Source: Eledone cirrhosa (lineage: Eukaryota). Taken from it: DNA of 64,000 nt. Positions 1 through 64,000 of the stretch are shown here, in pieces. The notes beneath the pieces were generated by a model. It worked only from the letters and a program-made list of their open reading frames with translations, did no database searches and had not been told where the DNA came from. The translations under genes were made by a program, and so were the position numbers. The stretch spans positions 37,448,001-37,512,000 of the forward strand of contig OZ024742.1 of the NCBI GenBank assembly GCA_964016885.1. Direction: 5' to 3'. Numbering within the stretch: the stretch's first letter is position 1; every line of letters begins with the position of its first letter.

Positions 1-54
1 CGGCAAATAGGAGAATATAGCTTAACGCTGGAGAATCTTTGGCAAGAAACATTA

Positions 55-206
55 TCTATGGCGTGTGGTATCTCAGTGAGTCGAGATGTGTGCTGCCCAC
101 ACGTGCCGAAACAAGGTTAAAGTCAAGTTGAAAAAAAATATTTCTATGGCGTGTTGTATCTCAGTGAGTCGAGATGTGTGCTGCCTACATGTGCCGAAAC
201 AAGGTT
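55..206 (+). repeat. 64-bp direct repeat, two copies (55-118, 143-206)
   Basis: TCTATGGCGTGT(G/T)GTATCTCAGTGAGTCGAGATGTGTGCTGCC...GCCGAAACAAGGTT occurs twice with ~3 mismatches. Confidence 0.9.
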
Positions 207-577
207 GTAGGCAGCCATTTTGAAAAAGTTGTGTGTGAACGTGATAATATGATGAAACAGAAAGAAAGGCTTCACTTGGTATAACAAATATGGCGAGTTC
301 AACTATTTTGTGAACGATGAAAAAAGCTTGGCGGAAAGAATAAGCAATAGTTGAGATTCAGCGAAATTTTCTGAAATGTGTAAAAAAAAAAAATCAAATT
401 TCTTTTTCATTTTTTTTTTTTTAAATGCTCGTTGTAAGAAGAAACGAAAAACATATATATACATTCAGTGAAATGCAACACTTAGTTGATGTACGACACA
501 TGCATGAGAGAAAAAGAGTGTCTGAACGAGAATTTCACATGTGCGTGTGTTCGTTTCTGTGTCTGCGTATTCTCCTA

Positions 578-870
578 TCATCATCATCATCATCATCAAC
601 GTTTAACGTCCGTGTTCCACGCTTGCATGGGTTTGGACGGGGGTAGTCCCACTTGAAGCAAGAGTGATTGTCTTGCTCGCATAGGACTGTCTGGCAGGTT
701 TTCTACAGTTGGATGCCCTTCCTAACACCAACCACATTTACAGTGTGGGTCTGGGAGGTTTTTACCGTGTTGCCTACACGGCCACATTACAGCGTGGACT
801 GTGTGTTTTTTTGTTGTGACACCTACACGATCTCATTTGTTTCGGCCTATGGCGCGGCACCAACATAACT
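578..870 (-). mobile_element. SINE/RTE-type 3' tail with (GAT)n end
   Basis: (CAT)n-CAACGTTTAACGTCCG...GGATGCCCTTCCTAACACCAACC; the same tail motif recurs at ~5150-5243, ~38210 and ~42870. Confidence 0.75.
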
Positions 871-964
871 TTACATAGGACGGGGTGGTGTGGATGGGGT
901 GGGGGTGGTGGTGGTGGGACGGGGTGTATTTTGTTAGAGATGCCTACTGGTTGGAGTAGGTTTT

Positions 965-1235
965 ACTATATATTTAGGTAAGGCGGGTCTTCTCTGTTAC
1001 TGAGTACCGCCAAAGGTCTCGGTCCAGTGACATTGTCTTGGAGAGGTGTAAGTGTGTGATGTCGGAGTTTATCAGCTCGTCCCAGGTTTTTCTAGGTCTG
1101 CCTATTCCGTGACTACCGTCTATCTTTATTGCCCTGCACTTTGTTATACAGCTATCGACTTTCATGCGCATCACGTGTCCATACCAACGTAGCCTTCTCT
1201 CGAGTAAACAACATCTGATCCCTCTTATCTCCTAG
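965..1235 (-). mobile_element. RTE-clade LINE, 3' end of ORF
   Basis: Translation ...RRLRWYGHVMRM...GRPRKTWDE...DRDLWR, typical of the RTE C-terminus. Confidence 0.85.
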
Positions 1236-1356
1236 TTTGTTAATAAAGTTTGCTGCGTATTCGAAATGTTGGTCGACACATTCCAACAAAAATGGGATAC
1301 TGCTAATCAATTTTTTATATATATTCACACAACACCAGATCCTATCATTTTTTTCT

Positions 1357-1774
1357 CGGGGTCACCACTTATAACAAAATACTGGTGTGTATGAATATAA
1401 CAAGACACTAGGTTGTGTATATAATGTTTAATTAACAAGTTGAAGTTATGTAGTATAGAATTGTTGACATGTCAAGAGTAGATGAAATATGAAGTAAAGT
1501 TATTTGTTACTGTTTTGAAGTTAGCTCGCAAAAGACCATGTTAGGGTTGCCAGAGAGTAGAGACTCGGCGAACGCGCCTGGCCAAAGGCCAGCAGCTGAA
1601 AGGGCAGATGAGAGAGAGATTGCTCTGAGTATCCCTTTTATAGGGTCTCAAGACGGAAGTGACAAAAAGGGTTCTGCCACCCCAATGGGAAGTAACTCCA
1701 GCTACTTCCTGTCTAGAGAGCGTTAATCTATTGGTGATGTGATCGTCACAACAAGGGAGGCAACTCTTGCTACA
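1357..1774 (-). mobile_element. LTR with tRNA-Trp-type primer-binding site
   Basis: On the - strand it begins TGTAGC (1774). TGGTGACCCCG PBS at 1367-1357. Carries the GGCC-rich core shared with other LTRs in the window. Confidence 0.6.
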
Positions 1775-1807
1775 TATATTATATATATGAAAGAAAGAGA
1801 GATTTAT

Positions 1808-2030
1808 GAAGGCGCATGGCTGAGTGGTTAGAGAATTGGATTCGCAATCATGAGGTTGTTAATTTGATTCCCGGACCGAGTGATGCATTATGTCCTTGAG
1901 CAAGACACTTTATTTCATGTCGCTCCTTCTGCCTGGATTTGCCTAGAAAGACCAATGGAAACATTGTTTCCTTGGTCTGGTTTGCTGAGCTCAACTCAGC
2001 TCATTAAGCGAATGAGGTCAGGGATCTTGT
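1808..2030 (+). mobile_element. tRNA-derived SINE
   Basis: A-box TGGCTGAGTGG, B-box-like TTGATTCCC, core TCCTTGAGCAAGACACTT. Confidence 0.75.
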
Positions 2031-2189
2031 CAATAGATAGAGAGAGAGAATAAGCATACAGTGTTTAAACTAGCAAAATCTGTCCTTTAATATTTAAATA
2101 ATGAGAATGATGCAAAAGATTGAAACTATTGTAAGTATTTTGCAAAGAACAAAGTGGTTAATGCAATATTTCACAATAATTGAGGAATT

Positions 2190-2900
2190 TAAAATTCCAT
2201 CTTAATTGCATAATCCTTGCACACTTCATGTCCACAAAACCCTTCCACTTTTTCTTGACCAGAGCAATCCTTTTCAATGTGAGCAATAGTATTCTAGTGT
2301 CTTTTCATCTCATTCCTGATGCTCTAGTAAGTTGTTTAAAGCAGAGTCTTCATGTTGAACAAGGTGTTCAGATGTTTTTGAAAGTACTCTTTCCATAGGT
2401 AAAAAATCTCACTTTTCAAGATGTGTTTCTTCCTATGTGAATCTTTGATAGCAGGCAATGACTTTTCAGGTTTCTCTTCTAAGTCTCTAACAGTTTTGAA
2501 CAAATTATGACTGTCATGCTTTTTAAAATCTTTCTCTAATTTTCTCACCTTCTTTTCAAGCTCATTTAGTTTCTGATTTTTCACACCATTTTTTACCAAT
2601 TTGTTTAGTTTTCTGTACTCTCCAGCATGAGTGTCTGATGATTTAATATTTCAAAAATTCAATCTTTACCTTTTTTCTCTGTTGGCATAGCTGAATAAGT
2701 GCTGGAATCATGTTTTCCACATTTTTCCTTCTTTTAAAGCCAACAATTCCTTTGGTAACCTCAATCGTGACAGTCTTAAATTGTTTTGGCAGCTATCCTT
2801 ACATTGAGTTTTTCTTATTATTTTATAAATTCTAATACACTCATGCCTCAACTCGATCTTCGAGAAAACTTTGTTTACATTTTTATCACAGCTATAAGTA
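2190..2900 (-). mobile_element. degenerate RTE-like LINE fragment
   Basis: ORF 2336-2599 (...LFKTVRDL...WKEYFQKHLN) resembles the EN-RT linker of RTE elements. Confidence 0.55.
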
Positions 2901-3713
2901 GCTTTCTATTCTAGACAAATACCCTGGCTTGAAATTTGTTGACCCTTTCTTTCCTTCTTTGCTTTGCCTCCTCCCTTTTTCGTTCATTCTTTCTCTCTTT
3001 TCTCTTCTTGCTGCTTCTTCTCTTCTCTCTAGGTCTTGTCCTTTCTTGCTGTGACTTGATGCCGAACAGATGCTTCTTACTTCTCTCCCTCTTATCTATC
3101 TGTCTGTCTATCTAATTTGTTCGCTTTATCAAACATACATCATACAAGCAGAAATACATATTTTCTGTTGCACAAGCTGGCAATTATATGTAATCCCTTC
3201 CAATTTAAATCATACGAAACTTCATTCCGGTAGGAGGGCTAATGATGTAATATGATGTTTGTGTGATTTTGTCTCGTTCGTTTTCATTTTCTCCCTTTTA
3301 CTTCCTTTGCTTCTCTCTCCCTATCACTTCTAGCCACTTATTCCTGTCTTTTGAGGCAAGATTTTACCTGATGCTATCATTGATGGCATTTTGCTGTTTT
3401 GGCAGCTATCCTTGCATTGAGTTTTTCTCATTATTCTATAAATATATATCTATACACACACAAAGAGAGAGATGGATGGATAGACACATAGATATAGATA
3501 CATAGGTATCTCTTTCTCTCTCTCTCTCTCTGTCTCTCTCTATAAATATATATATATGTATATATATTTAAGAGTTAAACAAGATTCAATGAATACATCA
3601 AAGAATGAGTTTTACAATAGATTGGAAGCACTCTACAGTAAAAAATGTTTTCAAAATGTTTAAAAAATATTAATTCAAAATATTAACAAAATAGATATTC
3701 TTGTGATCAATTA

Positions 3714-3780
3714 TATTTTATTATACATATTTCAGAGGTACTGAATTAAGTTCAACAGTACGTCCTCATCAGATAAAATA
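3714..3780 (-). ncRNA. type I hammerhead ribozyme (inverted copy)
   Basis: Reverse complement of 4085-4151, differing at one stem II loop base. Confidence 0.7.
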
Positions 3781-4084
3781 AAATGATACATGACATACCC
3801 TCAAGCCACATACTAAATATATCATCACATCAGCTGTTTCTTCCTCTATGTTTTCCTTTCCCTCCTCTTTCTCTAGTAGTTTTTAAAAATTAAAAGATTT
3901 TATAACTGTTATATTGATGCCATGTATTTTTTTAAATATATTACTCACACCCTCTCTATTGTTTGTATTACGTTATCTCATGTTCTCAATATTAGGGTAT
4001 AAATATTGAGTTTTGCCATAAGTTAATCACTACCTTGATTAAATCTTAACCATCTACCATGTCAGGGTATGTCATGTATCATTT

Positions 4085-4151
4085 TATTTTATCTGATGAG
4101 GACGTACTGTTCAACTTAATTCAGTACCTCTGAAATATGTATAATAAAATA
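4085..4151 (+). ncRNA. type I hammerhead ribozyme (Penelope-type)
   Basis: Stem I UAUUUUAU/AUAAAAUA; CUGAUGA at 4093; stem II GGACGUACUG/CAGUACCUCU; GAAA at 4132; short stem III; AUA site ending 4143. Confidence 0.7.
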
Positions 4152-4307
4152 TAATTGATCACAAGAATATCTATTTTGTTAATATTTTGACCTGTGTGAA
4201 ATTCTTTTCTCGCGCGTCCTGGTCAAGCTGGTATGATATTTTTTTTCTCTCTCTCTTTCGTCTGCGACTTCACAAAACTTATGTTTACCGAATTCGTAGA
4301 CCAGACC

Positions 4308-4479
4308 CTTCTTCTTCTTCTTCTTCTTCTTCTTCTTCTTCTTCTTCTTCTTCTTCTTCTTCTTCTTCTTCTTCTTCTTCTTCTTCTTCTTCTTCTTCTT
4401 CTTCTTCTTCTTCTTCTTCTTCTTCTTCTTCTTCTTCTTCTTCTTCTTCTTCTTCTTCTTCTTCTTCTTCTTCTTCTTC
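4308..4479 (+). repeat. (CTT)n microsatellite
   Basis: Pure CTT array of ~57 units. Confidence 0.98.
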
Positions 4480-4814
4480 CTCTTCCCCCCCGTTAGACTT
4501 GTGCGAAATTCCTTCCTTTCTCACATTTCAACCAGGTTTGATGGTCTTTTGTCTCTTGTTCACGATTTCACCGAGTTTATATTCATAGAGATCTGGGACT
4601 TGTCTATTTCTTCTCACTTTCCGTTGCTTAAACCATTTTGTCTGTTACCCTAACGTCCCCTTTATTTACGTGTCCCAACGACTTTTTTTAGCCGTTGTTC
4701 GCACCAACCTGAGGCATATGGCCCTTAAAGCGATGAAATGCCTGGGACGGTTGGAGGGTCACTGATGAAGGACTCACTTTTTCATATGCACCACCATTTG
4801 CAACGCGCAGCCAT

Positions 4815-4816
<2 letters not shown>

Positions 4817-4906
<90 letters not shown>
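4817..4906. repeat. (AT)n microsatellite
   Basis: Pure AT array. Confidence 0.98.
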
Positions 4907-4908
<2 letters not shown>

Positions 4909-5243
4909 AGGCACATTGCTTAGTGGTTAGAGCATTGGCCTTGCAATCGAAAGGTTGTGAGTTCAATTCTCAGACCGGGTGATGTGTTGTTTCCTTGAGC
5001 AAGACACTTTATTTCACATTGCTCCAGTTTACTCAGCTGTAGAAATGAGATGATAGGGACTGGGTTCCCTATCATTCCACTGCAAAGTGGACGTGTAGGT
5101 GCCACGGCAAAAAAGCACCCACCACTCACTGTAAATGAGGTTGGTGTTAGGAAGGGCATCCAGCTGTAGAAATCAAGCCAGAATCAGTTCTCGTCCCACC
5201 CTTGCAAGCAGGGAAAAGCGGATGTGAAATGATGAAATGATGA
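4907..5243 (+). mobile_element. full-length young tRNA-SINE with RTE-derived tail
   Basis: tRNA-like head, TCCTTGAGCAAGACACTT core and GCAGGGAAAAGCGGATG...GATGA tail. Near-identical inverted copy at 42866-43208. Confidence 0.85.
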
Positions 5244-6396
5244 TATATATATATATATATATATAAATTGTTGTGAGCGTGAAGCCAACAGTATTTCATA
5301 ATATATAAGTGACTATAACGTCAAAATGGAAAAATAGTTAACGTAAGATGTGGGAAATAATTCAAACTCAATTAAAAAAAAAAACAAGTCATAGATTAAT
5401 CCATAGAATTTTGTGAAATCCAGAGAAAAATCAATAAGTTGATAAGAAGGCAGAAAGCTGTATATATATATATATTTTTTTTTTTTTTCCCAACCTTCCA
5501 ACTTCTTTTTTCTCTGAACTTTGTTCATTCCTGATGAAGGATTAATGTCCAATAATTGAAATATTAATTTATTTTATTTTCCAACAAACATAAAACTAAT
5601 AAAATTTTGTGTTATTGCATCTCTGAGTCCATCTTATTATTCTTGAACTATATCTATCTATCTACTCTCTCTCTCTCTCTATATATATATATATTTTTTT
5701 TTTTCTCTAAGTACCTCACCCGGGGCACTAACGTTTTTTCCAGACTGGGAAATTATGTCCTTGAGCAAGGCACTTTATTTCACGTTGCTCCTTCTACCTG
5801 GAGTTGCAACCAATAGATAGTATTAGCAATTGGAAAGATCAATAGAAACGTTGTTTCCTTGGTCCGATTTGACAAAAGTCGATTGACTGTCAATATATAT
5901 ATTGGGTGGAGGGGGTGAGAGCAGACCTCAGATCGCTGAAGCTCATAGAGGAGATAACAAGGGACCGTGACGAATGGAGAGATTCCATGTTTAATAAGAC
6001 CCTTCCCACCCTTGCAAGCAAGGAAAAGCGGACGTAATATGATGATAATCATGATGATATATATATACACACACACACACTTGATGGGCTTCAGCAGTTG
6101 CTGCCTGCCAAATTCCATTCATGAGGCATGGATCAAAATAATATATGAATTTTGTCTGACATCAAAATTGCAACATGCTTGTTGGATAAAATATTTGGCT
6201 ACTGCTAGCACTTTTTCAGATATTCATAACAAATCACATACATTCAGATTGTTTTCTCACACACACAGACATGCATCCCTAGTTTTATTTATCCGGTTTT
6301 GCTCATTTTTATTGTCATTGTGCATGCTCAACTGGAAGATTCTAGGCTTCAGATGGAAAGAATTCCCATAATATTAATAAGATATGTACATTTCAG

Positions 6397-6466
6397 GGTT
6401 CACCCTATCCACCTGGGCTCAATTGAGGCAACTGAAATATTTCAAGACAGAACCAAGTACAAAGTG
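6397..6466 (+). CDS. SLC26: SLC26 anion transporter exon (TM-STAS linker); earlier exons not found in window
   Basis: tttcAG|...|GTatgt, 70 bp; encodes xVHPIHLGSIEATEIFQDRTKYKV, matching the SLC26 LG.I..T.IY.D...Y linker. Confidence 0.8.
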
Positions 6467-6559
6467 GTATGTATATATATATATATATATTTATGTATGT
6501 GTGTGTATAAATCATTATCATCATTTTACATCTGTTTTTTCATGCTTGCATGGGTTAGA

Positions 6560-6995
6560 TGAGTCTTCCAGCACAGCATTTCTCCACTCATTTCTTTATC
6601 ATCTCCATTATGATCTTTTGAAGTTGAGTTCAGCTCTTACCACCTCTGTCCAAGTATTCCTTGGTTTTGCTCTACTGCAGCTTAATTCTACTGGGATATC
6701 TTGGCACTTCTTCACCCAACAATCATCATCTATACACGTCACATGCCTACACAAGCACAATGGTCTCTCTTGCACAACACATCTGATTCCTCATATACCC
6801 AGGGTTTTTTTCAGCTCATCCATACTTCATCTTTCATGCACATTAGCATCATATATCCATCAAAGCATGCTCATTTCATTTCTCTCCAGCCTTTGCATAT
6901 TCTCTTCATTCACTGCCCATATCTCACTACCATGCAACATCACACATAGGCAGTTTTAATTTGTAGAGAGAAACCTGTTGTCAACAGGAGTAATA
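6560..6995 (-). mobile_element. RTE LINE 3' fragment
   Basis: Degenerate RTE C-terminal coding sequence plus (GAT)n tail on the - strand. Confidence 0.6.
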
Positions 6996-6999
6996 GCTC

Positions 7000-7429
7000 T
7001 GTAGTGTTCTACATTCCGCGGGCTCACATACATTCTCTGTGCGTGATTTGGCTCAGCTCAGCCAATCAGCGCCAGTAGAAGAGAATGTATCCCTACGCAC
7101 CCTGAGGGAGAAATTCCCGCTTTGATTTGAGAAATCTGTCTCTCGCATCCTGACTGTAAAACGGTAAACAACTAACTTTCTTTCGTCGGGAAATCACTAA
7201 CCAACATGTAACACAACAATTTAACCATGGCCTGGCAACACTTCAGCCAGTGGACCGTGCCTTCTGAAATCCTTAATTCATTTGCTTTATTACTCTTGGT
7301 ATGCCTGCTCTACTCATCTCTACATAGCTCAACCTTGTTAATAAATAATGTAAAACAAGCCAAAGTCGTTGTCGATGATGTTCTTACCACATCTTTCTAC
7401 AGAACTGGTCACTCGTGGCACTACTAACA
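7000..7429 (+). mobile_element. solo LTR
   Basis: Starts TGTAGTG. 7020-7140 is clearly homologous to the LTR at 50581 (ATACATTCTC...TTGGCTCAGCTC.GCCAATC...GAGAATGTATC). 3' end approximate. Confidence 0.65.
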
Positions 7430-7514
7430 GTAACACATCTTTAAACTGTTAAGTTGCTATGCTCTTAGAGCAACCTCCTCCACTGCTAATTAGATGACTG
7501 AGAGTTATTAGCTG

Positions 7515-7780
7515 GCTGCTGTTGATGATGGTGGTGATGCTATTGTTGCTGTTGTTACTACTGTTGGTGGTGGTGGTGCTACTGTTGTTGTTGGTGGTGG
7601 TGGTGGTGGTGCTACTGTTGTTGGTGGCGGTGGTGCTGCTGCTGTTGTTGGTGGTAGTGGTGCTACTGTTGTTGTTGGTGGTGGTGCTACTGTTGTTGTT
7701 GGTGGTGGTGGTGGTGGTGCTGTTGTTGGTGGTGGTGGTGGTGGTGGTGCTGCTGTTGTTGGTGGCAGTGGTCGTGCTAC

Positions 7781-7811
<31 letters not shown>

Positions 7812-8786
7812 GCTACTGTTGTTGTTGTTGGTGGTGGTGGTGGTGCTGCTGCTGTTGTTGGTGGTGGTGCTGCTGCTGTTGTTGGTGGCAGTGGTCGTGC
7901 TACTGTTGTTGTTGTTGTTGGTGGTGGTGGTGCTACTGTTGTTGTTGTTGGTGGTGGTGGTGGTGCTGCTGTTGGTGGTGGTGGTGCTGCTGTTGTTGTT
8001 GTTGGTGGTGGTGGTGGTGCTGCTGTTGTTGATGGCAGTGGTTGTGCTACTGTTGTTGTTGTTGTTGGTGGTGGTGCTGCTGTTGTTGTTGGTGGTGCTG
8101 CTGTTGGTGGTGGTGCTGCTGTTGTTGGTGGCAGTGGTCGTGCTACTGTTGTTGTTGTTGGTGGTGGTGCTACTGCTGTTGTTGGTGGTGGTGGTGGTGG
8201 TGGTGCTGTTGTTGGTGGTGGTGGTGGTGGTGGTGGTGGTGGTGGTGCTGCTGTTGTTGGTGGCAGTGGTAGTGCTACTTTTGTTGGTGGTGGTGGTCCT
8301 GCTGTTGTTGGTGGTGGTGGTGCTGCTGTTGTTGGTGGCAGTGGTAGTGCTACTTTTGTTGGTGGTGGTGGTGCTGCTGTTGTTGGTGGTGGTGGTGGTG
8401 GTGCTACTGTTGTTGTTGTTGGTGGTGGTGCTACTGTTGTTGTTGGTGGTGGTGGTGGTGCTACTGTTGTTGTTGGTGGTGGTGGTGGTGGTGGTGCTGC
8501 TGTTGTTGGTGGCAGTGGTCATGCTACTTTTGTTGGTGGTGCTGCTGTTGTTGGTGGTGGTGGTGCTACTGTTGTTGTTGGTGGTGGTGGTGGTGGTGGT
8601 GCTGCTGCTGCTGCTGCTGTTGTTGGTGGTGGTGGTGCTACTGTTGTTGTTGTTGGTGGTGTGTGCTACTGTTGTTCGTGGTGGTGGTGGTGCTACTGTT
8701 GTTGTTGGTGGTGGTGCTGCTGCTGCTGCTGTTGTTGTCGGTGGTGGTGGTGGTGCTACTGTTGTTGGTGATGGTGGTGGTGCTAC

Positions 8787-8817
<31 letters not shown>

Positions 8818-8962
8818 GGTGCTGCTGTTGTTGGTGGTGGTGGTGCTACTGTTGTTGTTGTTGGTGGTGTGTGCTACTGTTGTTGGTGGCAGTGGTGGTG
8901 GTGGTGGTGGTGCTACTGTTGTTGTTGGTGCTCCTACTGTTGTTGGTGCTCCTAGTGTTGTG

Positions 8963-8994
<32 letters not shown>

Positions 8995-9078
8995 GGTGTT
9001 GCTGTTACAATTGCTGCTGTTGTTGTTTGTGGTGGTGGTGGTTGTGGTGTTGCTATAATTGCTACTGTTGTTGTTGAT
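7515..9078. repeat. compound trinucleotide repeat (GTG/TTG/CTG)n, ~1.55 kb, intronic
   Basis: Low-complexity array; explains the spurious poly-V/L and poly-T/N/S ORFs. Confidence 0.95.
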
Positions 9079-9539
9079 ATCTGAAGGTTGTTTCTTTTGT
9101 GCCCTCCTCATCACCATTAACATTATCATTAATAATTTTACCTATAATGGCTGTCTGAGGCAGACCACCTCTACCTATGTAAAGTCAGCAATGCCCATGC
9201 AGAATTTTAGGTCCAATGCAGCTTGCACAACACCTCATGGATCCTCTTTGCCAGATGTGCAAGATTACCAACAAGCCAGTGTATGATTTCAGATGTAGAA
9301 CCCAAGCTCAGGAGTGTGGGGGGCATCATAATCTTCAGTTGGAAGCATTATTCCCTTTAATTTTCCTAAACCACTGAATAGAATGACTGATACTTTAAAC
9401 AAAAATATTTTAAATTCAAAGTTACTATGTGGTTCCATTTTGTTGTGTATAGCAACATTTTGATGTGTATGGAAATGTTTCAATGTGTGTGGCAAAGGTT
9501 CTTACAAAAAACTTTGATGGAAAAACATACACCTTTGAA

Positions 9540-9575
9540 AAGTTGTAGTGCACCTGAGCACTTTACACAATAATT

Positions 9576-9618
<43 letters not shown>
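9540..9618 (+). mobile_element. CR1/L2-like LINE extreme 3' tail with (ATT)n
   Basis: AGTTGTAGTGCACCTGAGCACT...(ATT)n; same tail as at ~11265 and ~18690. Confidence 0.75.
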
Positions 9619-9620
<2 letters not shown>

Positions 9621-9910
9621 TTCGAATGAAAACAGTGTCTATGATTTTGAAATAATTTTGAAAAGAATTTGGAGAGATTTAGTAAAAGAACTAACTTTTT
9701 CATCATTAAGATGGTGTTTGGAACATAACTTAACAAAGATTCTTACATAAAACATATGATAGAAGGTTTTTAGATAAATATAAGCACTTTAAAATAAGCA
9801 GCTTAAAACCATAGGTCCATGGGGTGGTTTCAGGCAGTTTGATGTCAAAGATTTTAAACATTTGAGAACAGATTAATTCATGTTTGATTTCTATTTCATC
9901 TTCTAAACAG

Positions 9911-10051
9911 ACAACACCACAGACTCCAGTGATCATTCTGTCTTACCCTTCACCATTATATTATGCTAATGTTGAAGTTTTCCAGAATAAAGTTAAAGAG
10001 AAATTTGATAATTTTAACAGGGTATTAAAGAGCACGGCTGAAAGTAAAAAT
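9911..10051 (+). CDS. SLC26: SLC26 exon (STAS N-terminal part)
   Basis: aacAG|...|GTaagt, 141 bp, phase 0/0; TTPQTPVIILSYPSPLYYANVEVFQNKV carries the SPLY.AN STAS motif. Confidence 0.9.
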
Positions 10052-10409
10052 GTAAGTGGAACACATCCCTATTTTATTGTCTATAGGTAGATGATAGAAT
10101 GATAATATTTATAGATAATGGAAATGGTAACGATTCAATTTTCTTGCTAATGTAGTTTGTTAATTCAAATGTTTATAGTATCTTTTTTAGTGCATTATTA
10201 AAGAAAAAAAAATTAATTCCAAATGTGAGGCAGCTATAATGTTGTTTTATACTTTTTAAGAATGTCTTACTAATGAGGTTTCGTTATTAAGCTCATCATC
10301 AAGTCTTTTTGGGATAATGCTTTATGACCATATACCCTTCCTGGTACCAACTCTTTTAGTTTTGTGTTACTACATGCAAAGATATGGGGTACCTATTCTA
10401 AACTGGTTA

Positions 10410-10705
10410 CACACGAATGCAGACGTCAATGGCAATAAATTTAGTGATTAATGTTATGGAGAGAAATAGAAAGTGATGTTGAAGAAGGATGAAAGGAACT
10501 GAGTGAGAGGAGTGATTGAGATAAATGTGGAAGGAAGTAGAGGAAAATAAAGACCAAGAAAGACATGGATAAAGATGGTGGAGGAGAAAATTAAAATCAG
10601 TGGGTTGCTGAGAGGGATGTAAATGATACGGCAAAGGGGAGAAGCTTGTCATGGGCCTCACAAGACTGACCCCAGCTTTAGCAGGAAAAATGGCATTAAA
10701 ATTTG
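10410..10705 (+). mobile_element. RTE LINE 3' end
   Basis: Degenerate VEGSRGK.RPRKTW coding sequence followed by a GACCCCAGCTTTAGCAGGAAAA tail. Confidence 0.6.
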
Positions 10706-10718
10706 TTCTTCTTTATAG

Positions 10719-10823
10719 ATAAACACTGACTCCATATGTGAGGAATTAGCGCAAAACTTTGTCATCATAGACTGCTCTGCTATTTGCTTCATCGATGCAA
10801 TGGGTGCCAAAGCATTAAAACAG
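10719..10823 (+). CDS. SLC26: SLC26 exon (STAS core)
   Basis: tatAG|...|GTgagc, 105 bp; INTDSICEELAQNFVIIDCSAICFIDAMGAKALKQ carries the STAS IxDxSxxxFIDxxG motif. Confidence 0.93.
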
Positions 10824-10887
10824 GTGAGCTTTATATTCTGTTGGGAAAACAGTTTATTCTTTTCTTTGTTTCAGTCATTAAACTGCA

Positions 10888-11310
10888 GCCATGGTAAACA
10901 CCTACAAAATTATTAACCATCTTGCCAACAACATCCCTGAGCACCTTTTTGAATTCCATGTGTCTAACACCCATGGGCATGCCTACAAAGTCAGAAAACA
11001 ACACAGCTCCCATGACTTTCGGAAACATTTTTTCATGCTCAATGTTGCTGAAGCATGTAACAAACTACCTGCATCAGTTGTTAGCTGCTGGGACACTGCA
11101 TCCTTTAAAACCTCCATGCTTCCCGAAATTTGCCAACACTACACCTGATATTCCCCTTCCATACACATACACACATGTATCTGTGTGTATATCATGACTC
11201 ATACACTGTTCACTTTCCTGACATTTGTACACTATTCTATAACTATACATGCATCTTTGACCAGTTGTAGTGCACCTGAGCACTGTACACAATGATTTCA
11301 TTATTATTAA
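10888..11310 (+). mobile_element. CR1/L2-like LINE 3' fragment
   Basis: YKIINHL...THGHAYKV...FF...ACNKLP; homologous to 18690-19070. Confidence 0.85.
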
Positions 11311-11446
11311 TAGTAGTATAATTTTATGAACGTTATCTTAGTAATGAAATAATTAATGATTTTAGTAAATCTGTCAAAAAGTGTATTTCATGAGAAATAT
11401 GGCCATGAAAGGGCTAAACTTATTTAAACCTATTATTTTATTACAG

Positions 11447-11501
11447 CTCTTTCTGGATGCCAAACAACAAAGTGTCTCCTGTTTATTTTCATGTACAAAC
11501 G
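11447..11501 (+). CDS. SLC26: SLC26 exon (STAS)
   Basis: ttacAG|...|GTcagt, 55 bp; LFLDAKQQSVSCLFSCTN; phase compatible with neighbouring exons. Confidence 0.85.
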
Positions 11502-12124
11502 GTCAGTGAACTTCCTCACACCATTATATTTTTAAAACACCCTACTACCACCACCATCAAAATTTTACTTTAATCCTTTTGAGACTAACCCATCTGAAAC
11601 CAGTTCTTATAATAAAAAGCCTCAAATTGTAATATTCATATTTAAATTAAATCTTTCTATTATAATTTTAAATAAGTACTTTTTGTAAAGATATGTTAAT
11701 AATGAAATATAATGAAAAGTCATAATAATAATGAAAAGTCAGATATTTTATTAAATTTTTCCAGCTTCTTGCTTGTTTTCAAAATTCATTATAACATGAA
11801 TAGTATATTTTGTCATAAGAAGTGAAGGGATCTACCTTTGTTTCTCCACACGTTTCCAGACTGAATCTCCCTGCTTGATGCTCTCCAGTTTCACATCTGG
11901 TCAAAGAACATAGCAAAACTCACACACTCATTCACACTAGTTATTACAAGACGTCCATAATGCTGCCCATGGATCAAGAGAGAGAAACAACCTGCACTTC
12001 CGATGATGTCACTGACCCCTCACTTCCAGCAAGACCTTCCCTTCATTTCTGGCTCCCTAACCCCACATATTTCATTAGAACTATGGTAACAAAACGGTTA
12101 ATGATATTTGTTTTACAATTGCAG

Positions 12125-12222
12125 ACTCTGTATTATCTGTGTTGAAATCTACTGGTGTGTTTGACACTCTACAGAACTCTCTCTATGTGACAACATATGA
12201 TGCACTGATGGCAATAGATGAG
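12125..12222 (+). CDS. SLC26: SLC26 exon (STAS C-terminal part)
   Basis: tgcAG|...|GTtagt, 98 bp; DSVLSVLKSTGVFDTLQNSLYVTTYDALMAIDE, a variant of the F.TVHDAV motif. Confidence 0.88.
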
Positions 12223-13172
12223 GTTAGTATGGGTTCATATTTTTAATTAAACACATTACCTTTTGATAACAAACTAATCCTGGTTCTATGATACAAAGTT
12301 GTTTATTTTAAACTGTTTATATTTATCAAAAGAATTCATAATTTTAAGTCAGAATTTTTAAGTTATGTTCCAAACACTAAATTAATAATGATGAAAAAGT
12401 TAGTTTCATTACTCAATTCCTCTAAATTTCTGATATTACCAAAATTATTTAAATACCATAAGCAGTGGTTTTCATTAGAAATATGGTAACAAAAAAGTTA
12501 ATGCTGTATTAGATGTTAAAGAATATTAGAATAAAAACATTTCCATTTTGTATGAGAACCATTTTATCTTTCACCTCATTACAAAATGGCAAAAAGACAA
12601 TCACACCACTATTGTTGATACCACAATAAAATGCACCCAGTATATTCTGTAAGGTAGTTGACAAATGTAAGGAGACAACATAGGATCAAGAGGACTCTTC
12701 AGTCCTGTTGAGAATATAACATCTCAAGTATCGGTCCAATGATAAAATGCATCCAGTACATAGAAACCATACCAGAATGAAGGAATTTGAGCAAGATCTA
12801 GTTACCTGATCCATCTAGGAAACAGTAGCTTTGATTAAGTGCTTACTTGGTCTGTAATAACCTGTTCAACCTATGGACTGGATGTAAAATTATGATTATT
12901 ATATGTATATATGTGTGTGTATATGTGTGTGCATACACACACACATGTACACATACATACAACTTGCCTTCTGCTGGAGTTCAATGAAACCCACAGAAAT
13001 AATTGAACTAGGTCCCTCTGTCGGGCTTTCACACATTCTCTGTCTACCAAATCCCATTCACAAGGTATTGGTCAAGCAAGGAGTGAAGGTGAGTCAAATC
13101 CAGAACCATAAGGTTGCAAAGCAAACTTCTTAACCACATGCATGCTAGCACTCTCATATACACACACGCACA

Positions 13173-13254
<82 letters not shown>

Positions 13255-13689
13255 TATTATATATATTAATTGTTGGATATTACTTATTCATATTACAACT
13301 AGAAGGTTTGCTATCATATGACACATCAAGTAATGTGGGCTAAGTTTTATGTTTCCACTTTTATATATTAAGATATGATAGTAAAGTGGTAGACAATCTA
13401 ATGGAGACAATATAGGGTAGAGAGAGCTCTTCAGTCTAGCTGAGCATAGAACAACTTCTTTAGTACTGATGTCATGAAAAAATACATCTGGCACACTCTG
13501 TAAAGTAGTTGGAATTAGGAAGAGCATCCAGCCGTAGAAATCATGCCAGATATGGAATGTATGAGCAAGATATGGTTTCTCTGACCAACCTATGCTTGGA
13601 CTGTGATGACCCATCCAACCCCTGCTAGCATGTAAAGTGATGATATTGATGAAAACAGTTATAATTTTGTGGTTTTATCAATATTTAAA

Positions 13690-14100
13690 AATGGAAAAGG
13701 AAGAGAAAGGCAAGGGCTCTAGGGTCACAGAAGAATGGGAGGGTGATGGGCTCTGTCTGGGCCAAGGGCGATGTTGGGGCTGCGCCTTGCAGACAAGACT
13801 GCAAAAGCAGTTCCGCAAACAATGGCCAGCAACACCCACTGCAACAGCCACCCCACCTCGCAGGGCTCCTTCCTCAGACAGGCTACCAACATTCCGATCT
13901 TTCAGAGGTGATCGGCAGTACAGGGTCCGAGTATGCCTGAGGTCTCGACAACAACCAGTGTGAAGAGGAAGTGGTTATGTTTTGAATATTTACATATTAG
14001 CTATTTTTGGCTAGTGTGATGTGAGGTGGTGTATTGTCATAGGGTGAATATTTTGGGTTAAAATGGACTAATGATAATTTAATGTGAAAAATGTTTAAAA
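13690..14100 (+). mobile_element. probable Gypsy 3' remnant (integrase tail, PPT, start of LTR)
   Basis: GC-rich island with degenerate integrase-C-terminus-like coding, ending in purine tract GAAGAGGAAG. Confidence 0.35.
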
Positions 14101-14914
14101 TATATTTCTCTCAGATTGACCAGTGCTTTGTAAGAGGAATTTGCTAGATAGAAACTGTGCAGAAGTCCATCCTGTATGCTGGCATTATCAACTAAATCCC
14201 TTCAAAGTGGTGCTCTAGCTTTGCCACTGCCTAATGACTGGAACCTGTAAAAGAGTTAAAAACAAAATGAGATGTTTTGTGTAAGTAAACAGCTATAGGT
14301 AGAAAATCACTATTTGTATGTATCTCTTATATGCAGTTATTCTGGGGGAAATAAAGTTATTTTTAAGGGAAGGTCATTTGAACTTAATTTTTATATTTAA
14401 AACAAATTCTTTTACTGGTTTCAGGCATTAGACTGTGGTCATGCTGAGGCACTGCCTTAAAGTTGATAATATTGATCTCAGTATTTACTTTTCAAGTTTT
14501 GTCGAACCTCTAAACACACACACATATAAATATATACAATAAGCACCTGCAGTTTCTGTCTACCAAATTTCACTCATAAGGCATCGGTCAACCCGTGACT
14601 GAAGCCAAAACCACATGGTTATGAAGCAAATCCCTTAACCATACATCCATGCCGATATCTAAAGAGTTGGGTTTCTTTACAAAACAAATGTTGAGTTGTA
14701 TCAGTGTTTCAAGCTAATGATGGTAAGATGACATATAAGGTATTTTTACATATGTAGGATTGAAGAAAATAATTTAGTAAGCTTATTCATTGTTTTAGTA
14801 TTGTATTTTAAAATTAAGAGTTTGTCATGTGTTCTTGAACTACAGAATAAACTGGATTATGCTTTATCTAGACAGTGGCATCTAATATTATAAGATTAAA
14901 TTATTATTTTTCAG

Positions 14915-14959
14915 AATCCAAATATATACCAAGAGGGTAGTGTTGAAGTGTCTTTGTAA
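14915..14959 (+). CDS. SLC26: probable SLC26 terminal coding exon
   Basis: Strong acceptor ttattatttttcAG; phase 0; NPNIYQEGSVEVSL-stop; AATAAA signals downstream (~15232, ~15444). Confidence 0.6.
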   Translation, partial: NPNIYQEGSVEVSL

Positions 14960-15929
14960 AATTCAAAAGGTTTAAACATGCTGATAATATCTAATCTTAG
15001 GTTGACATTCTGTCACTCACTCCAATTTAAACAATACAATTCAGATTAATATTAGATCTGACAGTGCCTGCATAGATAGCTGATTTTTATAGATAATTGC
15101 TATTCACTGGTCAGAGGTTTTGTGAAGGTGAAAAAGATAGAAAATAGCATTGAGTTCAGCTTCTGGACCTGAAATTGTCCTCCAAGAAACCAATTACTCA
15201 ATCCTTTTAAAACAAATATCTTCAAAATTAAAAATAAACATAAAATTGAAGACAATAAAAACCTGCAAAAATGGAATAGAATATGAAATATATCCAGAAA
15301 TAAAGCTATATATTTGTGAAGGCAGACACATATATGAAATGGACTTTAGTATGTTGTAATACATATGCCTCTAAGTTAATTTATTGATGAGAACATACAT
15401 CAACCCTTCTGATTGAGTCGTCTATACTCAAAATCTCTTACTTAATAAAAATTAAAATTTATACCAGCAACAAGTTATCAGTTAGTTGTGTTACATTTTT
15501 ATTTTATTATTTTGTCCCTTTGCTACATACTATATGTTATCATTTGATCATCAATATCTGCAACTAATTGGCAGAATCATTATAGTGTCAGATTAAATGC
15601 CTTAGTATTTGTGCCAACTTGCTGTGTTCTGAGTTCAAATTTTGCTAAAGTCAGCTTTGCCTTTCATCCTTTCAAGTTTGATAAATAAAGTATTAGTCCA
15701 GGGGCAGTGGATTGATGGAATTGTTAAATAATCAGATGAGATGCTTTTTGGTATCTGGTCCAGTTATGTGCATTCTAAGTTCAAATCCCAACTCCTCTGC
15801 CAGGAGTTGCAACTGACAGTTATAATCAGCAATGGAAAGAAGAATGAGTAATGGAAACATTGTTTCCTTGATTTGATCTGACAGTTGATTCTTTTCCTTT
15901 TTTGATCATCCACTTGTCTGCTAACACAC

Positions 15930-16800
15930 ATAATATTTGTGTTTTGATTAAAATATATTTATTCTCTTTGAAATCTGTGAGTAGTTCCTCTTCCTTATAC
16001 TCATTCTCCACATTCAGCAACTTCTCATAGTAACATTTCCAGGCCATCTACTTCTGAGCATTGGTAAGGCTAAGTGCACTGGTATCATTCCCAGCATATT
16101 TTTCCCCATCTCAGTTGACACTGACACACTGCTTGGCAAACTAGAACACCTTACACCACAAGACAATGGCAAGCTTGTTTTCAGCTTTTTCTGTCATAAG
16201 TCAAACTTGCCATCTAGCTTCTCCTCCTGCTACTTGATGCTGTTCTTTACTAGCCCCTTTCTTCCAAACCTGTTTCTTAGCTTTAATGGCGCCATCTACA
16301 GTACTGTTTCACCACCAAGTTACCTTTCATCTTGCTGATACCTTGCTCCAGTCACAGATCTCTTCAGTAGCCCACAGCAAGTTGTTACATAGGAATTTCC
16401 GATTTTCCTCTGTTATATATATATCTATCTTCTCCTTCCCAGTGTATATGTCGTATAGAGCTTTTCTGAACCAACATTTAACAGATTGATCCTTTAGTTT
16501 CCATATCCACTTTCTCCAGATTTTTTATTGTTAGGTTCTTACTCTGATGTTGCTAATAATTAGTTTATGTTGGGTAGTACATTATTCTCCAGGAAAATAC
16601 TTAGTATTCACACCATTTGCCTATCGTGTTTTCTAATAAATCTGAAGCCAATCTGTCTTGCATGATTGGTAGATGATCAAGTGACTGATCAGTTTCCTGG
16701 AGTTAGTGTTGTAAATGGTTATGTCATTCGCATAACAGAACTTTAAGAACCTTGATTCGTTTTCATTTTTTAAGTGTATCCATGTATATGGAGTTCCACA
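15930..16800 (-). mobile_element. degenerate RTE LINE (endonuclease end and linker)
   Basis: AWKCYYEKLLNVEN and WWNSTVDGAIK-like motifs on the - strand. Confidence 0.65.
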
Positions 16801-17137
16801 GAAGCAGGTAGAGAAGTTTTATCTTGAGGCCGTGTTCCCAAGTGATGGAAGGCAAGTGGCCACACGAGGAAAAAAAATTTTCCTACTGAAATCATTTATC
16901 CAATTTATCCAATTTTGTTTAAAAAAAAATCAGAAAACATTTACATTTGTATGTGCGTGCACTCCCCAGCATTCATTAATTTCTATTTCACTCTTTACTT
17001 GTCACTTCAGTCAATATGTATATTCCTACTTAAACCCATATTTTATTTCTCTCTGAATCTCTTTTACTCTCTCCCCCTCTTTCTATTTGATGTTAAGTAT
17101 CACATCTGACACCAGACCATCCAATCAACACATTGGG

Positions 17138-17171
<34 letters not shown>

Positions 17172-18049
17172 TCGAAAATGCAAGCATTCCAAACACAGAA
17201 AACAACTGTTGATCACTATAGATAATATTTGAGAAAATTGGGTAAATTACCCATAGAGATGGAAAATACTGGACTAATGCGCCTGGAGAGGTTGTCAGAC
17301 ATTGGCTCAAAGCAAGAGCTCTTTCTACTCTGTGGATGTGAGTAGTGGGGAGTATGACACAGGCATGTGCTAAGAGTGGAAAGATTTGACAGAGTGAAGA
17401 GTGGTGAATGGGAACTTCCAAAAGTGTAGGAAGGTACTGTGATAATAGCTATGACTGGTGTGTAAGGGTGATGAAGGATGGAGATCTAGAGAAGAGTGGG
17501 GGTAATCCTTGATAGAATAGAACTGGGGATGTAGTGATGCTGAGAATAGCTACCACATACACACTGGTTGGTGAGGATGAGGGTTCTATGGTTGCGTGGA
17601 ATGTTGGGTGATAACCTTAATTAAAGTGTGGCTGTTAGTATTTGTACACACACACTCACACGTTGTTTGGTGGGAGGGAGATAACTCAGTCTGGACAATT
17701 TATTGGAAAATAATAATTGCAACTCTGCATAAATATATTTATATTCAGAATCTGTATGTGTTTTACTACGTTTGCCCCATAACGTAGTACTTTGAGAAAT
17801 AGAGTTTAATAATAAGTAATAAATTGAAAAGTACTGGCATCAATATTATAGCCAAAGCTCTTTAAGATGTTGCCCATTTATGACTGCCGCCCAGTTGAAA
17901 GACTGACACAAAATCAATGAAAGATTTGATATATTTTTTATTGTGCATTTGTTTTGTTGATTGTAAGTGTATGGAACTAAAACATCAATGCACTCACCAC
18001 CCTCAAACATGAAAAGTATGAAATTAAAGAGCCCTCACATTTGATCCAA

Positions 18050-18480
18050 ATACTAGGTCTAAAGAAAACATGCCTAGAACTGTATCTAACAGACTGGCCT
18101 TTCTGTTCAGTGTCAAAAAAACATTTCTACTCCCAACAAGTTCTAAATATCTACAATGTTTAGGTAAAATCCACAATGGAGTATTGCTCCCACATTTGGG
18201 ATGGAGCTGCTGCCATACATCTTTTAAAAAATCTGTTTGATTGGCATAAATCACTGATAGACATGCTCCCACCCCTGGCTTTACATTTTTACTGCTACTA
18301 CAATGGCATCAACTTATTTGCACTGGCTGGCCTCATACTACCTTCACTCAGCCATGAGTGCTTTACTTGTTTTTCCTCCTCTCATCACCCATATTGTGTC
18401 CAACATCCCATGTCCTGCAATCACCACAATCCTTCCTCACAGAACATCATCTCTCTGGAGTTCTTTACCTGCACGTCTTT
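18050..18480 (+). mobile_element. degenerate CR1/L2-like LINE fragment
   Basis: MEYCSHIW motif and a FYCYYNG-like downstream segment. Confidence 0.55.
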
Positions 18481-18664
18481 CATGCAGGAGTTGACTCAAA
18501 ACAGTTTAAACTGCGGCCAAAACGAGCAGGAGAAAACAACAGAGTACGAAGGGTCACTGCTTAGGAAATATGCTGATGTTGCACGTACTGCCTTGATGAA
18601 AAGGAGACAGTATACAGAAACAATACAGACTGTAGCTGCAGAACAATAACAAACAATAACATCT

Positions 18665-19680
18665 CTTAATAATAATAATAATAATGAAATTATTGTGTAA
18701 AGTGCTCAAGTGCACTACAACTCGTCAAAGGTGCATGTATAGTACATAGAATAATACACAAATGTCAGGGAAGTGAATAGTGTACAAGTCATGATATACA
18801 TGTGTGTATGTGTATGGAGGGGGAACATTAGGTGTAGTGTTGGCGAATCTCGGGAAGCATAGAGGCCTTAAAGGATGCAGTGTCTCGACAGCTAACAACC
18901 GATGCAGGTAGTTTGTTCCATGCTTCAGCAACTCTGAGCGTGAAAAAATGTTTCCGAAAGTCATGGGAACTGTACTGTTTTCTGACTTTGTGGGCATGCC
19001 CACGTGTGTTAGACACATGGACATCAAAAAGGTACTCAGGGTTGTTGTTGGCAAGATGGTTAATAATTTTGTGGACGTTTACCAAGTCAGTTGCCAGGCG
19101 TCGGAGCTTCAATGTATCCATGCCCAGGGAAGCAAGGCGCTCAGAGTATGGTAGATGCCTGATGGAGGGTATTCGCTTGGTTGCACGTCTCTGAACAGTT
19201 TCCAGGTGGTCAATGTTCTGAGCAAGATAGGGGTTCCAGACTGGTGATGCAAATTCTAAGTGTGGCCGCACCATAGCCATGTACAGCCTTAAATAGATAG
19301 CTGGAGGGCGGCTGACAGAGGTCTTGCTGAGTGATGCTAAGACACCCTCGGCCCTCTTGACAATTTTAGAGACATGCTTGTCCAACGCAAATCGCTGCTG
19401 ACCGTAATGCCCAGGTCACGTTCACAAGAACACTTCTTGATATTAGTGCTTTGGAGGGAGTATGTGGGTGCTGGGTTTTTACTCCGAAAATGCATGGTGG
19501 TGCACTTGTCCACAGCTAGCTTGAGTTGCCAGTCTGAGATCCATTGTTGCATTGTGTCCAGGTCAGACTGCAAGCAAGATCTATAGTGATCAGGATCTGT
19601 CCTTTTTATCTCAAGGTACAGCTTGATGTCATCTGCGTACTTTAGTACTGTGGCATTCTTTAAGTTGGCATCTACTCTTC
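18665..19680 (-). mobile_element. 5'-truncated CR1/L2-like LINE, RT C-terminus and 3' UTR
   Basis: LKYADDIKL, ERDLGI, VRPHLEFASPVWNP, LETVQRRATK, TRGH; (ATT)n tail; one frameshift near 19380. Confidence 0.93.
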
Positions 19681-20067
19681 CTTTCATCTTCTTCACCACC
19701 TTCCACTTACACCATCAATTCTCTTCTGTATAGGTATGGTAAAATTAAATCAAGTTTTCGTCTATATTCTATCTGTTTAGTATTGTGTTTATCTTTTTTT
19801 GTGTTAGATTTAATGATTTTCATTGGTTTTGTGTATGAACTTGTACACAACGTTCTGTTGTAAAAGTTTAAATAAGAACCCATCTGGGATCCAGAAACTG
19901 ATTAATCTATTTTACCTTGATTCATATGGGAAAACAGTTCCGGTTTATGATCATTTCGGGTGACAAACATCCTCTAGGAATGAATTAAATTTGTGAACCG
20001 AGGTTCCACTGTATATATATATATACACATATATTATATTATTTATTTATGTTCATACATGGAACAA

Positions 20068-20156
20068 AAGCGCTACCTAAGGTTTCAAGGCCCAATATTG
20101 ACCATATCTCCAGAATGTAAGAGAGTTCAAAATTGTGACCTAATCTTCAGGCACTT
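20068..20156 (-). ncRNA. type I hammerhead ribozyme 3' of a Penelope fragment
   Basis: - strand reads AAGUGC-CUGAAGA-[stem II]-GAAA-CCUUAG-GUA-GCGCUU; core intact, stem III near-palindromic. Confidence 0.75.
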
Positions 20157-20489
20157 AGAGAAGTTTATAAGATACTGTTAAAAGTAAAATATGCTAAAAC
20201 GCTGAAAAATGTATTATAACTTAGGGAAATAACTCCAAGATGTAAATTTGAAATAGCAAAGTCGTACACGTGTTAGTATTCATGGGCTATAGCAGATGTA
20301 TGGTATTATGTAGTTGTTTGTAATATAGAGTTGGTAATATTTATTAAGGTATGGAGTAGAGTAGTATATAAGGTGTACTGTATTATGTAAGTGTGGAAAA
20401 AGAAAGAGAAAGAAAAGATATTAAGAAAGTATATAACTCAAATTAAGGTGGTTGAAAATTAGTTGAATTTGTTGAGTTTCCACTTAGCA

Positions 20490-21245
20490 AGCAGTTGGCT
20501 TTTGAGAAGCATCCTCTAAAAATTTTGCTTTTGAGTTCAAATAATTATCATTCGGAGACAACAAACCTTGTAATATTCTAAATGTCTCATTAAGACAGAC
20601 ATCTCTTGGTACCATTAGTGTAAGGTCTGGATCTTTTGGGAATCTTCCAAGTAATCTTATATCGAACTCCTTTTTCCTTTAATCACCTGACTTTTTTTGC
20701 CTGGGCTGTACTGGTTCTCATATCAGTATTCCTGAAGGAGTAGAGATGCGAGTAAAAACCTTGTTTAAAACAATTTTGCACCATACCAATGTATCTTTCT
20801 CTAACTTCAGAATTTTTTGTGTTGATATTACATTTCTGTTGGAGAGGGTAGTTCTCTTTAACCCTACAAGAGCAGCTTGGGTTTACATTGGGTATATTCT
20901 TCGTAGTCATTTTTGCTCTCATAGATGGGCCACATGAATAGGATATCTTGACGGAATTGCGATTGAATTTTTTACTGTATCTATGTTGTGATGAAAAATG
21001 TTTATCTATTAAATCTAAAACCTCCTTGCCTACATTAGTCTGTACTTTAAGGGAAAAGGGGGGTGCAAACCAGATAATTCTTTCTTTTCTGTTAGCATTT
21101 TTAGTATGGTTGGGTTGGGAATGATTGGGTGTCTACTTAATTTTGTCCTTAAAACCACTATCTAGGAGGGTTTGATTGTAGTAAGGTGCAGTCTTATCGA
21201 AAATCTTCCAGGTTGCTGATAGATTTGATATCCTAAAATTAATAT
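20490..21245 (-). mobile_element. Penelope-like element, linker and GIY-YIG region (degenerate)
   Basis: RISNLS...IFDKTAPYY; WFAPPFS...NVGK; KISYS; CSCR; YIG...FKQ.FYSH..SFRN. Confidence 0.85.
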
Positions 21246-21552
21246 TAAAAACTGCAGTGGGGTAACATGAGGCTTTATTAATATATTTCAATTTTTCACA
21301 GGTCCTCTGGAAATAGAACCCAGGTAACATTACTGTTTGTATACATGCATCATACAATCTGCCCTTCAGGGAAAATCATTTTGTAGCTAGCAGTAGTAGT
21401 AGCTCCCTGAACTTTTCCATCCTGTTCTCACTCTGGCTACTGTACTTATATATATATATACTGTAGTACAAATTTGGAATACATATCCAAGAGTGTTTGA
21501 GCACTCAGTCCATAGGACGAGTTAAGTATAATTTGTTACAACAGTGACATGT

Positions 21553-21602
21553 ACAAGTACATAAGTTTTGTTGGGTTGTTCAACCCAACTCTTTCAGCCT
21601 GT
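21553..21602 (-). ncRNA. degenerate hammerhead ribozyme of second Penelope copy
   Basis: ACAGG-CUGAAAGA-GUUGGGUUG/CAACCCAAC-AAAA-CUUAU-GUA-CUUGU; helices intact, core mutated. Confidence 0.55.
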
Positions 21603-21879
21603 CATTTAAATAAAAATGGCTTCCCACCATGAAGATTTTAGAAAGTATAGAATTCTAAGTGTAGGTAATCCTGAATTTATCTATAAATAGACAAATCCTT
21701 TGAACAATGTAAGGGAAAAAGGAGGTAACTATATAAAAAAACAACAAAGTAGGCAACTTGTATTACACAGAGAGTCCAAGGGTTAAGTTGAAACACTGAA
21801 GAAATTAAATTCAATTAATCCAGTCTAGACCATTTTTTTAGAACAAATTTTGCTTCATGAAGAGAGAAACTGAAGCAGT

Positions 21880-22405
21880 CAAGGAGGGTATTTAAGCAGT
21901 GTTTCCCTGAACCCAATTACAAGAGTATATTCCACTTCTCTGAGTTACTTACACAGCTGGCAAAATTTCGTCCCATTGACATAGGGCGTGGATTTTTCCA
22001 GCATCCTCCATTTAATGGAGAATGCTGTGCCGTTATTTTTTATGTTCCAAACATGGTTCAAAGCTGAATGGTATGTTTTGTCAAGATATTTGAAGGTTGT
22101 TCGGTTGTTCAGGAAATGGCTTTTGAACTGGCTCTCAGACATAAGTCCAGGCTTTAGTTTGATGGTTCTGGTTTGTGGAGGTCTCCTCTACTTCATATAT
22201 ATCATTGCTGGAGTGTTGCACAGTTGACCAGTGAGCATGCCTCTGGCCTTCTGCATGAACATCCCTAAGGTGGAAAGCTTTTGTATTTGTTGGTGATGTG
22301 GAATTTTATCTTGCTGGTACAAGAGTAGCCTATTTTCACTGTATGGCGGTTGAATATTTGACAGTATTTATGGCCTACAGGGAAGTGTAGAAATGTCTGA
22401 AGGTT
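21880..22405 (-). mobile_element. second Penelope-like element, GIY-YIG fragment
   Basis: HKYCQIFNRHTVKIGYSC; FKSHFLN.RTTF...HVWNIK...IKWRMLE...CQLC. Confidence 0.8.
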
Positions 22406-22409
22406 GGTT

Positions 22410-23065
22410 CAAAATGTTTCCTGAACCACCAAGAAGTGTCCATGTTTGAATTTCAGGTGTATCCACGTTGCCTTGTGTATCTCCTTTTGCTGAAAAATTG
22501 TTTTGCACACAACCATCTCAAACTCAGTGCATAATTGCAAAAGAAGACCATCGGCATTCATCTTGCTCATGCTGTGACACTTTAAAACTCTCCAGATGTT
22601 GTTGTCTTTCCCACACATACATTAAAATCTCCAAGAAGCAAGATATTGTCTAGATGTGGAATCGATGTTATAATCCCTTGTAAATCTTGGTAAAAAGCCA
22701 TAATTGATGTCTGGCCACTATCCAAAGTAGGTGCATACACTGAAATGAGTCATAAAATCCTCTTGAGAGTGGAACTCCCAGGTGCATAATTCAATTGCCA
22801 ATGCACTTTGTGATCTCTGTCTGGATAGCAAAACCTACTTCTCCAGTCCTTTTTTCACCATTTGGTTTCCTTTCCAGAAGAATATATAGCCAGCACTCCT
22901 CTCTGATAGATGACCTTCACCATTAAGATAGTTTTCAGAGAGCACAGCTATATCTATATTATACCTGCTCAATTCTCTGCCAACAATAGCAGTTCTGAAT
23001 TTGTGGATGATTCCCTGTCAAGAGTTGTTCTAATATTCCATGTAGCAACATTCAATGTAATTCTG
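22410..23065 (-). mobile_element. RTE LINE AP-endonuclease fragment
   Basis: ATWNIRTTL, FWKG, VYAPT, NADGLLLQLCTE, TWIH motifs. Confidence 0.75.
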
Positions 23066-23239
23066 TCTTCGTCCCCATCCTGTTTATTATTGTCCTCCGG
23101 TATATAGCAGGCTGTTCATGTATACTTCTATTTGCCAATGACCTAGTCCTTGTAGCCTAATCTATGGCAAAAATTCTAGGGTAGCAACGAACATAGGCTT
23201 TGTAAGTGTCTGATACATAGGAGCAGTAAGAACTCACAG

Positions 23240-23580
23240 GAAACAAGCTCTATCAAATATTAGGCACGTAGTATTAGTTGGCAACATCTATTACCTGGGT
23301 GACTAAATTAGCAATGGAGGTGGGTGTTCTGAAAGTACAGTAGCTAGAGTGAGAACAGGATGGAAAAAGTTCAGGGAGGTACTACCACTGCTAACTACAA
23401 AAGGTTTTTCCCTCAAAGTGAAAAGCAGATTATATGATGCCTATGTGCGAACAGTAATGCTCGTGGAAGTGTTCTGTGCAGAGGACCTACAAAGATTGGA
23501 AAGAAATGAAGCATGTATGCTCCTATAGATGTACAACAGTAGTGTACATGAAAGACAAAGCATCAATTGAAAGTGAAACC
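23240..23580 (+). mobile_element. RTE LINE RT-tail fragment
   Basis: ARVRTGWKKFREVLPLL...RLYDAYVRTVML. A related - strand piece lies at ~21330-21445. Confidence 0.75.
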
Positions 23581-24118
23581 GGAGTCTTACCGTCCTCCCC
23601 ATCTCATTATCTAAGTATCCCAGACTCACTTCCTACAAAGACAGTTCCTCTCTCACACCATTTGTCCTGCTCCTTCCAGTATGGAAAAGCAGCCCCCAGC
23701 TTCATCCATGTCTAATGAGAAACACCAACATATTTGTTAATGAATTGGTTTTCTTTATTTTGTTATTGAATGAACAAATATAAATATATATTAGAGTGCT
23801 ATAGTACTTAAAACAAAAATATCATGGCAATGACTTCTAATTTTCCGCTTGGTCGATACCCTTGCTAGCAGGGAAAACGGACGTTAAATGATGATGATAT
23901 ATATATATACACACATATTTGTTCTCAGCCACCTGGACTATTGCTCTTAATTATGGTAATTCCACACTATCAAATTCACCAAAATTGCCTCTATGAAAGG
24001 GGTGAGTTACTGCTAGTGACTGAAAAATTTCCGACTCTATTCCCATATCAAAGTAAAATTTGTAGAACCAGCTACTTTTGGCACAAGGCAAACAATTACC
24101 CAGTACATTACTGGTTAA

Positions 24119-25465
24119 TTATTTTATCACACCAGAAGTGGGGCTCTGTACTGATTGAAGAGAAAGGCTAATTTCCTCATCTGTTTTTGTTATCCTCTTT
24201 TCAATAATATTAGAGAAGTCATATGCTAGTTTCTCAAAGTTTTTCTTGAGTAGAAATCGCCTAATGATGAGCCCAAATTTCTCTAAACTCCAAATGTTTC
24301 TCCATTTGCACAGGGTCTTAAAAAGGCGATGCCAAGGGCAATTAGGATGTATATCGATTATAGAGATGTCGTTATTTCTAACATCATGAAAGATATCTCC
24401 ACGTGTAGCGCGTTTTTTGTCAACGGCTACAATTAAGTCAATTATATGCTGGTTAGTAATTATATTTGGGATACCATCTTGAATAATACATTTGGCCTCT
24501 GTCTCAAGTTTTCGGTCCACCAGAAAGAAACAACTAAAGATTTCATCATTAAAAATGTTATTTTTTATCCTATCTTCATACTTTACCAATAGATCATGTT
24601 TAACATTTTTATCCATGAGATAGCCTTTTATGGTTGAATATATTTTGATTGTTTTTAACAAAACGCAATCGAAGTCTTGAGGTGGCTCGTTTGGTAACTT
24701 TGGCATAGAATTTAGATCAGGTTTTTCAAAGTCGTCTTCTTCTTCACTGTCCGGATCAACATACGGGTTGTGCGGCTTGGCCTCAGTTTCGATTTTATCC
24801 ACGTAAAAATCTTTTTCGAAATCTAAGAATTCCTTATCATCTTTTTTAAATTTCTTGTTTTTTTCGATGTTGTCGAAGTATTCTTTAATGTCCTTGACAC
24901 AGAGAATGTCGTACTCTTTCCCTTCCAGTTTAGAGTCATAAATCTCTTTGAACAATTTCACACATTCTTTTTGCAGATCATCGTTTAAAACACTTTCTCT
25001 CCATTTCAGAAATATATCCTCATAATTACTAATACGAAGTTTCTTGTCCTTCTTTGCGGTTTCTTTATCTTTAATTGCATTATATCCGATTGGGAGTGAC
25101 GACAGTTTTAAAACTTCGCGCAGTTTTCGATAAAATCTAAAATCAGTAACCCTTTTATTCAGATGAAGATAATTTATAATAAACTTATAAATTGCATCCT
25201 GGTGTAACTTCTCTTTCTTATAATCAATGTGAAACAATCCGATGAAACTATTCACAGCTATTTCAGAAAACCCGAGCGTAAATCCCAGTCTAAAAGCAAC
25301 ATCTTTATCTTCAATCGTTTTTGTCCAATTTTGTAAATCAGAGAACTTGAAAAGTCCCTTGTACTTTCTTTCCTCCGAGGGTGTTCCATATTTATAAAGA
25401 TCCTCCCAAAACTTTTCTCTGTATTCTTCTGCAGATGTTTCTGTTTGCTTGTTAGTTTCCGACAT
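24119..25465 (-). CDS. intronless 448-aa uncharacterised protein, possible N- and C-terminal death-fold domains
   Basis: Long uninterrupted non-repetitive ORF. LGFTLGFSE.AV..F and FKTLCKWRN...L...FEKLA resemble death-domain helices. - strand AATAAA near 23755. The product call is inference. Confidence 0.7.
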   Translation of the reverse strand: MSETNKQTETSAEEYREKFWEDLYKYGTPSEERKYKGLFKFSDLQNWTKTIEDKDVAFRLGFTLGFSEIAVNSFIGLFHIDYKKEKLHQDAIYKFIINYLHLNKRVTDFRFYRKLREVLKLSSLPIGYNAIKDKETAKKDKKLRISNYEDIFLKWRESVLNDDLQKECVKLFKEIYDSKLEGKEYDILCVKDIKEYFDNIEKNKKFKKDDKEFLDFEKDFYVDKIETEAKPHNPYVDPDSEEEDDFEKPDLNSMPKLPNEPPQDFDCVLLKTIKIYSTIKGYLMDKNVKHDLLVKYEDRIKNNIFNDEIFSCFFLVDRKLETEAKCIIQDGIPNIITNQHIIDLIVAVDKKRATRGDIFHDVRNNDISIIDIHPNCPWHRLFKTLCKWRNIWSLEKFGLIIRRFLLKKNFEKLAYDFSNIIEKRITKTDEEISLSLQSVQSPTSGVIK

Positions 25466-26079
25466 ATTGTAATTAAACTGCTCAACCAGGAAGTTAATGT
25501 TGAAGTTGGTGGTGGTGGTGGTGGTAGTGGTGTTAGACCACGCATACCATGAACTTCATTGGTTAAGCTTCGTTTTTAGATCAGACAACTCCCGATAATT
25601 TCCGTGGGTGAAAATGGTAGTTAAAAAAAAAAAAAAGTTATCACCATCGCATTATTAAGAAGCCGAGGTTGACTTTGCCTTTCATCCTTACGGGGTCGAT
25701 AAAATAAAGTACCAGTAATGCACTGGATGATTGCTGGCCTTGTGCCTAAAGTAGAAACAATTATTAAGAAATTTAGTGTTCGATTGCACAGATACAGCTT
25801 CGAAGATGAGGTTGTTTATTAAAATCTTGAAAAAATTCTCCTTCTCACAGATTAAAATTACTACAAGTTGTCAGGAATCTTAAAAAGAAAGATTGTCAAC
25901 TATATTATCTAAAGTGTCCTCCCTCGCCCTTTTTTTTTTCAAAGTTAATTATTTGAGGGAGATTTGGCTACTATTTCTAACAAGTTTCATCTTTATTATC
26001 ATATTTAATTTTTGTCTACGGGAGATAACTCACGAAGATTTAATTTTTTTTTAAATAATTATTTTCAAATGTTCATTAC

Positions 26080-26420
26080 AGCGATTTATGCTTACGAGAC
26101 ATGGAAAAAAATCAACAGATTCTACACAAGTCTTTCACAGACGGTGCCTTATGACCATACTTAGGCCTTCTTGGCGTTACCAAATCACGAATGAAAGGGC
26201 CAGGCTGAGTAATGTACGGGATATCATCAATAATACGGCAGATGCTTGGTCACCTGCTACACATATCCATGAAGAGACCAGTGGAGGCTTCCTTCGAAAG
26301 GAAACCAAACGCGGATTGTTGGAGACATGGCAGACCCGTCATGAACTGGTTGAGGTCTGGAGGAGGACGCTGGCCTGGCCTGGAAGCAAGAGCTGTGTAA
26401 GATTGTGGTATCTTGTCGCT
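26080..26420 (+). mobile_element. RTE LINE 3' fragment
   Basis: QVFHRRCLMTIL.PSW..QITNE; MLGHLL. Confidence 0.65.
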
Positions 26421-27439
26421 CCATAAGGAGCAAAGGGAACTAAAGATTACGTTTCTGCAGTCATCTGACAAGGATGAACGCAGATTAAGGGGATGGGGAT
26501 GACTGGGGTTATGCTAGTTGTCTCAAAATATTATTATCGTTTATTTTTGCCATAATCAATACGCAAAGTCCCCAATGAAAATTTCAGCCGAGGCTCCTTA
26601 CAAGCTTAAAACCCAACTCCAAGGATCAAAAAAGATTATTCGGCGGAATTTTGGAAAAAGTAAAGCCGAAACGTTAAAAATATTTTCTCCGGGTATGATG
26701 TGAACGAGATTCAGCTACTATTTCTAGTATGTCGGAGACTATGTAGAAGCTCCCTTGTTAGTTCATGGGAATAACGGAAGGAAGGGTTGCTATGTGATAT
26801 GAAGGAGATTTGGCCGCTATTTCTAGTATGTCGAGAAACCGTAGTTCGTAGTATAAATATATGAAATTATGATTCTACAAACAATTTTAGAGGGAAAGAC
26901 CAACATTGCCCGATGTAGTGCGTATGTACTGTTTTTTTTTCTTTCCTTTTACCACTGATTAATTTTTATTGATTTATTTCTTTCGTAAATTTAATCGATT
27001 TAAATGTCACTGCAAAACTAGTAAGCCATTGGAAAAAATAGCGGTATAAAATTTCTGAATAGCCTAACACAAAAATATAGAGGTCGTTCTATGCGACCAG
27101 CTGTTGATAAAATATAGTTTTTGTTTGTTAAGCTTATTCAGTGCCGTGTACGTTTTAGACGTTGACAGATTTGCCTAAAAAATGGAGAATTAAAAGTTGA
27201 TAGCTGATCTTTACATTCTTCAAATATTTCCCCACATTTAACTAATTTCTTTTTTTTTTTTTTTTAATGTAAACATTGATGTCAGCGGTTGATGCGCTTA
27301 AAAACTATTGATAATTACATAAATATGAAAAAGAAAGATAAAAACAATTAAGTAATGAGAAAAGAGGGTAGTGGCTGTATGGGAAAGTAGAAGAAAGGAC
27401 TATAAATGCCATAATTGAGAGGGAAAATGCAAGGACCAC

Positions 27440-27697
27440 AGGTCTCGACGGCAGCAGGACAAACCCCGATATGTGTCTTCCTGTCCTGCATTGCGGCCCG
27501 CAGTACCGGGGTTTGTGGCTGAGGCGACTAAGTTGGAGGTGGAGAACGTGTCACAACATGTGGTGTTCAAGACAAGGGATTTACCTCCTTCGAATCGGAA
27601 GAGAGTAATTCCGTCGGGGCGCTTGCCGCCTCCGCGGTCGAGGCCTGCTGAGTCCAGTTGTGATGGAAAGCCAACTGCATCCAGGCTTGTGTTTTTG
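27440..27697 (+). other. GC/CpG-rich structured island (retroelement 5' UTR, ncRNA or promoter)
   Basis: Local CpG enrichment; complementary pairs GCAGGAC/GTCCTGC and AAACCCCG/CGGGGTTT. Confidence 0.4.
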
Positions 27698-28376
27698 CTG
27701 AAAGATTTGACACGTGATAGATTTGAAATGTACTTTATCTTTATTATTTCCTTTTATTCTCCCTCATTTGCTATTTCAGCTGCGTTCTTGTTTCTTCCAT
27801 CTATATCTTTTATCCAAATCATTGTTACTGTTTTATGATTTTCTAACAGATAATTACCTATTTTAACAGTACATTCAATTTTTCACCCGACCTCTTTTTC
27901 TTGATAGAAATAGTTCTAGGTTCGATAAACTATCAGTAAATAAACATTTCTTTAGCCGAATCTATAAATATCATTCCCTACCACCCTGTCAAATATTTTA
28001 AAATCCTGGTGTAATCTAAGATTCATATTTCTATTACTGTTTTGAAAAGATCTAGTAACTCAACGCTATACTCTATTGGTAGAATATAACCCATCTGCAT
28101 AACTGACTCGTTTTTATTATTCACAGTTGTATAAATATCATTATAAATTTTTACAGAATGAAAATATAAACACATAAAAAAATACAGTTGCGCTGCAACT
28201 TATTTCCACTTCCTTCCATACTCCTCGCCAGTAATAATTACTGCTACTTTTGGCCGCTTTTTGTCTACACCTATGACTATCTTGTACTCAGTGGGTGGTG
28301 CAGATTCCAATACATATTTGAAACTAAATAATTAAAATCAATTGACAACCAAATAGGTACTTCAAATAATTTTTTT

Positions 28377-28438
28377 AATGTCTACACGCGTTTCAACTTC
28401 AATATTAGCATATAATACTAAAGCATCGTCAGGGCATT
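28377..28438 (-). ncRNA. type I hammerhead ribozyme (Penelope-type)
   Basis: - strand reads AAUGCC-CUGACGA-U-[12-bp stem II]-U-GAAA-CGCGU-GUA-GACAUU. An inverted, interrupted copy lies at 28477-28714. Confidence 0.72.
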
Positions 28439-31419
28439 AATTCAGAATTTAGATGAGAGTCCAAATGTTGAATTGGATGCCCTGACGATGCTTTGGTAGT
28501 AAATGCTAATATTGAAGTACATATTTTATTCATAGTTGTATAAATAACATTACAAATCGTTTGCAATTCTTTCAGAATGAAAATATAAACAGAGCATATA
28601 AGTAAATTTACAGTAGAATAACATAACAAATATGTTTTAAATATATACATAAATAACATTACAAATGCTTCGATAACATTATAAATAGCTCGCGATGAAA
28701 CGTGTGTAGATATTTAAAAAATGACTTGGTGTATTTCCCTAAGTGGAGATTCTCCGTATTTGGTAAGAAACTGGTATTATACCCAATTTATTCATCTCAT
28801 ATGTGTGTGTGTAATCATGTCTATCTTCCATGCTTGATGGGTTAGTTGGCAAACACGATCTATGTGTTATTCATGGTGTTTCCTTCAAATATCTTAATGA
28901 GTTCACTCTAATGGGAGGAATTCATTCATTTTTCGCATCATTGAGTGTATGTGGACTGCCTTAAATAATTCGACTGGTGTTGCCTTATTGCAACCACAGC
29001 TTCGATGTAAAACTTGAAATAACACACACACACACGTATAATATTTAATAAGTCTCGGCCAGTATTAGCCCACACCGTCTAACTTAATAGCACCACATGT
29101 CAATAATTCATGTATATATATATATATGGTGGCTGCCAACTCGTTTTCGAGTACGGCCACTACTTTATATCCATGTAGGAGAACCCCTACCGATGCGCTG
29201 AACGAATGTGACTTTTTAGTCCAGCCAGCGACTTGAAAACTCTGGCACAAAGACTACACTTGTGACAATTATTGACACATAGTGTTTTACCTTTGGTACC
29301 ATGTGATGACAAGTGCAGAGAGATCTCCAGATATAAAGCAATGCCTGTGCTGTGAAGCTTTTATAGTGAGCAAAGGCACTGCACAAAGCCAGTCCCACTC
29401 TCTTAACCAAGATGATATTTACCAAAAAGAAGAACAAGTCAACATCATTGGATACCATCAGGGTTGCAGGTGTTATATCAGAGTTTTCCTTCTCCTAGAA
29501 TTCTGCCTTGACAAAGGCTAAGGGGTCATCTCTCCCGGTGATTTTGGATGGCTATTGAGTCTTAAGAGCTCCCTTGCCCTTTGACAGGTTTTGTTTTTAG
29601 TCCTGCAGGATGTCCAAAGTCACCCTCCTCACCAAGAAACCTTGGTGGGGTTGCCAGTTTAGTCGCCAACGACCCGACCATGAGACAGGTTGTACTGGGA
29701 TACATGTTACCAGTAGCACCAACTGGTGACCTGACATAATATATATATATACACACGCTATACCCTAACGATATCTAATTGTCTAGCTCGTTATATTTGT
29801 TTTTGTATATAATATATATATACACATTTTTGTTTGTATATATTTTTATCTCTTTTGTGTGACATATATGTGGTTTATTAATTTTTATTTTAAAAATTAA
29901 CAAAAAGAATGCTTACAGAACGAAAGCACAAACAAATATAATATAAGAGAAAGGGAAAACAGGGAGGAAAAGTGGCCGTTCTGAGACACGAGTTGGCTTC
30001 CATATATATATATATATATAGAATAGAAAACGAAAAATCAGTGATGCATCTGAACTCAATTTATTGTGTGTTACAATCGTTTCCCCAGCGGTAAGCTCGA
30101 GACGCGATCATTGTGTGGATCTGTGATTCTGGACCCGCAGGTTCGACGGACACGTCTAATGATTTCGGAGCATATTCTCTCACTATATATATATAGGAAC
30201 AAGTAAGACCTCGACGGCTGAGCTCAAGCCGTTTCGACGGCTAATTCTGTTCCTATTACCCACTCTACTACCCTAAGTATTGAGTACTTTGGTGCGTTAT
30301 GGTCCACCTGGTTCCTTACCACATTTCCTTCGTTATATATATATATGTGTGTGTGTGTGTCTAGTAACAATAAAGAAGAGTAAAAGCAATGGGGGGGGGG
30401 GGGGTAATTTTACGAAAGTAAGGCTGATATTTTGTTAAATTAAGCCTGCATTAAGACATCAATTAATTATATTTTCTTCTGTTCTATCAACGAAGTTGTG
30501 CAGGTGAGAATATTACGTCTTCAGCTTTATATTATTCTATGAAATAGAGTAAAAACACCGTTTGTCAATTAATTATAATGGATTGATTTCTGAGGCTTAG
30601 AAACAAATTGGAAATGCAGTTGTCCCAGATGCTATAATAACAGTCCATCACTATTATTAATAGTTAAAAATATCGAGTAAAGTACAAGTCTGTAGACGTA
30701 TTTTACTCTGATTTTTTTACACTGTTTATAGTGATCGACTATTATAGTCATCTGCATCTGGGGCGACTACATTTTAAATAATAATGTTTTCAGTTCAATC
30801 GTCACTGTTGTACGTCGTTCCAATAATCTAGAATCTTGTAAGAGAACAAACACTACAAAATAAGTTTAGCTTGCAAAACATCAGCTGTATCATTGACATT
30901 AGATTTCGTCTGTTGATACTTCCTTACTTAACCTTTGTTGTAAGTTTTCCCTGAAAAGACAACTAGCGTCTGACACATTATATATATATGTGTGTGTGTG
31001 TGTGTGCGGTCAACTTTGCTGTCTATCTTTTCGATAAATAACAGTATTACTAGGGTCGTTTCTTCTCTTTCTCTCAAATCGGCTGTATCCAGACATGGAG
31101 AAAGAATGGGTCTCTGTCGGGTTTTAAAATGCCAAAGAAACACTGACAATGATACCCCTACGACTTCATCAGGAGTTATGTCTATACATCATATCACAGT
31201 TTAGCGTCTATTTTCCATGTCTGATTGGGTTAAATGGGCTGTCACCTTATGAGATTAACCAGGTTAGTCAGTTGACTGTCTTGCTCATACAGATCTGGTT
31301 TTTTTTTTGGGGGGGGGGGGGCTTGGTGTCTTTTCATCATCATACCAGTATAACCACCTATAAGGGTGGACACATATACATATATATGTACTCGGTTACA
31401 TTATCTGGTGGGCTCTTCG

Positions 31420-31800
31420 GAAACTAGATGAGTGGCTTATGAGGGTGGTACAAGCCACGTACAGAGGAGCAGTCAGCAAGGTTAGAATGAATAATGATTA
31501 TAGTGAAGACTTTAGTAGGGGTCCATCAGGGCTCTGTTCTCTCATGTTTATTATTGTCCTGCAGGCTATAACAGCAGAGTTTAAGACTGGTTGCCCATGG
31601 GAACTATATGCCAATCATTTAACCCTTATAGCCGAATCTATAGCTGAATTAGAGAGGACATTTCAAACCTGGAAGCATGGCCTAGAATCAAAACTTCTTA
31701 AAGTCAACTTGGCAAAGACTAAAGTCCTATTAAGTAGAATGGAAAACTAGGCTCCAACCCCTCAGGGAAATGGCCTTGCTCAATATGCAGGAAAGAATTG
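31420..31800 (+). mobile_element. RTE LINE RT fragment
   Basis: VVQATYRGAVSKVR...CPWELYA(N/D)...LKVNLAKTKV. Confidence 0.8.
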
Positions 31801-33153
31801 GGTTGAAATAATATCAAAATCTCATAGATTCCATATGTGAGATAATTATGTTAGATGAAAATATAATAGTAGATATAGAGTAATGCTAAAGAGTTAAGAG
31901 GAAGTTTTTTTTATGATTTACAAATGAGACAAATCAATAAAAATTAATGAGAGGAAAAATAAAGTGAGAGAAGACATGCACACGCAATTACACACTACAA
32001 CAGGCAATGGTTGTTTTAGAATGTCTATATTTATCTAAAAACCTTCCATGATATTTTATGTAAGAACCTTTAAGTTATGTTCCAAGCACCTTAATAATAA
32101 TGAGAAAGTTGTGTTACTAAATCCTCCCAAATTCTTGATTATCTGAAAATTATTTAAAAATCATAGACTGTATTTCATCAGGAATATAATAACAAAAAAG
32201 TTAAATCTCATACTGTCTCCTATTTTAGGCTATTATCTGGTGACACAGAGGCAGGAATTTCTCAGCAAAAGTTCAACTACAAATCCATCAGTTTGTGACC
32301 TTAAAGGAACATGAAAGACATTTGTAACACTGTTTATAAAACCGTCATTGAGTTGCTGTCAATCTGCAATTGCAAGGATTTCGTACATTCATAACATTGA
32401 TATTTTTGATGATCTTGATGTTGCAGTGCCTAGTAGTTTAGTAGTTAGGATGTTGGACTTACAATCATAAGGTCATGGGTTCAATTCCTGGACTGGATGG
32501 CGTGTTGTGTTCTTGTCATAATAGGTCTGGGGACCCTGTATCATTAAAACAACTAAGAAACCTATGAAATGCAGCTTCATAGGAGGTCAGCTATACCAGC
32601 ATAAATCTGAGCTGTAACAAGACTGTATATATACACACACATATTTTAGGACTGGGGTCTCCAGCATTAAAACACACAAGAAAACTATGATATACAATCA
32701 CGTAAGAGCCAAACCTGCATAGGTGTGGGCTATAAATTTTATTTTTGATGATTACAGGGGTAGAGATGAAATTGACATAACCTGAATTATCCACACTCTC
32801 CTGTATAATTCTTTTACTAGTTTCACTCATTAGACTGACGCCAATCCTATCGACCCTAGTACATATTTTTCTCAAGTCTGGTACTTAGTTTATCAATCTC
32901 ATTTTTGTTGAACGTTAAGTCATAGGACATAAATACACACACACACATATTTATATATATATATATATATATACGGCAGGTTTGGTCTACCCAAGACTAA
33001 AGTGGCACGCAGTGAAAGTGAACCTGAAACCATGTGGTTGCAAAGTACACTCCTTAACCTCACAGCCATGCCTGCTGTAAAATACGATCTACTGTTAGCT
33101 TTTAGTAAGAATTATTAGTCCTTATTTTGGTATACTTTTAAATAGTGGAAGTG

Positions 33154-34287
33154 ATGGAAGTTGATGATGAAACACAGTCTGAAATTAGTGATTTAACTCC
33201 TCAGACTCGAGTAGATAAAAAGAGAAAATCCTATCCATGTGATATCTGTGGCAAGACATTCTCACAGAGTAGTAATGTAATTCAGCATAAGTTAATTCAT
33301 TCTGGTACAAAACCTTATGCTTGTGGGGTTTGTGGTAAAAAGTTCACTGCGAATAGTTCTCTTTCTTGTCATAAACGGATCCATACTGGAGAAAGGCCGT
33401 ACAACTGCAATATCTGTGATAAAGCATTCACAATCAAAAGCAATTTGACCAGCCATGAGCGTATACATACTGGGGAGAAGCCATTTCATTGTGAAGTATG
33501 TGGCAAAACATTAGCTCGCAGTACAGAGTTAGCTCATCATATTCGGACTCATACTGGGGAAAAACCATACCAGTGCAATGTCTGTGACAAAGCATTCTCT
33601 AAAAAGGATTCTTTAGTACGTCACCAACGTATTCATACAGGAGAGAAACCATACAGCTGTGATATTTGTGGGAGAACCTTTTCTCTGAAAGGTTCCTTAT
33701 CCACACATCTGCGAACACATGAAGATAAACTATCATATGAATGTAGTATATGTGGCAAAATACTATATCGAAAATATGATTTGGTGAGGCATAACTGTGC
33801 TCGCACTCTACAGAAACAATTTGTATGCAATGTTTGTGGTGAAGAGTTTCATCAGAGATGCCATTTATTTAGACACAAGCAAACTCATATTGGAGATAAA
33901 CCATATCTTTGTGACATTTGTGACAAACCATTCTCACAGAAAAATCAATTACATGTCCATAAGCGTACACACACAGGAGAGAAACCTTATAACTGTGATA
34001 TCTGTGGTTATATGTTCTCTCAGAAAGGTCATTTGTCTCGTCACATGCGTGTACACACTGGTGATAAATTATACCTGTGTGACATCTGTGGTAAAAGTTT
34101 TTCTCGGTGTAATAATTTGTCTTCTCATGTGCGTACACACACAGGTGAAAAACCATTTGAATGTGATGTCTGTGGTGAAGCCTTCACTGTAAATAGTCAA
34201 TTATCTATTCACAAAGGTATGCACAGAAAAAGTGAGACATATTTCACAGTGAATATTGTCAGTAAAACATTCAAACCTGGCTGTTAA
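33154..34287 (+). CDS. C2H2 zinc-finger protein, 12 fingers (11 canonical, 1 atypical)
   Basis: Tandem CxxC...HxxxH with HTGEKPY linkers. Splice acceptor ttttaaatAG at 33145, first in-frame ATG at 33154. An upstream exon is possible. Confidence 0.93.
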
Positions 34288-34999
34288 GTTTAATGCAAAA
34301 TGTTCCTGGGAAAATTTCACTGTTTTGATACCAAATTGCACCTGGTTCTATGATATAAAACTGCTCATTTTAAAGTGTTTGTTAAAATCATCCCCATCAT
34401 CATTTTACATCTTTCCGTGCTGGCATGGATTGTAGGTTTTTGTCACAGTCTGAGACTAAATGGGTTTGAAAGACCTCATCTTACTCATACATTCCATATT
34501 TGTCAAGGTTTCTATAGCTCGATGCTGTTCCTAATGCCAACCACCTTACTGAGTGTACTGGGTATACTTTATCAGAGCACCAGCACTAATACTATACAGA
34601 CTATATTAGGAGCATTTTATCATGGCACTAGCACTACTACTTTTTTTAAGTATAAACTTTTTGTTAAATAATGTTCTAAATTCCAGCTTCATAATGAAAT
34701 TTTCTATCATTTTCAAATTTAATTAAAGCACATTGACAGATAATTTCATTAGAAATCTAACAAAAAGATTTAAAAAATTCTTAATATAAGACTAAGAATT
34801 ATTAACATCAATCAGCATGCCTGGTTATAGAAATGAGCAAAACTATGTTAAATGTTTGCATATGATGACCTATTTATTTTCCTGGATGCAGATGGTTAGT
34901 GCTGTTGACATGGTCAGTTTTGCCTGACATGCTTTCAGTTGTCCAGAGAAGTTTCTAGAACGTCCCGCTCTTTCATGTTAATGGGCAAAAGGAATAGTA

Positions 35000-37400
35000 T
35001 TTTAGTTGCATGCTGCAACTGTATGAGGTTAGCGGATGGAACGAAGGTGCAAAATCCTTGCAAACCTGCTCAAACACTTCCAAATGTCTGATAAGTACCG
35101 ACTGGATGTGCTAATGTAGACCTGGCCAAACCACATCAGGTCATTGAGACTGTGTCTAGATAGAGTAGAGTATTCTGTAGGGAAGTTGATATGGTTAGCA
35201 TAGGTTGTCTACAATTTAAAATAGTCATCTATACAGACTGACTTCAGAGACAGGGTCTTGGTTACTAGAAGCTGAATGTATCATTCTTGGTATGCAGAGC
35301 TTACAGAGACCAGATTAGTTAGTTATGCGGGCATTAGGGGCAATTATTAACAACAAATGGTGGTTCACTCTAAGAAAGGCAATTTGAGTTGAATTGATGA
35401 AATTTAATAAAGGAGTAAAGATAGAGAAAACTTGATTAGAGGGAGAGCTAGTAGAAGCATTAAGGAAAGGCATGTACTGACAGCAAGATTGGTCCTTCAG
35501 TAAATCTTCATGAAATACGAAGGCTGTGTTGTCAGACTTAGTGCACATACTCTGACATTAATGGATGAGAGCCATGGAATGAACACAAGTGGCAAAGGTG
35601 CAATGAAATAGCACCCATAATTCAGTCTTTGGCTCACCAACATAGCTATGTACTATTCGGTTTTGAGCAAATGTCTGTAGCAGTCTTTCAGCGGCACTTC
35701 ACTTAGTTGTTTGGGATAAGTGGCAGGCTTAATTGCACGATAGATTTCAGTGCTGCGAAAGACTGCTAACAACCTATGAAATACAGGAGGTGGTAACTGG
35801 TTATACGAGGGATAAATTACTGGGTTTGGATGGTCTGCACTATGAACTTTACATTTACATGCCAAGCTTGTTTGGCAATATTTTAGTGGATGTTTACTCC
35901 AACTGACAGTAGAACAGGAGAAATCCCAGTTCTGTGAACCAAGGGGTAATGGTACTGTTGAGAAAGGACTTGAACAAGGGAGATCACAGTCAACTTCAGG
36001 CCTATAACTCTGTTAAATGCAGAGTTCAACATTTTTCTCAAGATGTAAGCAAAAAGGTTGACACTTGTCATCAAGAGTCTGGTTGGGAAGGCGCAGCCAT
36101 CCCAAACAGACCCAACCATAAACTTTACCCCTTCATGCAGTACCTCATAGGGAGGGTAAGTAAGGAATATGGTGACAGTGGGACCCTGATCAACTTAGAT
36201 CAATTGAAAGCTTTTTAATAGAGTCAACCATTGCTATCACAGCTGGCCTTGGCCGTCTTCAAGTGACATCTACTCAGTGGTCAGTCAATAGCCACCTATC
36301 AGAGCTGTTCAGTATCCTGTTCTTACATCAGGGATTCCTCCTCTTGTCTTGTACATATTGACTCTTTAGTCATTACTGCCAAAGTTAAAGGGGTATACTG
36401 TGCAAACTAGGATATGGGAATCAGTGTCAGCATATGCTGACAATGTCACCATATGGTGGTGTTCAGTACCAAGCACATTGAGGTGATTAGCACTGCTCTA
36501 AGGGGATACGAGGTGATGATGGAAGCAAAAGTCAGTGGGCATGCAGCTTGGCACCTAGAGCAACAGGTCCATGCCATCCAACAGCATTCTTGGGTGTTGG
36601 TTAAGTTGCTGAGGGTCTGATTTGGTCCAGGTGGACAAAAATTAGGATAAAGTAATGAACAGAGTGGCGATTTTCACCCAGAAATTAGCTGAGAGGAAAC
36701 TATCTCTGAAAGGCTGGTCAGAAGTTGTGAATGTCTATATCATTCTTGTCATCTACTACTCACTTGTCTCAGTCAACATTGAAGCACCTACTCTTTGGCT
36801 TCTTGTGGAAAGTCATCACCCATTGCATGGAGGAGTGGGTTTGCCATGGCTGAAGCTGTGGCATCTTCAGCATTTCCTTGAGTCAAACAAAGATTGAGCG
36901 TGAGTGCTTGGCAACTGGAATGTTAAGTGTTCAGTTCTCTACTAGTTGGGCACTGCAATCAGTGGAAAATCCACATGGGTGTTTTATAGAAGATTAGGGA
37001 TGAAGAAAAGTGACATCATTCTTGGAGAGGCTCTAGATGTTGAAGATGATCAAGTAGCTGCCCTCTTCCAGAAACCCCTAATCTGGCAGTGCTGGTTTGA
37101 GATATGTTCTACAGGCAAGGAAGCGATGTCAGCCAAGCTTGTCCAAAATGCATGCAAAGTGATAAAACCATCTTACATGTACTCATCACATGCCTGAGCA
37201 TTGCTGACTTGTGGAGCTCTGTCAAACAGTTATTATCACTTGTAGAACAGATTTGGCCATCATAAAGATAGCTTCACCATCTTCCTTTAGTTTGGAAGAA
37301 CAGGCAATTTTCATCTGCCATTGCGAAAAAGGTTGTGTGGTGGACATTTTTGAAAAGGTTGAGATTGTAGCTTTTTGTGGGCTTTCTCTACAAGTGACCT
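35000..37400 (+). mobile_element. degenerate Tx1/L1-clade LINE
   Basis: GLDGLHYE, QGVMVLLRK, INLDQLKAF, SAYADNVT RT motifs, with many stops and frameshifts. Confidence 0.7.
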
Positions 37401-38519
37401 TTGGAAGTCTTATAGGGTAATTTCTTTTCCATGTTTGTTTAACACATTTTTGTACAAAAAGCCCACATTGTATTGTTCTGTGGTGTCTTTAATGTTTTCT
37501 TCATGTGAACCCTCTATTACTATTTTAACTACTGCTATTGTTGAGAAGAAGGGACAGTGGATGATAATGATAGAAGTGGTGGTTATAGTAACCACTGCTT
37601 GAAAGCCAAGATTTCTAATGAGAAGAAAGCAATGAAAATAACCTGGACCTTTTTTACAGCTGATTTATCCCCAAACTTCTATTAATGATCCCTCATCATT
37701 TAATGGTGGTGACTGATAGATAAATAGTGGTACCAGAGGTGGTAGTAGAAGTGATGGGGATGATGGAAGATTGAAAATCAAGAAGGTTAAAGAAAATTCA
37801 GAGAATGTAATCAAGAAATTATAAGATATTGATAGATATTATATCAGTATATATAAATATATATATATAATTCGATTTTGAATTTATTTTGCAAGATTTC
37901 TTATCTGGAAACGTGTGTTTCAACAGGTATTGTTATACTTTGGGAGGGTCATGCTGCCAGTAAAAACACACACACCTGTTGGTTTTCACTTCAATTTATT
38001 ATATGTTTCCAGAAGGTTGTTTATATATTGTCAAAATTCTTTCGTCACACATTCTGTGACCTCAGTGACTAGGTTTTTATTTTGTGTCTCACCTTTGTTG
38101 TCCTACACCATCTTGTTTTTGTGTGTTGTGTGCTTAGTTTGCGCATGTTACATCTGGGTATGTGTTTTTTATTTATGTGTTTATTTACTTGTCACTAGTT
38201 GGTTGTATGTATCATCATCATCGTTTAATGTCTATCTTCCACGCTAGCATGGGTTAGACGGGAATTGTCCCACTTGAGGCAAGATTGGTCGGGTGACCGT
38301 GTCTCGCTCGTATAGGACAATCTGGCATGTTTTCTACGGCTGGATGCCCTTCCTAACACAAACATTTAGTGTGGACTGGGAGCCTTTTTACCATGTCTCC
38401 TACACAACCACTTTACGGCGTGGACTGGATGTAATGGTACCAACATAACTTTACAGAGAAAGGGTGGAGTAGGGTTGGGGTGGCAGTACAAGTTGTAGGG
38501 AGATGAGGAGAGAAAGTAA

Positions 38520-38710
38520 GTGTTGACCCTGGGATATTTGAATGTCACCTACTTCAGTGTAGCTCCACTCATACAGAGTGCACTGTGCAGGCTTCCTTGA
38601 AAAGATTAACATCTGTCTTTGCAGTACTCATCAGGAAACTTATCCAGTACATGTTGGAGATCTCCTTCCGATGAGTTAAGTAGCACCATGTCGTCTGCAA
38701 ATTCCAGCCA
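38520..38710 (-). mobile_element. LINE RT fragment
   Basis: FADDMVLLNSSEGDLQHVLD...FKYP on the - strand. Confidence 0.6.
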
Positions 38711-40354
38711 AGTGATCTTACACTCGCTAGCTTTGATACCATGAAGATTATGAACATGAGAAGCAACAATATGTACCATTGAATGGTTTTGACTTTGGTA
38801 TTTAAAGTAATGTTACTCGATAGAGTGTATAGCTAGGAGAACAGGGAGTCACAGCTCCGGTACTATAGACATGTAGTTAGAATGTCTAAGGAAAAGAAAG
38901 AATCACTGGATTTTACAAGCAAGATGGTTGGTCTCACTTGAGGATCCAACCAGAACATTTGTAGATGACTCCTTCTAATAGGACCCTCTGGAAGGTATGT
39001 TTGAGAACTCTTCCCCCACAACCCTCTTAGGAATAAGTGCGCGAATAAGAGAAGATTTTTAAAATCTTTATTAAAATCCTTTTAAATATTTCAAATTAAA
39101 ATTGGTTACAAAGCAATTCCATAACTGACTGAAAAACATGACTTCTGGGTTATTGTGTGTGATTTTTGACATTGGATTCAACTTAAGTGATATTTTCGTT
39201 GCAGCAGCTATATAGACCAACATCTTAAAGAGGAAGAAAACAAACAAATATGAAGTTACATGTGTGTGTGAAAGCATGTGACTTAGTGGTTATAGTGTTC
39301 TGTTCATGATGTATTATCCTTGAGCAATACACTTTATTTTAAGTTGCTCCAGTCCAATCAGCTGGAAAAAATTAGTTTTATCAGGAATTCAAAGGTTCAG
39401 CCTTGTCACAGTATAATGCTGAATTTGCCTGAGAATTACAATAGGGGTGTACATGTGTTTGTGGAATGCTCAGTCACTTGCATTAATTTCTTGAGCAGGC
39501 TATCTCATTGACCACATCAATTGGAACACTGCTTGTTGGAACTGACAGAGTTCCAACATATCTGAGTATGTTTTTTTATATGTGGATGTATGCTGAGAAC
39601 TGTGGACAGTTTATGTGTGGATTTCTTTAGAAGACAGGTGTTTTGAAAGATTTCTATATTTCTGAAACGACTTGTTAGAATAAAAAAAATATCTTTTTTA
39701 TCTATGTATCAGAAATACTACAAACTGTCTTATATTTGTATATGACTGTGCTGCATATTGAGCATTTATTGAGGTGTTGTGACCATTACAACATACAGAA
39801 GAAATTTACTTCTGTATTGAAGAAATTATGGAGGAGAAACTTGAAGAGTTGATACTGAAACATAGTCTGAAAATAGTGATTTATCTCATCAGTCTCAGAA
39901 ATGAATTGAGACCTCTTCCATTACATTTCTAGTAAAAATTTCAAAGAATACTTTAATATAATGAACATAAATTACTTCTCACAAGTTCAAATATTTACCT
40001 TTATGAAATTTGCTATGTTCATTATATTCAGACTACAATATTATGTATTTACTGCAAAGATTTTATGAGAGTCTTCAAGGAACTTGTGTTATTTAATGTA
40101 TTGTTGTACATAAGTGACAAAACATAGAAATCTAAAGGGCTCTCTTTGGTCATGACTAGCCATGGGTTTTGCATTCATGATTGACTGACAATGGGTTCCA
40201 TCTCTATGGCATAAGCTTGGACAGTGTGTTTTGTAGAAGACCAGCAGTTGTCCATGCAGGCAAGTCCCTCCTCTCCCAATGTTAACTAAGGGAAAGGCAA
40301 AAACCTTACACAGCTTGGCACTAGTATACCTTAAACACTAATCCATGCATCTTC

Positions 40355-40655
40355 AAAACATGTGATACCTGTGGCAATATATCAAATATATACATGCTGG
40401 AGCTGAACACCATTGTGATATCTATGCTAAAAAAAAAATGTCAGCAATTATCTTTCCACAAATGTATTCACACATGTAAAAAATCCATACTACGGTGATA
40501 TTTTCAGAAAAGAATTCTGACACTAGTATTTTAACTACACACAAATGAACCCATGACACAGATTACACATGTGAAAGACATGCAGACCATAAAAACTTTC
40601 AGTAAAGACTTCTCTCACTCAAGTATTTCAGTTAAGCACAAACGAATCCATGTTT
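40355..40655 (+). pseudogene. decayed C2H2 zinc-finger remnant
   Basis: CDTCG, HCDI, HKCIHT, FSHSSISVKHKRIH fragments broken by frameshifts and stops. Confidence 0.55.
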
Positions 40656-40905
40656 TAAATTGTATATATGAAAGACAAGTAGACAATAAGAGCTTCAGAG
40701 AAAACTGTCAGGATGTATGCAATTCGATATTAGTGGAACAAAATCAAAAGGGATATTTTGAACAAAGTGTAGGGAATTATACTTGAGCATTTTGATAACC
40801 AACAACATAATTTTGTACCCCCATATGAAGTTGAGGTTAGAGATCACCTTTGATAACTCAATTATGGTCATAGTGTGGCAGTTGGCATAATTGGTGAATT
40901 ACACT

Positions 40906-41086
40906 GACCTTTTCTCTAAGATCAAAGTGCAGTATCTATTCTTATCAGCTTAATATCTGATATGTTCCTAATATAGGAACTCTGATGTTAAACTGATTTT
41001 TCTTTACTGGTGAAGATGATGGAGGTTGCACCAGCTTTGCCACAGGTTGACCTGGTATTGCAGTACACCTAGGATTTAGCCCAACC
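40906..41086 (+). pseudogene. U2: U2 snRNA copy (retrocopy or SINE head)
   Basis: CTAAGATCAAAGTGCAGTATCTATTCTTATCAGCTTAATATCTGATA, Sm site GATTTTT, loop IV GGTATTGCAGTAC, end GCCCAACC. 5' ~10 nt diverged; branch-pairing GTAGTA mutated to GCAGTA. Confidence 0.9.
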
Positions 41087-42865
41087 ATTGTTAGCAGGGA
41101 AAGTGGACATTAAAACAACAATAATGATGATGAAAGGTCAGAATTCTTAATAAATAGAACCTGCTGACCAATGAGTTCAGTAGATTTCTATAAGAAAGTT
41201 GGTCTAATTGGCCAGTGCACTGTATAAACTGTCAGGAGTTAGTTTGACTGCCCACATCTTCTAGTCTAACTGTTCACAGCACTGACTAAAGTTAGTGTAA
41301 TAGCCCACAGTACTTCGAAACATGGCCATGTTTATATAACATATTGACACTTAGGTGTTAAAAAATAAAAACAGAAATTGGCTAGTGCTAACAAATTTTA
41401 TGGACACAGAAGTGTAGGAAAATCTTGAGTACGACAAGGATTATTCTTCTCAATGCCCATTTTACAACTGATCTGGTATGGGCCAAACATTGAATAAGGT
41501 TTGATAATATATTGTTTCTGTTTTATTTTAGTAGTTGCCATCCATTTCATTGTACAAATGAGGACACGAGTGGATGAGAGAATGCACTATCTACCTTATA
41601 GCCAATTTTTGAATGAATAATGTTGCAATTGTACCTAGAATAGCAATAACATAAACATTCCGCTAACCCTTTCAATCTCATGACGACACTAAAACAGAGA
41701 AAGAAACATTCTCAACACGACACAGGATTGTGATGCCTGGAGACTTGAGGTGCTAGAAAAGACTTGCTAAACACAAGTGTGACAACATTAAAAATAAATT
41801 TGGTGAGAATGCATAGAGTAAAGAGGTTCCAATTAACTGGCAGTGGACAGGCCAATTTCAGAGAATACACTCAGTACCCCCTGTAAAGTAGAAATTTTAA
41901 CAAGTTTACTTGACAAGAAAGGGAAGATGAAGATGAGTGACTAAAGACTAGAAAATCAGTGAAAATAAAGGAAATATTTGTGCTAGCTACAAATGTCTTT
42001 TTACAAATGGAGAATCAAAGAATTTTTACAGTCAGTGGTAGATATTGTTTGTTTTGAAAAAGAAATCTTCATTGGTATCTATCAGTCAGTTTGCAAGAAC
42101 CATCACATGATAAGCTGAAGAAATGTCTTAACATTCTGCAATGGTTTAGCAGAAAATATATTTTTTTAATGGATTCAAATGTTTCTAGTATCTTTATTAG
42201 TGGACAGATTGTGAAAATTTGCAATTTTTAATGTGATGCAGTCATAGTGTTGTTTTGTACTTTTCAAAAATGTCTTGCTAATGTGGTTTCATGTGATACA
42301 GAAAATAAATAGTTAAAACTGGATTCAGGAATGCTTGCAAGCTATTGCAATTATTTTCAACGGCTCTTGGTGAGATCACCTGCTTTAGAGAGCTTAACTT
42401 GCAGTGTTATTGAGGGAAGTAACCATTAATTAAAATGTTTTTGAAAAGTTTAATCAATAAATTCCTATGAAGGATTTGTTTATAATATGAGTGGGGACCA
42501 CTATCATTAAAACACTCCCGTAATCTTCTATGAAATGCAACCTCATATGAGGTTGACTAGTCCTACATAAGTGTCCAATGTGATAACAGCAAGGATAAGG
42601 TTACAGGAACAGACATTTTTGAAGTTTTGTTCAAAACAATGTCAGAAATGAAAGTGAGATCAAAACTGATGAGAAAGCAGCAATGGCGAGACAAAAAAAA
42701 AATAACACTGCTGCAAGAACAAATGGAAAACCATGAAACTCCCCGAGAACTATGTTAAAGGTACACATGTCTGTTGAATGCTCAGCTTCTTGCATGTTAA
42801 TTTCATGAGCAGGCTCGTATCAAATGGAACATTTGTTGTCAAAACTAATGGCAGGCCCAACAACA

Positions 42866-43208
42866 TATCATCATCATTTCATTTTACGTCCGCCTTTTCT
42901 CTGCTTGCAAGGGTGGGACGGGAACTAATGCTGGCTTGATTTCTACAGCTGGATGCCCTTCCTAACACCAACCTCATTTACAGTGAGTGGTGGGTGCTTT
43001 TTTGCCATGGCACCTCCACGACCACTTCACAGTGGAATGATATGGACCCCAGTCCCTATCATCTCATTTCTACAGCTGAGTAAACTGGAGCAATGTGAAA
43101 TAAAGTGTCTTGCTCAAGGAAACAACACATCACCCGGTCTGAGAATTGAACTCACAACCTTTCGATTGCAAGGCCAATGCTCTAACCACTAAGCCATGTG
43201 CCTCCACA
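42866..43208 (-). mobile_element. full-length young tRNA-SINE
   Basis: Near-identical reverse complement of 4907-5243. Confidence 0.85.
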
Positions 43209-43369
43209 TATATGTCACCATATCTTTTCTTGACATAGCATATAAGTTTGAAGCCTGAACTATAAGATGATGTTACACCACTGTCACTGTAGAAGGTTGA
43301 TCTCAAACCAGTGTATTAGTTTACATGGATCTGAAAGATAAAATACAGATGAGTTAACAAAATGGTTAA

Positions 43370-43570
43370 TGTAAGTCAGAAGTAGTTGTGATCGTTTAGA
43401 TGGTATGGTAATAATAGTGAAGTATTACTGGGTGATGTAAGGTAGAGGTAGTTATGATTGTTTAGATAGTATGGTAACAGTTGTGATGTATTAGTGGATG
43501 ATGTAAGGCAGAAGTAGTAGTGATGGTTTAGATGTTATAGTAAGTTGTGATGTATTACTGGGTAATGTAA
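43370..43570 (+). repeat. degenerate ~60-70-bp minisatellite, ~3 copies
   Basis: Repeats of GTAGTTGTGAT..TTTAGAT...GTATTACTGGGTGATGTAAG. Confidence 0.6.
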
Positions 43571-44260
43571 AGATGAGGAATTGTGCATATATGTGTGCTT
43601 GTGTGTGCATGTATTTAAGAATGCATGTGTGATGTGATGTTCCTACCTTTATGTAAAACTCAGTCCAGAGAACAATTCGTGCCACCATCTCTGATATATA
43701 GGTAAGATTCATTTAGGATTTCCTTTGGTTTAATTATCCTGAGGGGGTTGGTATGTTGGTAGATACCTGATGTGGAACCTACATCTCTGAGAAAGATAGC
43801 CATTGTGGTAATTAGCCATTATTTCATAATAATGTCCATATACATGCACATATGTATGTGTGTGAGTGTGTATGTATGTACCTATATATGTGTAGATATA
43901 TGCATCAATACTGTATATTTGTTACGTACATCTGTTTCTTTGATGTGTCCAATAACGAGAAGGAGCGAGATGGAAGTTCTCAAAATGAAACATGTTGGAA
44001 ATATAATAAATATGTCTTTTCTGTTAACCTTTCTGTTACCATATTTCTAATTAAAGACAGCTTATGATTTTCAATTACCTTTAAAAAAATTTTTTTACGG
44101 AATTTAGTAATAAAACTACTTTCTCATTATTAAATTGATGTTTAGAACATAACAAGAATTCTTACATAAAATTATGATAGAAAGTTTTTAGATAAATATA
44201 AAGTTATGTATCAGAACCAGAATTGGTTTCAGGTTTGGTTTCTTCATCACCTAATATTAA

Positions 44261-44908
44261 TAGGTTGGATACAAAGTCCTGATGCATTTTAGACATAATG
44301 ACTTTGAAAACACTTTCTCAATACTAACAGCAATATAAACTATTCCTTTTTGTTCTAATATTGTTCTTGCTTTCTTTCAGCTTAATTTCATGTTATATTG
44401 CTTGATATTATGCAATTAGACCCCTCTAGAATGAGTGCTGATCAGACATATATAAGACATTGTATGAATACAAAAAAGGTTCCTCAGCACCAGATGTGGC
44501 AAGGAATATATGTTCTGTCTATAAAAATAAAGCTCCAACTGTCTAAACATGCCAATGACAGTTTAAACAATTTCAAACATGAGCTTTTAAAGAATGTGGT
44601 GGAAGAAAATCCTAAGCAAACTGCATGAGAATTGACAAAAGAGGTCAATGTATCAGATTATGATTTTTTCAGATCATTGCAACATTTTCTAAATGGGAAA
44701 CAGTTTACCAATCAAGAAGAGGCAAAAATGGACACTGAATCCTTCTTTGCTTTGCAACCAGAAGAAATTTATGCTAGAGGGATCAACAACTTGCAAGCCA
44801 GATGGGAGTATGTTATTAAAAATATCATCTTGATTGAAAATATCCATCATAACCAAATAAACATTTGTTTCCTTGTTCAAAACGAGATAATATTTTGTAT
44901 CCAACTTA
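44261..44908 (+). mobile_element. internally deleted mariner element
   Basis: TIR-like ends TAGGTTGGATACAAA / TTTGTATCCAACTTA; SDYDFFRSLQHFLNGKQF...YARGINNLQARWEYVI. Confidence 0.85.
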
Positions 44909-45397
44909 ATATTACACCTAATGGTGTGAAAAGACATAAAAAGTAATAGCAAGTTGATCTATCAGTTTGTTAATTGTTGAAGATAACAAATTTAGCGTTT
45001 TCCATGTTAACTCCTCTATTTCAATGACTATCATGTAGGTTCAACTCTTAAAATCTTTAAAAAGGCTTGTCCCAATATGTGCATATATACATATATTAGT
45101 TTAAGTCTGCCCCAAGCCCAGAGGCTCATCAGACTGGGGTTACCATAGTTTCAGTGACATGAATGGACTGAGAGACAAAGACTGCCCACTCCTCTTGATA
45201 GGATGGTTGTGTATTGCAGGGTTGATTCCCAGTTGACACTGTTGATACTCATTTTTTTTCTTAAGCTGGAGCAACAAGAAATCAAGTGTCTTACTCAAGG
45301 ACACATGTACCACTCTTGTCTGGGAATTGAGAACCCATGACCTTACAATTGTGAGCACACCCCCCCCCCCCCATCAGCAGAGGCTGCCGCTTGCCTT

Positions 45398-48312
45398 TGT
45401 AGTGACGCTACTTGCCTTTGGCGTATTTATAAGCTATTCATACGTGATTTGGCTAAGTCAGGCCAATTATAAGCCACGCACAGATATATATTCCAACTTC
45501 CGCCCAAACAAAGATTTTCCCGCTTCTTTCGTATATACTCTCTATTCTTGCTTGGACTTTAAAGGGAAAAGATACTATTATATAACAGTGAGATCTTCAC
45601 TTTGGCCTGTCAGCCTCCTTCGGCCAGACACAATGCCTTTCTTACTTCTAAACTCTTAATTTGTTTGTTCCTTTGTTTGACATGTCAACTCAACTTAACT
45701 CTCTATAATTTAGATGTAAACAAAAACATATAAAAATGTTATTCGAAGACTTACAACTATATCAACAAACATTCACTTTCTGCTAACATTTACCGTTACA
45801 ATTGTGGGGATGGTGTGGTGGTGTGGAGGAGGTGACCGGAAGCTGGGGACGCTTGACCGGAGGCAGAAGAGGAAGTGACGTGAGATGCGTATCCAGGAGT
45901 GTCTGTGGGTTCTCTTTCGGCTGTGACCCGCGACGGATGGACGTGCGAATGCGAGCTGCAACTTGGCGAATGGATTATACCCACAGGTGGCGAGGTCACG
46001 GATGTCTGCGGGGAAACCCTGCGTGAGTGGAGACGTATGACAGGGGCTTTCACAACCGTTGATTTAAAGTCAGCATATCTACAGCTACACGTGGAGGAGA
46101 AGCTGTGGCAGTATCAGCTGGTCAGGTATAAGGGCTGGGCATATTGCCTGACCAGGCTCGGCTTCGGGCTGAACTCTGCACCGAAGATCATGGCGGCGGT
46201 CCTCAAGACCATTCTGAGAAAGACCGACAAGATGAAGAGGGCTTACAATTCCTACATCGACGACATCCTAGTGGACGAGACTGTAGTGCCGGCGGCAAAG
46301 GTCACGAGCCATTTACAAAAGTACGGATTGACTGCGAAGCTGTCTGAGGCGTTGGAGGCAGGAGACGCGCTGAGACTTAGGCTGCAAAGAGACAAGACGG
46401 GCATGTTAGTATTTCGGAGGGGAAATGAAGTCCCGGAACAGGGCCCAAATATGAATAGACGGGAACTCTTCTCGGCATGTGGAAAATTGGTGGGTCACTA
46501 CCCAATTGCTGGGTGGCTCTGGACGGCATGCAGCTATGTCAAGAGACGAGCAGACGGGGTGACTTGGAGTGACAAAGTGGAAGAGAGGACAGTGGCCATG
46601 ATGCAGGAGATCATGGGGAGGGTGAAGGCCGACGACCCGGTGTGAGGACGCTGGTATGTCCCCGAATCACAGAGCGGGACCGTATGGTGTGATGCCAGCA
46701 GCATAGCGCTGGGTGTCACGCTGGAGATAGGAGGTGTCGAGGTCAAGGATGCAGCCTGGCTCAGGAAGAAGGATGATTTCAACCACATCAATGTGGCCAA
46801 GCTAGACACGGAGATGGGTGAACGTCGCCTTGAGGTGTGGACTGCGCACGATCGAGATTCGCACCGACTCGGCCACTGTACTCGGATGGGTGAGATCAGT
46901 GCTTACCAGTGAGAAGAGAGTGCGAACGAGAGGGGCAGTGGAAATGCTGATAAAGTGCCGCCTGGGAACTCTAGGAGAGCTGGCCACTGAGTTCGACCTG
47001 AAGTTGAGTGTGGTCTTCGTACCCTCAGAGAAAAATAGAGCAGACGTTCTAACCAGGATGAAGAAAGCCTGGATGGAAGCGCCGGAGGATGTAGAAGAGA
47101 GGATAGCTGCTGTGTGTCGGCTGAGCGAGTCGGAACTTAAAGGGTTGCATGACATGCACCACATGGTAGTGGATAGGACCCTGTTCCTAGCCAGGAGAAT
47201 CGACTCCGATGTTAGCAAACACAGTATCCAGAGAGTGGTCAGAGGCTGCGTCCGATATCAGTCTATCGATCTGCCCCAGGTGTGCACAAGGCGGTAAGTT
47301 TCCTGGTGGATCGCGACTGGAGGTGGACATAACACACTACCGACGGAACATACCTCTCGATGGTTGACTGTGGACCGGGACGGATGGCGATATGGAGGGA
47401 AATGAAGACAGGAATTGTGGAGGAAATCACACGGATATTGAGAGATATTCTTGGAGCGGGGCCCTGTGGATGAACTGCTGATGGACAACAGCGGAGCGTT
47501 TCGCTCGGAGACACTGAGGGAGATTCTTGATGGGTGGAAGGTGGACTGCTTCTTCAGAGCAGCATACAGGCCGAGCGGAAATGGAATCGTGGAGCGACAC
47601 CCCGCACAATCAAAGCAATGGCAGAGCGGGGGCACATCTCACCAATGGAGGCAGTGTTTTGGTACATGTCCCCTCAGGTGGGACAGTCTGAGGAATCGGT
47701 GCCACACAGAGCAATAGACAGATACGAGTGCCGGCACCCGTGCACTGTCCACAATGGCCAGTGGAGAGAGAGAACACAATCATACAGGTGGGCGAAGAAG
47801 TCTGGGTTAAGCCCCCAGACGCACGTTGCACATCTCAATGGGGAAAGGGAACGGTAATGGCCGTAAATTCCCAGAATAACGGGTCCGTGGACGGAGTGCC
47901 ACATCATACCCTGGATGTCCGTAGAATCGTTGTGTCGACAGACTCCGAGGAAGAGAAAATCCAAAACGCCGCCCCAACATTACGGATATCGCAACGAGAT
48001 CGCCGAACACCTGGCTGGGCGGCAGATTATCACATGCAGCAGTGTGAGGGGGAGATTGATCCTTGAGATCAGGGGGGCATGTGGGGATGGTGCGGAGGAG
48101 GTGACCGGAAGCTGGGGACGCTTGACCGGAGGCGGAAGAGGAAGTGATGCATACCCAGGAGCATCTATGGGTTCTCTTTCGTGTGAATGCGAGCTGCAAC
48201 TTGGCGAATGGATTATACCCGCGTGGATGAGGCATGGCTCGCTGAGTGAGCTAGCAGAATTGCGGTAAGTGCAGTAGCTTTCTCATTACAACAATAACAT
48301 TTTGCTGCTACA
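45398..48312 (+). mobile_element. solo LTR interrupted by a nested Gypsy element
   Basis: TGTAGTGAC start and GCTACA end; shares CTTTGGCCTGTC.GCCT...CACAATGCC with the 50581 LTR. Confidence 0.6.
45803..48290 (+). mobile_element. Ty3/Gypsy LTR retrotransposon, gag/protease deleted; RT-RNaseH-integrase pseudogene
   Basis: LTRs 45803-~45982 (truncated) and 48080-48290; PPT AGGGGGG; 5-bp TSD ACAAT; DLKSAYLQ, LGFGL.SAP, YIDD, WCDAS, TDSA, MDN..AF, NGIVERH. Confidence 0.93.
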
Positions 48313-48719
48313 CAAAACAATACATTTTCTTGCTAGTAAAACAAACTGCTATACCTTCACTTAGAGATCTTAGTCTTACCATAAGAAACAAAAAAACTTG
48401 TTCAATACAACTTGAAAATTTGTCAGCCACTGGCTTTTGTATTCTTTTTCTGGTTTCAATCATTAGACTACAGCCATGCTGGAGCACAGCAGTAAAGCAA
48501 TTTAGTCCTGTGTGAGCGAATCACAGTCCACCGACCTGATCTCTGACAAAGCGACGGCCTGCCCTACCCATGCTAGTGTGGAAGATGGACATTAGATGAT
48601 GATGATGATGATGACAACCAAAGTCATAAAAATCAAACGGAACTCAAATGTCAGCTTTCACACAACAAAGACTTTAGATCACAAGACAGTGGCATTCAAC
48701 AATCACAAGATGTAGTAAT

Positions 48720-49450
48720 GTGGAACCGAATGTAGGTCTGGCTCCAGGAAGGAGCTTAGCAATGGCAACAGGGGACATGATACCAGCGACAGGAGACATC
48801 AATCCAACTGTTAGCAAAAAATTCTTACGGACATTCATTCATTACATTAATGCTTTTGACATTCCTAAAGACATTGCAAAATACAAAATGTCACCAACTG
48901 ACGAAGAATACTTTGAACTAAAAATAAATCATAGAATGTCTAATATACCGTACACAGATTTAAAAGCTAGCATGACAGTAGCAAAACTAGAATCATACTT
49001 ACTACCATGTAACACTTTCAGAGAAAACAGCGTTAGTTATAAAATATCCAATATCATATCAATAACTGACAAACTAAGCCCACTACAAAATACTACAACA
49101 AACATGACATTCCATGGATAGCAACGCCAAGACCATGGATTGCAACTTACATAGACATGGAATACGTTTTATTTCCTAATTCAACATATAATGTAGCAAC
49201 AAACGACAATTTCAGACATAACATACCTAATGCACATGAAGAAGGAACATTAAAAAACTTAATGACATCATGTAAATATAGAAAAGACTTGTGGTTATGG
49301 CAGGGTTTTAAAATTCCTTTGACATCAGAACAGACAATAGATGCACAAGAACTAATAAGTTACATGGATACTGGTAATTGGAGACCATTATACGCAGGAG
49401 AAACATCAAGCTATACTTGGGTTAACAAAAATCCAAGTTGGTTTAATATG
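48720..49450 (+). pseudogene. endogenous parvovirus-like capsid (VP) fragment
   Basis: INHRMSNIPYTDLKASMT...KISNIISITDKL...TF~RPWIATYID...PLYAGETSSYTW follows the parvoviral capsid motif order as recalled for Hamaparvovirinae; frameshift at a short duplication near 49112-49147. Confidence 0.65.
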
Positions 49451-49479
49451 ATGTATTACACTGTGTTTCATACTTTTAG

Positions 49480-52400
49480 CAGCATTACTAATTTAAGGAA
49501 AAGAAGAAGTATTGAAGCAGAGAAGTATTGTTATGAGGATTATAGACATCTTAAAGGTGTTAAGCTAGCAAGCACTTCCTTTTCGATGTGACAGAAATAA
49601 ATTGGCCTACACTCTGGATAATGAGGTTCTGAATCGTGGCATTTTTTTTTTAGCTACAGTACAGTTGATGGCAAAATATGATACCATTATGGCAGCTCAG
49701 GTTTCTGCAGTGCAAAACAAGTCTGGACAAAGAATTCAAACAATTAGAACAAGGAGAGGCTCAAAGTAAAGACCGTGGTGAATTTGTTACATACCTGAGC
49801 AAAACAACTATTAATTCAAATTATGAAGAATATGATACAAGAAGGAATTGTCATTAAGTTTCTCAAGTAATATATTATTCTATTGCGGTTGATTCAACAC
49901 AAGATAATTCATCTGTCAATCAGTTTAGCATTGTTATACGGTATATGCTTAAAGGTGCTATCTGTGAGTGACTACTTTCAATTGTGCCAAGTAATGATGG
50001 TATAGGAGAGGGGCATTTTGATCTATTGACTGTTATTCTTAAAATTGACCCCAAAGAATGTTTACCTGATAGCACAGATGGGCAGTATAATGGTTTATAA
50101 AGTAAAATTGCTGAAGTGGCAGATCAACATGCTCATATATGGTGCTATGCCCATGTCTTGAATTTGGTGATAACTGAAACAAAATGTTGTGTACCTGCAG
50201 TTTCGTTTTTCAATTTGCTCCAGAATTTAGCAACTTTTGTGAAAGCACCATACAAGAGAAAGGCTGTATGGATAGAAGTTGTTGGAAAAAATCTAGGACA
50301 AGGAAAAAATGAAATTATTGATGCTAAATGGTGAGACCAGATGATCAGGAAAATCCAATATAGCAACAACTATATTTGGATGTTTTGATCATGCCACTGC
50401 CAGTACTTTTGACATGCTTATCAATGATACAAGATTCAGACAAGTTTGATGCAAATGTTTTACTTCAAAGTCTTCTAAAGTTTGAAACCATATTGATAGC
50501 ATTTACTTAATTGTAAATATTTGAAACTACAACCCTGTTATCAAGTTACCTATAGACAAGTGGTTTAAATATGTTTACTGTGTAGTGACCTACGTTCCTT
50601 GGGCTCATAGATACATTCTCCATGCGTTATTTGGCTCAGCTCTGCCAATCGCCGCCAGCGAAGGAGAATGTATCTCGACACGCCCTGCAGGAAAAATTCC
50701 CGCGTCAGCTCAGAAATCTCTCTCTCTTGCAGCTTGACCATGCTAAGGTAAAGACCATTTATTCTTTTGCTCCGTAAGCACAAACAATATGTAACGGTGA
50801 GATTTGAACTTTGGCCTGTCGGCCTTCCTTGGGCCTGGCACAATGCCACATTCCTTTTGTAACCGTTTTATGTTTAACTTCAACTATACTATTAAACAAA
50901 CATTACTTTGTGTTACAACAAATAAACATACATCTCATCTCTTATTTCTCTCGTTGTCGATATTACTATCATATCCTTCTGCTAAAATGGTTACTTGTGG
51001 CGCTATTACTATTATCTACTTCTATACTTCACCTGCTAAAAATGGTGACCCCAAATCTTACTGCTAAAATTGGTGACCCCTAACGGAGGAATATTTTACG
51101 TACCAAATATTCCTTTTAAAATAAAATAAAAATTGGCAGTATATATATAAAAAAAAAAAAAATTTCACCATGAGGAAATTAGTATCAAAATGGCTATCAC
51201 CTCTACCAACAACAGCAGCCGCCTACGACATCTTTGAAAGAAAAAAATTAGCTGTATTTTCAAAATTATAGCACGGAAACATTTTTCTTTCGATAAGGCT
51301 TCCTGCAATACCAACAAACAAGCCAACACCAAACTTACGTGGTGACTTACGGCTCTTCAACGATCGACTTCGCTTTGATAGCAACAACAACAACAACAAC
51401 AATTCTACTAGCTTCCCAAAGAAAAGAAAAGCGAACTTTTTGTTAAAAGAACAATTCTTTCTTCTTTTTTTACAGGCAATGTTTGGACATTTATTTCTTT
51501 TAAACTGTATTATATGAAAATTCATTTTTTTTCCTATCATTGTATATATGACTGCACGCACACATTTTCTTTGCTGTATTACATGCCTGCATATGCACAC
51601 TCATTTCTTTGTCACACACCAACATGTTGTTGTCTATGGTATATGATCTTCAAGCGTTGTAATATTATGCGAGATCCCTTTTCACCTGGTGAAGGTACCA
51701 AAACATGCTGTCAACACTTGCAGCTTAATTCATCTGCACCGCAACACGAGAATGCTAATTGCAGCTGGATTCAAACAGTTTCGCATCTCATTGTCCTATA
51801 GCATAACAACCTCCATCTTGTTACTTTACACGACTCACTGGGAAAACAACAAATGGAACTGGACCAGTCAGCATTTCCACCATTTCACCAACCGATTCGG
51901 CAGATTTATGGAATTACCGCTTCAACTACTACCCACCTACAGATTGAACTTGCTTTTTTTCTTTTCAAAGCAACTAGCAATATTTTTTCCTGGCTGCCTA
52001 GCACTTCCGGCAATTCATCTGGGAGGCCGACAATTTCTTGCCTACCCATCTTCTTCCCAGCTCTGCTACAACATTTACCATAACAGCTCTGGTATAACAC
52101 TTACCATAACAACTATACAGCTCTGGTAAAGCATGAACAACACTGACAACATCATTGACAACACCTACTGGTAAACTACCATAACAGCTTCATCCACAGC
52201 TCTGATACAACACTTATCATAACAGCCAACATTTAATGCAAGAACAGCAACTTTGCTCATGTCAGACTTTATCCGTTTTCTGTTAGACCCCTGGTGGTCA
52301 CGTATAAATAGCAAAACAGCTAGTCATTTGACACAGCGGCTCAACACGGCCCTTAGCGCCTCATTTTTCTTCTTGCATGCATTCTTTTGTTCAATTTTTT

Positions 52401-52885
52401 TTCATTCTCTAGCTGATTTTCGAGTAAATGTGTTTAACCTAATAATGGATCACATTGTCCAGTCACTAGAATCACACTTTGTACAACACAAACAGCTGTA
52501 TAAAGATTTATGCTACCTGGACCCAGCAAAGTCTAAACTATTGCAGAGAAGGGTCTTGAAGTTGAAGCATTAGATGGTATTATTAAGTTGTTTCCACAAA
52601 TCAGCAAAGATCAAGTAAAATTGGAATTGTTTTCTTTTGCTTTAAACTTTGATGTATTAAATTTTTGGTCAATGAAAGTGGGAATATGGGTTCCAGCAGC
52701 AACAACTATAAAATATGCAGCACTTGCCCATCACCTGTACTGAAAATTCTGGCATCCAACAAACTTCATTACAAGGCATATGATAACCTATCAGTTACCC
52801 AAATCCAATGTGAGAGGACATTTTCAAAGTTGAAGATCATAAAGACAAGGTTAAGAAATTTGTTGTCTCAGGGCTCAAGATAAAC
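49480..52885 (+). mobile_element. hAT (ZMYM1/P52rIPK-type) transposase pseudogene, split by an LTR insertion
   Basis: ALPFR, YSIAVDSTQD, IWCYAHVLNLV, ETR, CERTFSKLKIIKTRLR (hAT dimerisation domain). Confidence 0.85.
50581..52410 (+). mobile_element. LTR plus duplicated Trp-type PBS and internal remnant, inserted in hAT
   Basis: TGTAGTGACC start; TGGTGACCCC twice (~51043, ~51071); short tandem repeats at 52060-52230. 3' boundary approximate. Confidence 0.65.
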
Positions 52886-52889
52886 AGGA

Positions 52890-54110
52890 AAAAAATTAAG
52901 CTGATAACAATCAACACCACTGCCAACACATCAGTCAGTGGAGAGCCCGTCAGAGAGGTCGAGTCTTTTGTCTAACTGGGAAGTGTGGTTGATGTCACAG
53001 CCAGGATTGGCAAGGCAAGAGCAGCTTTCATCATGCTAAAGAACATTAGGGCATCAAAAGAAATCTGCCCAAGAACCAAACTTAACATCTTCAACTTCAA
53101 CGTGAAGGCGGTACTGCTGTACGGATGTGAAACTTGGAGGACAACAAAAAAGATGCAGCAGAAGACATTCTTCAACATCTGTCTGAAGTGCATCTACAAC
53201 ATCAAATGGCCGGAGAAGATCAGAAACGAAGATCTGTGGGAACGAGCGGCAAAGCAGATTCTGCGAAAGAAGTGGAGCTGAATTGAACATATCCTCAAGA
53301 AACCAGCATCCAGCACCACACGTCAAGCCCGGACCTGGAATGCACAGGGTAAGAGGAAGAGAGGCCAGCCCCGTGGCAGCTGTGTAGCAAAATCTGTCCA
53401 CGCCTTGAACCCTGGCTGACACAGAAAGGTCAAATTCCGGGTCACCTCCTTTTCGGCGTAAACAAGTTCATGCGTGGGCGATCCCTCGAGGCGGGAAACA
53501 GAAAAAGACAGTTATAAATAGCCTGCACCAAACCAAAGAACACAGCGAGATCGGAGCAGTACGTGAGAGAATAGCTATGTAAAACATTCACCTCCGGGGT
53601 CTACAGACTGCTACAGACCTTTACTCTCTCTCTCCTGGTCTCAGACTACACCAGCATCATGAAGCAACAACAAAAACATCTTCAACTGTTATAACTCTTA
53701 ATAACCTATTCTTTGTTCATTTATGAAGTGAAGTGAAGTAAACCTTTTATATCAAAAGTAAACCAGCACATGAACTGCGGTAAGATAAACACCTATCCTT
53801 CTTTCGCTCCGGAAACATCATTCCAATATGTAACTACAAAACATTACCGCGGCCTGGCTTCTCAATTCAGCCACTGGACCGTGTCTTCTCTACAGATCTT
53901 AATTTGTTTGTTCATTTATTTTGGCATGCCAACCAACCAATACAGCTCTTCTCACCTTAAACATTGTTAATAAATTCTGTTACAATGAACTACAAATTGT
54001 TGTCAACATTATTTTATCTTACTTCTAATGATAACTAGTAACAACCTTCGCTTCAGCTGGAGGTGTGACACTGAGGCTGAATTAAGAAAACTGGAAGCCA
54101 ACTGCAGCTA
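52890..54110 (+). mobile_element. RTE LINE 3' fragment interrupted by a solo LTR
   Basis: ARIGKARAAF, VKAVLLYGCETW, WPEKIRNEDLW, GKRKRGQP; resumes after 54059. Confidence 0.85.
53383..54055 (+). mobile_element. complete solo LTR with 4-bp TSD
   Basis: TGTAGC...GCTTCA flanked by GCTG (53379-53382, 54056-54059); TATAAATA and AATAAA inside. Confidence 0.85.
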
Positions 54111-54149
54111 ACCCAGAAGTAAAAGGGTTAAAACATCCATGCAAGCTTC

Positions 54150-54820
54150 TTATAAGGAAAAGTTTTCAACAATCAAACAACTGTAGAAAGTGCGCAAAAC
54201 TAATCCACAATATTTATAGATTAGGAGATCTAATTTTTCAGAAAACCAGGAATGATGGCTACAAATTTATCAAGATATTAGAGCTCTTATGTAACAAAAG
54301 ACTAGTTGAAATGGCAAGGGAGGCTTGATCAGCGATCCCTCCCTTCACTAGATTTGGCGGCCACAGCATTGAAGAAGCCTTATTTTGGAGCCAAGAGAAC
54401 TCAGTCTCACCAGAAGTAGAGAACTTTTTAGTATTAATAGAAGCATTAACCCATCACAAGGATGTTGTTTATGTGTCCAGTTGGGGACATCCATTCATAG
54501 ATTATTTTGAAACATTAAAGAAACAACACGATTTAGTCACAATGGCGTTGCCAATAGGGCAAGGAAAATTTCTCGGTGACACGAACTTAGTCAGTTGAAG
54601 ATGACACAACCTAGCTCATGGCATTTGAAGCAAAGGTTTACATGGATGAAGTGGAGGATAACCTACAATATGGTGGCCAAAGTCCTATGGCTATAAAATT
54701 CATTTCTTTGGTTGGATTACAAGCATTAAAGATTATAGATATTAATACCCCGAGGAAACCTTATATGCCCAGAGACAAAAAGATGGTCCAGATCTTCTTG
54801 TCTCTCTAACAATCAAATAT
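54150..54820 (+). pseudogene. endogenous rhabdovirus L (RdRp) fragment
   Basis: NIYRLGD...[29 protein letters not shown] at 54482-54505; GKFLG; RGNLICPETKRWSRSSCLSNNQI at 54751-54819. Collinear with recalled vesiculovirus/lyssavirus L motifs. Confidence 0.88.
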
Positions 54821-54852
54821 TTTCTCTCACAAATCTACTATTTCACTGTGTT

Positions 54853-55172
54853 GAAATAGAAATTTGTAATTTACTGTTCCTTGTTCACATAATTTAAGGA
54901 AATAAACAAGACACCACCACAGTGTTCTAAAAATATCAACAATGTAGCAGCATATGTCGTAATCAAAGCCATAACTATCAAAAGAACTGTCAGTCATGTA
55001 CTAATGCCACCAACAAATAAAACTAAATATGAAGACAACCAAAGTCATAAAAATCAAAAGGAACTCGACTGTCAGCTTTCGGACAAAGAAGACTTTAAAT
55101 CACAACAAAATGGCATTCAGCAATCATCTATCCACTGCATCGAAATAGAAATTTGTAATTTACTGTTCCTTG
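54853..55172 (+). repeat. 31-bp direct repeats (54853-54883, 55142-55172) flanking a second copy of the sequence upstream of the VP EVE
   Basis: GAAATAGAAATTTGTAATTTACTGTTCCTTG twice; 55034-55126 matches 48613-48705 at 81/93 nt. Confidence 0.85.
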
Positions 55173-55834
55173 CCTCCAAAACTTAAGAGTTCCGTGTTAC
55201 AAATGAGTAGATTGTGGTGGTTTTTATTTCAATCAATATAGTTTATTCTGAACTGAGTTATTCAATAATTTGTGAACAACCTGATAGTTGTATTTTTTAA
55301 ACATAAATTATCTTGCACCATTATGAAAATTTTCATCAAAATGTCTGCTATAAATTAAATAGGTACACCATATCCCTTTCTGTCACAAGAGGGGAGCAGG
55401 AAAGTCATTTGATATGTGTGTACTTGGTTTAGAATAGGTATGCCATATCTCTGCATGTCATAAGAGGTGACTAAAATATATGCCTAAAAAAAATTTACCC
55501 CTGTTGTGTAGCCTCATAAGGCTAACCCCTGCTTTAGCAGGAAAAATAACCTCGCTGTTCTTGTAATTTAACTTATACCAGTGATACAATGACTGACTTT
55601 GTGTCAGTAATATTCTAGAACATTCTTTGAGAATGGCTACTTTATCTTATCACAAACGTATTGTAACAGGAAAGGAATCATATTACTGTGATATCAGTAG
55701 TAAAACATACTTTCTTCTGAAGGTGACTTAACCCCTCTGTGATCATACTCCTAATGAAATACTCTACCTGTGTTTTTGAAATAATAAAAAAATGTGGAAG
55801 GATTCAGTAAAATAAATAACTATGTATATCTGAT

Positions 55835-55950
55835 TTAGAATAGGTACACTGTATCCCTGTGTGTACCCAGTTTAGAATAGGTACACTGCACCTCTGTGTG
55901 TATCCAGTTTAGAATAAGTACGCTGTATCCATGCATGTCTTAAATGACTA
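55835..55950 (+). repeat. ~36-bp tandem repeat, 3 copies, of TTTAGAATAGGTAC motif
   Basis: Dispersed copies also at ~55357 and ~55428. Confidence 0.75.
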
Positions 55951-57582
55951 AAAAGGTTGACAACAGGAAATATATTCAGCTGTAAAACATTGTCTCAAAA
56001 AGGACCCCATGAGTTAATTAAGCCTGTCACAGATTTTGCAAGGCTAAGGCATAAGTTGGAACAAAGACATAAGTTGGTGAAACAAAGACATAAGTTGGTG
56101 TCAATGCATAATCTTAACTCTTGTATTTAAACATAATTCTATCATTGAAAGCTGTCCTTTTGACACATTTCACATGGATTATAAGATTCACTATTACAAC
56201 TAACTTCACTATTCCCTGACTAATACTACTATTTTTAATATAACCTTGCTTTAATGAAGTAAATTGGAAATTGGCAACAAACCACGTGTAGACATAATGA
56301 ATAAAAATAAATCACTACATCGCATGTGAATCACTATAGGGATCATTGTAAGTACATCCCAAATTCTCTAAACAAATACATACACAGATTTATATGTAGA
56401 TACACACCACACATCATCATCATGCATATATATATATACATACACAAAGTGAAAAGAAAACCTATTTCGTGTGTGAGACATTATAGGAACCATCATATGA
56501 ACATTGCACTGCATACATTCTGGATATAGACTTCATTTCTAGCTTACAAACATCTCTTAAATATATATATATGTGTGTGCAGATCTCTTTGTATACACAC
56601 ACATACAATACTTAGGAAAACGGAAACAAATATATTTTATTTATCTCCTTAACAAATGTGTTATACTTACGCATATCTGTTTGTTTACCTCTTGTTCTAT
56701 TGTACTTATGGACAGACAGAACCAAATTGCTATGGCGACATTCATGGGTGAAGTGTGTGACAAAACTGGTCACTGTTCCAAAATAGAACATTGCCTGGAA
56801 AATCATGTCTGTCATCTATGCACAGAACTTGAGAACTCTTTTAGAAATCAATGGGTTGAATGTGGTAAAATGTTATGTTTCTGTCTGCCTTCATGTGCTA
56901 CAAACTTTCCAAAGATCCCAGGTCAAAAAAGGGGACACCATATTTTTATGGACTCTGGGAAGTGGTTCAGCTACCAAATTGATCATTTCAGTACCTGGCC
57001 TGCGTGTCTTCTTCTACCATTGCTGTTGAACAACAAAAACTGACGATCATGTTTTCCCTTACCATTGCTGTTGAAGAACATGAACAACCAAAATCAAATA
57101 TCGATACGTAAGTTGTGGAAATTTGACAACTGATTTCTCATCTAAGCCTAGAAATAGCGGGAATTAAAACAAAGAGTCGTATAGAACCTCACATTGAGGG
57201 ATCTTTACGGAGTGCCTTGCTTAGAAATCTGCCGGTAGTTCTTGCTGAATCTAGATGTATCAAGAAAGCTACTGAATTTGTCACCCATGAAGTAATTGCC
57301 ATTGGTGTATCAGACATAACTGATCTTCAGGCATTTTCTGGCAACTTCTCCATGAACCTAGACTCTGTTCCTCCAAATTGGTAGACCAGGTCCCAAACCC
57401 AGACCAATTAGGCTGTCATTCGCAAGCTCTACTGTGGCACATGTACACCATTTAGCCTCTGATAAAACTGGGTATGAAAATCGAAATACCTTTCAAACTC
57501 ATTCTGGCTTACCACCTGATATATGCCCAAAGCTGTAGCTTCCTTACAGCACAACTAAGCATCACATGAAAGTTTTAACCTA

Positions 57583-58161
57583 CATGACAATGGGCAGACA
57601 GGGAAATTTATTAAGTTTGGTGAGACATGGAAAAGGGATACCAGCTGGTCTGAGCATAATGTACCCACAATAGCTGATAATGAAAAAGCTGTGGGAAACT
57701 TGTAGCGGTTGTCTCCCTTGTTTTGATTGGGATCTAGACGGGAAGTAGAACCCTTTCTGCAACTTCCGGTCAGAGCCCTATAAAACTAACAACTTTAAGC
57801 TTTCTAACTCTCTTTGCCTTTTCGGCACCAGGTCAAGAGCCTCTCTTTTGGCTCTGCCATTAATTTGGCCAACAGGCGCCTGGCCTTAGCCAGGCGTCCT
57901 CTGCCAGCCGCGTTTGCCTGGCAATCAAAACGGTAACTACTAACTTTGTTTCATTCTAACATCATCCTCATCTTTGACATGTCAACTATACTATCTACCA
58001 TTGTTAATTAAATATTATACACACAAACAATGTATTCCTTGTTCATGACAATGGGCAGACAGGGAAATTTATTAAGTTTGGTGAGACATGGAAAAGGGAT
58101 ACCAGCTGGTCTGAGCATAATGTACCCACAATAGCTGATAATGAAAAAGCTGTGGGAAACT
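57583..58161 (+). repeat. 118-bp perfect direct repeat (57583-57700, 58044-58161) flanking an LTR-like insert (57701-58043)
   Basis: The two copies read as identical; the insert starts TGTAGC and has a TATAAAA and GGCC-rich LTR core. Confidence 0.88.
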
Positions 58162-60189
58162 AAACAAGAACAACCTGTCATCTCCAATGTCAACACTTCT
58201 ATCATACTTGAAGTTGTTTACTGATTTCCTTGATTTAGTGCTGGATTTGAACTGGTTCCAAGTAGTCACCTCCCCCAACTTTGAATCTACTCTTTACCAC
58301 TACTCATGAAACAGTCATCACTGTCACAACTGAGGAACCTTTAAGATCATGCTATGATCATTACAAATCTGTTTTTTATGGGCAGTAACAAAAACTACAA
58401 CCATCTCCAAACTGCTCGCTTTTACTGGAATTCTTACTGCACTGAGTTACAACGCCCAAACTGGCTTGAATTTTGCAAGTCTGGAGATGAGAATACTATA
58501 CTTCAGAATATCCTTAATTCAATATGGTCAGCATGTGTAGCATCAGTAACATGTAAGTACAAAAATCACCCCAAAAGTGCAATTTGGGAGACTGCAGCAG
58601 TCTGACTTGCCAGGAAAGAACGTTGTGATGTTGAACAGGAAGATAGACTACATAGATCAGAGGTTAATAGAAAAAAGTGCAACAGATCATCTAACCATCT
58701 CAAGTATGTGGCTAAAAAGTGCTTGAATTTGAATAACATATAGTAACCAACCCTGACAGCAGGTGTTCTAGAAATATGTACGTTCTTTCCAATAGAGTTC
58801 TGTTTGCATTATCTTACACTGTCAAATCGGTCACCATAGACGCTGACCTATGTGGCCTCATAGATCAGTTCACATTCTGAATGGGTTTTGAGTGCCAATA
58901 TTTCTGAGTCACCTACTACTTCTCAAGTCTTGGAGACAAATAGCTGGTTCTTGGCCAAGCCGGTAGAGTTGCAGAGTATTCTGAGAGTCAACATGAGGTC
59001 AGTCCATGGATTTTACTCTCTCTCTCAATCAAGCCAGCAATGTGCTTTACATCAACAGAAGTTTTGGTAAATACCTCAGTAACTCAACCATTCTTACAAC
59101 ATGTGAGTTATGTTAACACATTTACAAACAAGAGAAAAGAAAAGAAAACACGGAAAAATTAATTCAAAAACAAAAAAAAGATCTATTGCCTTGTTTCTTC
59201 AAAATGTTTTGGGTGAAGATTCTCAACAAATATTTGTTAACACGAGTTAGTTTTTGAAGCCCCAAGGTCGAGCAGCGATTCGGTAATCTTGGAAAAGTTA
59301 AACCTATATAAGTGGATATAATTAAGACTAAGGATCAGACCCAATTAAGTTGTTCATGATATAGATCATCTTGCCCGTGTTCAAATATGAAACCACAGAA
59401 ACATCACTATTGTAGCCCTGTTGAATTTACTGTGGATTCACCCATGTGGAATCTTACAGGAACACACATTGCTCACTTGTCTTTTTTCTCCCCTTTTCAA
59501 AAATAGGAGGTGGGGGAGGGGAAATTATCTCACGGCTTCTCTGCTTCCGAAGCTTTTTCCATCTCTATGCATGCTCATTGCTCTTTTTCTTCCACTGTAT
59601 TTGCCTGCTCTTCACAAGATAACACTTATCTCCACAATTCACCCCCCCCCCCCTCATTTTTTCTCTCCCTTCTTTCCCCCCTTTTCCTCTTTCTATTCTT
59701 TCTTCTGCATACGCCTACCTTCGTTCTCGCACATAGCCCATCTATGTCTCCGCTCAACCCTTAGTGGCCCGATGTTCTGATCAAACTATCAATAGTAATT
59801 GCTGATTAATAAAGTTGTCATCGCTTTAACCCAATCCACTTTAGGTGGTGGAGGCATGCGTCAAGCAACCAAGAGACCTGCATGGTGGACATTTGTGACA
59901 ACAGGCTAGTCTTCGGCCTCTCATTCTCCACCAACTTTGACACACACATGAGAAGCTAACTTGTCTCCTCCTATCTCCATCGTTAAATCCGAACAGAACT
60001 AACCCTGCTAACCCCACCAATTCTACAACTGTTAGCCTACCCCAAGCACTACCTATCCTCTGTTCTAGTCCCACTGATAGAGCCAATGCTGTTTACCCTG
60101 CTTCTATTACCATTTCAGTCCCACACCTGAATTCCAATGCTGGCCCTTTACCGTTGGTCGCTACCAGCTCATCACCTGATTGTACTCTC

Positions 60190-60560
60190 TGTGCCCGCAC
60201 TAGCCAGTACCTAAAGACAAACAAATGTCACCTTTGTTGCCAAAGCTACCACAGGAGCTGCGTTGGCATCACCAGGGCTCAAGCCAAAAGACTTCAATAC
60301 TGAACCTGTAACCAGTGTCACTTTAGCTCCGACGTATTCCGTGGAGATGTTCTGCGCTTCAACGACCAACTCTTTACCGAGGACTTTGCTGCAGCCCTCC
60401 AGGGTTTAGCCAAATCAAAGCTCATCAACCCAATCCATAAGGGTGTTTGAAATAGCTTTGCACGTGCCCTTGCCAATCTGTTGGACAATACATCTGATTG
60501 GCAGAAACTGTTTGTTCCCTCTTCACATACACAAAATGCAAAATCTGGCTCCCTCATGTC
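60190..60560 (+). mobile_element. non-LTR retrotransposon N-terminal fragment with PHD finger (CRE-like)
   Basis: CHLC..SYHRSCVGITRAQA..L..*TC..C, followed by IHKGV..SFARAL..LL...DW.KLF. Confidence 0.5.
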
Positions 60561-61948
60561 TTCTCTCAAGCAAGTTCCAGCTGTTTGAGTCGACATTCCA
60601 ACCACTTCTCACCTCAGTTTGAAATCGAGCTTGGTGCCTACCAACAGCCAACCAATAAACCTGTAGTAAGCAATAACACTACCTTATCACGGCGGAATAA
60701 TCAGGTCGTGCTTGGTCAGTCGCCAGGCCCTTAAGTCGGCAGCGTAGGAATACCATTCAGTAACTTCCGCCCAGCAAGGGAATTCGCATCTCTTTTGACT
60801 TCTACCTACCAGTTGTGTTCCAGGATTCATCCTGAGTGGACTCGCGTAACTACGTTCTGGATTTTCTTAGAAGAAGCACATTTTTTCATTCAACTTACTT
60901 ATGCGGCATGACAGCAGCTTTTTACTCTTTACGGAGAAAAATAAACCTTTGTTATATTTCCTCGCTGTGCTTTCTGGTCTGATCCTTCCACATGGACTAA
61001 AAAAACAAAAACACGTAGCCTTATAACCTAATCGTCTTTAAGGATCCTTTCCGGAACCAACAAGCTACTCAACCAAATATCTCATTGCTAATAACCTCAA
61101 GTATGCTGTTAATGCCAAAGTCAGCCAATTTGACATTAAAAGGGCTCTCCGTTTCCTCTCTTCTGTGTCCTCTCTCGTCCCATGTAACTCTGCTTCTCTT
61201 GAGTGACTGGAAGAGAAGCACTCATCAGCACCCGCCATATAATCAGTTACACTTTAACGAAGAGTATTATAGGAAATTGTTAAATGGATTAATACGGTTA
61301 TTAGATGAAATAACAATAATAATAAGAATAAATGATTTGGTTTATATATGGTTTACTTCAAGTGAATCAATTAAAAAGTACAATAAAACAGTTACCAAGA
61401 GTTGAGAAGGTTGACAATGTTTTTGTTGTTGATGTGAAACCAGCGAACGACCAGCTAAATTTGCCCCCTAACCGCTCTGCATCCGGGATGTGGGAAGAAG
61501 CAAAAAAAAGTCACTAACTGTGACGCCCCAGATAAGACACGTGCCTCTAAACCAGTGGCACAGGGTAAGACCGTCAATTCTTTTCCCATCAAATCTGGAC
61601 AACCCAGACGGTTCCAAAACTGAGGGGATGTTTGCCCGGGGCAAAGCTCTCTTTGCTATTGCTACTTAAAAACATGTGCTGCCTCTGCTATTCGTTTTTC
61701 CACTAATTGTTTGTCGGAAATTGATAAAAAGAAATTACGTAATGGAGTTGTGAAACAAAAACTATACTCTTAAAATGCATAGGGTATTTCAAATGTTTTT
61801 CCTTTTCAGTATTACTTTATTTTGTCCACTCCACCTCCTCAGAACCCTCCATTGTGAGGCGCGGTTTAACTAAAAGACGAATAATTTCCAACGGTTTTAA
61901 AAGTCAGATTCATTGAAAACACGCAAAAACCTAGGGGAAAAAAAATCT

Positions 61949-63825
61949 GGCAATATCCAATTTTACCGCCCGATTTGCTGCTGATGCTGTAGTTGCTGCT
62001 TACTGCTTGTTGCTAGCTGCTGCTACTGCTGACTTGCTGCTATTGTTGCTTAACTTGTGCTACTTACCTGCTTCACTGTATGAGGCTATTCCAACAAATT
62101 TACATTCTCTTTTTTTTAGCCGTTAAAAGAAATATAGATTTATTTATTTGCAACGTTTTTGTTTTTTTTTGCCAATGGGGCATAGATTTCTTTATTTGCC
62201 ACGTTTTTGTTTGTTTGTTTGTTTTTTTTTGCCAATTCGTGGAAAATACCCAAAGATTATTTATGAATTTCAGTTTAAAATCAATTATAAGATAATCACC
62301 GACAGAGGGCTAATATAAGTGAGAAAGTGATACTTATAATTTTGGGGTATATTGGCATAACTAGCTCCCTGCCGGTCATTTCAATGCAGATATTATTAAA
62401 GGTGAAATAACATAGTTCTGTTATCTTATAATTGATTTTAAACTGAAATTCATTCGTTCGAAAACATTCATTGAACACTGTACCACCAACCAGATTGCTG
62501 TTATAAATTACAACCCTGATTTGGAATTGCTGAATAAAGAAAATGCCTGGACGTCCACCTGCACCAATTTTCATTGTTGAAAATGTTAATTCATCACAGC
62601 AGACGTTAAATATGGATTTGAAAATGACGGAACTGGTGATTTTAACTGCAAACAAACTCAGTATTATTGAATTTATGGCTCGGAACCGATTAGTTTCAAA
62701 CACTATGAACTGTCCTTCATGTAATATTTCCTGTTCGTTTGTAAGTTACAAAGACAATCGACCAATTTCGATGGAAATGTAAGGTATGCAGTTTTACCAA
62801 ATCTGTCCGTTCTGGGTCATTTTTTTTTCGAAGCCACTTAGATTTACATCAAATGATTTATATGATTTACTTCTGGTCAATTGGGTCCGAAAATATTCTT
62901 ATTGCTGACGAGATTCGGTGTAGTGAAAACACCATTACTGACTGGTGCAACTTTTTACGGGATGTGTGCAGTGAATGGGTGGAGCGAAACCCATCAATAC
63001 TCGGTGGAATGGATGATGCCGGAGTCCCAATAGTTGTACAAATCGATGAAAGTAAATACTTTCATCGAAAGTACGCTCGTGGGACCTGGCATGAAGGCCA
63101 TTGGGTCATTGGTGGGATCGATACCAATAATCCCAGAAAAATGTTTATTGAAGAAGTCCCAGACCACACTGCTGAGACCTTGCTACTCATTATTGAAAAC
63201 CATGTGCTGAGTACATACGGACCAATGGCGTGCGTACAATCGCATACGACATATGCCTGGTAATTCACTAAATTTTGTCGATCCGGTATCAGGAACGCAT
63301 ACCCAGCACATTGAAGGACTCTGGTCTCATGCAAAAAAAAAAAAAAAAAAAAAAAAATGGCACTAGCCGACCCATGTTTCAGTCATATTTGAATGAATTC
63401 ATGTGGCGGTGGAGAAATGACAGCTTTATGAGTGGAGGCGGTAGATGTTTCCCAAAGATTTTAAACTGTATATCGGAATAATATATTGTTTAAAGAAATA
63501 TTTTTTTCTTTTTTATTGTTGCGATATACAGTTTAAAATTTGCTTCCAAAAGTTCAAAAAGATATAAATCTTTAAAAAAATTATAATAATTCTTTATTAT
63601 TATTTTCTTTTTCTGTAAATAATGCCCCAGTGGCAAATAAATCGCAAAAAAAACCAAGAAATTAACAAAAACGTTGCAAATAAATCTATATTTCTTTTAA
63701 CGGCTAAAAAAAAGGGAATGTAAATTTGTTGAAATAGCCTCATACAGTGAAGCAGGTAAGTAGCACAAGTTAAGCAACAAGTCACCAAGTAAGCAGCAAT
63801 TCGAGCGGTAAAATTGGATATCGCC
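61949..63825 (+). mobile_element. full-length Merlin (IS1595/ISXO2-like) DNA transposon, frameshifted transposase
   Basis: TIRs GGC(A/G)ATATCCAATTTTACCGC with ~200-bp imperfect subterminal IRs; 8-bp TSD AAAAATCT; VQIDESK, WVIGG, TDQWRAY, HTQHIEGLW, YLNEFMWR. Confidence 0.93.
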
Positions 63826-64000
63826 AAAAATCTTTTTTAACCGAATCATAGCGGGTGTTTTTCTATAAGCTCCACAGGAAATTAGCAATCTCCGTACATA
63901 ATGCCACAACTCAAACCGACATTATTATCAAACAATTTAATTTTACATTCATTAATTATCAATTAGTCATATTTTTTTTTTTACTAATAAAACATTCGAA

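What the first reader, a model, noticed from the sequence alone, without database searches (positions are those of the whole stretch)
44261..63825. Strand-biased graveyard of transposons and viral fragments: candidate piRNA cluster / antiviral memory locus
Seen: over ~20 kb with no host gene, mariner, Gypsy, four LTRs, hAT, RTE, a CRE-like LINE, Merlin, and parvoviral and rhabdoviral fragments are all on the + strand. One SINE at ~45.15-45.35 kb is the exception I noticed, whereas 0-40 kb has mixed orientations. Known: uni-strand piRNA clusters (Drosophila flamenco; EVE-rich Aedes clusters) show co-oriented, nested, fragmentary TE and non-retroviral EVE content. Inference: a - strand precursor would give antisense piRNAs against an RNA virus, an ssDNA virus and many TE classes. 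I am not aware of this being described in cephalopods.
Basis: partly seen in the sequence, partly recalled or inferred. Interest (0 to 1): 0.88.

Follow-up and report, generated by a model that had tools for sequence, protein, structure and literature searches.

The report
One-way transposon and virus-fragment trap
About 35,000 bases of a probably octopus genome are packed with broken jumping genes and pieces of two kinds of virus that nearly all point the same way, the layout of a locus that likely makes silencing small RNAs from the opposite strand, although those RNAs are untested here.

Summary
The block is real. In 44261-63825, 16 of 19 orientable elements (96% of annotated bases) lie on +: mariner, hAT, Merlin, Gypsy, five LTRs, RTE, a SINE tail, CR1, CRE, a rhabdovirus L piece and two parvovirus capsid pieces. 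There are three minus exceptions, not one. The bias runs on to about 79 kb (25 of 30). Flanks and 30 background blocks are about 50:50. Orientation alone is modest evidence after allowing for searching (scan p 0.25; 0.02 extended), but DNA transposons, Gypsy and viral pieces are enriched (6 of 15 vs 7 of 224). Three more such blocks occur in this genome (42/49, 12/13, 13/14 co-oriented); one is probably a locus this scan reported before (e1-8667547). Best reading: a uni-strand piRNA cluster read from the minus strand (0.6), a layout already shown in a slug. Piwi loading and strand are untested. No upstream minus-strand gene was found. The antiviral claim is weaker: seven other parvoviral sites show no bias (7 vs 5).

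The parts
44256..44917 (+). mariner, internally deleted, both terminal repeats present
   Evidence: copies 75-83% identical, transposase on same strand; ends read from sequence
45100..45351 (-). old tRNA-type SINE (exception 1)
45370..45802 (+). LTR piece (LTR-c), related to the family at 50581 and in the same orientation
45803..48290 (+). Gypsy remnant (RT, RNase H, integrase pieces; gag deleted), short LTRs, 5-bp target duplication
48503..48614 (+). 3' tail of an RTE-type SINE/LINE with (GAT)n end
48619..49474 (+). parvovirus (densovirus-like) capsid fragment, truncated and frameshifted
   Evidence: its genomic relative's best solved match is a shrimp metallodensovirus capsid, E 5e-8
49474..50578 (+). 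hAT transposase fragment
50581..52406 (+). non-autonomous LTR element (LTR-a): 5' LTR, primer site, internal part; 3' LTR missing
   Evidence: copies continue into purine tract and 3' LTR
52407..52839 (+). probable hAT C-terminal piece (weak; counted with the hAT above)
   Evidence: E 0.002-0.006
52840..53380 (+). RTE LINE 3' fragment
53381..54050 (+). solo LTR (LTR-d)
54086..54840 (+). rhabdovirus L-polymerase fragment (mRNA sense on +), one stop and an internal deletion; no close DNA copy listed elsewhere
54920..55132 (+). second parvovirus capsid piece (N-terminal region), sharing about 100 nt at 87% with the first
55619..55711 (+). decayed C2H2 zinc-finger gene remnant (host-derived; not counted)
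56125..58785 (+). CR1-type LINE 5' part (ORF1 and start of endonuclease), split by LTR-b
57701..58043 (+). young solo LTR (LTR-b), 97-98% to genomic copies, 3'-clipped, flanked by a perfect 118-bp duplication
59077..61253 (+). CRE-like LINE, split by LTR-e
60663..61092 (+). solo LTR (LTR-e); orientation inferred only from its TGTAG-type start
61252..61463 (-). 3' half of an LTR of the LTR-d family (exception 2)
61467..61653 (-). CRE 3' fragment (exception 3)
61949..63825 (+). Merlin DNA transposon, terminal repeats and 8-bp target duplication
44256..64000 (-). inferred minus-strand precursor region; the block continues about 15 kb past the window's right end (SINE, CR1, RTE, Sola-like, LTRs, a full-length Gypsy on +; two short minus pieces), and the candidate start lies 15-24 kb past it
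   Evidence: transcription inferred, untested

Best explanation
This is a 35-kb pile of transposon and virus fragments co-oriented on the plus strand, and it is likely a uni-strand piRNA cluster whose precursor would be read from the minus strand. Shown: separate elements of eight superfamilies and two virus families, some nested in others and some with their own target duplications, 68-98% alike to genomic relatives; 25 of 30 lie on one strand. Inferred: a long minus-strand RNA starts right of the block, most plausibly by divergent firing of the promoter of the zinc-finger gene at 89 kb, or from the LTRs of the minus Gypsy at 79-84.5 kb. Inferred: it is cut into 1U piRNAs antisense to transposon mRNAs and to rhabdovirus L and parvovirus capsid mRNAs. 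Cut-and-paste elements insert in either direction (established knowledge), so the bias is inferred to come from selection keeping antisense insertions. The viral pieces are inferred to be captured like any other insertion; an antiviral effect is possible but not indicated by more than their presence.
For: Orientation 16/19 (p 0.0044) and 25/30 (p 3e-4; non-SINE 22/25); 96-97% of bases. Automatic annotation gives +12/-1 non-SINE in the finding, against 27/33 and 23/24 in the 244-kb and 185-kb flanks. Background: 110 of 225 elements on +, 35 same vs 39 different among neighbouring non-SINE pairs, 0 of 30 blocks with p<0.05. DNA transposon, LTR-coding and viral pieces: 6 of 15 elements vs 7 of 224 in background, odds ratio 21, p 3e-5, and no viral hit in 600 kb of background. 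Microsatellites 45 vs median 722 bp per 10 kb. Three other blocks with parvoviral pieces: 42/49, 12/13, 13/14 after collapsing tandem copies; 36/41, 10/11, 11/12 without the classes used to pick them. An FKBP-domain exon lies on the opposite strand just upstream of one of them. Four Piwi-domain loci are in the genome (Ago and Piwi not separated). Slug clusters are mostly uni-strand, with an example of minus-strand piRNAs over plus-strand transposon fragments (PMC11615739). Orientation scans predicted real clusters in Drosophila (PMC10643416).
Against: No piRNA, transcript or strand data. With boundaries chosen after looking, a 16/19 run arises in 25% and a 25/30 run in 2% of random strand assignments over the 240 elements of the 464-kb region, and the scan read over a thousand windows of this genome. 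No minus-strand host gene was found upstream: the nearest ZNF genes (33142, 89162, 104550, 114894) are on +, and none of 55 further minus ORFs at 86-130 kb hit Pfam, so the read-through layout is missing. Seven other parvoviral sites gave 7 same vs 5 opposite; three other Mononegavirales sites are not clearly biased (6/5, 4/4, 1/7 with SINEs 8/2). SINEs in the block are not biased (3+, 2-). The minus Gypsy is young (LTRs 98% alike) and so is a poor candidate for the original promoter. Background blocks hold few elements each, so their power is low.
Confidence: 0.6

Rival explanations
1. The block is an intron or the body of a minus-strand gene or long non-coding RNA; sense insertions were purged because they disturb transcription, and no piRNAs are made.
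For: Antisense bias of LTRs, LINEs and DNA transposons in introns is reported for fly, chicken and fish (PMC2911107 passages). AATAAA is rarer on the minus strand of the block (23 vs 44). Three of the older elements tested at 44-61 kb lost more CpG than their relatives (122 vs 59, 91 vs 23, 12 vs 0; pairs not independent; CR1 goes the other way, 71 vs 98), as transcribed, methylated DNA would.
Against: No minus-strand host exon was found on either side by Pfam (short or unknown exons would be missed). It does not explain the 20-fold excess of rare classes, two virus families, or low microsatellite content. The other blocks do not share the AATAAA pattern uniformly.
Confidence: 0.18
2. A neutral insertion sink in a dead part of a zinc-finger cluster; the orientation is a chance run noticed after the fact.
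For: Scan p 0.25 for 16/19 and 0.019 for 25/30; flank runs reach 14 of 19; dead ZNF copies at 40.3-40.8 and 55.6 kb; viral insertions elsewhere sit in unbiased DNA.
Against: The same rare composition goes with strong bias at three other loci (p 8e-7, 0.012, 0.006 without the seed classes) and a fourth 10-kb sample picked afterwards, so composition and bias are linked in this genome.
Confidence: 0.12
3. A former uni-strand cluster that lost, or was moved away from, its driving gene and is now silent.
For: No co-directional upstream gene, unlike the C25 block behind an FKBP-domain exon; a young opposite-strand Gypsy at the presumed 5' end.
Against: Young plus insertions are present too (LTR-b 97-98% to copies; Gypsy at 70.9-76.6 kb with LTRs 98% alike), which suggests the bias was still building recently.
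Confidence: 0.08

Closest known systems
Uni-strand piRNA clusters of the slug Arion vulgaris (PMC11615739, section 9 read) and Deroceras laeve (PMC12506671, passages)
   Same: Mollusc; densely packed transposon fragments on one strand, with piRNAs from the other in the Arion example.
   Different: There the piRNAs were sequenced; here none. Viral fragments are not mentioned in the parts read.
Drosophila flamenco and flam-like clusters (PMC10643416, 12 passages)
   Same: Transposon pile with strong strand bias, found by an orientation scan.
   Different: There the bias is driven by Gypsy elements and was scanned in 100-kb windows; here LINEs, DNA transposons and viral pieces share the bias over about 35 kb.
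Aedes core piRNA clusters that trap non-retroviral viral elements (bioRxiv 10.1101/2022.08.22.504762, 12 passages)
   Same: Rhabdoviral fragment co-oriented with its neighbours, antisense to the presumed precursor.
   Different: Aedes clusters are read through from an upstream gene on the precursor strand, which was not found here; 53% of Ae. aegypti elements lie in clusters, whereas here most other viral sites sampled were unbiased; a DNA virus is also present.
piC-DoG read-through clusters of mammals (PMC11615739, abstract and outline)
   Same: Antisense transposon pile beside a host gene; fits the C25 sister block behind an FKBP-domain exon.
   Different: At this locus the flanking genes lie on the same strand as the transposons, so read-through from them would give sense RNA.

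Membership tests
uni-strand piRNA cluster | dense, fragmentary, nested transposon content | tested here: met
   17457 of 19565 bases annotated; nesting of LTRs in CR1 and CRE
uni-strand piRNA cluster | transposons on one strand above background | tested here: met
   25/30 vs 110/225; scan-corrected p 0.02 for the extended block, 0.25 for the 20-kb interval alone
uni-strand piRNA cluster | long single-strand precursor antisense to the elements | not testable with these tools
   no stranded RNA data reached
uni-strand piRNA cluster | 26-31-nt 1U piRNAs, phasing, Piwi loading | not testable with these tools
   no small-RNA data reached
uni-strand piRNA cluster | Piwi-family genes in the host | tested here: inconclusive
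   four multi-exon PF02171 loci; Ago and Piwi clades not separated; O. bimaculoides PIWI sequences are used in PMC6128900
flamenco-like cluster (strict) | bias driven by Gypsy LTR elements | tested here: not met
   LINEs, DNA transposons and viral pieces are biased as well
read-through cluster (Aedes core, piC-DoG) | host gene upstream on the precursor strand | tested here: not met
   nearest ZNF genes on +; no Pfam hit among minus ORFs at 86-128 kb other than LINE pieces; nearest minus ZNF ends at 128 kb; short or unknown exons could be missed
EVE-trapping antiviral cluster (Aedes type) | non-retroviral viral fragments co-oriented in the cluster | tested here: met
   rhabdoviral L and two parvoviral capsid pieces on +
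EVE-trapping antiviral cluster (Aedes type) | most viral insertions of the genome lie in such clusters | tested here: inconclusive
   this block and 4 other biased samples hold viral pieces (the 4 picked after seeing co-oriented hits) against 7 parvoviral and 3 Mononegavirales sites without clear bias; 10-kb samples are small
EVE-trapping antiviral cluster (Aedes type) | EVE piRNAs limit a cognate virus | not testable with these tools
   no cognate virus or small-RNA data

The most novel reading that the evidence does not exclude
Cephalopods keep several uni-strand piRNA loci that trap all transposon classes plus RNA-virus and DNA-virus fragments, giving a heritable antiviral small-RNA memory outside arthropods; this one is driven backwards from a zinc-finger gene promoter inside a ZNF cluster and also makes RNA antisense to dead ZNF copies.
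Probability: 0.2. Interest if true: 0.8.

Novelty: new member of a known kind. Interest (0 to 1): 0.55.

Why it matters
If confirmed, it gives coordinates for piRNA source loci in a cephalopod, a group with large, transposon-rich genomes for which six literature searches listed no cluster description. The single-copy rhabdoviral piece maps uniquely, so one small-RNA library could test whether virus-derived piRNAs exist in a mollusc, a question so far answered mainly in mosquitoes.

Tried and rejected
No RNA holder listed for 48300-58200; this is no evidence on expression. Four runs of unrecorded kind (one study, at most two samples) were laid on 28001-48000 as contigs: they cover the stretch and bridge 44.2-45.4 kb, but show neither strand nor level, and may be the assembly's source. 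Coverage of the rest of the block by those runs was not obtained. A prediction that every divergent parvoviral insertion sits in a co-oriented block failed: 7 same vs 5 opposite over seven 10-kb samples. The SINE excess on the opposite strand in the C12 block (27 vs 4) is mostly one 1-kb tandem array and was collapsed. Site-specific insertion at the U2 copy (40907) was rejected as the cause because cut-and-paste elements with their own target duplications share the bias. A single large duplication was not supported: no long alignment between this block and the others appeared in the visible part, and element ages differ. CpG decay as a marker of transcription was mixed. A protein search with the window's capsid piece found nothing; its identity rests on genomic relatives. 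The left end of the C12 block and the surroundings of the young parvoviral sites were not examined.
Full report
Setting. The window is G000:C3:37448001-37512000 in a 3.0-Gb genome. I fetched 200 kb on each side. The region is a C2H2-ZNF cluster: ZNF ORFs on + at 33142, 89162, 104550 and 114894 and on - from 128 kb (coordinates above 64000 extend the window's numbering).

Observation. Of 117 plus-strand ORFs of 45 aa or more in 44-64 kb, 6 hit Pfam (RVT_1/DUF7047, DUF6451, Mononeg_RNA_pol, DDE_Tnp_IS1595, a weak PHD in the CRE piece, and one unrelated weak DUF); 0 of 91 minus ORFs did. Because the pieces are decayed, I oriented each one through copies elsewhere in the genome and a protein library built from in-genome ORFs, most of the seeds Pfam-confirmed and some labelled from recalled motifs. 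Plus: mariner, LTR-c, Gypsy, a SINE tail, parvoviral capsid, hAT (two pieces, counted once), LTR-a, RTE, LTR-d, rhabdoviral L, a second capsid piece, CR1, LTR-b, CRE, LTR-e, Merlin (16). Minus: a SINE (45100), an LTR half (61252) and a CRE piece (61467) (3). LTR-a and LTR-b were oriented by primer site or purine tract in copies, LTR-c and LTR-d by likeness to these families, LTR-e only by its start. Merlin has an 8-bp and the Gypsy a 5-bp target duplication, so these are true single insertions.

Viral pieces. The L fragment matches PF00946 at 40 bits; among solved structures VSV L is best (E 5e-14), then a second L at 2e-5, others above 0.09. It has one stop and a deletion, and the DNA search listed no copy. 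The capsid piece is 68-69% identical to genomic elements with a PLA2-bearing VP ORF facing a Parvo_NS1 ORF; that VP is nearest a shrimp metallodensovirus capsid (E 5e-8). Both are mRNA-sense on +, so minus-strand RNA would be antisense to viral mRNAs (inference).

Extent. Plus elements continue to 79.0 kb: 9 more on +, 2 short ones on -. A minus Gypsy with LTRs 98% alike sits at 79016-84532 inside a plus RTE that ends near 86.3 kb. CpG observed/expected drops from 1.23 to 0.13 between 87.2 and 87.8 kb, which I read as the start of the ZNF gene at 89162 (inference from gene-body methylation in molluscs, recalled).

Is it more than chance? Manual counts: 16/19, p 0.0044; 25/30, p 3e-4; 96.3% and 97.1% of bases. 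Automatic counts: +12/-1 non-SINE in the finding (protein library without self; LTR references came from this locus), 27/33 left and 23/24 right. Thirty 20-kb background blocks at round coordinates gave 110 of 225 on + and no block at p<0.05, but each holds at most 8 non-SINE elements. Allowing a sliding search over the 240 elements of the region, p rises to 0.25 and 0.019. So orientation alone does not carry the case. Composition is separate evidence: 6 of 15 elements belong to DNA-transposon, LTR-coding or viral classes against 7 of 224 in background (p 3e-5), with few microsatellites (45 vs 722 bp per 10 kb) and fewer SINEs (1.15 vs 2.03).

Sister loci. Capsid and Merlin hits fell together on one strand at C12:9.0 Mb, C25:0.59 Mb and C25:7.92 Mb. 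Fetched and with tandem copies collapsed, they gave 42/49, 12/13 and 13/14 on one strand, and 36/41, 10/11 and 11/12 without the two classes that led me there; the boundaries were set after looking. An FKBP-domain exon lies on the opposite strand at C25:556969, so the C25:0.59 block is probably the array reported earlier by this scan (e1-8667547). A fourth sample picked afterwards, C2:345.39 Mb, has hAT, Merlin, LTR, capsid, Tc3 and mariner on +, with one short minus Merlin hit. Against generalising: seven other capsid sites, all those left among the divergent hits, gave 7 vs 5, and three other Mononegavirales sites were not clearly biased.

Mechanism. Shown: independent insertions, one strand, unusual mix, recurrence. 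Inferred: selection for antisense orientation in a minus-strand precursor processed to piRNAs. The genome has four Piwi-domain loci. The driver is open. Divergent transcription from the ZNF promoter near 87.4 kb is my preferred guess; the Gypsy LTRs are second.

Comparison. Slug clusters are mostly uni-strand and one example has minus-strand piRNAs over plus-strand transposon fragments (PMC11615739: abstract, outline and section 9). Deroceras clusters are described with a unidirectional example (PMC12506671, passages). Snail and oyster clusters are enriched for Gypsy and other transposons (PMC6128900, passages). O. bimaculoides piRNA expression was measured in arm tips (PMC12479628, passages and section 22). 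flam-like clusters are Gypsy-driven (PMC10643416, passages). Aedes core clusters trap viral elements antisense and are read through from genes (10.1101/2022.08.22.504762, passages). Intronic antisense bias is the main rival (PMC2911107, passages). Six searches (listings only) showed no paper on cephalopod piRNA clusters or their viral content; the library lacks most subscription journals, and no supplements were opened, so octopus piRNA loci listed with PMC12479628 may bear on this.

Verdict. Observation confirmed with corrections; a good candidate for a known kind of locus in a new animal group; function untested; antiviral role speculative. Interest 0.55.

Noticed in passing
window 24122-25555 (-): Intact 478-aa K/E/D-rich ORF without Pfam hit; one unnamed relative (39% identity, 466 aa); Atlas hits weak. 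Possibly viral or Polinton-like (guess).
   Followed up: partly
window 57583-58161: A young, 3'-clipped solo LTR is flanked by a perfect 118-bp duplication of the CR1 it interrupts, unlike normal integration.
   Followed up: partly
window 54844-55172: The second capsid piece lies between two 40-bp direct repeats (92.5% alike), as a retroposed insert might.
   Followed up: no
window 40907-41089 (+) and 40290-40760 (+): Decayed U2 snRNA copy (116.6 bits) next to a decayed C2H2-ZNF remnant.
   Followed up: partly
window 7449-9076: Long degenerate trinucleotide array reading as Pro/Thr-rich on - and Gly/Val-rich on +.
   Followed up: no
G000 C14:8.50 Mb, C10:49.49 Mb, C5:102.83 Mb, C998 (L002-L008): Near-identical parvovirus-like elements at several places, some as inverted pairs, with PLA2-VP and convergent NS1 ORFs.
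   Followed up: partly
G000:C3:130.160-130.165 Mb (L051-L054): A long, broken rhabdovirus L insertion (nearest VSV L) beside an opposite-strand Gypsy, in DNA without strand bias.
   Followed up: partly
G000:C12:9.023-9.050 Mb and C25:0.598-0.630 Mb: Tandem amplification inside the sister blocks: a 1-kb Penelope+SINE unit about 24 times, and a 10.4-kb Helitron/piggyBac/Penelope/LTR unit about 3 times.
   Followed up: partly
L174:888-3563 (G000:C25:7.896-7.899 Mb, +): 892-aa ORF without Pfam hit about 12 kb upstream of the C25:7.91 block and opposite to its elements: a possible read-through driver.
   Followed up: no
L017-L022 (128-183 kb in extended window numbering): Four near-identical minus-strand ZNF ORFs in tandem.
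   Followed up: no

Follow-up and report, generated by a model that had tools for sequence, protein, structure and literature searches.

A frame-broken parvoviral capsid gene fragment, very probably from an unclassified lineage, in the genome of Eledone cirrhosa

In the Parvovirinae and Densovirinae, a PLA2 domain lies in frame within VP1u, as it does in many relatives of the locus described here. All Hamaparvovirinae are without PLA2 according to the available portions of four sources (PMC10267136; bioRxiv 10.1101/571109; PMC9896142; PMC11357303), and a 2026 paper, in its available part, treats PLA2 as a derived trait of two subfamilies with one transfer (PMC13426907). In the literature searched, a hama-type shell combined with a genomic PLA2 has been described in two cases, the SwaBA-MePV-1-like megaparvoviruses, which have EVEs in beetles (PMC13426907), and AdSDV (PMC10267136); by description, PLA2 occupies a separate ORF there, whereas it is in frame and N-terminal in the capsid ORF of the PLA2-bearing relatives reported here. 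Arthropods are also known to carry chaphama-like EPVs (bioRxiv 10.1101/571109, available part). Closer to the present host, the available part of one paper (PMC5013282) records an endogenous NS in Octopus bimaculoides, parvovirus-related NS in Sepia, Euprymna and Lamellibrachia, and a VP transcript of Octopus vulgaris (JR446908) that matched AAV best (E 1e-7). These cephalopod and Lamellibrachia sequences may belong to the lineage reported below, a likeness by description only, as their capsid type is uncharacterised in that part of the paper. The available parts of two further papers (PMC8964545, PMC10433990) contain no link to this lineage.

The window analysed here is a stretch of 64,000 nucleotides from Eledone cirrhosa (contig OZ024742.1, positions 37,448,001 to 37,512,000). 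On its + strand, at 48723-49470, lies a single-copy, frame-broken sequence of ~245 of ~525 codons that is almost certainly an endogenous fragment of a parvoviral capsid gene (Table 1). A first-pass annotation made from the letters alone had read an endogenous parvoviral capsid gene here; the capsid identity stands, through the collinear homology of both frames, a family profile and fold comparisons, but what is left is a fragment and not a whole gene. It covers residues ~121-367 of the 525-aa relative P0003, the C-terminal third being missing. The A-rich composition seen in the first pass is real (40.4% A, against 30.4% across the whole window). So is the arrangement in two frames joined at a duplication: two + ORFs, 48678-49121 and 49070-49591 from stop to stop, overlap, and the frame breaks between 49115 and 49130. 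The duplication is smaller than the ~21 nt initially given, however, as 14 nt recur with a period of 21; its copies (49112-49125 and 49133-49146) are identical at 13 of 14 bases, a value equalled by 1 of 60 shuffles. Neither capsid-homologous stretch contains an in-frame stop, and because ~245 codons are free of stops, the insertion may be fairly young.

Table 1. Positions of the capsid fragment, of possible VP1u pieces and of neighbouring elements within the window.
Feature	Position	Strand	Remarks
Decayed LTR retrotransposon, upstream	45806..48244	+	RVT_1 and DUF7047
3' end of an interspersed retroposon, (GAT)n tail	48505..48613	+	Left boundary of the capsid insert
Probable VP1u end	48608..48722	+	Other frame, abuts the capsid homology; based on position
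Capsid, first frame	48723..49115	+	End of N-terminal arm and first jelly-roll strands; P0003 residues 121-249
Imperfect direct duplication	49112..49146	+	14-nt unit recurring after 21 nt, where the frame breaks
Capsid, second frame	49130..49470	+	P0003 residues about 251-367
Decayed DNA-transposon-like sequence	49480..50580	+	Right boundary of the capsid insert
Mononegavirales L polymerase relic, rhabdovirus-like	54086..54830	+	Broken frames; unrelated to the capsid
Second, probably VP1u-derived piece	54893..55140	+	Helix after PLA2 core, and linker

A phmmer search of 1.84 billion representatives with the first frame (48762-49118) returned 13 matches, 12 of them from one family; the remaining match was dismissed as a repeat artefact. 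The best was P0003 (43% identity, E 3.2e-18). The second frame had been left out of this query, and its match to P0003 is therefore an independent test. Indeed, BLASTP aligned the second frame with P0003 (E 1e-14) collinearly, starting where the first frame ends, and hhalign matched it with 99.1% probability to alignment A7, from which window rows are absent. When 16 relatives were used in tblastn, all 16 matched the first frame, 10 also matched a further stretch that starts at 49130 in the other frame, and the matches across the whole window were confined to the capsid locus. The family profile likewise picked out 48720-49127 (iE 1.8e-37) and 49127-49471 (iE 1.8e-21).

Neither frame matches a Pfam or PDB capsid directly, and an Atlas search with the second frame gave nothing viral of note; the link to capsids goes through the relatives. 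This would be expected of a host or transposon protein that merely resembles a capsid. However, the relatives are proteins with both PLA2 and a jelly roll, some of them on ~4-kb contigs, and parvoviral capsids lead the fold searches. Moreover, both frames are collinear with the P0003 capsid. This collinear match refutes the reading, to which we give practically no credence.

The relatives themselves are nearly nameless: P0008, from the tubeworm Lamellibrachia satsuma, is the one of 58 shown with a name. In a tree of 17 rows, from which other relatives were excluded as near-duplicates or short, the window sequence falls in an open fork of eight rows that includes P0003, P0022, P0005 and the group P0006/P0012/P0032/P0033. 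Its highest identities among the tree rows are to P0022 (44%), P0005 (41%) and P0003 (36%). P0003, P0012 and P0060 sit on contigs of 4017, 4079 and 4187 nt, and ~4 kb is what a parvovirus genome measures; the contigs of P0016 and P0022 have 3807 and 3178 nt. Others lie on long contigs: 28 of the 29 members of four clusters (P0028-P0031) are on contigs of 25-557 kb, and six members of the P0013 cluster share the same longest contig size, 1.14 Mb. Such relatives have the appearance of endogenous elements present in several copies in animal assemblies. Searches of viral and metagenome contigs yielded no locus for any of the relatives. As a separate observation on the rows P0013/P0023-P0027 and P0028-P0059, some ENA assemblies contain many near-identical, often intact PLA2-VP1 ORFs on long contigs, possibly the outcome of recent mass endogenisation or of tandem arrays.

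The stretch is present in four runs of one study, three of which were examined together with an uninformative RAD-seq run from another study. Contigs without a single difference cover 48624-49527 in run X2, 48624-49529 in X4 and 48624-50000 in X1; the X1 contig, 1412 nt long, leads from the insert ~530 nt into the downstream repeat and crosses the 3' junction. The frame break is crossed unchanged by contigs of three runs. Since contigs span both the break and the 3' junction unchanged, neither is a long-read error. In X2 the depth of the insert is 11.5-14.4, against 10.5-11.7 for unique flanking contigs, and the insert is at unique depth in all three runs. The insert is joined to host DNA at its 3' side, single-copy and decaying. 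The 5' junction is unbridged, the microsatellite at 48588-48623 having been skipped in the contig comparison, and the runs that cover the stretch may be those from which the assembly was made; both points would suit unintegrated viral DNA of an infected specimen, mis-assembled into the host. The frame break and truncation, the host-like depth in three runs and the 1412-nt contig over the 3' junction nevertheless make such an origin highly improbable.

The relatives were also scored for the PLA2 motifs YxGP and DxxCxxHDxxY in frame with the capsid core motif. Sixteen of the 58 combine PLA2 and core in a single ORF, 24 show the core without PLA2, three show PLA2 without the core, and 15 have neither pattern. 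Those 16 do not count as independent, since they fall into about four groups, six representatives being 26-81% pairwise identical; as the fusion recurs in about four divergent groups, a single gene-calling error cannot account for it. A parvoviral PLA2 domain was found in four of 13 sequences (P0003, P0008, P0010 and P0013), and P0003, the closest full-length relative, carries it in frame in VP1u. With a profile that includes VP1u, matches to AAV VP1 are confined to positions 5-136. P0006, P0012, P0032 and P0033 are ORFs without PLA2, and the truncated N-terminus of P0022 aligns to the helix following PLA2. Core-only relatives include full-length-looking ORFs of 429-448 aa, while many others are partial ORFs. 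The capsids of PLA2-bearing and apparently PLA2-free members are 27-29% identical. No PLA2 catalytic motif occurs in the window, where the fragment lacks that part of the gene.

Among solved capsid cores, the family profile matches the shells of SsChPV, PmMDV and PstDV only; the family core gave no match to solved Parvovirinae or Densovirinae capsids at E up to 10. The best match is the VP of Syngnathus scovelli chapparvovirus (SsChPV, 9NEK; Ichthamavirus, Hamavirinae, formerly Hamaparvovirinae), with E 3.9e-9 in two collinear stretches. The VP of Penaeus monodon metallodensovirus (PmMDV, 6WH3, Metallovirinae) is level with it (E 1.3e-8), and that of PstDV/IHHNV (3N7X) follows at E 3.2e-4. The likeness to PmMDV and PstDV lies in the strand-hairpin region and spans ~60 positions only; both viruses are without PLA2 according to the available part of PMC11357303, unlike the PLA2-bearing relatives. 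SsChPV differs as well, with a VP of 364 aa that has neither VP1u nor PLA2, against relatives of 525-580 aa with in-frame PLA2, and with ~17% identity by structure. Pfam IHHNV_capsid matches weakly in six of 26 family rows.

The Foldseek comparison with parvoviral capsids put forward in the first pass was run on two modelled relatives, and parvoviral capsids head the results. Both models are parvoviral jelly rolls with low to middling pLDDT (44 and 59), and 9NEK is the best match of one of them, although it is tied in VIA with human parvovirus 4 and the AAVs. The P0003 model scores above 9NEK with Parvovirinae, and the fold scores of the relatives tie with Parvovirinae and Densovirinae. These comparisons, made through the relatives, support a derivation of the window gene from a VP with the parvoviral single jelly-roll fold. 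They also support a putative shell of chaphama type, like those of SsChPV, PmMDV and PstDV, as a remote likeness.

The label Hamaparvovirinae-like given in the first pass thus keeps its sense as a remote likeness of the shell but not as subfamily membership. Filing the fragment in Hamaparvovirinae or Chaphamaparvovirus is not justified, because the nearest full-length relative and others carry a PLA2 that is absent from the subfamily. Membership is decided by NS1, for which no Pfam match was obtained in the window (271 of 336 ORFs of at least 55 aa searched, plus a few more). A true Hamavirinae (chaphama/ichthama) element, with a source virus free of PLA2 and the PLA2-bearing relatives as an offshoot in which the domain was acquired, would agree with the top rank of SsChPV in profile and Foldseek searches, with the 24 core-only relatives and their 429-448 aa ORFs, and with the arthropod EPVs cited above. 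Yet SsChPV is remote in sequence and PmMDV scores equally by profile; the nearest rows include P0003, with its PLA2, and P0022, whose N-terminus corresponds to the post-PLA2 helix; many core-only rows are partial ORFs; and a piece at 54.9 kb in the window weakly resembles a PLA2-type VP1u. We consider such an element improbable. Very probably, the fragment is instead the endogenous relic of a parvovirus VP from an unclassified lineage, with a hama/metallo-type shell and an in-frame PLA2 in many members.

A wider reading is evenly balanced: that this is an undescribed, subfamily-level lineage of marine invertebrates (annelids, probably cephalopods) in which a Parvovirinae-like PLA2 VP1u is fused to a hama/metallo-type shell, with repeated entry into the germ line and many intact copies in some genomes. 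The capsid architecture is apparently undescribed in the literature searched. Members may already be in GenBank without a name, since the top matches of the P0003 model in BFVD are unclassified 'Parvoviridae sp.' VPs of similar size from bird cloacal viromes, A0A8A4XDN7 (576 aa, E 6e-18) and A0A8E7G216 (533 aa, E 4e-15), at 18% identity. If true, this reading would break the rule that only Parvovirinae and Densovirinae have a structural PLA2; either modules would have been swapped once more between subfamilies, or hama-type lineages would have lost PLA2. The layout of the family bears on whether PLA2 was a late gain of two subfamilies, the position of PMC13426907 in its available part, or was joined to, or lost from, other shells; the presence of PLA2-bearing and apparently PLA2-free members makes gain and loss testable. 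By itself, the insert is one more decayed parvovirus fossil, and fossils of this kind have already been reported from octopus; what it adds is a host for a capsid family nearly nameless in databases.

We propose that part of a parvovirus VP gene entered the germ line of the animal, perhaps by end-joining repair or by retroelement-primed copying, and is now decaying. Transposon sequence cuts the insert short at either end, and at least one frameshift has broken it, at the short duplication, with a second one probably near 48720. It cannot form a shell, because the jelly-roll protein lacks its C-terminal third. The source virus itself presumably had PLA2 and would have used it to leave the endosome.

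Two pieces of the window may derive from VP1u. The sequence abutting the capsid homology (48608-48722) has no significant protein match, but 48608-48720 recurs at 55029-55140 (87% over 98 nt), a repeat missed in the first pass. The ORF containing this second copy, 54893-55183, ranks first among the 1197 window ORFs by the VP1u profile, though with E 0.64, and reaches p 0.008 in one of 36 pairwise tests. The second piece has no catalytic motifs and lies on low-copy contigs, unlike the host repeats nearby. From these sequence comparisons, VP1u is a reasonably likely identity for the piece at 54.9-55.1 kb, and it probably, on weak grounds, comes from the same lineage as the capsid fragment. Separately, a ~70-nt direct repeat (54827-54898 and 55117-55187, 79%) brackets the second piece and links it to the L relic.

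On the left, the insert is bounded by the retroposon-like tail already recognised in the first pass, where it was assigned to RTE, a (GAT)n end with copies at 38167-38318 (70%) and 584-632 (84%). On the right, 49480-50580 is multi-copy, with a summed depth of ~57-66 in X2 against ~11 for unique DNA. We take this sequence, read as a hAT relic in the first pass, to be putatively hAT-like from motifs visible in its translations; its short pieces have no Pfam or PDB match. Pieces at 52223-52880 (+), ~1.7 kb past the first part, presumably represent the C-terminal part of the same relic; they have no Pfam match. The LTRs of the upstream element (45806-46008 and 48075-48244) are 73.5% identical, and contigs of runs X2 and X4 in which 45933 is joined to 48188 suggest that solo-LTR forms exist elsewhere. 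The L relic, ~5 kb away from the capsid fragment, is a non-retroviral RNA-virus EVE, nearest to VSV and rabies L among solved structures (Pfam Mononeg_RNA_pol E 3.5e-6, 25.5 bits, below the cut-off of 27; VSV L E 9e-4). A relic of an RNA virus in a genome requires host reverse transcription.

This neighbourhood raises the question of a role that would be independent of coding. The capsid relic could work in a one-strand, piRNA-type locus, in which fragments of viruses and transposons are kept as a source of antisense RNAs, an idea compatible with the parvoviral origin preferred above. Pieces of a DNA virus and an RNA virus lie together within 45.8-55.2 kb, and all seven elements with readable direction there (LTR element, retroposon tail, capsid, hAT-like relic, DUF6451 piece, L relic and second VP1u piece) are on the + strand; a C2H2 zinc-finger array at 33.1-34.3 kb would also fit. 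The seven elements are not all independent, however, two of the directions come from motif resemblance or tail position, and a repeat-rich region collects such pieces without any function, so that we hold this role to be unlikely, if well above negligible. The co-oriented relics nonetheless make the region a candidate antiviral small-RNA locus.

Several other features of the window were noted. The zinc-finger array (33142-34284, +) forms one ORF of 381 codons, and a decayed finger-like piece lies at ~55600-55730. An intact, intronless ORF of 478 codons at 24122-25555 (-) is A-rich and rich in lysine and acidic residues; it belongs to no Pfam family, has no exact copy in the protein collection, and may represent a further insert, of viral or Polinton-like origin. 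At 62299-63260, a 172-codon + ORF overlaps a 149-codon - ORF; the former resembles, we presume, an IS1595-like/Merlin-type transposase, with no support from Pfam. Finally, a long GGT/GTT-type simple-repeat tract at 7450-9140 is the source of several spurious long ORFs.

Follow-up and report, generated by a model that had tools for sequence, protein, structure and literature searches.

In mice, the reverse transcriptase (RT) of an LTR element is said to copy an RNA virus by switching template, leaving a recombinant LCMV–IAP cDNA, and in yeast short cDNAs of the Ty1 LTR end are reportedly inserted at DNA breaks without integrase. These events are somatic or experimental, whereas the locus described here is old and inherited. 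In the mosquito Aedes aegypti, hybrids between RNA viruses and Ty3 or Ty1 elements have been described in circular DNA, with copy choice as the proposed explanation (PMC6797480). LTR-mediated retroposition, known from flies to mammals, may draw on several donors and leaves a few shared bases at its joins; its products should contain both LTRs (PMC5131818, whose main text does not contain the string 'mollus').

Here we describe an insert in the genome of the cephalopod Eledone cirrhosa, in a window of 64,000 nucleotides, which is the whole stretch of DNA that was analysed and to which positions refer unless a contig is named. As in the Aedes aegypti hybrids, a non-retroviral virus is joined to Ty3/Gypsy sequence; unlike them, it is fixed in a non-insect germline, combines two unrelated viruses in a single insert and has joins that fall on landmarks of the element (compared with PMC6797480). 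As in LTR-mediated retroposition, captured RNA sits between parts of a single LTR element that are not contiguous; there, however, the donors are host mRNAs and both LTRs are expected, whereas the present insert has viral donors and lacks a 5' LTR (compared with PMC5131818). The locus is a real fossil, probably of a known kind of mechanism, made unusual by its two viruses, its landmark joins, the absence of full LTRs and its cephalopod host, and an RNA virus and a virus with a DNA genome meet in one insert. In the literature searched, which lay mostly outside subscription journals, no rhabdovirus or endogenous virus of a cephalopod was found.

Organisation of the insert

The insert is a non-coding chimera of six pieces that ends at 55172. 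It is a germline insertion that combines two pieces of rhabdovirus L with a VP1 piece from a parvovirus and three Ty3/Gypsy pieces, and it was probably written by the Gypsy RT during template switching. From left to right it comprises a fragment of a rhabdovirus L gene, here called V1 (54185–54544, VSV residues 265–382), the gag start of a host Ty3/Gypsy family (54542–54757) with its primer-binding site (54543–54558), a second L fragment in open frame, V2 (54751–54843, VSV residues 783–813), the last ~80 bases of a Gypsy LTR up to the LTR terminus (54842–54921), an in-frame piece of a parvovirus-like VP1 gene, V3 (54919–55126), and a second, shorter LTR-end piece that lacks the terminus (55130–55172). 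All lie on the forward strand and all six (6/6) are in message sense, for which the chance is 1 in 32 given independent orientations. V1 and V2 are separated by 205 bases of Ty3/Gypsy sequence, namely the primer-binding site and the gag start.

The left flank is a 3' fragment of a host LINE on the forward strand (52900–54104), whose motifs suggest the RTE type. It is interrupted by other repeats at 53384–54053, as seen from contigs of public runs in which 53368–53383 is joined to 54054–54061, and it is cut at ~54104, behind which there are loose ends; three exact patterns from its normal continuation are absent from the 64-kb window and the adjacent 30 kb. Between the LINE and V1 lies a single-copy spacer (54105–54184) that may be diverged L; it has no other genomic match past 54108, and comparison with L, Gypsy and parvovirus loci yielded nothing significant. 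To the right of the insert, no L similarity was found in 55173–55400. An earlier sequence-only reading had proposed a rhabdovirus L fossil at 54150–54820; it was correct as to the L pieces and too narrow in extent, having missed the VP1 piece and stopped short of the right-hand end.

The rhabdovirus L fragments

The viral origin of both L pieces is secure by protein similarity. V1 matches the Pfam domain PF00946 above its cut-off (E 1.4e-11) and VSV L residues 265–382 (E 4.8e-14), which bears out the proposal of an endogenous rhabdovirus L, and among PDB chains it matches VSV (5e-14) and 6ueb, presumably rabies L (2e-5), with the next L chains at 0.09–0.13. V2 matches 6ueb residues 798–827 (E 2.4e-6) and VSV L 783–813 (E 0.031), and is 57% identical over 30 aa to perhabdoviruses. 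A six-frame scan of the window that used only an L profile, built from 31 full-length L proteins and 2115 positions long, gave exactly two stretches: V1 at profile positions 256–380 (E 7.7e-25) and V2 at 778–810 (E 3.8e-6). No continuous frame with the catalytic GDN region was found, only these two L stretches with a stop, in agreement with the predicted loss of the catalytic core. V1 has an in-frame stop codon at 54326–54328 and is shortened by a small deletion ahead of the WGHP motif. It is single copy, and V1 and the core of V2 were untouched by the 53 non-self matches of a DNA search of the genome against itself, in which 40 of 242 candidates were scored.

Similarity to Mononegavirales L, the check proposed with the sequence-only reading, is significant, and the named relatives point one way. 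V1 had 50 matches in a protein library, of which 30 were looked up and 22 could be named, all 22 of them rhabdoviruses (by name, tag or established affiliation); another two of the 50 matches are to repetitive proteins with no relation to L. Neither V1 nor the open frame at 49070 gave a match in word-indexed searches of proteins of up to 2000 residues.

The genus of V1 cannot be placed from these fragments. V1 is 37–42% identical to vesiculo-, perhabdo- and tupavirus L. Placements were made on a backbone of 65 rows, 64 references plus the L locus on contig C3 described below. Lyssaviruses, novirhabdoviruses and outgroups from other families are absent from this backbone, and a further six short library proteins were included in the alignment and omitted from the trees. 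The best position for V1 (weight 0.88) is the long branch leading to an almendra-related virus, where long-branch attraction is possible, and three of 127 placements lie within 4 log-likelihood units for V1, compared with 46 of 127 for V2. Killamcar virus 1, a rhabdovirus of mussels, has been classified (PMC12282299), and at this member of the Alpharhabdovirinae and at VSV V1 fits 17–18 log-likelihood units worse than at its best placement. With V1 added as a gappy row, FastTree gave a long-branch, unstable position. The placements of V1 and V2 differ, and a common viral origin of the two pieces is an assumption.

The host Ty3/Gypsy family

Four peptides had been quoted by the sequence-only reading as L, and all four are present: HNIY...SAIPPF from 54206, WGHP...VTM at 54482–54544, GKFLG at 54563–54577 and RGN...NNQI at 54751–54819. 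The first three share one frame (54206–54577) and the last is in another. GKFLG, however, does not belong to L. It lies in a multi-copy host repeat (54538–54757), which accounts for 20 of the 54 matches when the 3.0-Gb genome was searched with its own sequence (40 of 242 candidates scored), and is present in the gag start of family copies, which match 54542–54757 in 20 places at 71–95% identity. In the three forward frames of this middle piece there was no significant similarity to any of 162 L proteins (best E 0.083), and matches of the GKFLG type to those proteins had E values of 3.8–19. The idea of an L gene compressed by internal deletion fails with it: ~400 L residues are indeed missing between V1 and V2, but the gap holds retrotransposon sequence.

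On its domain content the family is a Ty3/Gypsy LTR retrotransposon. One copy (L030) has the order RT (weak, E 3e-4), RNase H (2e-21) and integrase zinc domain (2e-8), a second (L027) has a protease (weak, E 1e-3) before RNase H, and a third (L035) has paired LTRs of ~370 bases each that are 85% identical. The primer-binding site is complementary at 14 of 16 positions to the end of tRNA-Ser(AGA) plus CCA. The tRNA-end pattern complementary to it has 202 matches in the genome (control, 0), and ARAGORN called Ser(AGA) at one of three loci scanned, the others being one Pro and one undetermined; the exact 16-mer of the primer site occurs in one distinct family locus. Most of the first 100 listed tRNA-Ser-end matches lie in a tandem array with a 317-base period at C4:316.09–316.19 Mb (L057–L062).

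The first LTR piece, 54842–54921, aligns to positions 297–379 of a 382-base LTR used as a yardstick, and from its motifs would correspond to R–U5. In nine of 12 family loci the LTR end lies directly 5' of the primer site, whereas in the window it lies 3' of V2. The second LTR piece, 55130–55172, is 92.5% identical over 40 nt to 54844–54883 and corresponds by local alignment to LTR positions 306–338. The gag piece has a mean identity of 83.6% to ten copies, and these share 84.1% with one another over 45 pairs, which puts the age of the insert at about that of the family's spread. With copies differing by ~16%, the edges of the pieces could also owe their shape to later deletions.

Two other ideas about this family were abandoned. 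Short LTR-end copies seemed to offer evidence for a transcription start, with strict alignment putting four of nine copies that lack the primer site at LTR positions 279–283; under laxer scoring most such copies reach near full length or the tail of another repeat, and one or two stay short. The gag piece was also examined for an A-to-G editing scar, and against the ten copies the counts (C>T 67, G>A 57, A>G 50, T>C 42) give no one-strand excess. Fragments of a second LTR retrotransposon family (RVT_1, DUF7047) lie at 45884–48310.

The parvovirus VP1 piece and its relatives

V3 is identified by its match to an endogenous VP protein (L056; 40% identity over 73 aa, E 8e-12); alone it has no Pfam match. 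Related loci carry recognisable parvovirus domains, with PF08398, the phospholipase A2 domain, in one VP (L050, E 2e-13); this VP family neighbours a Parvo_NS1 helicase (L055, E 1e-18), and parvovirus-like sequence has 30 genomic matches, older relatives included. The only other match of V3 in the genome, and its closest relative there, is a broken parvovirus-like VP gene in the same window (48608–49590, forward strand), with which it shares 87% identity over 98 nt (48608–48705). This gene is 68% identical in nucleotides to intact copies, and an Atlas lead (0.90) points to Cossaviricota. It lies 5.4 kb from the chimera; two captures of one virus lineage stand side by side.

Elsewhere in the genome there are young parvovirus-like copies at C5:102.83 Mb, C10:49.49 Mb, C14:8.50 Mb and on C998 (L048–L053, L073–L076). 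In these, a VP frame of 524 aa, open and with a phospholipase A2 domain, precedes an NS1-like frame on the same strand; they are 99–100% identical over ~3.1 kb on the four contigs; several are fold-back pairs. They possibly represent a very recent endogenisation.

The joins and their physical reality

Two of the joins fall on the boundary between LTR and primer site: V1 stops at the opening bases of the primer site, and the first LTR piece runs up to the LTR terminus. On the LTR, the starting points of the two LTR pieces lie only a few bases apart. At three joins 3–7 bases appear to fit both partners, the viral side being read from protein similarity.

Sequence across the junctions, a further check suggested with the sequence-only reading, was found. 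Contigs assembled from three public runs (X1–X3) cover 54075–54882 and 54858–55169 and bridge five internal joins; the left edge is not counted among these, with only 30 letters on one side of it. The first two runs show no differences and the third differs at one spot. Three joins are bridged by X4, which comes from another sample of the study that gave X1–X3, and in a run of a different study (X6) two reads match 54104–54256 at an identity of at least 97%. Two RAD-seq runs (X5, X7) give little or no cover, such libraries sampling a small part of the genome, and none of the public runs listed is an RNA run with this sequence. The best-covering runs X1–X3 are one sample, which may be the assembly's source, and this leaves some room for an assembly artefact or contamination by a live virus; the bridging by X4, the two reads of X6 and the stop and deletion carried by the L piece make either extremely improbable.

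Proposed mechanism and alternatives

In LTR retrotransposons the minus strand starts at a tRNA, copies the LTR end and must then jump, after which it runs only as far as the primer site. Read from right to left, the pieces LTR end, V2, gag, primer site and V1 would form such a minus-strand path with two detours onto an L message. A tRNA-Ser would prime at the primer site and the RT would copy ~80 bases of LTR end; in place of the normal transfer it would jump to the L message (V2), then return to the Gypsy RNA ~215 bases into gag, run off at the primer site, where RNase H would have removed the template already copied, and jump to the L message further upstream (V1). The L pieces are met in 3'-to-5' order along this path, V1 abuts the primer site where the run-off would be expected, and V2, between gag and the LTR end, has the position of a captured RNA between discontinuous parts of one element. 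V3 and the second LTR piece would likely be a second such cDNA, made on a parvovirus template. Both LTRs, as an insertion of the integrase type would show, were not found in the insert, which has only LTR positions 297–379 and 306–338 and no 5' LTR; because there is no left LTR end, insertion is likely to have been by break repair or a one-ended event. Template switching is the most probable explanation, but several points weigh against it: the second LTR piece lacks the terminus, the donors are known only by protein similarity, R–U5 is read from motifs, V1 and V2 may stem from more than one virus, and the published model of LTR-mediated retroposition would lead one to expect both LTRs. Checks of other viral loci (15 stretches plus four) revealed no copy of this Gypsy family beside them, and for this reason the chimera has to be regarded as a single case.

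Three other histories might yield such an insert. The pieces may have been reverse-transcribed separately, or V3 derived from viral single-stranded DNA, and then patched together by end joining at a DNA break. The left side, with no clean integrase signature and with a cut LINE whose continuation was not found in the window and the adjacent 30 kb, is what such repair might leave, the capture of LTR-end cDNA at breaks is reportedly known in yeast, and the joining of the right LTR terminus to V3 is hard to obtain in one tRNA-primed run; ligation, on the other hand, explains neither the common orientation of all six pieces nor the exact abutment of V1 on the primer site, and we regard this history as unlikely. 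We think similarly little of a longer L insertion that came first and was later broken up by one or two Gypsy insertions and by deletions at the DNA level. It would require that the 5' LTR be lost with the cut falling precisely at the primer site and that a parvovirus piece land precisely on the LTR terminus, and V2 lies between gag and the LTR end, within the element's own order, even though the region is dense in decayed repeats and the long L insertion at C3:130.16 Mb demonstrates that long insertions do occur.

The history implied by the sequence-only reading, in which one L gene was shortened by internal deletions and inserted by the neighbouring LINE, is very improbable. The two L pieces are in gene order, a LINE fragment adjoins them, and at a different locus, on contig C27, L pieces are followed by a LINE 3' end; here, however, the gap is filled with Gypsy sequence, GKFLG is gag, and the LINE, which the viral piece cuts, is situated on its 5' side, the wrong side for a LINE-primed template switch. 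That reading was right in stating that a retroelement RT was needed, and it pointed to adjacent RTE/LTR sequence; the element implicated is the interleaved Gypsy family, the neighbouring LINE having merely been cut at ~54104.

If template switching by the Gypsy RT is the correct explanation, the insert would identify both the capturing element and the step of capture, unlike most endogenous viral elements, because its joins keep the landmarks of minus-strand synthesis. A role of piRNAs has been shown in Aedes aegypti (PMC6797480), and a retrotransposon-fed antiviral small-RNA memory in a mollusc is conceivable, if doubtful; should small RNAs map to this locus, molluscs would join insects as animals with heritable immunity derived from viruses.

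Other viral loci and open frames

At least three further mononegavirus L loci are present in the genome. The locus at C3:130160108–130164894 (L019) is a long rhabdovirus L that covers profile positions 34–1217 and 1440–1718, followed by two repeated pieces; ~400 bases downstream, on the other strand, is a fragment whose motifs suggest a Gypsy-like integrase. The locus at C27:16994052–16997823 (L023) is a mosaic of L pieces in both orientations that are 74–81% identical in nucleotides to the C3 locus and are placed with it (weight 1.0), and the LINE 3' end with a repeat tail that follows them possibly reflects LINE-primed capture. These two loci are one lineage, distinct from that of V1, and since V1 is only 29–34% identical to the C3 locus, rhabdoviruses are likely to have reached the cephalopod germline more than once. 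The third locus, C23:16221471–16222900 (L021, L022), has a Pfam match of E 1.5e-10 and is likely to represent another family because it is weak against the rhabdovirus profile (E 0.005–0.01).

Two further open frames were noted in the window. One, of 478 aa on the minus strand at 24122–25555, has no Pfam match and falls into unnamed Atlas clusters only (0.92, low recognition). The other, at 33142–34287, encodes tandem zinc fingers, presumably of the C2H2 type.
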